DNA from: Zygnema circumcarinatum SAG 698-1b
Taxonomy: Eukaryota; Plantae; Zygnematophyceae
NCBI GenBank assembly: GCA_037447605.1
Contig: CM074809.1
Coordinates: forward strand, 858,689 to 922,688
Direction of reading: 5' to 3'
DNA length: 64,000 nucleotides
A program made the translations under genes and the position numbers. The notes below the pieces were generated by a model. The model was not told the origin of the DNA, searched no databases, and saw nothing but the letters and a program-made list of their open reading frames with translations. The stretch's first letter is position 1; each line of letters opens with the position of its first letter. Below, in pieces: positions 1 to 64,000 of this stretch.

Positions 1-3000
1 GTCCGGTTGCACACTGCATCAACACAATACAACAATTTAGATTGGAACACCAACCATTGATGGGGATTCTTCCCGAATTTGAAGAATACCCATCGACGTG
101 CGGACTTCAAAAGAAACCATATTAGGACTTTGAGGAGAATGACACTTGGAGGTAGACCTCTCACCCGTCTTCATCCATATGCTGTTTGACCTCCAGCGCC
201 TGCTCCCACAACCCAGCTTGGGAGAGAGAGCTTAAAGCACAGTTGAAAGTGGCCAGTGTGCCTTTCACTCCTGCTTTTCGCATCCACTGCAGCACCTGCA
301 TGTATAGGAACCCACACCACATTCACAAAGCCATTAAGTTAGAAGCATTATCTTGACTTCTGCAAGATAAGCGATTCAAACTCTTCTATGTTGAAACTTA
401 ATAGAACGCGCGAAAAACGAACGCTTTATATTTGGTGGCTTGCACATATGGAAGGAATGGACAGGACACGAAAGCTGACAGCATTAGGGGATGGAGTGTG
501 AGCAAAACATGTAGTACCCACCTGTAGACACTTCTGCCATCTCCATGCACGTGCCAATGCTCTCATCAAGACATTGTACGTCAAGACTGTGGGCTCTAAG
601 CCAAGATTTTCCATTTCCAAAAATACCTGCCACCAGCAGGTTGAAAGTTGAAATTACGTTTATTCTTCCCTCGCTTGGGAATTGTGCATGTAGGTTACAA
701 ATGTATCATAAGGGGTAAGGGCCAGTCAAATAGGAGGAGGAAGGGTCAATCGATTATGCAATCGGGAATAAGAACTCGACAAAGGGGACAAAGAAATGAA
801 CCATGCAGCAAGGTTGACGGGGTTCCCTAAAATTGGAAGGAGACAAACAATGAACGAGCCTTAATCGAGCCTGAGTTAATAATGTTATAGACAGACACGA
901 TTGAAACCTAAGAAAATACAGATCTATGTAAGTGGTCCTTTACACACTCACAAAACAAAGTAGGTTTTCTGCAAGCTATTTGGGAGAATCGTGTTTCCAG
1001 CATTAGCCTTCCAACATCCGCACGTCTTGTGCTGGCAGTTCATTTGCCTCCCCTCACCTGAAGGGCTCGCTCGTATTTGCCAGACTTCCCGTATGTATCT
1101 AAAAGTAAGTTAAACGTGCGGACGGACGCCGGACATGGAGTCTGCTTCCGAATTTCCCGCCACACCTTCTCTGCCTCCTTCCAGTCTCGAAGCCTTTTTC
1201 CACCCACCCCGCCAATTATCGTACTTCGTTACATGGCTCCATATGGACACTGCTAAAATTTTCTACAGAGTTAAGAAATCGATCCAAGGCGCTTTGTCAC
1301 TACTTTACACCTATACGTCCTCGCACGGCCAAGCTACAGAACTTAATCCAATGCCATTTTAGCCAAGGGGCAGCAAGAAACAGTAAGGACAATGAAGGAA
1401 GGAAGGTAGATCACAGAAAACTGGTTTAATATTTCAGTAAAATGACAGGTGGTTGGGAAAATAAAACTCACTTGGCACACGCAACAAGAATCTCATTGTA
1501 CGCCACTTCAGTTGAAATTACTCCCTTAACCTCCATGGTTTTTGCCAGTCTAAGCACTTCCTCATATTGGGAGGAGAGGTTGTAGACATGGAGGAGGCTT
1601 GCATATGCAACCTGATCTGGTTCAATACCCTCTGCCTCCATTTCTTCAAATGCGGCTTGGGCTTTCATAGTGAGTCCTGCAGGTGGAAACAATAGGAGAT
1701 AGTAAGGGCTGAGAGGATATCGAAGGTCACCTATAAACAATAAATGTTCACAACAACTACGAAACAGACTGTAGTGTCTTTTAAGTAAATCACCTGGCCT
1801 CTTATCTACTCTGTTTCAGAGTCATCCTACAATTTCAGCGAACTCTGGAATGATTGGTTAGATGATTTCACAGAACTCTATCGTGAGCACACTTCAAGAC
1901 AAGGATTTGGAGGGAGAGGGGGAGCGCCAACAACTACAATGTAAAATGCTTGAGATAATCAGTCCTCTGCTCCTAACACCTTTCTGGCTGTCCAATACAC
2001 ATGTATCCCATTCACACAATAGGACGCGTTTTTTACTCAATCGGAAGTTTAAACCAAAACGACCGTGAATTTTCAGAACATGAGACCAAATCCTGAGAGT
2101 CGTTTGCTTATCAACGATTACCAACTTTTAATCTGCTTGTAATGGATGATGCATGAAGTGAACTTGCTCCACATTGAGATAAAGTGGCAATCTGCTGCAT
2201 TACCTGCTTTTCCATAAGCCTGAGTGAGCGCAGTATAAGTCACCACATTTGGTTTCACTCCCATGTCCTTCATTTGCTCCAAGACACGCCGGGCATCCTC
2301 GAGCATGCCCTGCAACTCCGTACCCACCCCACTCACGTTCGATTACATACACATTCATAAAATCAACATTGGAAACCATGTCAGAGCTTCTAAAGCGATA
2401 AAAAGGGCAAATCCGCTGTGTCATTTCTCGCATATTTCTAGGTTTTACCATCATTGGACAAGCCTAAATAAGAATGCATAGATGGAATTCTTATCTTACC
2501 GTCATCATGATTGCACAGTGAAGCTGCAAATATTCGAAACACTATCCTACAGTCCAGAATGGTGACTACGAAAACGCTCTGCATGCATTCAGTATGCTGA
2601 CACAATTCTTGTCTAGTTCCTATCGTTCCTACGCTCCAGTTTTTTATTCATAGTTTCACACAAGAAGCAAAGTATCCATGAAATCACGGTTCCCACTGGC
2701 CTTAGACATACCTGTGAGCCATATGCATCCACCATGGCGGTCCCCGCTTCCACAGTAACCTTCAATCCTGCACGGCCCATCTGTTCAAAGAGCTGTTTTC
2801 CTACTTCTAAATTTCCCTCTTTCGCTGCTTGGTCGAGTAGGACGCTGTAAGTCACCTCATCTGGAATCAAACCCTTCTCCTTCATTACTCGAAATGCTGA
2901 CATGGCTTGTTCGTGCTGGCCTCCTGCCAAATACGCCCAAATCAACGCATTGTATGCAGCGACATTGAGTCTAATTCCCTTTTCTTCTGCTTCCTGAACA

Positions 3001-6000
3001 TAGCCGCTTGCCAATTCAGGTCGTCCTGTACGTCCAGAAGCTGCAATGAGTGAACAGTACGTGACAACTGTCGCTTGAAGACCCACCCTTTCAATTTCCT
3101 CCTTCAGCTCTATTGCTTCTTCGAATCGTCCAGCTCGGCTATATGCGTCTATCAAAACGTTGTAAGTGACCACATTTGGTTTACAAAGTTTCCTCTTCAT
3201 GAGGTCTAGTACTTGCCGGGCCCCATCCGGATTTCCTCCTTTACCATATGCATTGATCAGAGACGAATATGAGACGACATCTGGTTCGATGCCTGCCTTT
3301 ATCAACATGTCAAATCGATTCTGTGCTTCTTCAAATTTTCCCCAAGTAGCATATGCATCTATTAGAGTGTTATATGACACTACATTCGGCTCTAATCCAT
3401 CTCTTACTATACAGTCAAACACCTCACGTGCTTGAGCAAATCTCCCTCCTGCAGCATATGAGTGCATGAGAAGGTTATACGTGATAATATCTGGTTTCAA
3501 GCCTGTTCCTGGCTTCTCTTCTTTCATGCGATCGAAGATTTCTAATACATCATCATGGTTTCTTAATTTTGCATGACAGTTCATCACGATGTTAAGAGTA
3601 GCTAACTTTGGCGTTACACCCATAGCCAACATTTTCTTGTAAAAGTCCAAGGCCTTCTGATATTGTTCCCCATTGCGAAAAGCTGTCAAAATGGTGTTAT
3701 AAGTGATAATATCAGGCGGTACTCCAGCTTTCAGCATCCGATCATACATCTCCAGGGCTTGTTCCCATTGTCCAGAAACACCATAAGCGTGAATGAGAAG
3801 GTTGTAGGAGCACCGAGAGGGAGGGATCTGTGCCAGAATAACAGGATCAGGCTACCAATAAGCATGAAATTATCATGTCACATTAGCTTTGGAGCTGCTG
3901 TAGTCATGAAGAGAAATCAGTGGCTTTTTGATTGGTTGTCTCTTGAGCAAAACTACTGCACTGAAGGGTTTCCATATTATGTCAACCATATTCCCTCATG
4001 GTTACAACTCTACTTCACTGCATGCGGGTGTATGTGGGTTCTACTTGCAATACTTCTTATCTGCACATAAATAGTATATGATAGCTCAGAAATTTTCCAG
4101 CTCATGCTATCAATAGTTTTAGGAATTTCCAGCACAGTAAAACTCCCAAGCATACCCCCTGGAAAGTAGTGCAGTTAAGTCCTAGGCATCATCCGGACCA
4201 GGACATTGTGCGATAAACGAACTCAGCATTTGTAAACTCACTCCATTTTGAAGCATAGTCTCGAACACCTTGGCAGCACCATTTGGATCCCTGGCGCGTC
4301 CATGAGCTGAGATAAGGGCACTATATGTCTCCAAATTAGGTGTGCATCTGGTAGGAACACACAAAAGGAGAATCTCAAAAAAACGAAAATGGACAAACGT
4401 TCACGAGCTGACACTGTGCCGAAACATTTCAAAAACTCTGCACATGGTGCGCTGCACGAACAATGACATGATAGAGGTCTGTTTAGATAATAAGTGCAAA
4501 AATCAGGAAAAGGGTAGACCAGTCTGCCTGCATCAACAGATGCAAGAAAAGAGCAAGCAGAGAGAGAATGCCTAAATATATTGATGATGTGCTATAGCGT
4601 GAAAGGGATACATTCAAGTAAACTACCTCCATTCCTGCATCTCATAAAAGAGACGCCGAGTCTGATTGAGGCGCCTATGCCGTGCTGCCAGCTGGCACAG
4701 CATGTTATACATGTCTGTGCGAGCACGGTAACAACGCTGACTCTTAACCCAGTTGAATACCTTCAGGCTCAGTTGCAAGTTTCCTGACTTCGTTATCTCC
4801 TGCAATTCTTAAGTACATTGCAACAGCCACATGATCCAATCAGAAAAGCGAGAGTGATTTTAGACGCAGATACAAGAGAACAAAAGGTTGACAAGGAAAC
4901 GGGGAACGGCCCAATTCCATGTAAAACCTAATATTCTGATCATTCTGGAAGAGGAGTTTGCCGTATAGAAATGTTGACGTGTTATAAAATCTGAGAATAA
5001 TTTCCAGTGTCAAGCCTGAATGAATGAATGAATGCAGTGCAGAATTATGTGCGCAAAATGGATGAAAGAAAGAGAAGAAACACAGGCCAGTAATGGTACA
5101 ATGGCAAGGCAATCGAGCCACAAAAATGGTAGAGAAGACTGGCTTACTAGCGTTGCTTAGAATGCTGTGAAGTCGGAAAAAGAATGTGCCAAGGATAAAT
5201 TATGACGGAGGTGAGGCACAACAAGATTACAACGAGACCAGGAAAGCAGGTGAAAAACAATGGAGTGGAAAAAAATGGCAAGTACCTTCATGAGCACTGG
5301 AAAATTTTGCCGGCTAGTCCGTCCATTCCAGTGGTTTAGGACTCTGTCAACATCCTCGTAATGCTTCAGCTTCATCACCTGGGGAAGAATCTCTGCCACT
5401 TCATTGCTCGCTTCTTGGCCTTCCGTCGCGCGGCTCTGCTGACTTCCATCCCGTATCCTTCGAGATGCTGGCCCTTCTAAAGCCGTCCACCTTCTGACAG
5501 GGAGTTTCCGATCATTCAAATACACCTGAGGAGGAATGAACCTCGCCTTCCGCTGCTTTGAAACTCCATTCGAGTCCTCTCCTGCACTCTCATCCACTCC
5601 CTCAGAACCAGAAAAACTCCTAAGCTCTTCTTCTCTATCGCTATCACTTACATCAATTCCCCAACCACCGTCAACACCGGTTACCCTCGCAGCTTTCGTC
5701 TCTCGAGAAGCGTTCGTTTGGCCCAGATTCTCCTCCTCCAAACTGTTCTCGCTCCCAGCGTCTCGCAAGTCACTCCCCTCCTCGCTCATTCTCCAGCTGT
5801 CTCTCGAGGATTCCTGCCACTTCATGCCTGAAGCTTCCATTTTTCCTCGCCGTTCCGTCGTCCTCCATCCTTCGCTGATATCCTCAGCTTCTGCTGCAAC
5901 GGAGCTTTCGAAGGCCGACAAGGACCGCAAACTCGCGTGCTTAGGCCCCTCACTCGGGCTACCACAGCTAGGCATCGCCATGGCTAGGTCAGCCCTACTT

Positions 6001-6353
6001 CCATCCCCTTCGTCCATGCCCATAGCACCATGAAATTCTTTTCTCTTTACATTCATTCCTCCTGCAAGAGCCACCTGGCGCCTCCAACCTGTAGACGTCT
6101 TCGGCTCTTCTGACCCAGCCATGGCCACCACGACTTTATGTAAAACAAGAGAGCTCGAAGTCGCCGTACGAAAGCCATGGCTGCCGCTCCTCTCGTCGGG
6201 AGGCGCTGCACCTGAAAACGAATTTAAGCAGGCTGCAAAGTGACAAGGCTTTGAACGGGAAATTGCAATGGAGAGGCATGTGCAGCGAGGCGCCCCGTGG
6301 AATTGTGCGAGGAGCGGCAAGGGGGCCGCTGGAGAAGGAGACATCGCCGCCAT
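1..6353 (-). CDS. EMB2654: P-class pentatricopeptide repeat protein, EMB2654 (At2g41720)-like, plastid-targeted; 3' end runs off the window
   Basis: Spliced minus-strand model with consistent phases. Exons: 6353-5286, 4799-4627, 4347-4242, 3827-2712, 2309-2204, 1676-1472, ~1193-1058 (acceptor uncertain), 626-522, 295-165, 13-1. Tandem 35-aa PPR motifs (PDIITYNTIL, PNVVSYNTLIDAYA, PDVVSYSSLINAYG). The N-terminal NHWNGRTSRQNFPVLMK...VFNWVKSQRCYRARTDMYN matches EMB2654 as I recall that sequence. Ser/Ala-rich transit-peptide-like N-terminus. Confidence 0.85.
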
Positions 6354-6870
6354 GGCCTGCAAGTTCTGCAACCTTCCTTGTTGCTCCCCGCCCTGTCTCC
6401 GGGAAGAGGGAGGCGAGGAGGGAGGGGGGGGCGCTTTAGGGTTGAGGCGACGACGAATTTCAAGATATTTTCAAGGTTTGAACCCGCGATCACCTCATCA
6501 CAGACAAATCCCAGTGGGGGTAAGCATTCCAAGTTCAAGATTCTACCAATGATAGCGGGCCACGTCTGTAAATTTGATTTGAACAATCGTTTAGTGTACG
6601 TGGCGGAAAGTTACTGGATAAAGATTCAAAATTCAACTAAAGTTTACCATCAATGGAGCACGGCCCTCCACCTAGGTCCACTCGACACCCACCTTATTGG
6701 TGGATTTTGGATGGTGGTGGACCCAAGTGGACCCCTGGTGGCTATAGTATCCAGGATTCAGGATCCACAGAGACCTCTCCTCCAATTGTAAATCGGCGAC
6801 CTATGCGAAAAATACGCGCCAGTTCACATTTCCCAGAATTACTGTAACAGATTCATTCACCTACATTCAC

Positions 6871-7006
6871 GCCACGTGTCAATCGCTAAGGGCGTAGGAG
6901 GACAGCCCACGTGGCGCCAAAGCGAGCTCAAAAAAGTCGGCGCTCAACGTGGCGGCCGTTGCAGGGGCCGAGCGGAGCTCGCGGCGGGTCTGTTGTGTTT
7001 ACGTCA
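6871..7006. promoter_or_regulatory. G-box/ABRE-like cluster in the divergent intergenic region between the PPR gene and the orphan ORF
   Basis: GCCACGTGTC 6871-6880, CCACGTGGC 6907-6915, TTACGTCA 6999-7006. Motif match only. Confidence 0.4.
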
Positions 7007-7242
7007 TCAAACACAAATATCAACAGCCATGGTCCGTCGGCGGTTGCAGAAGCCGCCGCATGTCATCTATATCAGTTCCTTCATCGTCGCATAGGTGACG
7101 TGTACTGTACGAAACCGTCCAGACTAACACAAATGTTATCGCGTCAAAGATATTCTGTCAAGGCTCTCGTCGAAGCCCTCCCTTCAGCCTCTTGGATGAG
7201 TCCTTCCCTGAAAATTTCTGCTGCATCTCTAGGCTCTCTTTC

Positions 7243-7452
7243 TCCCCTCTCCCTCTCCCTCTCCCTCTCCCACTCCCTCTCCCTGTCCCTTGGCCTCGCC
7301 TCGCCCTCGCCTCGCCCTCGCCCTCGCCTCTCCCTCTCCCTCTCCCTCTCCCTCTCCCTCTCCCTCTCCCTCTCCCTCTCCCCCTCCCTCGCACTCGCCC
7401 TCTCCCTCCCTCTCCCTCGCCCTCGCCCTCGCCCTCTCCCTCTCCCTCTCCC
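7243..7452 (+). repeat. (CCCTCT/CCTCGC)n pyrimidine microsatellite, probable 5' UTR
   Basis: Direct hexamer tandem array. It explains the overlapping RGRG/SPSP/ERER ORFs in the track. Confidence 0.95.
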
Positions 7453-7468
7453 TTCCTGCCTCTCCCAA

Positions 7469-8080
7469 ATGTCTGCCGCCACTGATCTCCCGGATCCGAC
7501 GGAATATTCCAAAACGCTTTCTCTTGTTTCCGTCAGCTTCAAGTCGACCACAAGCCAGTCATTTGGAGAAGAAGAGCTGGTTTCAGACGCAAGCAACAGC
7601 AGCGGCAGCAGCGCAAGATGGGCAAACAGCGAAAAGAGTTCGGAGCTTTCAGACCACTTTGTGGACGCGGCGGATCGGTTTCAAAGCATGCGCAGTACTC
7701 ACTCGCATTTGGCTGGATTGTGCGACTGCTGCGGAGTGACTCGCGACGATTATCGAGTTCAATTTTCTGGATACGAGCTTGAACACTGGTTTCAGCAGTC
7801 ACATAACTCAGGGTTTGAAAGCAGGAATCGTTCCCTGTCAAAAAGTTTCAGGCACCAAAGAAGCGGTAATAAAGGTGGATGGAGCTTCTGGGACGAGGAA
7901 GAGAATGAAAATCAGCACATGCTGAATGTCGGCTCAAGAATGATCGAGAAGCTGCGGCGTTGCGGGTACATAAATTATGTACACGCGGCAAAACTGGGGT
8001 TTGACGGCTCGTTCGGGCGAAGCAGCTTACGGCATCCTCATGTTTCGTTGACTGCAGAAGCTGGAGCTGAGAGCTACTAA
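7469..8080 (+). CDS. Hypothetical intronless protein (203 aa), no recognised domain
   Basis: ATG just after the CT-rich tract; non-repetitive open frame MSAATDLPDPTEYSK...AGAESY*; divergent from the PPR gene. Confidence 0.5.
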   Translation: MSAATDLPDPTEYSKTLSLVSVSFKSTTSQSFGEEELVSDASNSSGSSARWANSEKSSELSDHFVDAADRFQSMRSTHSHLAGLCDCCGVTRDDYRVQFSGYELEHWFQQSHNSGFESRNRSLSKSFRHQRSGNKGGWSFWDEEENENQHMLNVGSRMIEKLRRCGYINYVHAAKLGFDGSFGRSSLRHPHVSLTAEAGAESY

Positions 8081-8540
8081 TTGACCTGTAGGACAGCGGG
8101 AAATGGTTGAGGAAATATGTACAGTAGTTTCATTTATCTTCTATTTTCTTTTGCAACAATGTCAGGCCTCTGCCAGAGCCGTGCAAGTATGGCTGCAACA
8201 TCTAAGAGTCTGTGAGATTTGTACGATGTCATGACTTCGGCAAAACGCTGCTTGTAGAAGACTTGAAGACGAATATTTCTCGTCCACGAGAACTTGGAAG
8301 TAAAATGATCTTTTTACATTCTGTAATTCATATAAAACTGCTTGATTGCAGCAAACCAATCGTTTTCTTGTACTGGGAAGTTCCCTGTTCCCTTCCTTCC
8401 CTTCCTTTTCCTTGTTTCCATTCCGTTGTTTTGTTGCTACGAAATTTGTTTCAAGTTGCGGGTCTTACGGTGTGTAAGATGTCGAAGCTTTGGGCTGCAA
8501 TGTTGGACAGATGCTTGCTTACTGCAGCCACGGGAGTATG

Positions 8541-8820
8541 AGAAGAAGAAGAAGAAGAAGAAGAAGAAGAGAAGAAGGAGAAGAAGAAGAAGAGAAGAAG
8601 GAGAAGAAGAAGAAGAAGAAGAGAAGAAGGAGAAGAAGAAGAAGAGAAGAAGGAGAAGAAGAAGAAGAAGAGAAGAAGGAGAAGAAGGAGAAGAGAAGAA
8701 GGAGAGGAAGAAGAAGAAGAAGAGAAGAAGGAGAAGAAGAAGAAGAATAGAAGAAGGAGAAGAAGGAGAAGAAGAAGGAGAAGAAGAAGAAGAAGAAGAA
8801 GGAGAAGAAAAAGAAGGGAA
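8541..8820 (+). repeat. (GAA/GGA)n microsatellite with higher-order units
   Basis: About 280 bp of AGA/GGA triplets; source of the poly-K/R/E and poly-L/S/F ORFs. Confidence 0.95.
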
Positions 8821-9182
8821 GGTGGCATTTCATGAATACTGACGTCATGATGTTGAGTCAGCAATCTTGCTATCTTGCTATCTTGCTCTCTCTCTATTAG
8901 TATTAATCTTAGCATAAGGAGAGAGAAATAGCATTGATCTCACGATGGCAAGGCCATCAAACGTACATGGACAAAATCAACATGGGGAACCAAAGGAATC
9001 GGTCGCAAAGGACCGAAGGACAAATAGAAAGAGCCTATAAATGGAATCTACTTCTAGGCTCAACAGCACGGCCCTAGAAGCAGCCACAAAAGCATTAGTC
9101 TTGGTCTTGGTATTAGTATTAGTATTAGTATTAGTATTAGTATTAGTATTAGTATTAGTATTAGTATTAGTATTAGTATTAG
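8815..9182 (+). repeat. Dispersed repeat (possible SINE/non-LTR 3' remnant) ending in (TATTAG)12
   Basis: 8815-8880 recurs at ~25405-25470 (about 63 bp, 3 mismatches); 8931-9030 recurs inverted at ~10260-10360; TATTAG x12 at 9111-9182. Confidence 0.55.
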
Positions 9183-9690
9183 AGTATTAATAGTGTAGAA
9201 GCCATTGTGAGATGAATGCCACATCTCCCCATTGGGGATTTAGGGTTAATAGGTTAGGGGGAGATTTTCCACCTCTCGAATGTGAAACCAGAAAAGGTAT
9301 TACAGTATTGCGTTACAAGCACACGTACCGCATTTCAACCGGCCGGCACGTCCTGCTTCTTGACGGCCGGCAAAAATGCGGCGCGCCGGCATTCCCCCGC
9401 GTCGCCGGCCGGCCGTCGGCGATGGTCCCCCGGGCAGCCGCCGCATGCGACAAAGGCTGCCGCCCGGTTTGGGATGTGGCGTGTGCGCGAAGTGCATACC
9501 GTCCTCTCTACCACGTCGGATCTGGGGTGTGCCTCGAAGGAGATACCGCTGTGGAGCAGCCCTCTTTTTTTTTAATTCAAGGGCTTTCCCTCAATCCCTC
9601 GAGGCGTAAAATGCACAACGATGATGTTACGATGCGCGATGTTACGCGATGTGCGTAACATCGCGCCATTTTATTTTACCATTTTTTTTT

Positions 9691-10551
9691 GGAGAATGAT
9701 ACTGCACCTCCCCCATTTTGGATATACCAGCCCCCCTTTGGAAATTTTGCCCTCCCATTCTGGTTACCCCCCCCCCGTTTGGATATTCCACCCCCTTATT
9801 TTGGATATCCCACCCCCCCTGTTTTGGCTATTTCGGGAGGAGATATCCCCTGCCCTCCCCTCCCGTCCCGTCCCCTCCCCTCGTCTCTCTCCTCTTCTCG
9901 GTTTGCAATGTCCACAAAATTGCTACCAACTGAGTATAAGACCCGCGATGAGCTCGCACAAGTCATCACCGAGCAAACAAAGGTAACAAATGTTCCAATT
10001 GCAAGCAACCAGGCGACCTTCAGCACTACAAGCATAAAGGAGTTCACATCAAGATCGGCAGGCACAGCGACAGCCGCCGACTCCACCAGCAATGCTTCAG
10101 TTGGGGGACCTACGTGGATAGAGGTCAAGAAGAGAGTAACAAGAAGAGGCATACCTCCAGCCGCTTGAAAAATTTCCCTCTCGAGATCAAGGCGACCTTT
10201 TCCAAGTAGAAGGACTTTAGTTTAGTTTTTTTTTTTTAGTTTTTTGCTCCTAGTTTTTTATGTTTTGCTTAGGTCCTTTGCTATAAGTTTCTCGTGGTTC
10301 CCCATGTTGACTTCGTCCATATTCATTTGATGGCCTCACCATCGTGAGATCAATGCAAATCCCCTTTTCTTTTGTTGCACAATGTTGGAAGTCAGTAGTG
10401 AAAAGGAGAAAACAAGGGGGGTGGGATATCCAAAATAAGGGGGTGAAATATCTAAAACAAGGGGCGGGATAACCAAAATGAGAGGGCAAAATTTTTAGAA
10501 AAGAGGGGTGGAATATCCAAAATGGGGGGGGGGGGTGGGGTATCATTCTCC
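9691..10551. mobile_element. Non-autonomous Mutator-like (MULE) element with ~140-bp TIRs
   Basis: 9691-~9826 and ~10409-10551 are inverted repeats (roughly 80% identical by eye), starting GGAGAATGATAC and carrying repeated TTTTGGATAT motifs. Both flanks are T8-9 runs, consistent with a 9-bp AT-rich TSD. Confidence 0.7.
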
Positions 10552-11526
10552 CTTTTTTTTGTTGTTGAGATCAATGCCACTTCATGTTTGCGACGGTACA
10601 CTTTGACATCCGTTGGTTTGCAGGTTTTGGACCAATGGTTGGCGGCACCTGAACGAGTGGGCACCTTTGCGAGCAGAAAAACCCTAAAAACCCTAAAAGA
10701 CTTGAGGACTCGTTTCTGCTTAGAGTTTGCTTTCCTCCTTTGCGGAAATCCTATCTTTAGTTTTTCAAAGCCTCGTCCAAGTATTGAAAGTCAAGGGCGG
10801 TTGATCCGTCGAGGAATACGAAGAATTGTGGGACTCGGCAGCGCTCCTTTCGGGAGGTGTCTTGCCTGCAGGAGGAGGCTTTGTCTTTCGGGCTGAATTT
10901 ATTTTCAAAAGGTATGCATTCAATTTTGCACCCTTTTCCCATTCTCTATTGGATTGCCTAAACAAGCCTTCAAATTTAGAGGACGTACAAGACGAAAAGT
11001 CTCCACATCAGTCAACGCCAATCTTTAAGCGAAAAATGTGGATATCAAACATGTGAAACTTTGCAACCCACCTCCCTGGCAGCAGTAGGAAGCTTTGAAC
11101 CTGTGAGCATACAAAGGCATTTTCCTCAAGCACACGTTCTTCGCAGAATCCAAACAGCTTCCAAGCTTACTACGAGAAGTTGTCGATCGGTAGCTTTTGA
11201 TTCACCTGCGTAACATAAAAATACTGAATTTTTGAAATGAGTTCTGAGGATGCGCAATTTGACAGCAATATAAAGCCGACTGTAAACAGACGAAATGCTC
11301 GCTAAAAAATCCAATGGCTGTCTCATGAGCGACGTTCTGCCTACATCGATATAAAGTTTAAAGAACATGGCAAGCACTTAATCTTATAGAACCAAAGACA
11401 TAATAAACTGGAGGGATAGGAAGCCTGTCTTGTATAATCTTCAAAATTAATCTTGATTTCGCAATGTCCTATTTCCCCTTAATTGAAGAAGATGCAAACA
11501 CAGAGCATCTCCGCATGTAGCCTTGC

Positions 11527-14500
11527 CTACTTAGGAACGCAGATCATTTTCGTCGACGAAAGGGCCTTCTCTGTGCATTTGAAACCGTTCAATGATTTGA
11601 AAGACTTTTTGGTGAAGAAACGTGTTTTCAGACTCATACACGTATCTCCTGCCTGCAAAGTATACGTGTCTCCCTTGCAGCCAACTGCAGCTCCAAGATC
11701 GCTTCCTTCCAGACACACCTGCAGAAAGCATGCCGGACATAGTTTCAGGATATTACATCAGTTTTTTTCTCTTTAGGGGGAGCAGACTTTCATTTGCGAA
11801 CGGAACCAAATCCAAATGCAATCCCTATCAGTTCTGACCTCCAACCAAAATACACCTTCGTGTGCTTCTGTTGGCCCTAATTTGTATTGAAAGTGTACCT
11901 GCTGCCCAATCAGAGCGCTGCTGCCAGTGGAAAGCATCAATTTGCCACAATTTACGCCGGGATTGAGAGTATAGAATCGCCGAATATCTCCCTCAAGTTG
12001 AGTTTTTATTATGGAGAAGCACGATTCATAGGGCTGGACGGCATAGAACTTTGTGCATGGGCCCGCGTAAGCGAGGGTCCCCCACTGAATACAGACCTGC
12101 AAACAAGTCCACCCTCGAACTTCGAGTTTTTTGTCAAGTTTTATTTTAGCATGAACCGATCGTCGGAAAATTTTCACATGAAAGATTCTTATCAATACCT
12201 TGTCTTAACCACTTATAATTAACCACTTCTAATTCACTGGCTGTACCTGCTGAGACTGCCGAAGCTGCGAGCAGTCCAAGTCAGGATTGGGCGACCCGGG
12301 CCCAAATATTGATGGAACGTTGAAGTATGTAGCGATCGCCTCACACGTGTCACCCTAAAAGGAGGGAAAAGTCAAGCAGTCATCTTGCAGCAGCACTTTC
12401 AAATGTGTCATACATCAAACTCGGAGGAAACTTGAAGACGAGCTTGAACAATAAGAATGGGGAAAAGGAGTTCCAAGGCTACCTCATTGACAGCATACAC
12501 GAGGGAGCAGTTTCTGGAGTTGGTGACATTCACCGTTGTGCCCCCCGGCAAGGGCAATAAGAAATTCAGCTTCTGCAAAATGCATCAAAGATTTGGCATG
12601 AAATTCGCGAGGGGTTGAAGAAACAGTAGCCCGTGGCCATCCCTAGACGCAGAGTTTGCCGAGAGAGGATGTCATAGACTCTCTTACAGACCTTGTTTTG
12701 AGCTAAGAAAACATCTTTGCTGATGCCGTACATAATATATATGTCGTAGCCAGTCATGTTGGCGCCCTCCGGCACAGTAAAGTTCTGCAGCCCGGTTGCT
12801 ATTGCAGCTGAAGGAGACACTCACAGCAAACAAAGCCATGAGTTGGAAAAGGCTCAGAATTTGCCATGAGAGAGCATGAGTTGGGAATGTCTCATAGGTT
12901 GCTCAGAAGGTTTGCTACGATATTTGGGTCACCTTGCAATGCACGTCCTCCACCTTCAGAAGGGACTTACCTTACATCGAAAAAGTACAAAGCTATATAA
13001 CATGACCTTGGTACAGAGAAAACCATGTAGCTGACATGAAAGAAAAAAACTATTCTACATATTCTATATACATATTATACATATTCTATTTTATTCTCTT
13101 CGATTATACTTTTCTATAAACTATGCTCTGTTTTGTCATGGCCCTCACCTGGCACGCATGTGAGGATGCCGTCCGGGGCGGCGGAGGCATACCCCAGCGG
13201 GCAGGCGCAGGCGTATGTGCCAGGTGTCGCCACCGCATTGAGACACGTGCCCACGCCGCAGGGGTTGCTTGCAACGAAGGTACACGGAGAGACTGCTTCA
13301 CAGAAACATCACATACATACATTTGTTTACAAGTGGTTTGTTACATGCAATTGCAACTTACGTGCTATTGGTCGATTTCAAAGAACAGAATCACATTTGC
13401 TGGAATGAAGCTGGTCAGCAATCAATCATGTCGCTCTAGACCTGTGACGTCATCTGATGAGGAAAGTGATATATGGTAAGGTTATATGGTTAAGTTATTC
13501 AAAGTTGGAAATGTATGCTTTTCTAATGGAATTGACCAACTCACGTGGTGCACATGTTTGAGAATTGTCGCTGTTGGTCACTGCCACGAATCCCTCTGAA
13601 CAGTCGCATAAGTTTGTAGCCCCATTCGGAGTACACAGACCATTCCCACATGGGTTCATTGTACCCGGTCCATTTGCCGTCTTCAGAACTGTATTGGCAT
13701 AGCTGTTCCTAAAGCATGGGTCGTTGTCTGCATCCATCAACCAGGAGAGCGAAACCGATTGCTTATTATTACCCTGCTTTAAGCTCAGCACGAACAGGAG
13801 ACCTAGTCTTCGAAGCACAAAGTTGGAAATGTGCATTCTTTGCATTGTTTGCATTGTTTAAACCCTATACAAGGAATCGACGGCATATGGCCTCATTGAC
13901 ACGTAACACAGTTCAGCTGTTGGAATCATTTCGAAGGTTGGACCATTGGATCGGCAACCATTGGATCGGCAACCATTGGACAACCATTGGACAACCATTG
14001 GACAACCATTGGATGGCAATGGTTGGACGTCCAATGGTTCGCAACCATTCGAATGGTTGTTTTGTGCCGGCCGACCATTGGATCCAATGGTTGGCAACCA
14101 TTCGAATGGTTGATCCAATGGTCCGACATGTGAAACATTTATAAGAGAAACCACAAGGGCAGACTTGAACTTAAATGAAGTTCATAGATCTGTGGGATCC
14201 CCCGGTGTCAGATGACATGCGTAACAGACTGCCATGGTAGAAACGTAGATGGTTCGGTGCTTTCTAGTCACTCCTTCTTACCGTATCATCGAGGAATCCT
14301 TGGTAACACTACTCGACTGAGTTCAAGCATCACAAAAAAATGTTAGCAATATCGTAAGCTACGAAGCTTCATGGTTCAGGCTATGCTATAGAGATTCGGG
14401 GTAACCAATTTTGAACTACTTCTGGATAGCTACTAACTTCAATCACCAAGTTGTTATGGAAAATAACGTATTGTGATTAGGGAAGCAAAGTCCTCTCACC

Positions 14501-17500
14501 TGCAGGCTTCACTACCGGCATGAGTGCCGGAAGGCTGTTGATTCCGCATATCCCCAAACCGGCGGATATTTGAAGGCGCATGTAGCCCTGCTCGCCCCAG
14601 TTTTGACCCCACGAGTTGCGGATGATCCAAAAGGGTGGATCCGCACTCAGGTCATAGCCGACCACCACCACGCTGTGATCCACTCCGTTTGAAAAACAAT
14701 CTTCATCGCCAAATACGCCCTGCAGTACAACAAATTTCTCATGAAAAATGTGCTTTTTCTTACAAGTACAGAGATTCCTGCAGATATACACATACAGTCT
14801 CAGTTACGTTAAATGCGTTCAATAGATTTTTGTCACGAGCTCCTTGTATGAACTAAATGAAGGGCCTTATTCTAAATCTTCTGCATTGAGGGTCCAAACG
14901 AGAGTGCAGGATGTTTGTACTCCGTTGTAGTTGATGAAGTTGACACTGCTCGCTTCAATATTCACAATTGCCGGTTGCTGCTGCAGAATGAGCAATAGGC
15001 CCATCCAGCCGTTGAAGGCCACTTGCTCAAACGTTGTAATTTTGAACCTGTTATCACCCTGCAGGCCGCACATTGATCACGAAACGTATATGTAAAAGAT
15101 TCATCTCGACTCAAGCAGAAAAAATCCGCCATCAGAATAGAAATTTCCATTGAAGCCATGTATCCGAAGGATGGTCCTCCTATTGCAAACTGGCTGCTAA
15201 ACCACAGTTCGAAATCCCTTCAAAATGTTTGTGCTACAGTATAGGTCTTCTCGTTCGTCTACGTTCCTGCCCGAGATTCCAAGGTCTACTGGTTCAGTGG
15301 CATCAACATAACATAATAACAATAATGATAACTTTTTCCATCACTATCAGTCCTGTAATTCAACTACGATGCTTTGAATTAGTCCCTCTTACCTGGCCAC
15401 AGCTCGCTTGTCCCGTGAAATTTGAAGCTGAAGTGAGGGCATTGTTGGCGGCATAGTCGAGTGCCTCTTGGGGCCATCCCCCGGACGCGCAGGTCTTGCC
15501 GGCGGGGGAGCAGCTCAGAAGCTGCTGCTCTGCCAACTGCGGGACCGGACTCCTTCCGCCGTTGGCAATGAAAAGTGCGCTTTCAATTGCAGATATTGCA
15601 GCAAAAATCCAACAAGAATCTGCAAGTACTTTGGCACATGCATCAATTTCTAACATGAATGGTGGGTAAGTCTGGTCTGGCCAAAGATGTCAGCTCATAT
15701 GACCCGGGGTAGCTGCTTGCCCGTGTTAGGTAAGAACACCTGTATGGCAAATACCGACTTGGTGTGATGGCTGTCAAGGGTCAAAGAGTATCGTACAGAA
15801 ATTTGGAATGTGTTTTGTTGTGGAGACTATCCACGCTCGTCTCTAAGGAGAAAATACATCCTGAGTTGGGTCTTAGAAATACTGAAGCGGGAGCTAAGCA
15901 CTCACTGCATCTTCCTTGATCCTTCGTGGCTTGGACTGCTCCTTCCACCGTCCAATTCCAGGCGATGGCCACCTGCCACGATGATTTGCCGTTTCTCTGC
16001 CTCAAGTATCCAGCGGTCGCATATCGGAAATATCGGTTCAACTTTGGAGATGTGTTCCTGGGGAGGGTCGTGTTTAAACCGAAACCCCGAGCATCTACAA
16101 ATCAACGGGAGGAATGCAAACCATTAACGAAAACTTTGTTGCAAAACATGCTTAAAGTGAGTACTGAAAGGGTCGGAACGGATTGCATGTCTACCTGGCA
16201 GAGAGGCACTTTGAATGTCTACGTACATAGTGCTCGTGGTATGTAAAGTCTAAATTTCATCAGATTTCCGGTTGTCTGGCTGATTGGGCAGAATCGAGTT
16301 ACGCAATCACAATAGGGAGGAAGTGGAGACCTTACCAAAAGTACAAGTGTTTCCATCTGCAGAGATGTTGTACCCTCTATCACAAGCGCAAGTCGGTTGG
16401 CTTCCGACCGACTTGTAAAAGCAAAATCCGTTACCGCCACAAGCGCCCTGTGGCTGGTTTGCATTGCAGAAGGAGTTGCAGGAGTCGTTGTCTCTTTGTA
16501 TGCTGCATGACTCATCTAATCCAGAAAAGCAGTTCATGTCAATTCCAATGCAGTTCCTCTGCTCGCCGTTCACAAAGATTGAGAGATCCCCCGAAAAGTA
16601 ATTTTGATCGAAGGAAAAAGAGACGTCTTCAAGTAGTCCGAAGTCGAACACCAGTGGGCCGGTGAGCAGATTGTGGGATAACGACCTGAAGGCAGACAAC
16701 TTAACAGTTGACTTCAGACTTCAGCATTCCTCCAACTTCCTGAAGAAGTATTGCCTTCTCCTTTGGCCTCCGATTTTTGTGACTGTTAGTGGACCACGGT
16801 CAAGACTGAAAGGAGACTGCAAACTACAACATTGCTAGCTTACACATTGATCTACCTCATTCCTTATTAAGGTCAAGGAAGTCTTTTTTGAGTTAGCTCA
16901 CATTTGCCGGATGGAGAGGAGCCCTTCAAAGCTTGCTGGAATATTGCCGTTCAGTCGATTGTAGCGTAAGATTCTGCCACATCCACCGCAGAGAGCAGAT
17001 TATTTTCAATCGCTGTTTTATTGCTTATTCAAGAATTCCAAAGGGTTCTTGCGGTTTAACAGAGGAAAATAACTCACAGCACTTTAAGACTCCTGAGTTT
17101 GCCGATTGATGCAGGAATGGCGCCGCTCAAACGATTGTTGCCAATGTCTCTGCATAGCCAGCATGCACCATTTCCATGTTCAACCAAGTTGCAACGTGCT
17201 TCGAATCAAGCACATACGAAGTTCAAATGTGAAAAGCTCGTCACGTTTGCAAATATGCATGAAATGTTCTACGAAGTAGCTCCATGAATTCACTCCTCGT
17301 GTTTTCAAAGACAATGTTAGAACACGTTTCACGCAGACCTCTCAGGGGGCAATGGTCACAGAAACGTTGTTCTTCAGAGCATTCACATACCTACCTTGTC
17401 TTCAATTCTCCGTACATGGAATTATAAGGACAAACAAGAGCGTAACCAAGGTTTCTTGGTTGGCTGTTTTCAAATAGAAATCAATTGTGTAAATCTAATG

Positions 17501-20500
17501 TTCTGAGTTACCTCATTAACAAAACGACACTCGACGAGATTTTGTAAAAACTTCATTCTCTAAGGTTCTATTGAGAACCAGATTGCACTCACAGGCTCGT
17601 AAGACCATTTAGCTTGTCAAAGGACGAGGGGATACTCCCCGTAAGCTGATTAAATGACAAATATCTGCAAGAATCCAGCAATAAACCAAGGTGAATCCAA
17701 TTTATGCGTTAGATCAACAAAGTAGAGATCTTTTCTCTGAGCAGTAACTCGTACTATATCCGCAGGCATCCTTCCAAACACTTCGAGGCTGCAGATTTCC
17801 TTTTTCTGCGCACATGCTTAAGGCAAAAGCGTGCACACCAACCATGAGAAGTCGAGTCGGTACTTACAGATCTGTAAGGGAGGTCAGATTGCTAAAGGAA
17901 GAGGGAATAGGGCCAGTCAACGCGTTATTTGACAATTTCCTGTCACAGGCAATGTCCCCCATTAGAAACGAGTCAGTAGAATAGGGAAGATCCTTGATTG
18001 AAACAAGCATATGAAGACAATGGCGGTTTTTTGTGTAATAGACACAAGAAAAAGACCAATGGCAAAACAGAAACTTGCAAGGGGATAAGCTTTAGAAGCC
18101 GTCGCCACACAATATAGCATCTTCTAAAACGACGAAAATCAGGGAAATCACACATTATTTTCAGATTTCGAAGTCCGCCAAGAGTCTCGGGAAGGATGCC
18201 GGTGAGCCTGTTGACCGACAAGTCCCTGCATGCAGCATTCCATGCGATGTGGATCTGGGAATAAGGAAATGGCAGTTACTGTAACTGAAAAGAATGTAAT
18301 AATGTAAACGGTACAAAAAGTATAAACCGTGGATAAAAATCGTACGGTACATACTTCGGAAATCTGAACATTAAATTCAGCCTATACAGTCAGTGCTCGA
18401 GTCCATTTCTTTGGATGAAATCATCCAGTTCACATTTGAGTGTCGGGGGTCCAGTATGTATACAAAAAAGGTGGTTGGAAAAAAAGTAAAAAGACAGTAA
18501 AACTTGTCTAGATTAACATTGTTGGGAAAGTATAACTTTAGTTGATCCAAGCCTTCACAACTCGAAAAGGTTAAGAGATGCTCACAATTCCTCCAACGTT
18601 GCAAGGTTACCGATTGAAGGTGAAATGGTCCCGTTCAGCTGACTGTTACTCAGCGAACTGCAAAAGCAGACACTCATCGATTAGGTGGCTGCATAGGGGT
18701 TGCCCTTTCTTCCACCGAAGAGGCTTTCCGTCTCAGGAAAACAGGATACATTCATCTTCAGAAGTGGGTATTGCAAACTTCCATCTCATCTCAAAATAAC
18801 GTCACAGTTTGTTTCTTTTTAATCCACACAGATTCCACACCTTAGCAAAATATTGAACTAAGAGATACGAAAGGGATTAACCTTTCCTGGAAAAGGACAC
18901 CAAAGAAGTTCCACGACTGGAGCTGACTTAAGTATTTTTTAGCCATCCTAGTACTCCAATGTATTAAAATTCCAGTTTAAGTGCAGCCATTGTGAAGTTC
19001 CCCTTAACCAGCCACAAAATAAATTGTATCACCGCATACATCAATCAAAGAAAAGGAAGTGGAGGGCCTGGGATTCTCACAGTTTGACCACTAATCTTGG
19101 CTGCGGAGTTGTGCAGTATATACCCCACCAGCTGCATACAGGATAGTTTGGGTTCCAATTCAAGAGAAGCCCAAGGGGATCTTCTGTGATGGTCCGCTTG
19201 AACTCCAAAAGAATGAGAACTGCATCAGAAGGGTCGCCAATATTTAAGAATTAACTTCTTTTATTACAAAACACTTCTCCTTACTCACTCTTTTGAATTT
19301 CCTTACAGAGTTCGCCTACATGTACAAACAAACATTGACATGCATATGCGTCAAAAAGCAAGCTTGGGCGTCTTTTCCCGACCAGCAGAAAGTCTTAAAA
19401 TAGCTCGAGGTCATAGAAGTATTCCAATAGGCAGCTGGGAGACAGGCCCAAGCAGCTTCCGCCCTCCCAAACATTGCACATTTCTCCTACAGTTGGATGG
19501 TTTCTAGCATAGACTTTCACGGAACAAGAGGGCAACGTCGACTAATATCTCTAGGGTCACGTATGTTGATCGGCGACCCTTGCATGCCTTGCATAAATGA
19601 CCGGATAAAGGAAGCTTTTCTGATAATCAGTTCCTTGAACAGAAGCCATACATTGTCAAAGTCCAATCTCAAAACTAGGGACAGCTGCTCAGCTGGACAC
19701 AGTTGACAATTCGTTTCGACATATAATGCCAGACTTCCATAGTCGGATCAACGAGGTCCGGCCATGAAAGAGACCGAAGATGACTTCCTCACCATCTAGT
19801 CCTTAGCTTTGGGCACTTCATTTCCTTGTGGCTAATGCGTTATCCTTGTTTGCTAAAAACTGCAGCAGGTGACTATTTCTTTGAACATATCTCAAAGACT
19901 GCGGTGAAGAGGAATGATTTTCCTTAAGTATTGTATTTTGTTAATGAGGTCCATGCTATGCGATGAAAGGAAGATAAACATTTAAAGACAAAAGACAGCA
20001 ATAGCACATGTCCCCTTTCGATACCTTCTGGAGAAAGTGGAGGCGATGGTGGCCTTGCTGGAAGCCGAGGTGGAGGTGGTCTTGGAGGAGGCCGAGATGG
20101 AGACGGCCTTGAAGAAGGCGAAGATGGAGGTGGTGTAGGAGGAGGCGAAGGTGGAGGTGGTGTTGAAGGAGGCGGAGATGGTTCTGGTTCTGGTGCTGGT
20201 GCTGGTGCTGGTTCTGGTCCTGGTCCTGAATCTGTAGCGCAGTTTGCTGCGAGAGTTCAAGCAAACAAACGAGATCATGAAACTTGTCAAACTCTGAAAA
20301 TGCCCACAGGTCTATCTGGACTAGTGACATTTATCACTAACATTTATCATTTATCATTTATGGGAGTTACTTCCATTGAACCTCATATTACCGTGATTTG
20401 GACACTCGATACACGTGAAACATGAGTCTTCACTCCTTATACGGTAAAATTAGAGTAAAAACATTAGCTATGATTCCGTTGGTGAAGACACAGCACACAC

Positions 20501-21797
20501 GTGTTCAGAACACTCAACCATTTCAGCCACTATCTACTCGAGCAGAATCTAGGAATGAAACCAAGGTATGGTGACATAATTCTAGGGTATGTATGTGTGA
20601 CAGAGCTACTATCTGGAAAAGTGTGGAGCAGGAGCCCAACCTCTACGTAAAACGAGTTTTGGGCGAATTTTCAGTGAACCATTGAACATTGTCTCTAGAG
20701 CTTGACAAAAGCAAGATATCTCATTTCTTAGGTAACGAAGAAGCCATTCAGTGACAGTTTTGCTGATGATCGGTGAGGATTGGCAAGTAGTTTTAAGAAT
20801 CGGATGAATCTAACCCCCATAGTTCATTTATAATAGGTTAAAAAGCCACTGCCTGAGTGATACATGTGAGCGAAAAAGTAATGCACGTCCACAATACATT
20901 AGGTTTCAAGATACTTAAACTTTGGTGCTAGACGAAGTCTATAGTCACTTGACCTCCAGAAGAGACTGTATGATATGCATACAATACTTCAGCAATTTCA
21001 AATGATTTTTGTTGAAGAACAGGTGTCAGGCTTGAGGGACTTAGGGGGGGAGTGCAGGGTTGCGGATAGCGCTCCCCTCTCTTTCTCTCCCAGTGGCGGA
21101 TCCAGGATCTTAGCATAAAATATATGAGATAAAATGAAAAAAAAGTCGACTTTCAAAATCTGAAGGGGGAGGGCTAAGCCCCCCCAACTTGTAGATGTAG
21201 ATCCGCCACTACTCTCTCCCACTCCATCTCTACGTTTCTTTGCCTTTCTCTCCCACTCTCGCCCTCTCTCCCCCTCTGTCCCTCTCTCCATCTCTACCTC
21301 GCTCCCTCCCTCCCTCCCTCCCTCACGTATTATCCTTCTATCCTTCTCCAAGCCCCTCCTACCTCCTCTTCTTCACCGTGCGTGCCCAAAAGTCCACTTA
21401 CAGGATGCTGGGACACAAATCACGCTACTTTTCTTCAAAATAGCGGCTGAGCAACCGAAACCGTTGAGTTTCTTGAAGGTCAATGTCTTTGTGAAGCACC
21501 TCGCCAATGAGACGCAAGTCTCCCTCGGTAAAACACGGTGTTTTTTCCCGTTGCATTTAGCTGATAATCCTGCACCCCCCCGACCAATGCCCCGCAGCCA
21601 CGTCAGCAGCATAATACTGCTGCCGCCGCAGGGTTCAGCGCGCCGCGTCCTCGCCAGGGAGGGAGGGAGGGAGGGTTCAGGGCCGCACCGCGCGCCGGCT
21701 CGACGCCCGCCAGCAACAGCAGCAGAAGCGCCGCCCCCAGGCCCAGGCCCAGGCCGCGGGGCCCCGCACTTGCGCCCGCCATTGCGCCGCCCGCCAT
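11527..21797 (-). CDS. Secreted multidomain LysM-LRR-EGF-papain(C1A)-EGF-EGF-LysMx4 protein (~1074 aa, 22 exons)
   Basis: All introns GT-AG and all phases consistent (3225 nt). Exons: 21797-21689 signal peptide; 21569-21402 LysM; 20246-20025 Pro-rich; 19219-19081 LRRNT (LLEFKRTITEDPLGLLLNWNPNYPVCSWWGIYC); 72-nt LRR exons 18657-18586, 18225-18154, 17939-17868, 17664-17593, 17149-17078, 16973-16902; 16685-16336 LRR cap+EGF; 16094-15906, 15619-15393, 15058-14921, 14719-14500 papain (KDQGRC-NSCW, VDHSVVVVGY, IRNSWG); 13727-13545 and 13292-13149 EGF; 12807-12692, 12572-12483, 12354-12247, 12096-11899, 11718-11527 LysM-like repeats. Confidence 0.85.
13938..14126. repeat. ACCATTGG-motif foldback array (MITE-like) in intron 15 of the LysM-LRR-papain gene
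   Basis: 15-bp terminal inverted repeat (T/C)GGACCATTGGATC with one mismatch; multiple ACCATTGGA direct and inverted copies; two perfect 18-bp palindromes CAACCATTCGAATGGTTG (14042-14059, 14095-14112). Confidence 0.75.
21091..21211. mobile_element. hAT-type MITE (121 bp) in intron 2 of the LysM-LRR-papain gene
   Basis: TIR CAGTGGCGGATC / GATCCGCCACTA; 8-bp flanks TTCTCTCC and CTCTCTCC (7/8 match, TSD). Confidence 0.75.
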
Positions 21798-22358
21798 TGG
21801 CGCCTGAACCCCTGAACCCTTTAACCCCCGAAGCTCCCTCCCTAGACTCCAGAGCAGGCCCTGGATAGGCCGAAGACGGCGACCGTCGTTTGCGGGGGAG
21901 GCGGTTACTGTCGAGTCAACTACAAAACATTCTCACCGTAGTACGGCAGTCTTGTCGTACCGGCAGTCAGGTCGGCCATTTTGTCGCTTAGGATGAGAAC
22001 GGAGATATCGCCATATTGGCGGGGTATCGGGTGCGACCGACAATTCCGGCCGGTACTGCCAGCCGGTCAGCGGGAGGCTGGCTCTCGCACAGATTCGTTG
22101 GCGGCCGCCGCCCAAATTCTGTCGGTCATAACCGATACGTCGGCAAGGTCGCGATATGCTCACATTCGTCGCAAACGACAAACAAGTCTTACAAGCCGCA
22201 GGCTTGCGTCATCATTAGGGGGAGTCAGACCTTGACCATCGCCAAATCAATTTCGCCAGCCCGTCGGGCCAATTCTGCTTTGTACGGCAGGCCTTTTTCG
22301 CCAAAAGTGGACGTTCGACAGGCTCGGGCGCCGCGAATTCAAGAAAGCGATTATTTTA

Positions 22359-23416
22359 GGAAAATGATATAGCGGCCCCACTTTTTGGATATCGGCGCCC
22401 CCTTTTGGGAAAAAATGTACTTTTTTTTTGGCTAATCAACCCCCCACACTTGGATCTTTCGGGAGGAGAGATCTTGTAGACAATCGGATCCCGCGCCTCA
22501 CGCGCAGGATCCGACCGTGCACCGACGTACGGCGCCGCGCATCGCGGCGTGGCCCGCGGGATGCGGCGAGCCTACGGAAACGTTGTCCTCACCTAACCCG
22601 TTTGGGTCAGAGGTTGCCACGTGGCAGTCTGCCATTGAACAGCCCTGCTGCCGGTCCCCCATGCCGAATTGCCGATACAGTGGACCCCCATATTTTCCAC
22701 CTTGTACAGTGCGTCCCCAAGAAATTCGCCCCGATTTTGCCGGAACCACCTTTTTGTACGGTAACTCAATGTTAACGTATTAGGGGTGTTAACCTAACCT
22801 GACCTATTCTCCAATACAAAATCTGTTAATCGAAACGGATTTCAAACATGGGTCACGCTTTTACGCTGTACGGTAAGTACGAATAAAATCTCTAAGTCGT
22901 ACGGTATACGTACGGCACCAATAGGAGCTCGTGTATCTAAATCACGGTACGATACGACACGATACGATACGTACGAACAGACATGAACTCTAACATAATA
23001 CCGCTCGCCTATTGGTAACACGGACCTTATATTTGCAAATTACAATATTTTCGCCCAGTATTTGCCGAAGCCATGGCGAAAATATTATGGGGGTCCACTG
23101 TATCGGCATGGGGGACCGGCAGCAGGGCTGTCCAATGGCAGACTGCCACGTGGCAACCTCTGACCCAAACGGGTCAGGTGAGGACAACGTTTCCGTAGGC
23201 TCGCCGCATCTCGCGGGCCACGCCGCGATGCGCGGCGCCGTACGTCGGTGCACAGTCGGATCCTATCCTGCGCGCGAGGTGCGGGGTCCGATTGTCTACA
23301 AGATCTCTCCTCCCGAAAGATCCAAGGGGGGGGGGGGAGGGGGATGATTAGCCAAAACAATTTTTCCCAAAAGGGGGCGCCGATATCCAAAAAGTGGGGC
23401 CGCTGTATCATTTTCC
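22359..23416. mobile_element. Mutator-like foldback element with ~340-bp TIRs, same family as 9691-10551
   Basis: 22359-~22698 is the reverse complement of ~23078-23416. The terminus GGAAAATGATA...TTTTTGGATAT...CCCCTTTTGGGAAA is homologous to the TIR at 9691. No clean TSD found. Confidence 0.7.
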
Positions 23417-25290
23417 TTTTTATTCATTTATAGTTTTTGTGTTTGTGCTTTTGCTTTTCCTCTGCCCCTCTGGCATTTTTGTACTGTAACCTATTCCGCC
23501 GTACGGACGGGACAGACAGGTTCCGCGGTTTCCGATCCGAATTCTGCAATCGAAATCGTACCTTTTCGCCGGCGAAATCTTTCCATTCCGCCGGCGATGG
23601 TCAAGGTTTGACTCCCCGTAGTAGGGTTGGGGGCACGGTCCCCCTCCGACCCGTGCCCAGGGGCACGTGCCCCCCCCCCCCCCCCCCCCCCTTGGGGGGG
23701 GGGCATGCCCCTTTTTCGTGCCCCGTGACGTGACTGCATTGAGCAATTCAAATCGGCCCCAAAAAGAATATAATATTTTTAAAACGGTACGGTTGAAGGT
23801 ACGGAAAGTACAGATGAATGTACTAAACGTACGAATCAAGGTACAAATGTACGGAAAATATGAAAAGTACGGACAGTACTCGACACAACAATCGTCACCG
23901 GCCCGGGCCCAGTCGTACGAGGTAAGCGTCACGTGACAGGGGGCACGGGGGGGCACGAAAAATATGGGGAAAATTTTTGGAGGCGTGCCCCGGGCACGGA
24001 CGGTCAAAAATGGGGGGCATGCCCCCCCCCCNNNNNNNNNNTAACGTATTAGGGGTGTTAACCTAACCTGACCTATTCTCCAATACAAAATCTGTTAATC
24101 GAAACGGATTTCAAACATGGGTCACGCTTTTACGCTGTACGGTAAGTACGAATAAAATCTCTAAGTCGTACGGTATACGTACGGCACCAATAGGAGCTCG
24201 TGTATCTAAATCACGGTACGATACGACACGATACGATACGTACGAACAGACATGAACTCTAACATAATACCGCTCGCCTATTGGTAACACGGACCTTATA
24301 TTTGCAAATTACAATATTTTCGCCCAGTATTTGCCGAAGCCATGGCGAAAATATTATGGGGGTCCACTGTATCGGCATGGGGGACCGGCAGCAGGGCTGT
24401 CCAATGGCAGACTGCCACGTGGCAACCTCTGACCCAAACGGGTCAGGTGAGGACAACGTTTCCGTAGGCTCGCCGCATCTCGCGGGCCACGCCGCGATGC
24501 GCGGCGCCGTACGTCGGTGCACAGTCGGATCCTATCCTGCGCGCGAGGTGCGGGGTCCGATTGTCTACAAGATCTCTCCTCCCGAAAGATCCAAGGGGGG
24601 GGGGGGAGGGGGATGATTAGCCAAAACAATTTTTCCCAAAAGGGGGCGCCGATATCCAAAAAGTGGGGCCGCTGTATCATTTTCCTTTTTATTCATTTAT
24701 AGTTTTTGTGTTTGTGCTTTTGCTTTTCCTCTGCCCCTCTGGCATTTTTGTACTGTAACCTATTCCGCCGTACGGACGGGACAGACAGGTTCCGCGGTTT
24801 CCGATCCGAATTCTGCAATCGAAATCGTACCTTTTCGCCGGCGAAATCTTTCCATTCCGCCGGCGATGGTCAAGGTTTGACTCCCCGTAGTAGGGTTGGG
24901 GGCACGGTCCCCCTCCGACCCGTGCCCAGGGGCACGTGCCCCCCCCCCCCTTGGGGGGGGGGCATGCCCCTTTTTCGTGCCCCGTGACGTGACTGCATTG
25001 AGCAATTCAAATCGGCCCCAAAAAGAATATAATATTTTTAAAACGGTACGGTTGAAGGTACGGAAAGTACAGATGAATGTACTAAACGTACGAATCAAGG
25101 TACAAATGTACGGAAAATATGAAAAGTACGGACAGTACTCGACACAACAATCGTCACCGGCCCGGGCCCAGTCGTACGAGGTAAGCGTCACGTGACAGGG
25201 GGCACGGGGGGGCACGAAAAATATGGGGAAAATTTTTGGAGGCGTGCCCCGGGCACGGACGGTCAAAAATGGGGGGCATGCCCCCCCCCC
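22773..25290 (+). repeat. 1.26-kb tandem duplication flanking a 10-N gap (probable assembly artefact)
   Basis: 22773-24031 equals 24042-~25290 (offset 1269) apart from homopolymer lengths; Ns at 24032-24041. Confidence 0.85.
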
Positions 25291-25323
25291 GGGCATGCCC
25301 GTGCCCCCGTGCCCCCAACCCTA
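24891..25323. mobile_element. hAT-type MITE (433 bp); gap-truncated copy at 23622-24031
   Basis: Perfect 17-bp TIR TAGGGTTGGGGGCACGG; perfect 8-bp TSD CCCCGTAG (24883-24890 and 25324-25331). Confidence 0.9.
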
Positions 25324-26009
25324 CCCCGTAGTATACTAAATTCGGAAATTTAGTACGCTCCGGGCCAAGTCTGACCCTCCCCCCCTATTATTGCGCTGAA
25401 GAAGGGAAGGGAAGGTGGCATCTCATGAATGCTGACGTCATGCTGTTGAGTCAGCAATCTTGCTATCTTTTTTCTTTCAAAAAAACCTCTCTTTTGGACT
25501 CAACTTTTCCTAACCTTTGGGCGTATGCCATGCGTATGACACAGGTTGGCACTCATCGAGCTCCTTCAAAACATCATGGCAAGATTTGCGGCCTGTCAGC
25601 TCAATTGTCTCTCTATTGGAGTGGCCAATCGTGGCAGGTTGCTCCCCTCTCCAATGGGTAGTTTTGTAATGCTTCAGAACCGCGCAGACTCAACTCAAAC
25701 CTAAAGCAAAGCACCAAGTCATCTTTCTCTAACAAGGCGTCAAACTTGGGCTTGCAAGCAGCATGTATGAACGTGGAAAGGAGAATGAGCCAAAGTGGAG
25801 AGACACTTGGAGACAAAGTGACTCCATTAGAGGCTCCCTTTGACATCTCGGACAAAATCAATCGAGAGATTAAGATTCGACCATTGATTGCTTCATTAAA
25901 CTTCGAATTGGCGACGCTGCGCTGGCAAAAATAACCATTCAAAAGGTTGTCGCTACAACCACAACAATATCCGCAATATGTACAGCAATACTCTGCTGAG
26001 GCATCATGC

Positions 26010-27143
26010 CTACTTGTACCATCTCATTAAGGAAGCCCTCCAAACCCTCCATACGTAGATTGCAACGATCAGGCTGCCCACTAGTAATAAGGGCCACCCT
26101 GGTCCCTCTTGCTTCAATCGCCTCATATGATCAACACGACCAGAATCCATTGATACGAATCCCGCCAACAACGCGAAAGCAAAAACGGTGGCTCCCAATG
26201 TCATGACGGTGGAGTTCCATTTAACATACGAAGAGGGCTGCAAAATGGAAAGAAAAGGAAGTTAAGGGCACAGCAGACCTTGTTTCAACCGGAGGCTTCA
26301 TTCAGGGGAACAATGTTCTTAGCTGAATAGTTTAGTGTCGAATCTAAGTTTTAGACGAAAGATGCACAATTCTGCCTCTCCGTCTCCCTGATTTTGCCCT
26401 CCCCGCCCACCCTTCCGATCTCCTTTCCCATACTCCCAACTGTAATTCCCTCCCTTCATGTTTCCCTCTGCTCTCCGATCTAGGCTGTCAAACCAGCCTT
26501 TCTTGCTTTTATCTCCGTCAAGAGCTTCTCTCTCCTCTCTCCGTGTCGTAATCTTCTTCTCTGCCACCCCTCATTTTCCAATTTCTTCTGCCCTCGCTCA
26601 CTCACTCCTTCCTCATTACTCCATCCCTCGTTTCGCTCATCTAACCTCTCTGCTCTTCCTTCCCTCCCAGTTACCTACACTCACCTCTCCTCCCACCCTC
26701 CCTCCCTCACTCCTTCCCTCGCTTCTTCCCTCCCCCGCCAACCCCCCATTGCTCTCCTTTCCCCCTTCCCCATTTCCTTTTCCTCACTCACCGCCTTTCC
26801 CCTCCCAACCTCTTTATCCTCCCATATATGCCCCCACTACCCACTGACATAATCCCCTTGCCCTTACCTGCGGCTCTCCATCCAGGCGAATGATCATCCC
26901 CTCCTTCCCTGAGTATGTCGTCCTAGAAAGCCCATTCTTCTTGTCCGGCACGAGCTCCATTCCCCTCCCTGAAACTACGGAAAATGCATACAGCCCCTTC
27001 ATATTATACGCCTTCATAATGCCCGCCACGTCAATCCTGTTCGGCTCCCATCCCTTCAGATTCACCATGAACTGATGCTTAGGCCCCTGCCCCCTCTCAT
27101 ACAGATGCACCTCCGCCTGCGGCTGCTTCTGCAGCACTCCCAT
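26010..27143 (-). CDS. Plant-conserved uncharacterised membrane protein (167 aa, two C-terminal TM segments)
   Basis: Exons 27143-26868 and 26237-26010 (phase 0). EVHLYERGQGP...IRLDGEPQ resembles an uncharacterised land-plant family (EVHLF.QG.GP...IDGEP) as I recall it; hydrophobic C-terminal helices. Confidence 0.8.
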
Positions 27144-27913
27144 TCTCTCTCCCTTCCTTCCTCTCGTCCTCACGCGAGCATGCAGAGAGAGAGAGAGAGA
27201 GAGGAGGCGGAGGCAGGTTCGGCAGAGAGATGAGAGCAGTGGGAAGAGCGAGCGCAGAGAGGAGAGGAGGGAGGGAAAACAAACCGAGGGCTTTGAATAA
27301 GTTGTGCGCCAAGATCCAGTAGGTCCACTTCTCCGGATCAACGCTTTTCGAGGCGAATCATAACTTGATCTCACAGCATCGAGTCGCATACAGTGTATCG
27401 GGTCGGAATCACGACTTGACTCGACAGGATTTAACTTCTGTTGAACTTGAGGTTGGAAAGATCAACGGTGGATACTACTGTAATGTAATATGACGAGAGG
27501 CGTTAACTTTAGTTCCACCTTTTCTAGGAGTGCGGTTGATCGGCGAGTCCACCGAAACGTTGATCCGACTGGAGAACCTTGGCGGCCCTTCCACGGAATT
27601 GGTGTTTCTGCCAAAGCTTAATAGAGGCGCCTCTGCCGTGGGAGGGAGAGGCAGGGGGAGAGGGAGGGGGAGAGAGGAAATGAGAGATTGTGAGGCCTGC
27701 AGTGAGAATACGTTCGTGACTGCGTAAATTTGGAGAGCTGGAAGTCGTACTCGGGGCTTTGCTTGCAGAAGTTGGCGAAGAGATGGGGGAGAAGTAGAGC
27801 GGAGGAGAGAGGTTGTTTATGAGAGGTTGAGAGTCTCGCTTGCTTGAAATTCCTTGGAGATTATAGAGAGTTTTTTTTTTTTTCTCCTCTCTGTTCGAGT
27901 AAAATAGGGAGCG

Positions 27914-30900
27914 ATGGAAGCGGAGCAACTGAAAACGTTCATGGATATCAGTGGAGCAGATGAGGCAGAAGCGAGACATGCACTGGAGGTATGGCCGTTA
28001 TGAATGATCCAGCTGATTGGAGTAAACAAGGAACTCTGAAAATCTTCGGTCCTGAAGTGAAAGTTGAATTTATGGCCAACTGTAAGTCTGCTGCTGTTCT
28101 CTTATATTTTAGTGCAGCTTGCCAGAGAGTCCTTAGAGGGAAGGTAACAAGGGGTCCAAATTTTGTGAGAGGAAGTCAACGAAAGCACGTCTACGTATGA
28201 GTTGCGAGCCTTGCCAGATTCGAAGGAGGTTCTTTCTCCGTTTTTATGCAAGTTTATGAGGATAGATTGGGGATCTTGAAAGGTAGAGGTGAAGTTGTTT
28301 TTAAAACTGATGTACCTGGAGTTGTTTCTTGGTTTCATGGCAACAGCCAACTGTCAACAGTCTTGTATTGCGTTGAAATTACGTTTTCCTTTTGCACGTT
28401 AGGAAAACAGCTAGACTCATCTTACCTTGCTGTATAGGACGATCATATTGGTATCCTTGTCGGTAGACTGTAGAGGCGAGAAGCAGGGGTTATGGCTACG
28501 TCTTCTTCTCTTGCTTGCTAACCTTGGAAAGTCTTAAGTTCTTGCACAGAAGTTATTGTTTGTCGCATTGCATAGTTGAACAGTGCAGTGATACTGGTAG
28601 CGAAAATGTTCTGAATATCAGAAGGTGGGAGACCATGGTCCATGAGCATTTCTGTTGCTGGTGAAGCTGACATGCAAACTGTTATGTTCAACAGGCATTT
28701 GGATGGGACCTCAATGCGGCAGTTAACCATTTTTTGGAGCATGGAGCAGCAGATGTTTTTCAAAGGTGAGATTTCGTTGTCATTTGTTACTGCTCTGGCC
28801 TTCGGGGTTGGGAGCTGCTTTGACCTATTATGGGATAACCAGCCATTTTTTTTTGCCAAATTGCACTAGCCATTTTTAAGATTTGGGAGAATCGGACCGG
28901 GGGAGGAACCAGACTCAGTGTAGGGTCAGCCAAATTGGAGGGAAGTACAGGTTTGCAAATTCACAGATATGAATAAAATCATTCATTATCCCTTTTATTA
29001 ATGTGAACCAGAATAGTACATCAATTTTTTGGATGTTTATCTTTTTGCTAAATACGGCATACTGCCATTGCAGGCCACCAGAAGCGGTGCCAGATGTAAC
29101 AAGGGAAGCTGATCTTCGGCAAGTTGGAAATGACGTTGTTCACAACTCGTCTGGCAGCCGGTCCACTGCAATACCTGCCGCAAGTCCTGAACCATTTTGG
29201 AGACGGAATGATGATGTGTTTGAAGGTGCCAGGGCAGGGCCTTCACCAGTGAGAGTAGAGCCTGTAGTTGATTCTTACTTAGGTGGATTTGGTGATCAAG
29301 TTGGTACTCGAATGGAGCCAAGTCCGCGTGTCAGCCACCCCCCGGATGTGCTGCAAGTGCCTATTCTATGGAAGGACGGCAATGATCCCGCTGAACCGAA
29401 TGCAGGACGGTTTGGTTTATTGGCACCCAGAATTGAAGAGCTTCCAGCAGATGCAGAGGTTGAGGGTACAGGAGCCTCAGCAAGAGCTTATTATGAAGAG
29501 GGAGAGGAAGATGATGCATTGTCTAGCAGGAATGCTTTCAATAATGGTGCTTCAACCCAAGTTGTGAGCCCCCCACTCACAGAACCTGAAGAGGACCGTG
29601 CAGTTTCAGGGGCACGGGCACGGGAATATGCTGATTATGGTGTAGGATCAGCCTTGGGCGCTGGTGATGATGAAGAGATGTTGAGAGTTGCCATTGAGAA
29701 GTCCAAACAGGAAGCAGAAGATTCTGAAGCAAGAAGGTTTCAGAATTCGGTAAGTCTGGCTTCGACTATGATGCTGACGCTTATTGAAGTAAGAATTCGA
29801 GTATTTGATAACGTTTCTAATCAGACGTTTGCAAAGTCAGCAGCCACTGGAAATGTTGATGTCGTCTTTGACGCATGTAGCTGGAATCATTTACTTCGTT
29901 CCGATGTATGATGGGAGTGTGCATGTTTCTTGGTTTATTAATGTTTTTTCTTTTGATCTGCAGCTAGCTGCAGATGATGCTGACAGAATGGACGATGGAG
30001 AAGAAGATCCAGACGTGGCACGTGCAATGGCCCTTTCCATAGAGGTGAGCTAAGATGAACAACAGATGTTTTCATGTATGGTCCCTTGCTCTTTCATGTT
30101 TGATTCTGGCGATCAATTGTGTTGAAAAAAAGTCATATCAGTCTACAAAACCTAGCATAGCTTAAATGTTAACGCAGCGAGTTCATGTTAAATGTTTGGT
30201 GTGGGTGTTGACCTTTAACAGTCACAGTAAATGTGTAGGCTTGATCGGTGTACTACATCATGAGGTGATAAACAACATTGTTTAGGTGCGCTTATTTTTC
30301 CCAGTATTTGGAGGTGTACTTGCAGACTGCAAACTTGGAGAGAGCCAGGCGCGAAGAAGCTCTCGTCAGTGACACAAATCGTGGTGGCGCGGATATGGAC
30401 ATTGACTTTAGTGATGATAAAGAAAATAAAGGTGACCTTGGGAGGTGAGATGATGGCTGAGGTCAATCATTCTTCTTTTCTAGCACCTGAAAGAGATTGA
30501 AGCTCAAGAACAGAGACTCAGTCGTTGCAACTTTCTACCCAGGCTTCGTAAATTACTCTGACAAACGTATTTTCGTCGCAGGACAAGAATGGTCCCTTGT
30601 CAACTGTAGTTTATGACTTGTGATAGTTCATTACATCTTGCTCACGTGTTTGGTTTGTCTTATGCTTATGGCAGTGCTGTGGCGAAAATCGATGAGCGAC
30701 CTCATCAGTTAGCGGCGTCCATCAACTTAGAAGATGAGGAGGAGGAGGAAGTGGAAGAGGCAGAGCCCTTAGTCAGGAGGCGCACACATGGAAGAAGAGC
30801 GTCACCAATCGGGCGATCTATTTGGCCAACAGCAGAGCAGTTTGATGATGCTCCTCAGGCTCAGCCATACAGTGGAGAGAGGGTCGTTTCACACGCCAGG

Positions 30901-33160
30901 AATGGTAGCTGGGCAGGCATGGAGGACGTGGGTCATCAGAGTTACCTTCCTGATGATGAGGTAAGTCTGCTGGAGGTGCTACAGAGAATTGGATGGTTAG
31001 TGCGTATAGATGTCCATTTGGACTCGAGTGGGCAATCCCCAATTTCGAGCATCCTTTTAGACCTTTTGCCTGACATTGACCTTGTTTGTAGAGAGTCTTT
31101 TTTGTATATGCAACTACTGCTTTCTGCAACTACTACTTTGTTGGCTTAACGTGGCAGTCAGTCTTGAACATTTACTTATCTGGCTGCACCTCCTCAACTT
31201 TTTATATGTTGATCTTGGGGATTTTGCATGTGAATATAGCTGGCGGGAGTGTCTGCGGAGGAACAAGAAGAAGCCAAGATGATTGAAGCAGCCATGTTCG
31301 GTGTTCCCTATGTCCCCCGAAATGGAGGGGCTGTTGCTGGTCCTGCGAACTATCCTATTCCACCTGGTCTCGCAGCCCACCTTGGTTCTATTGCAGGCCG
31401 GTTCCCCGTGTCACCTCGGCATGTGGGCTATGGGGTGTATGAGGACAGTGACGATGGGGAGGAAGAAGGGTTTTTGCGGAGACAGGCTCCTGAGCCACCT
31501 TCGGAGGCTGTTATTGAACAGCGGCTGTTGAGGGAACAGCAGGTATAGTAGAGTGATTTCTGAGAAAATCATGTCTTCAAGAACGCTACACCTGTTTGTG
31601 AAATGTCTTGACTTTGTTGATATCTCAGAGTGTGAGGAAGGTAATAGTATTCAGACAATTGTACATTCAACCAGCGTGCGGTCGTCACAAAGAGTATGAT
31701 GGAGGCTTTTGCTGTTTGTTTAGGTCCTTATTTATACCTAATCAAGTTGTCAAGTCACTTTTTCATTTGAGAGTTGGGCATTCAACAGGATGACGAATAC
31801 ATGGCTTCACTCGTAGCAGATCGTGAGAAGGAGGAGCGAGCTGAGCTAGAGAAGGAGGCAGCTCGAAGAGCAGCTGAAGCTGAGGAAGAAAGGCAGAGGG
31901 AGGAGGCAGATTTGGCACAGAAAGCAGCTGAGGTGAGTATATCATATGTAGCTGACGAAGGGCCTGAATGTGCTTTTCTGGCTACGTACTTGAATATTCC
32001 AGATGCCTCTCGTAAACTCGTCTATCAGACAGTATGTTGAAGTGTTTTGCCGCACAAATCCAGCAAGTCGAAAGACCGACATCTAGTGATAGAAGTAGGA
32101 TGTGACAATGTACATTGAATGGTAATACAATGTATATCGAACGGAAACCACGCATGAACCAGTGTATGCTTGGTTTCTCTTCTGGTCAGGAATTGGAGCT
32201 CAAATTGAAGGCAAAGCAGGAGGCTCTGCCAACAGAGCCGTCCGCCGATGACAGTGAGGCCATCACATTGCAAGTGCGAATGCCTGATGGAAGCCGTCGG
32301 AGTCGTCGATTTCGCAAAACAGACCATCTGCAGGTATTCTCTAGCTATCTACCTATTACTCTAAGCACATCCTTCACTTTCTTACAATGTTTCTTGACGG
32401 TTAGGCCTTTTTCGGGCTCTCTTTGCTCGAAACCGAATACGAATGACAGTCACAATTCTTTGCTTCTTCTCGTACGGATAATGCATCAGCCTCTATGGCT
32501 TTTTACCGTTTGAATATTTGACGTTTTGGAAGATGGAGGCAGATTTACTACCGGGATCTTCAAACAAAAACGAGTCATTGATGTCTTCAAATATCTTGAA
32601 GTTCAATCACTAAATTTGCCGACTTGTTGATTTGGTGAAACATGGGGAGCAGGCCCTGTTCGACTTTGTGGACGTGGTTGGTGGTGTGACTCCTGGAAGC
32701 TATCGTCTGGTGTGTATTATTGTCCCACTGCCTTGTTGCTATGTTGATCGTATTGGTGGCAGAGGATCCGTGCTGGTAGTCCGGCTCACTGCATATTAAT
32801 CCGAAAAAAGACCGAGGTATAAGTATGAGTTGTTTTTTTCTCCGTTGGTGATCGCCTGAAGTATAATATTTGTGGAGGGGACGTTTTTTCCTTCTACGTC
32901 GTTATGAAGCCTGAAGTGGAAGCATTTGTAGGTCTATAGAGACGGCCCTGTGATCGAAGCATAACATCAGGAGATAAGGGTGTGAGTGAAAGAGGATGTC
33001 AATCTGAGAAGTTTCAATGCCTTTTGAAATGCTTGCTTTGCAGGTGAGGACGTATCCTCGTCGCACGTTCGCAGAGAGAAGTGGAGAAGAGGCTCAGAGC
33101 TTTGAGGAGTTGGGACTAAGTTCTAGTCGGCAGGAGACCCTCCTCTTGGAAAACATCTGA
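27914..33160 (+). CDS. PUX: Plant UBX domain protein, PUX8/9/13-type (UBA-like, two UIMs, coiled coil, UBX), ~690 aa
   Basis: 11 phase-consistent exons: 27914-27988, 28695-28765, 29074-29749, 29964-30044, 30326-30444, 30675-30960, 31240-31542, 31789-31932, 32190-32333, 32653-32709, 33044-33160. Motifs EEMLRVAIEKSK, DVARAMALS, EAAMFG, REQQDDEYMASL.ADREKE, LQVRMPDGSRRSRRF, RTYPRR. Confidence 0.9.
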
Positions 33161-34531
33161 CTTCCCTCAAAACGATGACCCAGAGCAGTTTGCCCTCCAG
33201 AATTTTGGTTAGTGAAGGCCAGCCTTGATCTCATTTTTGCAGGTCAGAATGATAGGAAGGCTGCTGCCCTGCTCTGGGAGATCTTCGACTCTTTGTGACA
33301 TGTGAAGGTGCTTAGAATGGCAATGGATCGTGCCAGGTGAACTGATGAAGGCCTTGCATTGGTGTACATATTGTCCAGAAATGGTGTAGGTCCATTCATA
33401 GAGACGAGGGTAAGGATTTTTTGGAAAACTCCTGTTTCATTGAAGTATTATAAAAAAATGTTGACATCATCTATTTCTCATCCGAATCGTGCTCTGGAAA
33501 GGAAAGATTTGTGGAAACCTGACTCCTTTCTGAGGTAGAAGGGGTGTTCACACCATTAATGCTCTAGGAGGGGTTTCAATCTTAGGGCTCGCTTCACATA
33601 AAATGAAATCGAAATCCTTACTCTTTGGTCAGCTTATAAAAGGACGAGATTCGATTTCTTTCTTTTCGACCAATTACTTCTTCTAAAATTGAAACCCCTA
33701 AGAAATCTTCAAAATCGACGTTTATTTGGACGTAGTATGTATTTAAGGATGTGGATTATGTCATTTGGGGTAGCTGTGCTGTATGGATCCATTGGCGATC
33801 TAAAAAGTAGATGTCAACTGGGCCAGTTGCAACTCCCATTTGGATGACTGCTGGCAGCAAAGGTTTCTGATTGGCTCATGTTTTCTGGATTCCCTCATGG
33901 CTCCTGAGTTCACACAGACTATGCCCTTCGGAATCTCTGTAGGAGTTCCTGATGTTCTCCTCTGATGGCTCTGTCTGCCTGCCTCTGTCTGTGCATGTCT
34001 GCTTTGTGTCAACCTGTTCACATGCACGGGTGTACAGTCTTGCAACCATTTGCAATTGGCCGCCGGATACAATTTTGCTGTTGTAGATTTCTCATTTCAA
34101 GAACATGACCTATGCAACACATTGACAAGCCAAACGGACGGCATGTCTTGTTACGTTACATGCCATCACGACATGACACGAGGAACATGTGACATGACAC
34201 CTGACACTTAAGAACATACTAAAGGAAAGGAAAATCGCATTTCACGATGGCGAGGCCATTATCGCTCCCCTGATTGGGAAACATTGCTCTTCTTATTGTG
34301 ACCCTTGGAGTCCCTTGCAATGGATAACATCAAGTAAGAATCAGTGTGGACGTTTTCAGGCACTGATCAGTGAGGCCTCGAAGTTCTGCACAATGCCTCC
34401 AAATCAGCGCTACTATACACATGGCTTTTGAATGCCAATGAGGCACCAAAGCTATACAACAAAACGTCTAGCCATGAACATCAACTTCGAGACTCATGTG
34501 ACAGTTCGAACAGTGAAATATAACTCATCCT

Positions 34532-37443
34532 TCACCCTAAAAACTTCAAAAATTCCTTGACAAAGACGGAGGCCTCCCAATCGTCCTTTGCGCCGCTGAG
34601 GTCGCCTTGCCATACGCTTATGAATGCGAGCGTGGTCAGCACCCAGAGGAGCATCATGGCGCCCTGAGTCCTCACGTGGAAGAGGATCCACTCTGAGTAT
34701 TTCGACTGGCCAGAGCGCTCATTGCTAAGGTGGTCTCGGGCACGCCATCTCAAATAAGCAGATTTTGTAGAAAAGTGGATTAAAATGGAGAGAGAGACGC
34801 CTTGGCAGATGCCGCCGATAAGTCCCCAAAGCAGTTGACCGTTCTTGGTAGAGATTGAGAAGATGGACCTTTCCGAGTGAAGTAGTCTGCAGCATATGAT
34901 GGAAAATGGTGCAAAACAATACTTTTAGAGGAGAGAAACGTACGTGCCTAAGTTGTATTTTCAGCATAAGAACTCTTGTCTTGCTCTTTTCAAGACTTCA
35001 TACAGCGAGAGCAATCTAAGGAGACAGAAAAAGGTGAGGAGCTTTGAAATGCATCAGATGGTGGTAGCAGCTTCCAAAGGTGAGAGAGCCTTACTGAAAA
35101 AAGAAGAGCCCTAGTTGCTCTGATGTTGATGGATTTGCCTCCCTACAACCGGAATAGAGGCGATCTTCCTCCACTAACCGAACGAGATGGAGAGCAGTGG
35201 GGTTGTACTTGCACGGATATGTGCCATTGATCTAATCAGCAAAAAAACTCTTGACCAGTGTTTAATAAAAAAGAAGTTGGAGGGGAGTAGACGATATGAC
35301 ACAATGGGGAAATCCTAGTTAACATCTGCTTGAAGCAGCACGACCCACGAGTATATAGATTTGTTTAAGTGAGGTTTAGGAAGAGGAAGCTGTGGCGAAC
35401 ATGTATTACAAAACAGGTTTAACTGATGTGTTCCACAAACCAATATCACAAGGACGCTGATAGAAACGAGTAGGTCTACCAAATTGCTTTGATTTGCATA
35501 TGGGAGAGGACAAAAAACAAGAACGGAGGGATGGGCAGAGTGGGGACGAAGGAAAGGGAGATGCAGAGAGAGAGGGAGAGGGAGAGAGAGGGTGAGCGAG
35601 AGGGAGAGAGTGAGGGAGAAGCTGAGGGAGAGGGAGAGGGAGAGGGAGGAACGTGTTAAGAGGACAGAACCAAAGACAGTGGGAGATAGGACAAAACAGA
35701 GACGAAAGGAAGCGAGAGAAAAGGTGAAGTGAGCGAGAAAAGGCAAGTGGGAGACACAGAAAAGCGAAGTGTGGAGAAAGGAAAGAAAAAGGGAGAGCAA
35801 AATGATGAGAGGCAATGCTCTTAAGAGGGAAGGTTCCATACCTTATAATGCTCCTTAACTTTCCAGGCGGCTCGAAACCCCGGCCGGCAGTGGGCTGGCA
35901 AGAGAGCGGAGGGCTCCTCCACAGCCCCTTGGAAGGGCAGCGGAGATGCAGAGGGCCAAAACTCCACCTGGAAAATGCACAAAGCCCTGGCGACCAGCGC
36001 ATGTGAATGCACGCAGTTTCAGTTGCTGCTGACAGTTTTATGGCAGAATTTACATTAGGCAATCGTGCACGAAATGGCAAACGACAACCGTCTGCCTGTG
36101 AACTTTGCTCACCTCAAACACAGATGCCCAGTAATACTCAAAATAGCAATGGAGGCCTCTTCCTCCTGCGCGACTTCTTTTTGTTGATTCGACGGAAGTG
36201 AAGGGAGACATGCACAGCTTTGCAGTCTTCAGATCAACACCTGTCCAAAAATGAACACTAGCAAAGGGAAGGATGAGAATTTTTCACTTGTCTATTTTCG
36301 TCTTTCCCTCTAAAAGTAGAGATGGGGGCATTGACAGACAAGCATAAAAAACGACAGGAAACAAACAAGTTGTTCTGCAGATTTTACTTCAAATTACAAA
36401 AACTTTTATAAAGAGTATAGAAGTAGAAAGAGAACGGGCAGGAAAACGTGGAAAGTTAAAAACAATGAGAGAGAGAGAGATGGAGAGAGAAAGTGAGGTA
36501 GTGAGAGAGACAGAGAGCAATGCGCCCTTGTCTCTTTACAACGTGATGCACGCATCATGGCGGACTCTCGCAATCAACAAAGTCATACCAGCAAAGAATG
36601 CTCTGAAAATTTCTGACACCGGGTCGACAAACAATTCAGTTTAATAATTTTAGAGTCTACAGTAACCACAGCGCTACAGATTGTCTATTTCTTAGACAGA
36701 GACATACGCGGGAAATCATTAAATGAGGATGTGAGGACCCACTTGAAGGGCATCATTGACCATGTCCCTGCTTACAAGCCAAGATCCAAAACGACCAAAG
36801 CTCTACCATATACGGTACTCGGAACTGCACATAGATTGCGTAGGCTTCAACCCCACAACTTGACCTTCCCAGCTCCCATTTCGACCATTCTCTTAAATTC
36901 AGCAAGCCTACATGTCGGATTGGATCCCAAACATACGTTAATTTCGACCCATACAATCCCCATGTCAGTGCCAATTCCTATCACTCCATCAGCTTAACCC
37001 AAATTCTAACGTCGCATTCTCGCACCTAAGTTTAAATGCTCATGCCACCCCTGACCGACCCACCACCCCTCAACCCTAATTCATCCTCAACCTCAGTTCG
37101 AACCCACCAATTCCACTCCCCCATCGGCTTCGCAAAACTCACGTTTTGACAGCACTCGGCAAGTTGAAGAAATTTGGAGGGAGCTGTAACCAGACGGAAG
37201 CTCCTTAAAGAAGCTGCAGGCCACGGCGGCAGCCATGGCTCCCACGACAAGAAGCACGAGGCATGCGGTGTAGGCCGCCCACCATCTGAGCATGGCCATG
37301 CTGCCCAGTCGGCAATGGCCATGGCTGTGCTCCCACTGCGCAGCCGCATGGCATAAGGGCACAGCTGTAGCCACTGCCCCCACAGGCAGCGCCACAAGGG
37401 CCGCCATGGCCGACATGTCCGCCATGGCCATGGCCTCCGCCAT
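34532..37443 (-). CDS. Plant-conserved uncharacterised membrane protein with Cys-rich luminal loop (~348 aa)
   Basis: Phase-consistent exons 37443-37143, 36240-36113, 35967-35842, 35231-35095, 34886-34532. Motifs STCRVLSKRVDLKTAKLC, CYFEYYWASVFEVEF, LPAHCRPGFRAAWK, INGTYPC resemble an uncharacterised land-plant family. 3' end less certain. Confidence 0.75.
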
Positions 37444-38108
37444 TCTCCCACGTCCCCCTCCGCTTCCCTTTCCCTTCCGTCTAGCTTAGGGCGGGACTAG
37501 ACCGAAATTCATACTAAGATTTTTAAACCAATGATATACTGCCACGTAGTCTTAAATTTTAAAATACGTTAATCCGTTAAAATCCAGTTTTGGATCCAGT
37601 TCAGGACTAGTACATGGAACTGGACACGTGACGAGTCGTCTTTGGAAGATGCTCACAAACGGAAGTAACGGCGCCGGCGACGACGGCGGCAACTTCTGCC
37701 GATGACAACCGATACGCTGGAAATATCTCAATATATAGGATACTTTCAGCATGGTCGATATTATCAATATACTCGATATATTCGACAAATTGCCAGCGTA
37801 TTAGTCAAGCGCCGACATGACGACGTCTGCCGCCCAGAGCCGTTGTCAAGTGGTCGGTGGCTCCTGATTGATCCAGAAACTCTGCGTGGTGCTGTTGGAA
37901 ATTCTACATTGTGTTTATAAGCGATGTATGGTGTTTCCTAACTTAAAGTATGGCTTCACCTGTAAGAAAGCAGTTTCCTCGTCCAGTTAAACTGTGGCTC
38001 TACAGCGACGGTGACGGTTGGCCACATAGAAACGGGTTCTGCTTGACACCGGCTTGCTCGCCTTCCTCATCTCTTGCTGAGTCCTGGAGCTCCTGCAGGG
38101 GGGCAGCC

Positions 38109-41100
38109 ATGGCGACGGCCGCAAAAGCTTCGGGGCCCGGCGGCCGCCATGGCGGAGCGCTTGGTTCTGAGGTTTTTTCTGTGCGGCTTGTGTGTGTTGA
38201 CTATTACATGGCGCCGCCGCTGCCGGGCATGGACACGTGCTATTCCGCCTTTCAGGGTGGGAATCCTTTGGAGCCTGGACAAGTGAATGTATTGGTTCTC
38301 ATCGAACGGATTTAGAAATGGAATTTGGAATATCGGTTTTTTTTATCGGACGGTTTAGTTTCACCTTATTGCCTCCAGATGATTCGAATTTTTTGTTTTG
38401 TAGTTACGGAGGAATGTTGAGATGTAGACGTTTTGAAAAATTGAAAGAGGTTCGTTTCAGAAAGGAATTTCATGTATTCTAGTACATTGACTCGTAGCAA
38501 ATGGAAAAAAAGTGTGCCTTCCTTCCTTTTTGTTGTATCAAGATAAAATTGACACTTGAAATTTTTGAAATTCTTGAAACAGTTTTGTATGTAACGAAAA
38601 GCATGATAGTGAAAGGAAAATCAGCACTAAAGGTACTTTATTATCTTGTCAAAGGATGTCAGAGGTTAAATTTTTCGCCTTTCCAGGTTAATGTTCACTT
38701 AAATTGTATTGAAGGGGAATTCATGCCAGATTCAAATCAGCCTTACAGCTTTTCAAACAGTGTGTCTAATTATGGGATGTTCCCACATTCCCTTCCTGTT
38801 TCCATGCTTCTTTTGCTTCCGTGTTACTGTAACAGGGAGAGGCGTAGACCAGGTGCCAGTTGTACGCATTTACGGCTCCACTCTTGGCGGACAAAAAACT
38901 TGCCTTCATCTGCATAAGGTGTGCACATACAAATACGTGGTTAGATTAAGCCTTCCATCAATTTTGGCTTCGCAGGATGAGGTGTAGCGTGGTGAGCTAA
39001 AGAGGAGAGTTTCAAATCAGTATTTTTTTGATGTGACAGTTATCATCTCTTGTGTTTACAAGCTATCTTTGACGCATGGATGAACCACGTTCTGACCGCA
39101 GACTACATAAGACGAATAAGTCAGGAAGAAAACTAAATCTGTTCAACGTCTCTTCAGTTTCTTATTGCTCAATTGTTGTATTGTACGTAGGCATTTCCAT
39201 ACTTTTATGTGATTTACGACGAGGATCTTCCGCAACATGATGTGCAAGGTGGGCCTTTCCATGCCAAAGGCTTTGTCACGTCTTGTTAGTCATTTCTCGC
39301 TGCTTCGCATAACCAACACTGTGTTGAGATGTGATCACATCTGATCAGTCTCAGACTTAGGACGTGCACAATGATTGAAGCCTGCCCATCGAAATATCAC
39401 ACCGTAAGCAAAGCATACCTCAGAATGAAACTTATCGTTAATCTCAGTGAAAATAGAAAGAAAATGGAAATCAATGAAGGACAAAAATGGAACTCAAGGC
39501 TCCTCTCATTTTCTCTGACATTTACTCAAAGCGTTGGGGAATGGGCAGCGATGATGTTCATGAAGAAGCTAGCACTGGCTTTAGAGAAGGGATTGAAACT
39601 GGCAAATTCAACTGCTCGGAAGAAGCAATATGTGCATGGTTGCGGTTTGGTCCGCGGACTACCTTTCTACGGATTTCATCCTGGAGAGCGATTGTTCATG
39701 AAGCTTGTGCTGTATCCTTGATACTTGATATTTCTTCGTCCCTTGCTCGTCCTGTTCTGGCAGATTATCTATGAGCTGTTTGCTCCATTGTTTCCTTGAC
39801 AACATCAGATATCACCCCCAAGATGTTTCACGAGCAGTGTCGATCCTTCAGGTAGGACTTGCATTTGGTATTCATGTTTTCCTTTGACGTTTTGGCAGCA
39901 AGATGGCAACGAAGGCCAGTTGCTCGTTTGAAAGTTCTTGTCTCGACCATGACAGTGACAGCTGAGGGGTGCGTTTGGATTGCAGAGTGGCGCGCTGTTG
40001 AATCGCAAGTTTCAACCATATGAGGCGCACATTCCGTATCTCTTGCAGCTCATGGTGCGTGGAAATGTCAAGTGATGGTTACAGCAAGGAGGGGGACAGT
40101 TGACGAATGGTGAGTAGCAGCTGATTGATAGCAGAGTGAAGGTTACAGGACAGAAGCGTAGATGGAAAGTACTAGGCAGACGATGGCAACTGACCAAATG
40201 CATTTCATTCATAGATTGTGTGGAAGTTGCAAGGATGATGGAAAGTCTTTTCCGGAAGTGAGACAGAGGACTCGAACTTTTTTAATTTCAAATTTTAGGG
40301 CATTTCTTGCCGCTTCCAGGTGGACTATAATCTTTCAGGGATGTCACATGTCCGTCTCACACGAATCAGGTTCCGAGGGCCCCTTCCCGATGAGGCCCGC
40401 CAGCGAAGTCATGTATCCGACTTGGTCAAGGCTTTACAAGCAGCAGATGAAGAGATTGCTTCTATATCAGGGCCATCTGTTGTATTGCGGTATGACAATG
40501 ATGGAGGTTCTGGTATGAAGCATTCAGAAAATGGAGCCGAGGCCAGGGTTGAATATATGGGAGAGGAAAGGTCCAAAACAGCGGTTGATGACATGGTAGG
40601 AATAGATATTCCGGTGAAGAATGTTGGAGAGGAGAGGAGCTCTGGGATCACTCTCAGGACTAGTGCTGACGACGCGCCCACGTTCGAGAACTTTCCTCTT
40701 GCTACGCCACCTTTGACTATGGACTTCGCATCACCGGTCACACCTGCAGAACAAAGGAATGTAGAAGGGAAGGAGAGGATTGAAGGAACATGTGACTGGA
40801 ATACTTCGCCCCAGGGAGCTACTGGGAAGACGAACCAAAAGGATCAGATAAATCTGACTGCAGCAGAGGAGAAAATACAGTATTATGTGAAAAGGAACGT
40901 GCCGCTTTCGTCAGTGTGGTCAGCAGTAGCCATGGCTGGGAGTAGCAGATTTGGCTTCACAAAACAGAGCCTTTGCGAACTCGAAGTGGATGCGTCAGTA
41001 GATGGTACCGTGCTCCAAACATATACTCTTGCATCAGACTGGTTTGATGTAGGATAGAGTGAGATCTCTGTAAAGTTTTGGAGAATAGCGAAAGGCTGTG

Positions 41101-44100
41101 AAGGGGCCTTCACAGTCTATTTGTGGCTGCTTGTGTTTTCAGATATCATGAATCGTGCCGAGGTTCGGAACGTTCCATTGGAACAAGCTGGGCCGGAGTG
41201 CCAAATGGTGCCATCGTTGGCTCCAATATGGGAGGTAAGCAGTACTATTATCACTTGTTAATAGGCAAATTGCCCTTATTGCGACAACTCACTAGTGTCT
41301 GACATGCACTGTGGACCAATTACTTTTGTAAATGTGATTACACCACGCAGCCTATAACAGATGGTTGTGAATGGGCTACAGGATGAGCGCCGGCGAAGCG
41401 GCTCCGCAGCTTCTGTGCCCACTTCCACACAGAACAGAGTGATTCCTTCTCCCTCAGATCATGAGAGGGCGCTCAAGAAAGCAGTGAATTTGCTGGCAGA
41501 GGAAGATGCACTACAAATAGCAAGGCTCCAACAGCAACAGGAAGATGGGAAAGGGGATCCACAACAGCTTAAAAGTAACATGATCCAGATGTATGCGGAG
41601 GACCAGAAAGGTACACCTAAGGAGGGTAACAAGTTATACAGTAAGGAGCAGTATGGGGAGGCACTGCGGGAGGAAGAGAGAGAGGATGGGAAGGTTTTCG
41701 AAGCTCGTGGTGTACAGTATGAATCTAATGCAGGTGATAAAGTACCTAAGGGATTCAAAGAGGACGGGAGGGAGGAGGATGGGGAGGAGGGATTGGTTGA
41801 TGCGAACATCCTCAGCCAGGTATCACAACAGCAGCTGTGCAGCCAGGTAAAATTTTATCAGAAAACTTTCAACTTTATGAATGGGTATGCAGAAAGTTTA
41901 TCCCAGTGAGTTTGTGTAAGTAGCAAGGAGAGAGCGAGAAAGAGGACGGGGAGGGGAGGGACGGGAGAGAGAGTGGACAAAAGAGAGGAAAATGCATACA
42001 CTTCCTTTTGCCCTGTGCAGTCATGCCGTGCAAGAGGTTAAGACTGTTATTCTTAGATAAAGCAGGCACCTGAACATGTTTAAGCATCATGTGCCCGGCA
42101 GGTTGGAGAAAAGGAGGAGTTGGAGCTTCTGGAACTGCTTCGACATTTAGAAGGGAGTGAAACCATTTTTGACTCAGCAACAGTTGGCGTGAACATTGAT
42201 GCCGAAAAGTGGAAAGGATTAGAAGATGCGGAGATCGCTTCTGAAATTGTAGCCTCCCAGCTGACACGCGGCGGCATTTCCACCGCTGTCCAACATGTTT
42301 TGGCTGAGATTGAGGAAGCTACGCAAAGAGAAGTGGACGATATTCTTGCGGGTATGGAGGATGAGGTAGAGACAGAGGGGGAGGATGAGGAAGGAAAAGA
42401 GAATGCATGCAAAGAAAGGATGCCGGATTCCTTTGACTTGGGAGGAAATCAAGAGATGAAGGATGTGGTGGGTAATGGTGAGTCGGAGGATGGTAAGCAG
42501 ACAACCTGTGAACGTATATTTGGTGAAGCCAAAGAAGAGAGAAATTTAGAGAGTGGGCATACAGTATTCAAGTCCTGGACTATTCCGCAAACAGATGGTG
42601 CAGCTGATGACATAGAGGATGATGAGCGGTGGACAGGAGTTGTTCCTCGGGTAAGGGATTTGAAAAAAACTAAGAGGAAGACTAATGAGCATAAGCAAAG
42701 AGCTTTAGGTGAGGTAAAGGAACAGAACAACAATTCTTCCAGTGGGATACACAGTAGTACCTGGGGAATGCTTCCATTAGCAGGAGTTGATGGATCCAAA
42801 GAAGAACGGAATAATTTGGAGGAAAAGGCAGCAATTGAAAGCAATCGGTCTCTTGAGGAGGGAAAAGGACAAGGGAAAGAGAGTATGCATGAAAGTTGCG
42901 ATGTGGTCAAAGAAAGAGACAAACAAGTATCGAACGAGCAGAATTGGGTGCTACAAAGGTGGAAAAGGGAACTGGAAGAGGAGAATGTACAAAGGCAGAT
43001 TGATGCTGTAGGTAGAGAGACTCCAGGCATGATGCGAACATCTAAGGTACTCGAGGATGTACAATCTACTAGACCGGAATTTCATTTCACGAAAGTAGAG
43101 CATGGGAGCAGGGACTTGTCGGTAAGGGATTTGATGAGAAAGCAGCGATTAAGGCGGCGAAAGAGAAAGCTTTCTGACGGTGTGAGAATTGGGAGAGAGG
43201 GAAATGTCCAGGAGATTGTGATACCAGCGGAGGGAAAAGTGTTGAACGGACAGCAAAAAGAGCACGACTGGGGCGGGGGAGAGGCAGAGCCTATGGCTTT
43301 CAATTCAGAAATTAGGAGGGACAGAGACAGGGGAGATGTAGGGAGGATGAGAGCCAAGAGGAGCAGAGAGAGATGTGAGGAGAACTTTGGAGGTGAAGGG
43401 ATGTTGCAGCAAGAATTGGGGGAAAAGGAAGAGACGGTTAGTGCAAAACTTGAACTCGATGGAAACACGCAAGAGCATGAAGATCTGGATTTTGCAGCAG
43501 AGCTGGGACTTGTGTTGACGCCACTTATTGCTGACCTGAGGGAGCACACATCTAGCGGTAGAGAAGAATTTGGAAGAGTAGAGTCCGGTGTCTGTAGGAC
43601 TCCCAATTCGGGAAAAGGGAAGAACCTGAATGTGGAAAGGCCTAAAACTTCTCTAGATGATGCTGGGGAGGCAGTGGAGGAAATGGGGAAAAATAGCGGG
43701 GTGAGCGAGAAGGCAGAACGTAATGTAAGAAAGCGGAATAAAAGTGGTGCATTAGATTTGGTGGAATCAATGGCAAAGGCCGGAAATGAAAAACCTAGTC
43801 TTGTCAATAGTGTGCCTCGTCTCACACTGCCAAAACACGACGATATAAGCTCCCGTAGTGAAACAATGTCACTTTTGGACGTAACAAAGGATTGTAATTC
43901 AGAAGTCCGGGCCAAGTCTCATCTGGTGATGCCAATCAACAGCTCATTAATTGCTTTGAGGTTCCACCAACCGCCTCCGAATAGAAAATCATTGGAGGAA
44001 TCCTGGCAAGAATATGGGATGACACCTGTCGACTGGGGAAGGGTGTTCTATGGGGACCCAACTGATGTTCCTGATCGGCCTGTTGTACTTGGAGGCATGG

Positions 44101-47100
44101 AATTTCGAGGTGAGGCTTCAGTCTCTTCAGCCTTTTGTCTTTAATTTATTTATCTCTTTTGGGGTAAGTCAAAAAGAGGCCGCTTAAAAGTTCAGACGTA
44201 CCGAATGATCTTGACAACTATCTGATCTGTTCAGATGTCTGCGTTCATGGTGGTATTTTTTGGCAGTGCGAACGCAAGAGGTGTGGGATCTGCCCCTGTT
44301 TACATTCGGAATTGCAGAGCACAAAGGATATTTCAAAGATACTTTGCCTGTAATCTCCAAAGCTCCAACCTATATTCAGGCAAACAACCATAGTGCCGTT
44401 GGAACCATCCTTTCACTGCAGTACTCCCCTCGTGACTATTTTTACCCTCTTTCTCCTTCACAGCCTCCACCATCTAGAGCATCCATTTCAAAATGGCTCA
44501 AGCAGAATCAGTCGTCCTCAGAGAAGGAGCCTCTACTAGGGAAAACGAATTTGAAACTGGATAAACAGGAACCGGGTTTTACCATAGATCCAAATACTGG
44601 GAAGCTTCTAGTTCTGCATACAGTGGGAGGTGGTGCAGGTGTGGAGAAGGGTGAAGGGACAGTCGAAGAGACGGAGGAGGATCTTCGTTTCCTCAGACCA
44701 TCGTCTCCTAAATATGACGAAAGGCATGTAATGTCAACTCCCTTACTGCTCACATCTGACCACTCACCCTCTCATCGATTTCGCGGATCACCTTTACCTT
44801 CACCTATTGGCCGTGCTCGTGAGATGCTACCATACCAGCAAAGCATCTCACAGCGGAAATTACTGCCTTCACCTTCACCAGTGGAGAATAGTGTTTTAGA
44901 GGTTCTGCAGAGAAAGACTTCAAAGGACGACAGAGATTCCACTCAGCCGCCTAAAAGCCCTCCAGTTGTCAAGTCACCTTCAGACAAGAAAGATCTGCTC
45001 GTGTCATCGATGCCCCCTCCGCGTTCTCGTCCAAAGCCAAAACGAAGGGATGAGAAAGAGCTCCAGAAAAAATCGAACGACTCTCCCCCTCGTAGGCAGC
45101 ATATTGGGGAGTCTGAACGACAAAAAGCTGCTCAAATTGAGCAGAAGGACATCAAGGAGAGTACGGTTTTTAGAGGCAAACAGAGCATACCAGGTGTTGG
45201 ACTGCCACAAGCTAATCCATGGCGTGACATCTCACAGATCACACCTCCTTCCCCAGCTAAGGTGCATATGACACCAGTTAGTCAGTTAGGGTTTCGCAGT
45301 ATGGACAGAGGAAATGATGGGGGGCAACAGCTGACAGTGATGAGTTTGGAGGTATGCGATGACCTTTCCATGTCTCCCTTCACCTTTTTGGACCGTGCTT
45401 TTCTTATGAAGTGCAACTGTTTAAGGTTGGTTGTTTGTTTAGCACATCCTCTTTGTTTCCCCCCCACGAATGCCGCAGATTCATGCATCATCTCGAGGGA
45501 ATCTTCAGCCCGATCCGCGGTATGATGAGATTGGATGTATCATCATATGTTTGGGAGATGACACGTGGGAGATGGGGAGCATGTCAAATCACGAGGAAGA
45601 CAAGTACCAATCCGTGCTTTTATTGGTGGATAATGACCTGTCAAAACTGCAAACAGGTGGCAAGAGGTACTCTGGCCATCACTGAATTCCTTGGCATTGG
45701 CAACGGCAGTGGGCTTTCAGGCATTTAATGCAAATTACCAGAAATGTCATGCAGGCGTTGTAGTTAAAAACCAGAATAATGGTGTTGATAGCAAAACCAT
45801 TGTGTCGCTTGTGCTCATGGGATGGTTGCAATTCAGAAAGAATCGTGACGGCCTACGGAACTGCCACGTCATCAGCCTTTTGTCAGAGAAATCAATGTTC
45901 AACTGCTTTGTCGACTTCCTCCGTACTGTCGATCCCGACATAGTGGTGGGTTGGGAAATTCAGGGAGCTTCCTTAGGATACTTGGCTGAAAGGGCAGCGA
46001 ATTTGGGCTTCGGATTGCTAAACCTGCTCTCCCGAATCCAGAGTCCAGGGCAAAACAGTCGTGGGCGACGGTTCCATGCAGCCAAAGCAGATAGTGGGGG
46101 AGGAGCCACTAGGGAAGAGGGCTTTCTGAAGCCTGCAAAGCAGGATGGTCACACTAAAGCCGGAGAAGAATGTGGAAAACGGAATGATGGGTTAGAGGAT
46201 GACACTTTCGTTGAAGCTAATGAGAGAGAAAAGAGTGAGGGGAAGGAAAAAGAATGGCAAAAGGCTGACGCGGGTTTGCGACTAGCTGACGTGGTGCATC
46301 TTCCGACAGAGGTTGTGGGGCTGAAAGAGACGATAGTAGAGGATGAGTGGGGGAGGACGCATGGAAGTGGGATACATATCACGGGGAGGATAGTGCTCAA
46401 TCTATGGAGGGTGATGCAAGGGGAGGTGAAGCTCCCCATATACACCCTGGAGGCTGTGGCAGAGGCAGTATTGAGACGTCGCGTGACGCGGTTTCCATGG
46501 CGGCAGTTAACAGCATGGTTCAACGGAGGGGCAGGGAGAAGTAGGTGGCGCTGCATCAAGTATTGGCTGGAAAGAGCTCGGCTAAATCTGCAGATTATGG
46601 ATCAGTTGGACCTGGTATGGCATGGGAAGCAGCTCTTTCAACTATGTAGTTCTGAAAACCTTGAATTGCTTTAGCAGCAAAACCCTCAACTTTGAGAGGG
46701 CTATGTTTTTGTAATGAATACCCTGCTCAGCAATGCTTTCAAAAGCGGAAAATGGCCAAATGTGAAAGGCTTCGGTGTTTTAGGGGTAAAGTGTGAATTT
46801 TAGCAAAGCAGCAGTAGAAACTAAATGCTTTGTGAGGAGACTGGAGAAGGTACAGCTTGAGTGATATTGTGGAAAATACAGAAACGAACATTCACAGACT
46901 TCACTTCCTAATTCTCGCAGTTATGTCGTTTCGGCGACTATTTTTGCTTGGCTTGAGCTGTGAAGGTGAACCGGACAGCGGAACTGGCTCGTGTTTTTGG
47001 AATCGATTTCTTCTCTGTACTCTCACGTGGCTCTCAGTTCCGTGTAGAATCCATGATGCTGCGTTTGTGCCGGACTCAAAACTATCTCCTTCTCTCTCCC

Positions 47101-50100
47101 TCACGCCTACAGGTGCAGTTTTCTCAAAACCTGCAAATTCATCGTTCTTGCCATCCTTATATTCTTTTGGGCATCCCAAACATACCTCCACAAGCTGTCT
47201 GTTTTAATGCCGTCCCACCTTCCAAGTCGATCCATACATCACATCCAAGTGTGGCCAATGCGAGGGTGACAGGTGGCGCAGCAACCAGCAATGCAGTGTC
47301 TGCCTCTTGTCATGGAGCCGGAGTCCCGGCTGTATACGAGTCCAGTGGTGGTTCTCGATTTCCAATCGCTTTATCCCTCCATGATTATCGCATACAATCT
47401 CTGCTTTTCCACATGTCTGGGACGCATCACTCGTGCAAATCCAAAAAGGATGGGAGTGATGGAGCTCTACTCTCTGCAGGCAGGTGTCCTTGCAGCTCTC
47501 AAGGACTGCCTTCACCTCTTACCAAACGGAGTGATGTATGCTCCACCAGAGGTAGGCCATGGCTGCCCTTTTCCTCTCTCTCTGTGGGGCTAAACATGCG
47601 GAGAACCTAGCAGTACCATAAACACATTACTCTTCAATGATGCATGGAAACCCTGAAGGCTGATTTTAGTGTCAGTCATAGCATGGGGTACTAGCTCGGA
47701 GGTGGAGGTGGAGGTGGAAATGCTGGAGGTGGAGGTAGAAAGTGGGGAATAGACATTCAATGAAGAAAAAAAGAAGGGAGCGGAGGAAAAATATAGACAA
47801 ATTTGTGCTCATGTTCATCGCCTCGCTTTCGATGCGACACCATCTGGGGTGCAGTATGCTCTTTCTCCGGAGGCTGTGCATTGATGGTGAATGGAGGGGT
47901 ACATTCAAGATGGCTGGTGGGTTTAAGAATGTCAGTCACCCCTTAGTCTCTTTTGATGGAGCAGGTGCGTCCCGGAGTACTGCCACGCCTCCTGCAGGAG
48001 ATCCTAACAACACGCATTATGGTGAAGGCAGCCATGAAAAAGCTTCAGCCCTCGCAGAAGGTTCTTCAGCGGGTAAAATCACCCTTACAGAAGTTTAAGA
48101 AACGCTACAAATGCAAAATTTTCTGGATTTCCTCCTGCCACTGTCATTTACGTTGACATTGACATTTAGTCGTTTGGGCATGCCGCTTTTTGCCATGTGG
48201 CAGGTGCTGAATGCTCGGCAATTTGCTCTCAAACTGATCGCCAATGTCACATATGGATACACTGCAGCAGGGTTCAGTGGGAGAATGCCATGTGCTGAGT
48301 TAGCAGATTCCATAGTGCAGGCCGGAAGGGCGACTCTGGAGAGGGCAATAGCGTGTGTGAATGCGAGTGAAAAATGGAATGCCAAAGTGGTTTATGGAGA
48401 CACAGACAGGTAAAGAAAGTGAAGAGCTCTTTATAGGTGTACGTCGAATGTGATAGCTGTACTGCATTTCGTTTTTGGCTGCTGCTCCGCATTTGAATCT
48501 GAATCGTAGGTCTTTTGTATTTGTAAGTGAAGTAAAACCAGGTTGGCCATGTTTTCCATCATCAGCACACAGTTAAATGTGCTTGCTTGACCGGCATTTG
48601 TTTGTTAATAATAGAAGAACTGCCTCCCTGTCCTGTGCTTTGCAAAGCAATACATCGGAACCACTACACCGGAAAAGTCTTGACTTTCCTTATGTTCCAA
48701 ATTAGTGAGAAATGGAATGTGACGATCAATTCAAGGATAAGGATGAACCCAAAGACCCAAGGGTATTGAAGAGTTTTTCAAGGCTGGTTGTTATGGGTGT
48801 GACAGCATGTTTGTGCTCCTTGAAGGAAGGACAAGGGAGGAAGCATTTCGTATTGGACAGGAAATAGCGGCTTGCGTGACGGCAGAGAACCCCCCTCCTG
48901 TAGTGTTGAAGATGGAGAAAGTCTATCATCCGTGTTTTCTTCTCATGAAGAAGAGATATGTGGGCTACAGCTATGAACACCCCCAGCAGAAGGAGCCAAC
49001 GTTTGATGCCAAGGGAATTGAGACTGTTCGGAGGGACAGTTGTCCAGCAGTCAGCAAAGCAATGGAGAAAACACTGAGGATCATTTTCGAGACAAGAGAT
49101 CTCTCGCAGGTAAGCGGGAGGAGGGGGGAAGAGAGAAATGGTGGGGAAGGGGAAGGAGGAGGATGGAGGAGGTCGGGAGGAGGTCGGGTGTAATCGAGAT
49201 GGCAGATGGGGAACATGAAATTGGGAAGAGAAGCTGAGTATGTGGGGGATGGAGGGAGGAGAGGGAGAGGAGAGGAAAAAAGCTGAAGAATTCAAAAGTG
49301 GGGAAAATAGGAAGATTATCGGGAAAGGAGTGGGAAGGAAATAGATATTAGGTTCAGTGGAAAGCAAAGGGAGTTGGTGAAAGAATGGTTATACGAGGTG
49401 AAGATGGAGAGATGTTATTGTAGATTTTGCTGGCTTTATGGAACTCGGTGGATCCATGAAAAATAAAATTCAGTAGATGTGTGTGTTCTAATGACCAAGA
49501 CAATTTTCTTTGCTAAATTTTGAACCCTCATCTCCTTCGCCTTTCTCTGACTGTGCAGGTGAAGGCTTATTTGCAGCGCCAATGTGGGCGCATTCTGAGT
49601 GGAAGGGTGTCAATTCGAGATTTCATTTTTGCAAAAGAAGTTCGGCTCGGCTCTTATAGCACACGCTCTGCTGTTCTCCCTCCCGCTGCCATTGTCGCAT
49701 CCAAAGCCATGGACTCCGATCCTCGAGCAGAACCCCGCTACGGAGAGCGCGTTCCATATGTGGTGGTGTACGGTGAGCCAGGTGCGGATAACACCTCTCT
49801 CTCTCTCTCTCTCTCCGCCTTCTCTCTCCCCCTCTCCCCATGAAAAGGGGAAGCTAGTGCTTCCATTTGTTGTGTGGAGACGTTTTTGCAGAGGCGTGTA
49901 TAGTCAGCTATACGCTGAACGCTTAAAGCGCCAAGTCGAGCGACTGAAATGAGTTGTCCACGGTCTCAATCATGTGAAAGGGCGATGTATCTAGGTCTAT
50001 GCAGAACAGTATCCCCTCCCTCCGTCCCTCCCTACCTCCCTCCCTTCCTCACCTCTCTTTGTGCTTTTGATTGTTGATATCGCTGTTCCCGCAGGAGCTC

Positions 50101-51099
50101 GCTTAGTGGACCTTGTTGTCGATCCTCACGTGCTGGTTGATAACTCTCCAATTCTTCGACTTCATGGCACGTACTACATCAATAAACAAATCATTCCTGC
50201 TTTGCAAAGAGTGTTCGGACTCGTTGGAGCCGACTTAAAATCGTGGCTAGCAGAAATGCCGCGAATCTACCGCTCTGTGCCAGTGAAGCGTCCGTCTGCT
50301 CTGCTCTTGCAGCCAAACCTGAAGGAAAAAAAGGCGAGTGTTTGGAAAGGCGGGGAGAATAGTAAGCATGAAGGATTCATGGGTACTGATGGACAGCATT
50401 TTCCTGTCGATAATAATCCGGGGTCGAAGAAGGCAAGAGTAGGAGGTCGGGCCTCCGGCTTTGTGAAGGGGCTGTATTTTGGAGCTTCCAATGGCGCAAG
50501 CCATGGTGGAGGAACCATAGATCAGTACTACTTGTCGCAACATTGTGCTGTCTGTGGAGGGATGATGCGAGCAATGCAGACATTATGTGGGAGATGTCAC
50601 GCGGAGCCCCAGATGTCAGCCACAGTACTTACACAGAATGCAAGAAAGTTGGAGAGGGAACTCAGCCATTTGGTATCGGTGAGGATGCTGACAGCTATGC
50701 TTATGAAGGACTCTTTGCAAGTTGAGAGAAATGAGAGAATATTGAAAAGGAGCTTGCTTGACCGACGTTTTGCTGGCTTTTCTTTGATTGGTTTCAGTGG
50801 GAGGGGAAGGTGCAAGCGTGGCTTCATGGATGCATGTATGGGAAGGTTTGGATGTGTGGGATCGTTTTTCTGTTCCTTTCTGCCACTCTCAAAAATATGC
50901 TGAGCATGGTGGCTTTCTGTGGCTTGTGCTCCAGATCTGTAGGCATTGCGGAGGAGACGATGGCATGCCCGGAGGAGTCATAGCGTGCACTTCATTGGAC
51001 TGTCCTGTCTTTTTTGAGCGAAGAAAAGTTCAAAGTGAGGCACGCAGTGCATGTTTTTTGGCGGCAGGGATGGGCTTCTATCCGGAGCCCTTGTATTAA
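38109..51099 (+). CDS. REV3: DNA polymerase zeta catalytic subunit (family B, translesion synthesis)
   Basis: Multi-exon gene. N-terminal [21 protein letters not shown] and [12 protein letters not shown]; exonuclease-like [18 protein letters not shown]; polymerase motifs [42 protein letters not shown]; C-terminal CysA (CAVC...CGRC) and CysB (CRHC...CTSLDC); stop at 51097-51099. Confidence 0.95.
39712..39808 (+). other. U12-type (minor spliceosome) GT-AG intron in REV3
   Basis: Donor GTATCCTT 39712-39719; branch TTTCCTTGAC 39791-39800; AG at 39807-39808; no polypyrimidine tract. Splicing restores KLVL|[10 protein letters not shown]. Confidence 0.85.
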
Positions 51100-51710
51100 C
51101 TGGTAGCTGAACTTCCTGACGGACACAATTAATTGGGATTATTAAAGCCTTAAGTCTGTCCTTTCAGTCACTTAAACCTTTGCTTTACAGAATAGGTGTT
51201 ACTTTCCAATTTCTTTAGTTGCTTCTTTTGCAGTGTTCAACACTGTTGTGCATGTTTCTTACAGTAGAGTTGGTGAACGCTTTTAGAGTATAGTGGCATC
51301 ATCTTTCCCAATATTTCAGGGCTTTTATTCTTTCAAGCCCTATAGGGCCGTGAATAGTAAAGATAAGTGGGGCATAGGGATGAAATAGAGGCTACATAGA
51401 GTGTAGCCTTTCCGAATAGGAACGTAAGATGAGTCAACGTATGTGTACAGATTGTAAATACCGAAGTAGGAGAAAAGGTTATTTCTGAACTCAACGGAAT
51501 GTAATTCATGGAACATGCTCATGCTTGCTGAATGCTTTTCGTTTCTAAAGCCGTGTACAGGGGTTTATAGGCCCATGGGATAATTTCGTTTTTGGCATTG
51601 CTGTTATGACAGTTGCTTGTGGGCCCTTGTCGTATGAGTAACCATTCAACTCCACTTCAAGCCCTAACCCTAACTCTAAACTCTTCTACTTCGCTCTCTC
51701 CACAGGCAGT

Positions 51711-53748
51711 TTAGCTGCCACCGCTGCTGTAAATCTTCTGCCACATGTCGACAAGCCACTTCACTTCTGGCCTGCCAAGATTTTCCTTTGTGGGGTCAAA
51801 TCGCCAGGGTTTCGCCCCAGAGACCGAATAGTGCACCACACTCACCCTGTCAAGCTGCACCTTTCCATGGTGATGCCAAAGGAGAGGGAGAACGAAGTTG
51901 TACTCATTCGGGAGACAGACAAAACACTCCGCAAGCACATCATTGAGCAGGTCTTGCTCGGCCAATGGGGTGGGCGGACTGACTGCCAAGGCGTCCATAA
52001 TGCGCTTGAAGACCTTCCTACAGGGCTCAGCGACAATCATTCCCATATTGAAATAACGAGGGGGTTGAGGGCCTGCCCCAGGCCACGGCCTCTTCAACGG
52101 GTCTATCTGACAGAAGCCGTCCCTGTAACACAAAATACAATGCGCTTTAAGACACAGAATGCCATCTGGGAGCTTCCAAGCCTTTTTGAGGTTTCCGAGC
52201 CCTAAAAGCTGACCTTCGGCGCCATATTGGATGACTCCAGCCTTCGCAGAAGCAGTCCAGGGCGGCTCCTATTGCCCCCTCTGGCAGGGCCCAAAAGAGG
52301 TGGTCTATGTTTCGCAGGAGGAGCATGTCGGCATCAAGGTAGATGATGCGGTCATAGTCGACCATCTCCCAGATGCGCAGCTTGGTGTACATCAGTTTGT
52401 AGTACTCCACGGGGAAATCCTCGTCTTTAGCACCCTGTGGAGACATGCATCCTGCAAATGTTTCAGAGAAACTGATTTGGTTTCCGTAGGTCATAGACCC
52501 TTGTGCTTGGCAGTTACATTTCTAAATGACGCCAAAAAGTGTCCCCGAAAGGAATAATGTAATAGAAATCTTTTTTTCTTCCTTTCTAACCAAATAGTGA
52601 GCCCGAGATGAGAGTGGGATTGCCTTTGGAGGCAGAATTGCCTCAATCTCCTGAACCCCGCAGCCGTGCCTTCTCAGAATGTTCCGATGCTCCTCGGGAC
52701 ACTCGGCGCCGACTGCCGCCATAAGCCCATATTGCGACTTGACTGCTTTCAGGCTCTTAGCCAGACCGACCACTCCCTGCCACGGAAAGACGAGCCAAAA
52801 AAGGGAAATCAGCTTTCGTCTTTGAGCATACTCACGTTGTAAAAAGGGAAGGGCAGAAAAAGGTGCCGCTTTAGTTTTTGCAAATGAGCTTCTGAGAAGG
52901 AGGGGTATTCTTTGAAAGGGAGGTGCTTTAGGGCGGGAGAGTGCACCTTCCACCAATCAGATGTTCCGAGGAGAAGAGTCACATAGGTGAAGCGCTTTAT
53001 GGGGTTACCTGCACATAGCGAGCGGAGTTTGTTTCTGTTATCTGAACTGTCAAACATATCAAACACTATAGGCTGTTGTATGAGGAAAAGCAGTGCGTTA
53101 CTTATTCCACAGGGAGGCATGTCATCATTGACTCACTGATTTTTCTTTCTTGAACGCTTCTCTTCGGTTAATGGTTAAGTTTTTGCCTCGCATGCCGAGC
53201 AAGGTGATGTTTTGACTTGAATTCGAAAGAGCGTAATTTTCCCGTTTCCCACATTGAAAAATTGGATGTGCATTGCGGAGAGAATCTGAACTCGCCATTT
53301 TGGCTTGCAACTCCAGCCACTTTGGCTCCAAATGGAAAAGAAAAAGACTTCGCTCAATTCCTCCATTTTTCTTCCTTTTGGCCTTCGCTCATATATATTC
53401 CGAAACAATCTAAAGAGTTCAAACACCGCCAAAATCATTTAGGTGGCCTTTTTTTTCTAGCTGCATTAAATCTCTACCATCATACCAAGCGACACCAATG
53501 GCAAATCTGTCAAAAATCTGTCCAAACTAACCTGAAGCTGAAGAAGCTCCGAAGCCCCGCCTGCCGTTCTGACAGGAAGGGCGCATAGTTCCACAGCCAT
53601 GCCCGGGAGATACTCCCTCTCCCTCTCCCTCCTTCTCTCCCACAAGGGCCGTAGAACTGGGAGAGAGCACTACCATCTCTCGTCCATTTAGGGCCTCTCT
53701 CAACCTCAAACTCTCACTAGAAACGAAAGCTGCGGAAGCCATGGCCAT
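51711..53748 (-). CDS. GolS: Galactinol synthase-like glycosyltransferase family 8 protein
   Basis: Exons 53748-53532 (start uncertain), 53065-52947, 52776-52624 (GC donor) or 52776-52591 (GT donor), 52434-52214, 52122-51711. GolS-type motifs YVTLL.G..DW.KGVVGLAK, PEEHR.IL, Y.KLRIW, IYLDAD, DCFCE.WSH, YFN.GM, PPTP.AEQD.LN, VHY...G.KPW. Confidence 0.8.
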
Positions 53749-54026
53749 GTCCGCCGCACTTAGCCATGGCATGTCGAGGCTGCCGAACTCTGCCGGGACC
53801 GCCAAGACACGTGGAAGCAGCATTGAAAGTGCACGGGATTGAGATAGGGAAATGGATGTAAAAAAGGAGAGGAAGGCACAGAGAGAGGGGGCGAAAGAGA
53901 GCGTGCACGCGGCATGAGGAGAGGACGAGAGGAGCATAGTGAGCCCCCAGTAACGAGGGAATCAAGCAGGCAAATCCCTCCACGCGGCGCCATGGCTTCA
54001 TGCTGGCGGCGGAGGCTCCCCTGCTT

Positions 54027-54246
54027 CCACGTGGTGGCCTGCATGGCGCGGCCCTCCGCCATGGCGGCCTACAGAGCTGCTCCCTCCTCCAAAGAAACAT
54101 GACGTCATATGCTGTATGATGGTGATGTCATTTGAAGCATAGAATAGGCTATACCGTATATTATAAGTGTCACTGTTTCACGGTCAACTATAACTGAGGC
54201 TCTATACTAGTTCCATGAAACTGTGCGATTCCTATGATGACGTGGC
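54027..54246. promoter_or_regulatory. ACGT-core (G-box/ABRE/C-box) cluster between the GolS-like gene and the divergent orphan ORF
   Basis: CCACGTGG 54027-54034, TGACGTCA 54100-54107, TGACGTGGC 54238-54246. Motif match only. Confidence 0.4.
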
Positions 54247-54619
54247 AGAACCGCCTGCGAGAGTGGCACGGGCAATACCGCGCGTTGATTGGACAGCATT
54301 TGCGCCGCAGACCACCGACCTTTGGAACCGACCTACGACACCGACCTACGGCGCCGCTTCCGATCCGCCGCTACTCCGCCTCTGAAAGGCGCAGGGCCGC
54401 CATGGCTGAGGGCTCTTAGTCCCAGCGCTTCCTATCCGACACTCAGCCCAGCCCTCCCCCCACCGGGAGACTACCACTACTTCCATTCTCTCTCTCTCCC
54501 CCCCTCTCTCTCTTTCTTTCTCTCTCTTTCTCTCTCGCTCTCTCTCTCCCTTTCGCTCGCTCTCCTTACGCCCCACCTCTCGCCCTCAATCTCCATCCCT
54601 TCCTCTCCCTCCTACTTCC

Positions 54620-55309
54620 ATGGGTGAAGATATTCAGAATCCCTCGCCTCCATCCCCATCAAAGGCCGCAGCCGCCTCCCCGGAGGCCTCCTTTCGGCAG
54701 ATGCCCTTGGAATCGGGGCGTCCGCAGACGCCACGTGGCAGCAGCGGCAGCGCCATGGAGCCGAGCTCCCCCAACGCTCGCCCTCTCTGGGCTGCCACGT
54801 CATCTGCCTCCACCTTCCAGACCGCCTCCATGTACTACCAGCCCCTCCATGGCGGGCCGTACGGAACCCCCACCCTACTCCCCAGCGGAGAAGTGGCGGA
54901 GCCCGGCGAATTGGAAGACTTCGATGCGCCTCCCCCTGAGCTGAAATTGAGCCACGCGTCAGCTGGTAGTTGGGTCGCGAATTTTCCCTCCAATGGGGTG
55001 GAGGAGGAGGAGATGAAGACGCGGCCGGTAGCAGCAGCGACAGAAGCAGCCATGGCGGAGGAAGCTTCGGGGAAGGAGAAGGGGACATGGGCGCCCTACT
55101 TTGTGGGGTGGGAGGACGTGACGACTTGCTTTTGGCCGTACGGAGGCATCCTCTTCCGCCATTGTGTGGGAGCTAAAGCTGGAAGGTCGGCTTGTAAGTA
55201 TGAGGGAGGGGCTGCCAAGGGGGACATGAAGCCTCAAATTGAACTGGAGGGGGGGAAGCCCACGGCCCCCCCTGCAATCGCTCAATTGGAGGCAACTGCG
55301 GTGCCGTAA
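54620..55309 (+). CDS. Hypothetical intronless protein (229 aa), no recognised domain
   Basis: ATG downstream of a CT-rich tract (54480-54615); GC-rich non-repetitive ORF with a Trp/Cys patch WAPYFVGWEDVTTCFWPYGGILFRHC. Confidence 0.5.
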   Translation: MGEDIQNPSPPSPSKAAAASPEASFRQMPLESGRPQTPRGSSGSAMEPSSPNARPLWAATSSASTFQTASMYYQPLHGGPYGTPTLLPSGEVAEPGELEDFDAPPPELKLSHASAGSWVANFPSNGVEEEEMKTRPVAAATEAAMAEEASGKEKGTWAPYFVGWEDVTTCFWPYGGILFRHCVGAKAGRSACKYEGGAAKGDMKPQIELEGGKPTAPPAIAQLEATAVP

Positions 55310-56610
55310 TTGAACGGAGAAGGAGCGAGTTGGGTGGGGAGTGGGAGAGGGAGAGGGAGAGGAGGAGAGAGGAGAGCAGGCGGGAAGTGGAAGAAGAAGA
55401 AGAGGTGGACATTGCAGTAATCGGTGGTAGTTTGTTGAAGAATGGAGAAGGTTGAGGCATTTAGAAGTTAGATGTTATTATCAGAAGGTGGAAAACTCTT
55501 GCTTTCAAGAGTTCGCTGAGGCTTCAATATTTGTGTGAAGGAAAGCATGCGGACAAGAGAGAGTGGGACGTCTTCGGAAGCACGCGCTTTCACTTTACTT
55601 AGAGATTGTAGGATATAGGTTTTCAAAGGTACATTGTTAGCTGCTGCAATGGCCAGAATCTCATGCATAGTTGGATGGCCGCTAGCCGCGTGTGAAAAGT
55701 CTCGGTCAAAGACTGACTTCATAGACACAGTTTGTTGTATATTGGGACGCAACTCGATTGCGAACTTCGCCTATTTTGGTTTATAAAATGTTAACTCTTT
55801 TAAAGCAAACATTGTTTGCACTTGTGGAATGTGCATGCACTTGCTCCCGTTGGGACCCTTTCAAGCGACTCGATATCTACCCTCGTCCGTAATGAATGCT
55901 CAAAACTATCGAAACTTTTCGGACATTGTTGTGTATGGAGTGAAAAGAAGCATGCCAAACATATCCACATGCATTTACCGAAGCTTTCCTCTTGATACCT
56001 CGTAGAAATTCGTGATGAATTTGAACGAGAGTACTCCAATTTTAGCTCGTAATCATTGAACGTGTGCCAATGTCCAAGGAAGCTGTGTTTAGACAGCAGC
56101 CACCAAATGAAGGCGAGATGGCCATGAAAGCTTACAAGTAGCTCTAGTGCTCTTGCCACAAACTCATCGCGCCTTCAAGTCTGAATCATCGCGTGTTGTG
56201 GAACATGGTCCATGTTGACCCGTGCATTGGGCCTAAAACTTTCTGCTTCAGCTCTCTACTTGTCTCTGTGCTAGTCCCAGTTACAGTTTAGTTTTCCCTA
56301 ACGTGTACTTCCCCAAATGGAACCGTCCAGTTTCAGTTCCGACAGAAACCCTGTTCCGTGTCGAACCCGTAATCCATAACGCCGCCTGAATTTCCCTCTG
56401 CATAGAACAGCGAATCCAGCCATAGAATTGGCGGCGTGAGGAGATCGGACGGCTGGGAGGGCGCGCGGTGTCCATCGGACGGCTGGGAGACGGAAAGGGC
56501 GACCGGGCCCGCCCTCATAGACGGCGCGCGGCCCCTCTCGGGCTCTCTCTCCGCCCCGCCACTCCCCGCGCCAAGGAGCCGCAGGGCCGCTTTTAGGGTT
56601 CCGCTACGCT

Positions 56611-58462
56611 ATGGCTGTCAGCGAGCTTGCCTGCACCTACGCAGCCCTCATTCTCTACGATGACAGCATCCCCATCACTGTGGGTATCTCGCTCTGCGGC
56701 TTCTTTTCTTTTAGGGATGAAGTGGGTATTGCAGGATAAGGATTTGGATGATGGGGGATGGTATATTTTGACATGGGGATGAGTTTTTTCTTAAGAGATT
56801 GGGAGTGGGAGGATGGAGGAGGGGGTTTTAGTTGACGAGGGATAGGTGGGTTTTCGTGTTTTAGGGTTTCGGGCCTCGTAGGTTTTGGTCTGGTTTTTAG
56901 GGTGGAGTTTGAAAAACGAGGTCCTGTCACGTGGGTTTTCAGCTGCATTTTCAGCTGGTTGAATGCATGTCCTTGTTCGGAATCTGCTTGGTTTTGCGAC
57001 TTGATACCGCTGGAAGCGAGTATGGAATAGTGAGGTCCTGGCCACGGCTCGATGCGAGTACATATTGTGCTGGTGCTGAAGACCGTTCTAGGGCATCCTG
57101 CTGATAGATTTTTGTGTTTATTCGTCAAGTTCTGCACTGCCGGAGATTTAGGTTTTTCTCTCCTTATCTGCAACGCCTAAGGTTTTATAGCCCTACTGCT
57201 GTGGTTCTCTGTAGTGTGAATTTTGTTCTGAAGCACTACCACCCCTTCCCGCCTTCTCGAACGCAGGCAGAGAAGATCAGCACTTTGGTCAAGGCCGCAA
57301 ATGTCTCCATTGAGGCTTACTGGCCCGGCCTCTTCGCCAAGTTGTTTGAGAAGAGGAGTGTGGATGACCTCATCACCAACGTCGGTTCAGGTATCATGTC
57401 ATCTTTAACCTAAATTTGGCATGAAGAATTGACTTGAACCTGTTCACTATCAACGGATATGAGCTTTGACTTCAGTGCCACCTGCTAAGAAGGTGAACGA
57501 ACCGACGTCGATGGACTGGCCATTTCGTGCTCTTTGGTTCTCTCGATCATTTTAGAAATATGGTTGCCGGTCAGGTTCTTTCATCAGATATTTTTCTAGC
57601 ATGGAGTTACAGCATTCCAAATACTCAATGGGATTTAGCAGCCTGGACATTTTGAAAAATCTTATGAAAATTGTGAATTCATCAGCGACGACATGCCATC
57701 AAAGCGTTGTTCAACTCAATTAAAATGCTAATCGAGTTGAACCCAGCGGAGTAACCTTTCGTTATTCTGATTGGGCATATTGTGGCAGTTTGTTATTGCA
57801 AGCTGAAGACGCTAACACATGATGATTTCGTTGTGTGAAGGCCCAGTCACCCTTTTTTTTTGTTTAAATGTGAACAGGCGGTGGAGGTGGCGTCGCAGTC
57901 GCTGTGAGTGGTGGTGGAGCAGCAGCTGCAGGAGGAGCAGCGGCCGCCAAGGAGGAGGCGAAGGAGGAACCCAAGAAGGAGGTAACTTGAATTCTTCCAA
58001 TTCTGCTCTGCAAATGTTATGATTTGCTGTCGCTTGTCCATGTCCTCCTGTTTGTGGAGCAGTGAGCGACAGGAGAAGACGACTGCTCATCCTGTTCGGA
58101 TAGGTTAACAGATATGTGTTTGTTGGGTGACGTAAAAAAACCTTGACTGGACGGACACTTCGATTCTACAGGAGTCGCAGAGTATCCGTCAATCCAAGTA
58201 TTGTGTCGTAAATCAGGACGTCAAGTTGTCTCAACAGAATTGTAACTCATCAGTGCTTAGAAATAGGTCGAGCTTGTGTTCAGAACTGCAAGAGAATGTG
58301 CGAAGTCTTCTCTCAAGGTCATCTAACTCTCTTATGCTACTTGTCCTGAGACGTATTTCAAAGCATTATACCTTCTAAGTGGTTAAGTACATCTTTTTCA
58401 CCCGTTTGCAGGAGGAGAAGGAGGAGTCAGACGACGACATGGGTTTCTCCTTGTTCGACTAA
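56611..58462 (+). CDS. RPP1: 60S acidic ribosomal protein P1 (115 aa)
   Basis: Exons 56611-56679, 57267-57390, 57878-57981, 58412-58462. [18 protein letters not shown]...YWPGLFAK...Ala/Gly hinge...[13 protein letters not shown]. Telo-box-like TTTAGGGTT and GGGCC site-II motifs at the promoter and in intron 1. Confidence 0.97.
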
Positions 58463-59626
58463 ATGGAACGAGAAAAGGGGAACAGGGGTTCTTGCTATAT
58501 ACAGTGCCATGCAGAGCTGGCTGGTCAAGCGTTTTGCCGAAACAGTTCACAGCAGGGTTATTGCCTCTTCCGTCTGCGGCTTGAAGCTGGTCTGCAGCAT
58601 GTGCAAATTGTGCGCATCTTGTAATTCGAATGAAAAATTAAGCATTTCAGCTTCAAGGTACTTCTCATCGCTTAGCAGAGCCCCGATGTTGCCTCTGCTC
58701 GTTTGAGGCTGTCCTTGTTGCTGATTTTGCTACAACTGAAATTGACCACTGAAGAATGTCCCATGCCCCCCCCCCCCCTCCGCCCTCTGGAATTCGATTT
58801 CATCTGTTGGGTTTGCCACCTTCATTTGGCAACTGGGGCTGCTGTCTTTTGGCACGTTTGCGAGTGGTTTCCTGGGCTCGTGCTCGCCCAAGATCCTGAT
58901 GGGTCGCATTCATGTGTGCCCCATGGCTACGTCATCCAAACAGTATGCTTGAGATTGCTCAAGGGGAAGCATTAACAAAAAATCTAATGGGTGTACTGTT
59001 TACACAAAGCTTCATAAACTCCAGATGGGTTCCTCACGCTCTATGTCGAACATTGCACCCTTTTTTTTATAATTTACAAAGTTGAGAAAACCTGTTACAT
59101 TTGTGCCCCATCCCTCCCCTCCAAAAATTTTGCAAATGAGCAAAAGAGCATCGCATCCCAAAGCGCCCTAAAACTCGCCGTTGGCCGCACGCGCGGCCGT
59201 ACAAATCCAAGGTCCTCGAAGCCTGGAACAACGATTTACGCTGACCATAGAACGCTCACATGTAACGCTTCATGACGTCATCCTGGAATTGAACACGACA
59301 TAGATCCCCGTGATTGGGCGGAGAGCGGCCGCCCATTGGTCTGTTTTAAAATCTGACCAGAATCCGAGATATCCGAACCAATACATTATAATCCCTTTCG
59401 ATAAGGGATAAAATGTACCGATTCTTATACCGAAAGTCTCCTGGCTTACACGTCTGGTTATCGGATTTTCAGTGACCACTTTCACACGCGTGAGAATGAA
59501 CGCACATTGGCTGTCAGCTACAAAATTTGAATTTTTTGCTCGAAAACTGCCCGTTTGAACCGCCCGCCGACATGGCCCGCCGCCTCACCCTCCAAACCGC
59601 CCCTGCTTCCCCCCGACCTGTGCCCG

Positions 59627-59870
59627 ACCGGTCCTCCCTGCCCACTCCCTCCCTCGCGCTCCCTCTCCCTCTCCCTGTCCCCCTCCCGCTCTCTCCCTCC
59701 CTCTCTCTCTCTCCCTCCCCCCTCGCTCTCTCCGTCCCCCCCTCTCTCTCTCTCTCTTTTCTCTCTCTTTTCTCTCTCTCTCTCTCTCCCTCTCTCCCTC
59801 TCTCCCTCTCGCTCTCTCTCTCTTCTTTCTTTTCCCCTCTCTCTCTCTCTCTCTCTCTCGCTGGAGCCCT
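59627..59870 (+). repeat. (CT)n/(CCCTCT)n microsatellite upstream of the COV1-like gene
   Basis: Direct pyrimidine tandem array; source of the ERER/SLSL ORFs. Confidence 0.95.
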
Positions 59871-60177
59871 CTCCGCAGCCCCTGGTCGGGGGGAGCGGGA
59901 AGCAGCTTTCCCCCGAGGCGCGCAGCCCCTCCGACGGCAGCTGATGCACTCCGAATTGCGCAGCCCACGGGGCTCGACCGCGACCTCTCCGTCTGCGAGT
60001 GCGAGTGCGAGCGCGAATGCGAACTCCGTCCCGAGCCTGCAGGCGGCGATTGGGGCTCCTGCATACTTCGCGGTGGAAGTAGAGTCCTTTATAGTTGGAT
60101 CTGGGAAGAGGGGGACGGGGAAAGCGGCGGTTGCAGGGCTGAATTCTTCATTAGGAAGGATGCTGAGTTCAAAAAAC

Positions 60178-62803
60178 ATGGCGGAGGACTTGAATTCTGT
60201 AGGAAGTAATGGCGGTGCTGGACGTCTTGGAGATAGGGAGCATCTTCTTGACTGCGAAGATCCTGTGAAGGTGTCTGTGGGGGCGTCGCAGTCCGCCTAT
60301 CGCAGAGGGGAGGATGTGAGTTCCGTATGCTGGAGCACTTGTAGTTTTTGCAAATGCAATCTCTTCAATGTTTGGAAAGTGTTTATCTTGTGCTGAAACT
60401 GCAGCGAATACCCAAACATTCGGCAGATAGTGGAAAATTGCATTGCGCAGCTTCATGTATGAGCAGGCATTTGGTCCATGCTAAGGTCTTATCGGAATCT
60501 TTTCATCTGATAGGGGAGCTGGGTCTGTGCCAAGAAGTAGTGGCCGGTAATTGCTATCTCCAGAGACAGCAGAGCACGCTTCCTTGGGACTTAACGTTTC
60601 CAATTTTAGGATTTTCCGAGCGTGCTTAGGTTTTTCTTGCGACTTCGTTACCCTTGTGCCTCATATCATGCTGCCTCCCTCCAGTCATAGGACAGAACCT
60701 CACGCCTATTCCCTCAAAAAACTCGTTTGCAGAAGTGATTTGACTGCTGGTCAATTCCGGCTACTGCTGAGGGATGTGAATTAGGGCCTAACCGTTTTCA
60801 CAAGAGTGATGCTCACTTCTGGCTCTTTGATTCTCTGCAGGCTTTCTATGCTGTTATCCAAAGTTGGGCTTCCAAGAAGTTTATGAGCGGATGGCAAGTT
60901 CCGACTTTTCCCTTCTCCTACGTCTGCAGTTTTTGCGGACTTTTAAACAATAAAAATAAAAATTTCAAGGCAAGGAAGTACCTGATTGCTTTGCATTAAT
61001 CTCAGAAGCTTGTTTGCTGCTTTGAGACTTTGTAAAGATTATGATTGCATGCTCGTGGCAAGAAAGACATGACAGCTATACCTTGGCCGCCACGCTCCTG
61101 TTCATCAATAAGATGCGTCAAGGCTTATTTTGAGTCGTTATTATGTGACTTCTTGCAGTGTCATCCTATTCCCAATTGCCGTCACGTTCTATGTTACCTG
61201 GTGGTTCATTATGTTCTTTGATGGATTCTTCTCTCCACTCTACCAGCAAATGTTTGGAATTGACGTAATAGGTATGTTGCAGCCCTATTGCTTGCTTTTT
61301 TACTTTTTGCTTTTTGGTCCATTTATGTAAATAATTCGTGGGCCGCGGAGCTGGGTAGAGGGCACGAGTGGACATAGAAGGTATCGTTATGAAGGGGTAG
61401 TGAAGGATAGAGATGCTTCCTTTCCTACTTCAAATTCACTCTCCTAAAATGCACTTGTAGTTTTGTTTGGTAATGGTTAACAAGGTTAGGTAACGGTTAG
61501 GTTCTTTCAGAAGTAAGATTTGAGTAAGGGCTTTTATTCTCATGAAAGTCGAGCAACTTATGGCTGATTTGATGGGTATTTGCTATTCGACTGTGCTTGC
61601 AGGTCTTGGGTTCGTCACATCGTTCATTTTCATCTTTCTTGTGGGGGTCTTCGTATCATCATGGGTTGGCGCAAGCTTTCTATGGCTCGGTGAATGGTTT
61701 ATCAAACGACTGCCACTCATAAAGCACATTTATTCGGCATCGAAGCAGATCAGCTCGGCTATTTCACCAGGTAGCCTTGACATATATGTTGAAAAGGCAA
61801 TGCTTAGGATATTAGGCATCGCATTATGGCAAAGATTACGCATGTATGGATTCAATCTCATGCGAAGAGGGAGAGAGAGTGGGGGGGGGGAAAGAAAAAA
61901 CAAAGACATCGTGATCATCATCATCATCTCATCTTTCTTTTTTAGGGCAATGGAACATCTGAAGCTTGCTTTTATACGCTGTCCTGCGAGAGGACTTCTT
62001 ATTCCTTAAGGATTGGTTTGAACGCATTTGGCAGATCAAAATTCGCAGGCGTTCAAAGAAGTTGCTATTATCCGCCATCCTCGTGTGGGAGAGTATGCGT
62101 TCGGCTTCATCACATCCTCCCTCTTGCTGCAGGTAAAGTCTCACTGCCACTTCTGTCAGCGATGACTTCGACTGGAGAGAGTGCTTGTGACCTATTTCCT
62201 TCACCTGTTGTGTGGCCTACTGCTCAGACATTTCGTCCTGCTGGCGTACAGAAACAGCTGAATGTATAGGAGTTGGTACGGAATTGGCCGTGCTCGTAGA
62301 ATTTCACATGAGGCACGCTATAGGCTGGCACAGACTTGCTAACATTCTGTCTTGTGGCAGCTTGAGTCTGGGGATGAGGAGGAACTCTGCAGCGTGTATG
62401 TTCCGACGAACCATCTGTACATCGGTGACATCTTCCTTGTATCCAATAAAGAGATAATTCGCCCAAATCTTTCTGTTCGGGAGGGAATAGGTATGTCGAA
62501 CTACCTGACTTCCGCTTCTGGATATCGTGGGGTCCTGTGCAGTCAGACTGTAGAGTGCACATAAGCTTAAAAATTTGTGCTAGCCTCACTCACTTGCGTC
62601 AAAAGCTGCGCCCTTATTGCCCGCCCTAAACATCAAACACTCTTTGGACTCTCGAAACTCTCCCAGTTCTGATTGCACTTAACACCTAGTGGAAGTTGTA
62701 GCAACACATTCTCAAATGGCGATGGATGTTTTTGTGTGCAGAAATTGTCGTGTCCGGAGGCATGTCTATGCCGTCTGTGTTAAGACCTGCGGGAAGAGGT
62801 TAA
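60178..62803 (+). CDS. COV1: COV1/LCV family (DUF502) membrane protein
   Basis: Exons 60178-60315, 60841-60893, 61159-61271, 61603-61770, 62035-62132, 62361-62490, 62742-62803. SWASKKFMSGCVILFPIAVTFYVTWWF, AFKEVAIIRHPRVGEYAFGFITS, VYVPTNHLYIGDIFL, PNLSVREGIEIVVSGGMSMP. Possible alternative last exon 63298-63347. Confidence 0.93.
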
Positions 62804-64000
62804 TGGTCTTCTCGGATGCTCCCTATTTCGGCCTCACATGGAGCCATCAAGTCCTTGTGGAGCCGTCTCCTGCTGGAGGCCGGCCGGGCATGGAACAAGC
62901 CCCTTGTTCTTTTCCATAATAAGGACTTGAGGGGCGGCCCCTCGCGATCGACTGAAGGAATAAGAGCGTCTGTAAATTTTCAAGACTTTTTCCGCGGCAA
63001 AAGCTAAGACCCTGCCCTGACAGCAGCGATGTGGGTCTGCAATGTGGAAAATCTAGTCATTCAATGTGGAATTTGTCAGGGGAGGTGGAAAGGGGAGAGG
63101 GTAAGGGAGAGGTGGGTACTTATATGGACAACATCGAATGTCTAGAGATGAGATATTCCCTTCTAGTGGTGCTCAAAAGAGGAAGCACTGGGTTTCCCTC
63201 CCTTTAGGCTCTAGCAGGCACGCGCGCTGTATACTCAAGTGTATGACTAAGAAGAAAATCGTACATTTTCTGCCCTCGCCTTCACTTTTTTTTTCAGGAA
63301 TTGTCGGTTCTCCATTTGCTATTGCTCAAAAGTCCTATCAGATTTGAAGATTTTGTAATGCTGTACCCTAATGCTCTCCTAGTTGCAGTGAACCGTGAAA
63401 GTTTCACCTGCTTGGAATTCCAGCAAATGCAGAGTACCGACTAATAGGGGGCCATTCAATTCCATAAAGCGCTGTTCAATGTGACCAAAAAACAATGACT
63501 AGTATTTAAGTTCTGCACAACGGACATCCGATTCCACCCAGAATCAGCATTTTCACCACCAGCTTACTGTGTTCAAGATTGAACCCACTCAATCGCCGAT
63601 TCTACGTGGACCAAGTTCAACCCGAAAAGTTCGAAATGAGGCGCAAAATTTTCATTACGAAAAAGGAATAGTACACAAGCCAGCCTAGCAGTAGACCTCG
63701 TTCTCAAATCAAGTAAATACACTTGTGGAGTTCCCGCGAGCCACTACGGCATAGAGCTTCACGACTGCCTACCTGAATGTGACACATATTCTTGAGAGAG
63801 GGAGGAGGAGAAAGAGAAAGAGGAGGGAGGGACGTGCTATGTACACAATTCTTCGAAAGCACGAAGGCTTGTTCTCTCACAGAAGCCGAGCCCACTGCCC
63901 GCCACAGAGAGGGCAGGCACCAGCCCACCAAGAAGGCCACCACTTCTCTTTCACTCCATGCGATGCGCCCACTTCACCTTCAGCTGCGGAGGCAGCGAGG

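What the first reader, a model, noticed from the sequence alone, without database searches (positions are those of the whole stretch)
11527..21797. Secreted LysM-LRR-EGF-papain-LysM fusion: a candidate extracellular recognise-and-cut protein
Seen in sequence: 22 GT-AG exons join in frame into a ~1074-aa protein with a signal peptide, one N-terminal LysM-like domain, an extensin-like Pro-rich stalk, a plant LRRNT plus 6-7 LRRs, three EGF-like modules, a C1A cysteine protease and four C-terminal LysM-like repeats. No transmembrane segment or kinase is visible. Established: LysM binds GlcNAc polymers (chitin, peptidoglycan), plant extracellular LRRs are ligand-binding surfaces, and papain-like proteases act in apoplastic defence. 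In land plants these are normally separate proteins (LysM-RLKs/LYMs, LRR-RLPs, PLCPs). Inference: this is a single soluble sensor-effector that docks on microbial walls or the alga's own matrix and proteolyses a target, or alternatively acts in mating or wall remodelling. I know of no characterised protein with this architecture. The ORF track shows it only as scattered fragments.
Basis: partly seen in the sequence, partly recalled or inferred. Interest (0 to 1): 0.92.

Follow-up and report, generated by a model that had tools for sequence, protein, structure and literature searches.

The report
Secreted LRR–papain–LysM protease gene
This is a real, expressed 22-exon algal gene for a secreted cysteine protease fused to protein-binding (LRR, EGF) and sugar-binding (LysM) modules. 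It belongs to a large, unstudied gene family found so far only in the algae closest to land plants.

Summary
On the minus strand, 22 exons with canonical GT-AG introns (11527-21797) give one 1074-aa ORF. The order is: signal peptide, LysM-like module, Pro-rich stalk, LRRNT, 7-8 LRRs, EGF, C1A protease with Gln/Cys/His/Asn intact and no I29 prodomain, two EGFs, four LysM modules. No transmembrane segment is present.

Spliced RNA contigs confirm 12 junctions (introns 9-20), which join LRR, EGF, protease, EGF and LysM. An 1864-nt contig has the length expected if it reaches the 5' end. The last intron and exon (LysM 4) have no RNA cover and rest on homology.

The architecture is not unique. Dozens of unnamed proteins in Closterium, Mesotaenium and an unnamed transcriptome align collinearly from LRRNT to the stop codon. 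One Closterium clade carries an added legume-lectin domain. No paper describing the family was found. Specific to this gene are the N-terminal copy of the last LysM module and the Pro-rich stalk.

All four C-terminal module columns match solved LysM domains as family profiles. This gene's own modules stay below Pfam's threshold. A sugar-tethered extracellular protease is the likely mechanism. A defence role is inferred, not shown.

The scan noted the same family on two other pieces of this genome.

The parts
11527..21797 (-). Whole coding region: 22 exons, 21 GT-AG introns, 3225-nt CDS, 1074 aa
   Evidence: model. (12 junctions in RNA contigs). (single blastp HSP, aa 205-1073, to P0183).
21689..21797 (-). 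Exon 1: ATG and signal peptide (aa 1-37), the only hydrophobic stretch in the protein
   Evidence: KD scan. (X1 word share 0.54, fits exon 1 + exon 2 spliced). Intron 1 (119 nt) is needed to join the frames.
21402..21569 (-). Exon 2: N-terminal LysM-like module (aa 41-92), a duplicate of the last C-terminal module
   Evidence: local alignment score 100, z = 14.2, 0 of 2000 shuffles. No Pfam hit on its own. Absent from all homologues inspected.
20025..20246 (-). Exon 3: Pro-rich stalk (aa 93-166, 50% Pro, Ser/Thr-Pro3-4 motifs)
   Evidence: Splice phases fit exons 2 and 4. Closterium P0177 and P0182 also carry a Gly/Pro-rich region before the LRRNT.
19081..19219 (-). Exon 4: plant-type LRR N-terminal cap (aa 168-203)
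   Evidence: PF08263 LRRNT_2, E = 1.9e-7, 31.7 bits (cutoff 20.7).
16902..18657 (-). Exons 5-10: six 72-nt exons in one phase, one 24-residue LRR each (18586-18657, 18154-18225, 17868-17939, 17593-17664, 17078-17149, 16902-16973)
   Evidence: Exons 9 and 10 are joined in RNA contigs. The contig's loose end beyond 17149 maps to exon 8 at 17593-17622.
16336..16685 (-). Exon 11: last LRR units, cap and EGF1 (aa 426-472) in one exon
   Evidence: Continuous ORF. (both flanking junctions). (cEGF 20.4 bits, sub-threshold). (homologues found with this exon).
15906..16094 (-). Exon 12: 47-aa linker holding the family-wide motif N..FR[HY]AS.GF (FRYATAGY at aa 496), then the start of the protease with oxyanion-hole Gln533. 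No I29 prodomain.
   Evidence: motif conserved, also directly after the signal peptide in LRR-less members. (no Pfam family). (AF2 pLDDT only 60-68 over the motif in homologue P0183).
14500..15619 (-). Exons 13-15: C1A protease core. Cys539 (15612-15614), His673 (14675-14677), Asn693 (14615-14617).
   Evidence: Peptidase_C1, 47.2 and 67.3 bits. (residues). (junctions). (homologue's domain matches mature ginger protease II, actinidin and papain, E down to 3e-38).
13149..13727 (-). Exons 16-17: EGF2 (aa 756-790) and EGF3 (aa 795-838)
   Evidence: exon 17 PF00008 EGF 26.7 bits (cutoff 21.5), exon 16 only 10.5 bits; junctions 13727/14500, 13292/13545 and 12807/13149.
11899..12807 (-). Exons 18-21: LysM modules C1 (aa 847-898), C2 (901-951) and C3 (959-1016)
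   Evidence: junctions down to 12094/12245; contigs stop at 11953. Family profiles with the window exon as first row against solved chains: C1 1.8e-10, C2 7.6e-16, C3 8.6e-10 to the chitinase-A LysM chain 5bum_A.
11527..11718 (-). Exon 22: LysM module C4 (aa 1025-1074) and the stop codon. Not covered by RNA contigs.
   Evidence: homologues end at the same ...C[VL]P position. Pfam LysM 16.8 bits (cutoff 20.9); profile 9e-7 to 5bum_A. AF2 pLDDT 65, and most Foldseek matches are LysM structures but all have E above 0.8.

Best explanation
The locus is one expressed gene for a secreted, soluble, modular papain-type (C1A) cysteine protease. It belongs to a family found so far only in zygnematophycean algae.

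The family has a conserved core: a short N-terminal segment with the motif FR[HY]AS.GF, the C1A domain, two EGFs and four disulfide-type LysM modules. Heads are added in front of this core. Here the head is LRRNT, 7-8 LRRs and EGF1, preceded by two additions specific to this gene. These are a copy of LysM module 4 and a Ser/Thr-Pro-rich stalk.

Proposed mechanism (inferred):
1. The protein is secreted.
2. The five LysM modules hold it on GlcNAc-containing glycans such as chitin, peptidoglycan or related oligosaccharides.
3. The LRR-EGF head binds a protein or peptide partner.
4. The tethered protease cuts proteins nearby.
5. With no I29 prodomain, latency and folding would depend on the short conserved segment or on the head.

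I favour foreign, microbial surfaces as the target (about 0.45) over the alga's own wall or mating structures (about 0.3).

Shown here: gene structure, splicing, domain identities, intact catalytic residues and family membership. Inferred: secretion, glycan binding, activity, regulation and biological role.
For: - 22-exon model with one stop and all introns GT-AG.
- Spliced contigs across introns 9-20, and an 1864-nt contig linking the protease to the LRRs with a further 951 nt upstream.
- Exons 1 and 2 are present in the same RNA run at the share expected for spliced RNA.
- Single-HSP collinear alignments from LRRNT to the C-terminus with P0183 (E = 0, 39.6% identity) and with P0053, P0052 and P0047. 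P0183 is a 'complete' ORF from another species' transcript assembly, so it is independent support for one mRNA.
- Pfam on homologues gives LRR + Peptidase_C1 + EGF + LysM.
- Gln533, Cys539, His673 and Asn693 are present.
- No transmembrane segment.
- LysM profiles hit solved LysM domains at 9e-7 to 7.6e-16.
- The motif is conserved in 50 family members and follows the signal peptide directly in LRR-less members.
Against: - Exon 22, the end of exon 21 and intron 21 have zero RNA depth in four runs. Two contigs stop at 11953.
- The window's own LysM modules do not reach Pfam's threshold.
- The AF2 model of module C4 is low confidence, and no Foldseek match is significant.
- The proposed pro-segment has only pLDDT 60-68 in the homologue model.
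- Variant letters at 14606-14657, and a different exon-16 sequence in run X3, show that a near-identical allele or paralogue is also expressed. Some contigs may therefore come from that copy.
- No experiment or expression condition bears on ligand, activity or role.
- SignalP and DeepTMHMM could not be run.
Confidence: 0.68

Rival explanations
1. Same protein, but its job is endogenous. It would remodel the alga's own wall or mucilage glycoproteins, or act in conjugation (wall loosening, protoplast release, mate recognition), with LysM and LRR binding self matrix components.
For: - The Ser/Thr-Pro-rich stalk resembles wall hydroxyproline-rich glycoproteins.
- The one algal C1A protease with a reported physiological context, Volvox VcPap-11, is induced by the sex pheromone (PMC2474614).
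- The gene is expressed in ordinary culture RNA runs from several studies, without any known challenge.
Against: - As general knowledge, not tested here, no GlcNAc polymer is known in zygnematophycean walls for LysM to bind.
- The large copy number and divergent LRR and LysM modules (28-36% identity, against 48-51% for the protease and EGF2-3) fit varied ligands better than a housekeeping role.
- An L-type lectin was added in one expanded Closterium clade.
Confidence: 0.27
2. The LRR-EGF head, together with the N-terminal LysM and stalk, is a large pro-region that is cleaved off after secretion. The working enzyme would then be only the protease-EGF-LysM core, and the LRR would have no targeting role in the mature enzyme.
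For: - Family members exist that have only the core directly after a signal peptide (P0184, P0189, P0178).
- Alignments of lectin-bearing members to this protein start exactly at the linker, aa 473-474.
- No I29 prodomain is present.
Against: - The short motif-bearing segment is kept even when a head is present, which suggests it is the pro-like element rather than the head.
- Heads are conserved and expanded, which argues for a function of their own.
- No processing site is evident.
Confidence: 0.2
3. The model wrongly joins neighbouring genes, or its 5' or 3' end is wrong. Exons 1-3 could belong to another transcript, or the transcript could end before exon 22.
For: - There is no RNA depth on 11400-11952, and contigs end at 11953.
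- With intron 1 retained, as suggested by word shares of 0.84-0.91 in runs X11-X15, the signal-peptide frame stops and an in-frame ATG at 21611 would start a protein with no signal peptide.
Against: - The contig extends 951 nt upstream, against 926 nt for exons 8 to 1.
- The X1 word share of 0.54 fits spliced exons 1 and 2.
- Exon 22 is collinear with the C-terminal end of 12 aligned homologues and stops where they stop.
- Exon 2 is a significant duplicate of exon 22's module.
Confidence: 0.07
4. The protein is a non-catalytic binder or decoy that uses an inactive protease fold.
For: Some paralogues in Closterium and Mesotaenium have Ser in place of the catalytic Cys (P0184, P0189, P0178, P0186, P0052).
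Against: This gene keeps Gln533, Cys539, His673, Asn693 and Trp695, as do most family members.
Confidence: 0.05

Closest known systems
Unnamed LRR-EGF-(legume lectin)-Peptidase_C1-EGF-LysM proteins of Zygnematophyceae. Examples: Closterium GJP35581.1 (P0011), GJP74067.1 (P0041); Mesotaenium endlicherianum ME000211S03199 (P0047), ME000166S01720 (P0053); EukProt transcript TRINITY_DN227 (P0183).
   Same: Collinear from LRRNT to the stop codon. Same short motif before the protease, same two EGFs and four LysM modules. Signal peptide present and no transmembrane segment.
   Different: Only 31-40% identical overall. This gene has an extra N-terminal LysM copy and a Pro-rich stalk. It lacks the L-type lectin domain of the main Closterium clade. 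None of these proteins is characterised.
Land-plant apoplastic papain-like cysteine proteases (RD21, Rcr3/Pip1, C14; MEROPS C1A)
   Same: Cathepsin-L/papain-type catalytic domain with the same catalytic residues. The homologue's domain matches plant papain-like structures at E about 1e-35 to 1e-38. Both are secreted.
   Different: No I29 prodomain and no granulin tail. Instead there is an LRR-EGF head and an EGF-LysM tail. In land plants the recognition modules are separate proteins.
Bacterial LysM-NlpC/P60 cell-wall endopeptidases (T. thermophilus 4uz2/4xcm, B. subtilis LytE 8i2e)
   Same: Tandem LysM modules tether a thiol peptidase to a GlcNAc-containing polymer. Their LysM domains are hit by this family's profiles.
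   Different: A different peptidase family (C40, not C1A). LysM is N-terminal there. They have no LRR or EGF, and their substrate is the peptidoglycan stem peptide.
LysM-carrying chitinases of ferns, horsetails and Volvox (PrChiA 4pxv, EaChiA 5bum, Volvox 5k2l)
   Same: These are the best solved matches to all four C-terminal module profiles (9e-7 to 7.6e-16). The principle is the same: LysM plus a secreted hydrolase.
   Different: The catalytic domain is a glycoside hydrolase, not a protease, and they carry only one or two LysM modules.
Plant LysM receptors (CEBiP, CERK1, LYM1/3) and LRR receptor-like proteins or kinases
   Same: Disulfide-type LysM modules in tandem, and a plant LRRNT_2 with 24-residue LRRs. 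CERK1, Ecp6 and CEBiP appear among the weaker profile and fold matches.
   Different: No transmembrane helix, GPI signal or kinase. The output domain is a protease on the same chain.
Volvox carteri pheromone- and wound-induced C1A protease VcPap-11 (Amon et al. 1998, as cited in PMC2474614)
   Same: An algal C1A protease outside the cathepsin B/F/H/L groups, linked to extracellular signalling. From my memory only, it carries chitin-binding repeats.
   Different: The original paper could not be read. No Volvox relative surfaced in the word-indexed searches, so homology and domain content are unverified.

Membership tests
C1A papain-like cysteine protease (Pfam PF00112) | Peptidase_C1 profile match above the curated cutoff | tested here: met
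   Exon pieces score 47.2 and 67.3 bits against a 20.7-bit cutoff.
C1A papain-like cysteine protease (Pfam PF00112) | Catalytic Gln19/Cys25/His159/Asn175 (papain numbering) | tested here: met
   Gln533, Cys539, His673 and Asn693 lie in the motifs DQGRCNSCW, VDHSV and IIRNSWG.
C1A papain-like cysteine protease (Pfam PF00112) | I29 (cathepsin-L type) inhibitory prodomain before the mature domain | tested here: not met
   No PF08246 hit on exon 12 or any other exon, nor on the family members scanned with Pfam here. It is also absent from the precomputed Pfam lists. Only a 47-aa linker precedes the domain.
C1A papain-like cysteine protease (Pfam PF00112) | Thiol-dependent, E-64-sensitive endopeptidase activity | not testable with these tools
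   Needs recombinant or native protein.
LysM domain (PF01476) | LysM profile match above the curated cutoff on this protein's own modules | tested here: not met
   Only C4 scores, at 16.8 bits against a 20.9-bit cutoff. The N-terminal module and C3 give nothing, and the pieces covering C1 and C2 gave no LysM hit either.
LysM domain (PF01476) | Homology of each module to accepted LysM domains | tested here: met
   Column profiles with the window exon as first row hit solved LysM chains: C1 1.8e-10, C2 7.6e-16, C3 8.6e-10, C4 plus the N-terminal module 9e-7. In P0053, modules 2-4 pass Pfam at 25.7-28.1 bits. The N-terminal module is homologous to C4 (z = 14.2).
LysM domain (PF01476) | beta-alpha-alpha-beta fold | tested here: inconclusive
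   The AF2 model of exon 22 has pLDDT 65 and one helix is missing. Eleven of 17 Foldseek matches are LysM structures, but all have E above 0.8.
LysM domain (PF01476) | Binding of GlcNAc-containing glycans | not testable with these tools
   Needs pull-down or a glycan array.
Plant extracellular LRR receptor-like protein or kinase | LRRNT_2 cap plus 24-residue plant-type LRRs | tested here: met
   LRRNT_2 scores 31.7 bits. There are seven regular 24-residue units plus a degenerate eighth.
Plant extracellular LRR receptor-like protein or kinase | Transmembrane helix (RLP), with or without a kinase domain (RLK) | tested here: not met
   No hydrophobic 19-residue window outside aa 11-38. No kinase hit was found. 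It is therefore not an RLK or RLP.
Zygnematophycean LRR-EGF-C1A-EGF-LysM family (uncharacterised) | Collinear alignment over head, protease and LysM tail | tested here: met
   One HSP, aa 205-1073, to P0183 (E = 0). Similar alignments to P0053, P0052 and P0047. The window protein groups with P0183, P0190 and P0272 at 99% local support (FastTree only).
Zygnematophycean LRR-EGF-C1A-EGF-LysM family (uncharacterised) | Conserved N..FR[HY]AS.GF segment about 20 residues before the protease start | tested here: met
   FRYATAGY at aa 496, with the mature-like start at aa 516.
Zygnematophycean LRR-EGF-C1A-EGF-LysM family (uncharacterised) | L-type (legume) lectin domain between EGF1 and the protease. 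This defines only the main Closterium clade. | tested here: not met
   RNA junctions 16094/16336 and 15619/15906 leave no room for it. Mesotaenium members and P0183 lack it too.
Extensin / hydroxyproline-rich glycoprotein | Ser-Pro3-5 repeats with Tyr cross-linking motifs | tested here: inconclusive
   Three SPP+ motifs plus TPPP(P) and 50% Pro over aa 93-166, but no Tyr in the segment. It is stalk-like rather than a cross-linking extensin.

The most novel reading that the evidence does not exclude
The closest algal relatives of land plants run a kinase-free extracellular surveillance system. The three ectodomain types that land plants use in pattern-recognition receptors (LRR, LysM, and L-type lectin in Closterium) are fused directly to a protease. 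Ligand binding would displace the short FR[HY]AS.GF segment and switch on proteolysis at the microbial surface. The family's expansion and its swapped heads, including this gene's extra LysM and stalk, would then be the algal counterpart of receptor diversification.
Probability: 0.15. Interest if true: 0.85.

Novelty: new variant of a known kind. Interest (0 to 1): 0.6.

Why it matters
Zygnematophyceae are the sister lineage of land plants, so their cell-surface proteins bear on how plant immunity and wall biology began. Here, recognition modules that land plants attach to kinases are attached to a secreted protease. The family has dozens of members per genome and no name or paper that I could find.

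A protease that folds and stays latent without the usual I29 prodomain would also interest protease biochemists.

This gene offers a compact, RNA-supported, lectin-free member to clone. Closterium, which can be transformed (from my own knowledge, not checked here), offers paralogues for genetics. If the function proves to be ordinary wall turnover, the finding is still a useful annotation of a large unnamed family.

Tried and rejected
- One gene or two: rejected 'two genes' on the spliced contigs.
- Own protein in public sets: phmmer of exon 11 against 1.84 billion representatives found only homologues of 31-49% identity. The product is therefore not deposited, and no whole-protein id was available.
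- Whole-protein Pfam, SignalP, DeepTMHMM and AF2 on the spliced sequence could not be run, because the tools take only references. I worked exon by exon and through homologues.
- Other copies in the window: tblastn of the model found none outside 11.5-21.8 kb.
- Literature: nine searches combining Zygnematophyceae, Closterium, Mesotaenium, Volvox, LysM, papain, LRR and lectin found no description of the family. PMC10834447 does not mention it. Amon et al. 1998 is not held.
- ESM Atlas look-alikes gave only generic papain clusters.
- A search for the protease-LysM core outside Zygnematophyceae fell straight to ordinary I29-bearing papains. That search relies on shared 5-residue words, so a blank is weak evidence.
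- Mini-prodomain idea: AF2 on the homologue's linker plus protease gave a confident protease (pLDDT 89-97) but only 60-68 over the motif. This is inconclusive, and coordinates could not be inspected.
- A first alignment for module C2 used the wrong reading frame (A3). It was discarded and redone (A5).

Full report
**Observation**

The gene lies on the minus strand. Three-frame translation shows the expected coding pieces in order. A model of 22 exons gives a 3225-nt CDS with one terminal stop and a 1074-aa product. After shifting ambiguous cuts by 1-2 nt, all 21 introns are GT..AG. Six consecutive LRR exons are 72 nt each and share one phase.

**RNA evidence**

Public runs of the same organism hold the locus. 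Contigs from four runs were laid on 11400-17399 and show 12 joints with CT..AC ends on the + strand. These define exons 9 to 21:
- 17078-17149
- 16900-16973
- 16336-16683
- 15906-16094
- 15392-15619
- 14920-15057
- 14500-14718
- 13545-13727
- 13149-13292
- 12692-12807
- 12482-12572
- 12245-12353
- 11953-12094

Translating the joined pieces gives one open frame running from LRR to LysM.

One X1 contig of 1864 nt carries exon 13 (catalytic Cys), exon 12, exon 11 (EGF1 and LRR), exon 10 and exon 9. It then continues for 951 nt. Its first 30 further letters map to exon 8. Exons 8 to 1 of the model sum to 926 nt, so the contig length fits a transcript reaching 25 nt upstream of the ATG.

Run X1 holds 0.54 of the sampled words of 21380-21830. 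About 0.57 is expected if exons 1 and 2 are present and the 119-nt intron 1 is absent. Other runs hold 0.84-0.91, which fits added low-depth unspliced RNA. Low-depth contigs on other introns were seen.

That test fails, so this is one gene.

**Weak points of the model**

- No contig lies on 11400-11952. Two contigs, in X2 and X4, end exactly at 11953 inside exon 21. Intron 21 and exon 22 are therefore unconfirmed by RNA.
- Different studies lose identity to the window at different places. X3 loses it at the exon 15/16 boundary, where its contig continues with a variant of exon 16. X1 loses it at 12545.
- A cluster of variant letters sits at 14606-14657.
- I read this as a near-identical allele or paralogue with mosaic divergence. 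Some contigs may come from that copy.
- Exon 22 is nevertheless well supported by homology. In an alignment with 12 relatives, the fourth LysM module is present in every one. Ten of the 12 end within a few residues of where this protein ends.

**Domains**

| Feature | Result |
|---|---|
| LRRNT_2 | 31.7 bits, above cutoff |
| Peptidase_C1 | 47.2 and 67.3 bits, above cutoff |
| EGF on exon 17 | 26.7 bits, above cutoff |
| EGF1 and EGF2 | sub-threshold |
| LysM, module C4 | 16.8 bits, cutoff 20.9 |
| LysM, other modules | no hit |

- Catalytic Gln533, Cys539, His673 and Asn693 are in place.
- No I29 prodomain is found.
- A hydropathy scan finds only the N-terminal signal-like stretch (aa 11-38), so there is no transmembrane helix and no hydrophobic C-terminal tail.
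- The protein has 49 Cys and 12 N-glycosylation sequons.
- Residues 93-166 are 50% Pro, with Ser/Thr-Pro3-4 motifs.

**Are the LysM-like modules LysM?**

Yes, at the level of the family.
- In the Mesotaenium homologue P0053, modules 2, 3 and 4 pass Pfam's cutoff. In P0183, module 2 does.
- I built a profile for each module column, with the window's exon as first row and about 36 homologues. Each profile hits solved LysM domains over their full length. The best hits are the chitinase-A LysM chains 5bum_A and 4pxv_A. Ecp6, YkuD, NlpC/P60, CERK1 and Volvox chitinase also appear.
- E-values are 1.8e-10 (C1), 7.6e-16 (C2), 8.6e-10 (C3) and 9e-7 (C4 with the N-terminal module).
- The N-terminal module is a clear duplicate of C4: score 100, z = 14.2, 0 of 2000 shuffles.
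- An AF2 model of exon 22 is weak (pLDDT 65). Its Foldseek matches are mostly LysM structures, but none is significant.

**The family**

- phmmer with exon 11 against 1.84 billion representatives did not find the window's own product. It did find proteins with the same LRR-cap-EGF junction.
- Pfam shows these carry LRR, EGF, Peptidase_C1, EGF and LysM, many with a legume-lectin domain before the protease.
- They come from several Closterium strains and from Mesotaenium endlicherianum. All are 'hypothetical' or 'unnamed'.
- Wider searches list more than 100 members from Closterium, Mesotaenium and an unnamed EukProt transcriptome, plus a Spirogloea protease-LysM protein.
- The window protein aligns in one HSP (aa 205-1073) with P0183, a complete transcript ORF from another species, and likewise with Mesotaenium P0053, P0052 and P0047.
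- In a quick FastTree tree of the protease-to-C-terminus region, it groups with the transcriptome proteins (99% local support). The lectin-bearing proteins form one Closterium clade. The lectin therefore looks like a later insertion. This rests on a fast method with long branches.
- Homologues start with a signal peptide followed directly by the LRRNT, or by a Gly/Pro-rich region in two Closterium proteins. None has an N-terminal LysM.
- Earlier notes of this scan (s1-350932, s1-339062) report the same family, including lectin-bearing and tandem members, on other pieces of this genome. I did not check those loci.
- No second copy lies in this window.

**A conserved segment in place of the prodomain**

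- All members share N..FR[HY]AS.GF about 20-25 residues before the mature-type start.
- In LRR-less members it follows the signal peptide directly.
- In lectin-bearing members, similarity to this protein begins exactly at this linker.
- I propose it is a minimal pro-segment. AF2 on the homologue's linker plus protease gave a confident protease but only pLDDT 60-68 over the motif, so this remains an idea.
- The protease domain itself is ordinary papain/cathepsin-L type.
- A few paralogues have Ser for the catalytic Cys. This gene does not.

**Mechanism and role**

Shown: an expressed gene for a secreted-type, transmembrane-free chain that joins a plant-type LRR head, a catalytically intact C1A protease and five LysM modules.

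Inferred from what these domains do elsewhere: LysM modules tether the enzyme to GlcNAc-containing glycans, as in bacterial LysM-NlpC/P60 wall peptidases and LysM-chitinases. The LRR-EGF head binds a protein partner, and the protease cuts nearby proteins.

Three observations lean towards varied, probably foreign, ligands:
- The protease and EGF2-3 are the most conserved parts (48-51% mean identity). The LRR and LysM C1, C3 and C4 are the least (28-36%).
- The copy number is high.
- The heads are swapped between members.

No data here separate defence from wall or mating functions.

**Novelty**

All parts are known domain types, and tethering a hydrolase by binding modules is a known principle. 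The particular combination, the missing I29 prodomain and the lineage-wide expansion are undescribed as far as nine full-text searches show. I rate it a new variant of a known kind.

**Surroundings**

- A PPR gene lies at 2613-3749.
- ORFs at 42-47 kb include a family-B DNA polymerase exonuclease domain.
- A large inverted repeat lies 0.6-1.6 kb upstream of the ATG.

Noticed in passing
window 22358-23417: Large inverted repeat. Arms of about 300 nt (22358-22667 and 23103-23417) are 93-98% complementary with a 435-nt spacer. It lies 0.6-1.6 kb upstream of the gene's ATG. It is either a hairpin-forming element or a transposon with terminal inverted repeats. The same ORF translation appears on both strands.
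   Followed up: partly
window 13930-14140 (inside intron 15): Short tandem repeats (units of 11 and 15 nt, ACCATTGG-type). RNA contigs pile up here at depths up to about 740 in single contigs, with many loose ends and odd joints. This indicates a dispersed repeat transcribed from elsewhere in the genome, not part of this mRNA.
   Followed up: partly
window 14606-14657, and the exon 15/16 boundary at 14500: RNA contigs carry a cluster of variant letters. Run X3 continues past exon 15 into a different version of exon 16 (NDPCFTRNY instead of NDPCFRNSY). Runs lose identity to the window at different exons. This suggests a near-identical allele or paralogue with mosaic divergence, possibly from gene conversion.
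   Followed up: partly
window 42120-46674 (+): A run of long ORFs (674, 421 and 327 aa). The last has a family-B DNA polymerase exonuclease domain (PF03104, E = 9e-12). This may be a Polinton/Maverick-like or virus-derived insertion.
   Followed up: no
window 2613-3749 (-): An intron-less 378-aa ORF full of PPR repeats (PPR_2, E = 8.5e-86). It is an ordinary organelle RNA-binding protein gene about 8 kb downstream of this gene's stop codon.
   Followed up: no
Homologues P0184, P0189, P0178, P0186 (Closterium) and P0052 (Mesotaenium): These family members have Ser instead of the catalytic Cys (C.SSW or CGASW). They may be pseudo-proteases or Ser-nucleophile variants within the same family.
   Followed up: partly
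window 21570-21688 (intron 1) and ATG at 21611: If intron 1 is retained, the signal-peptide frame stops at 21606-21608. An in-frame ATG at 21611 could then start a protein without a signal peptide. Runs X11-X15 hold 0.84-0.91 of the words of this region, so some unspliced RNA exists.
   Followed up: partly
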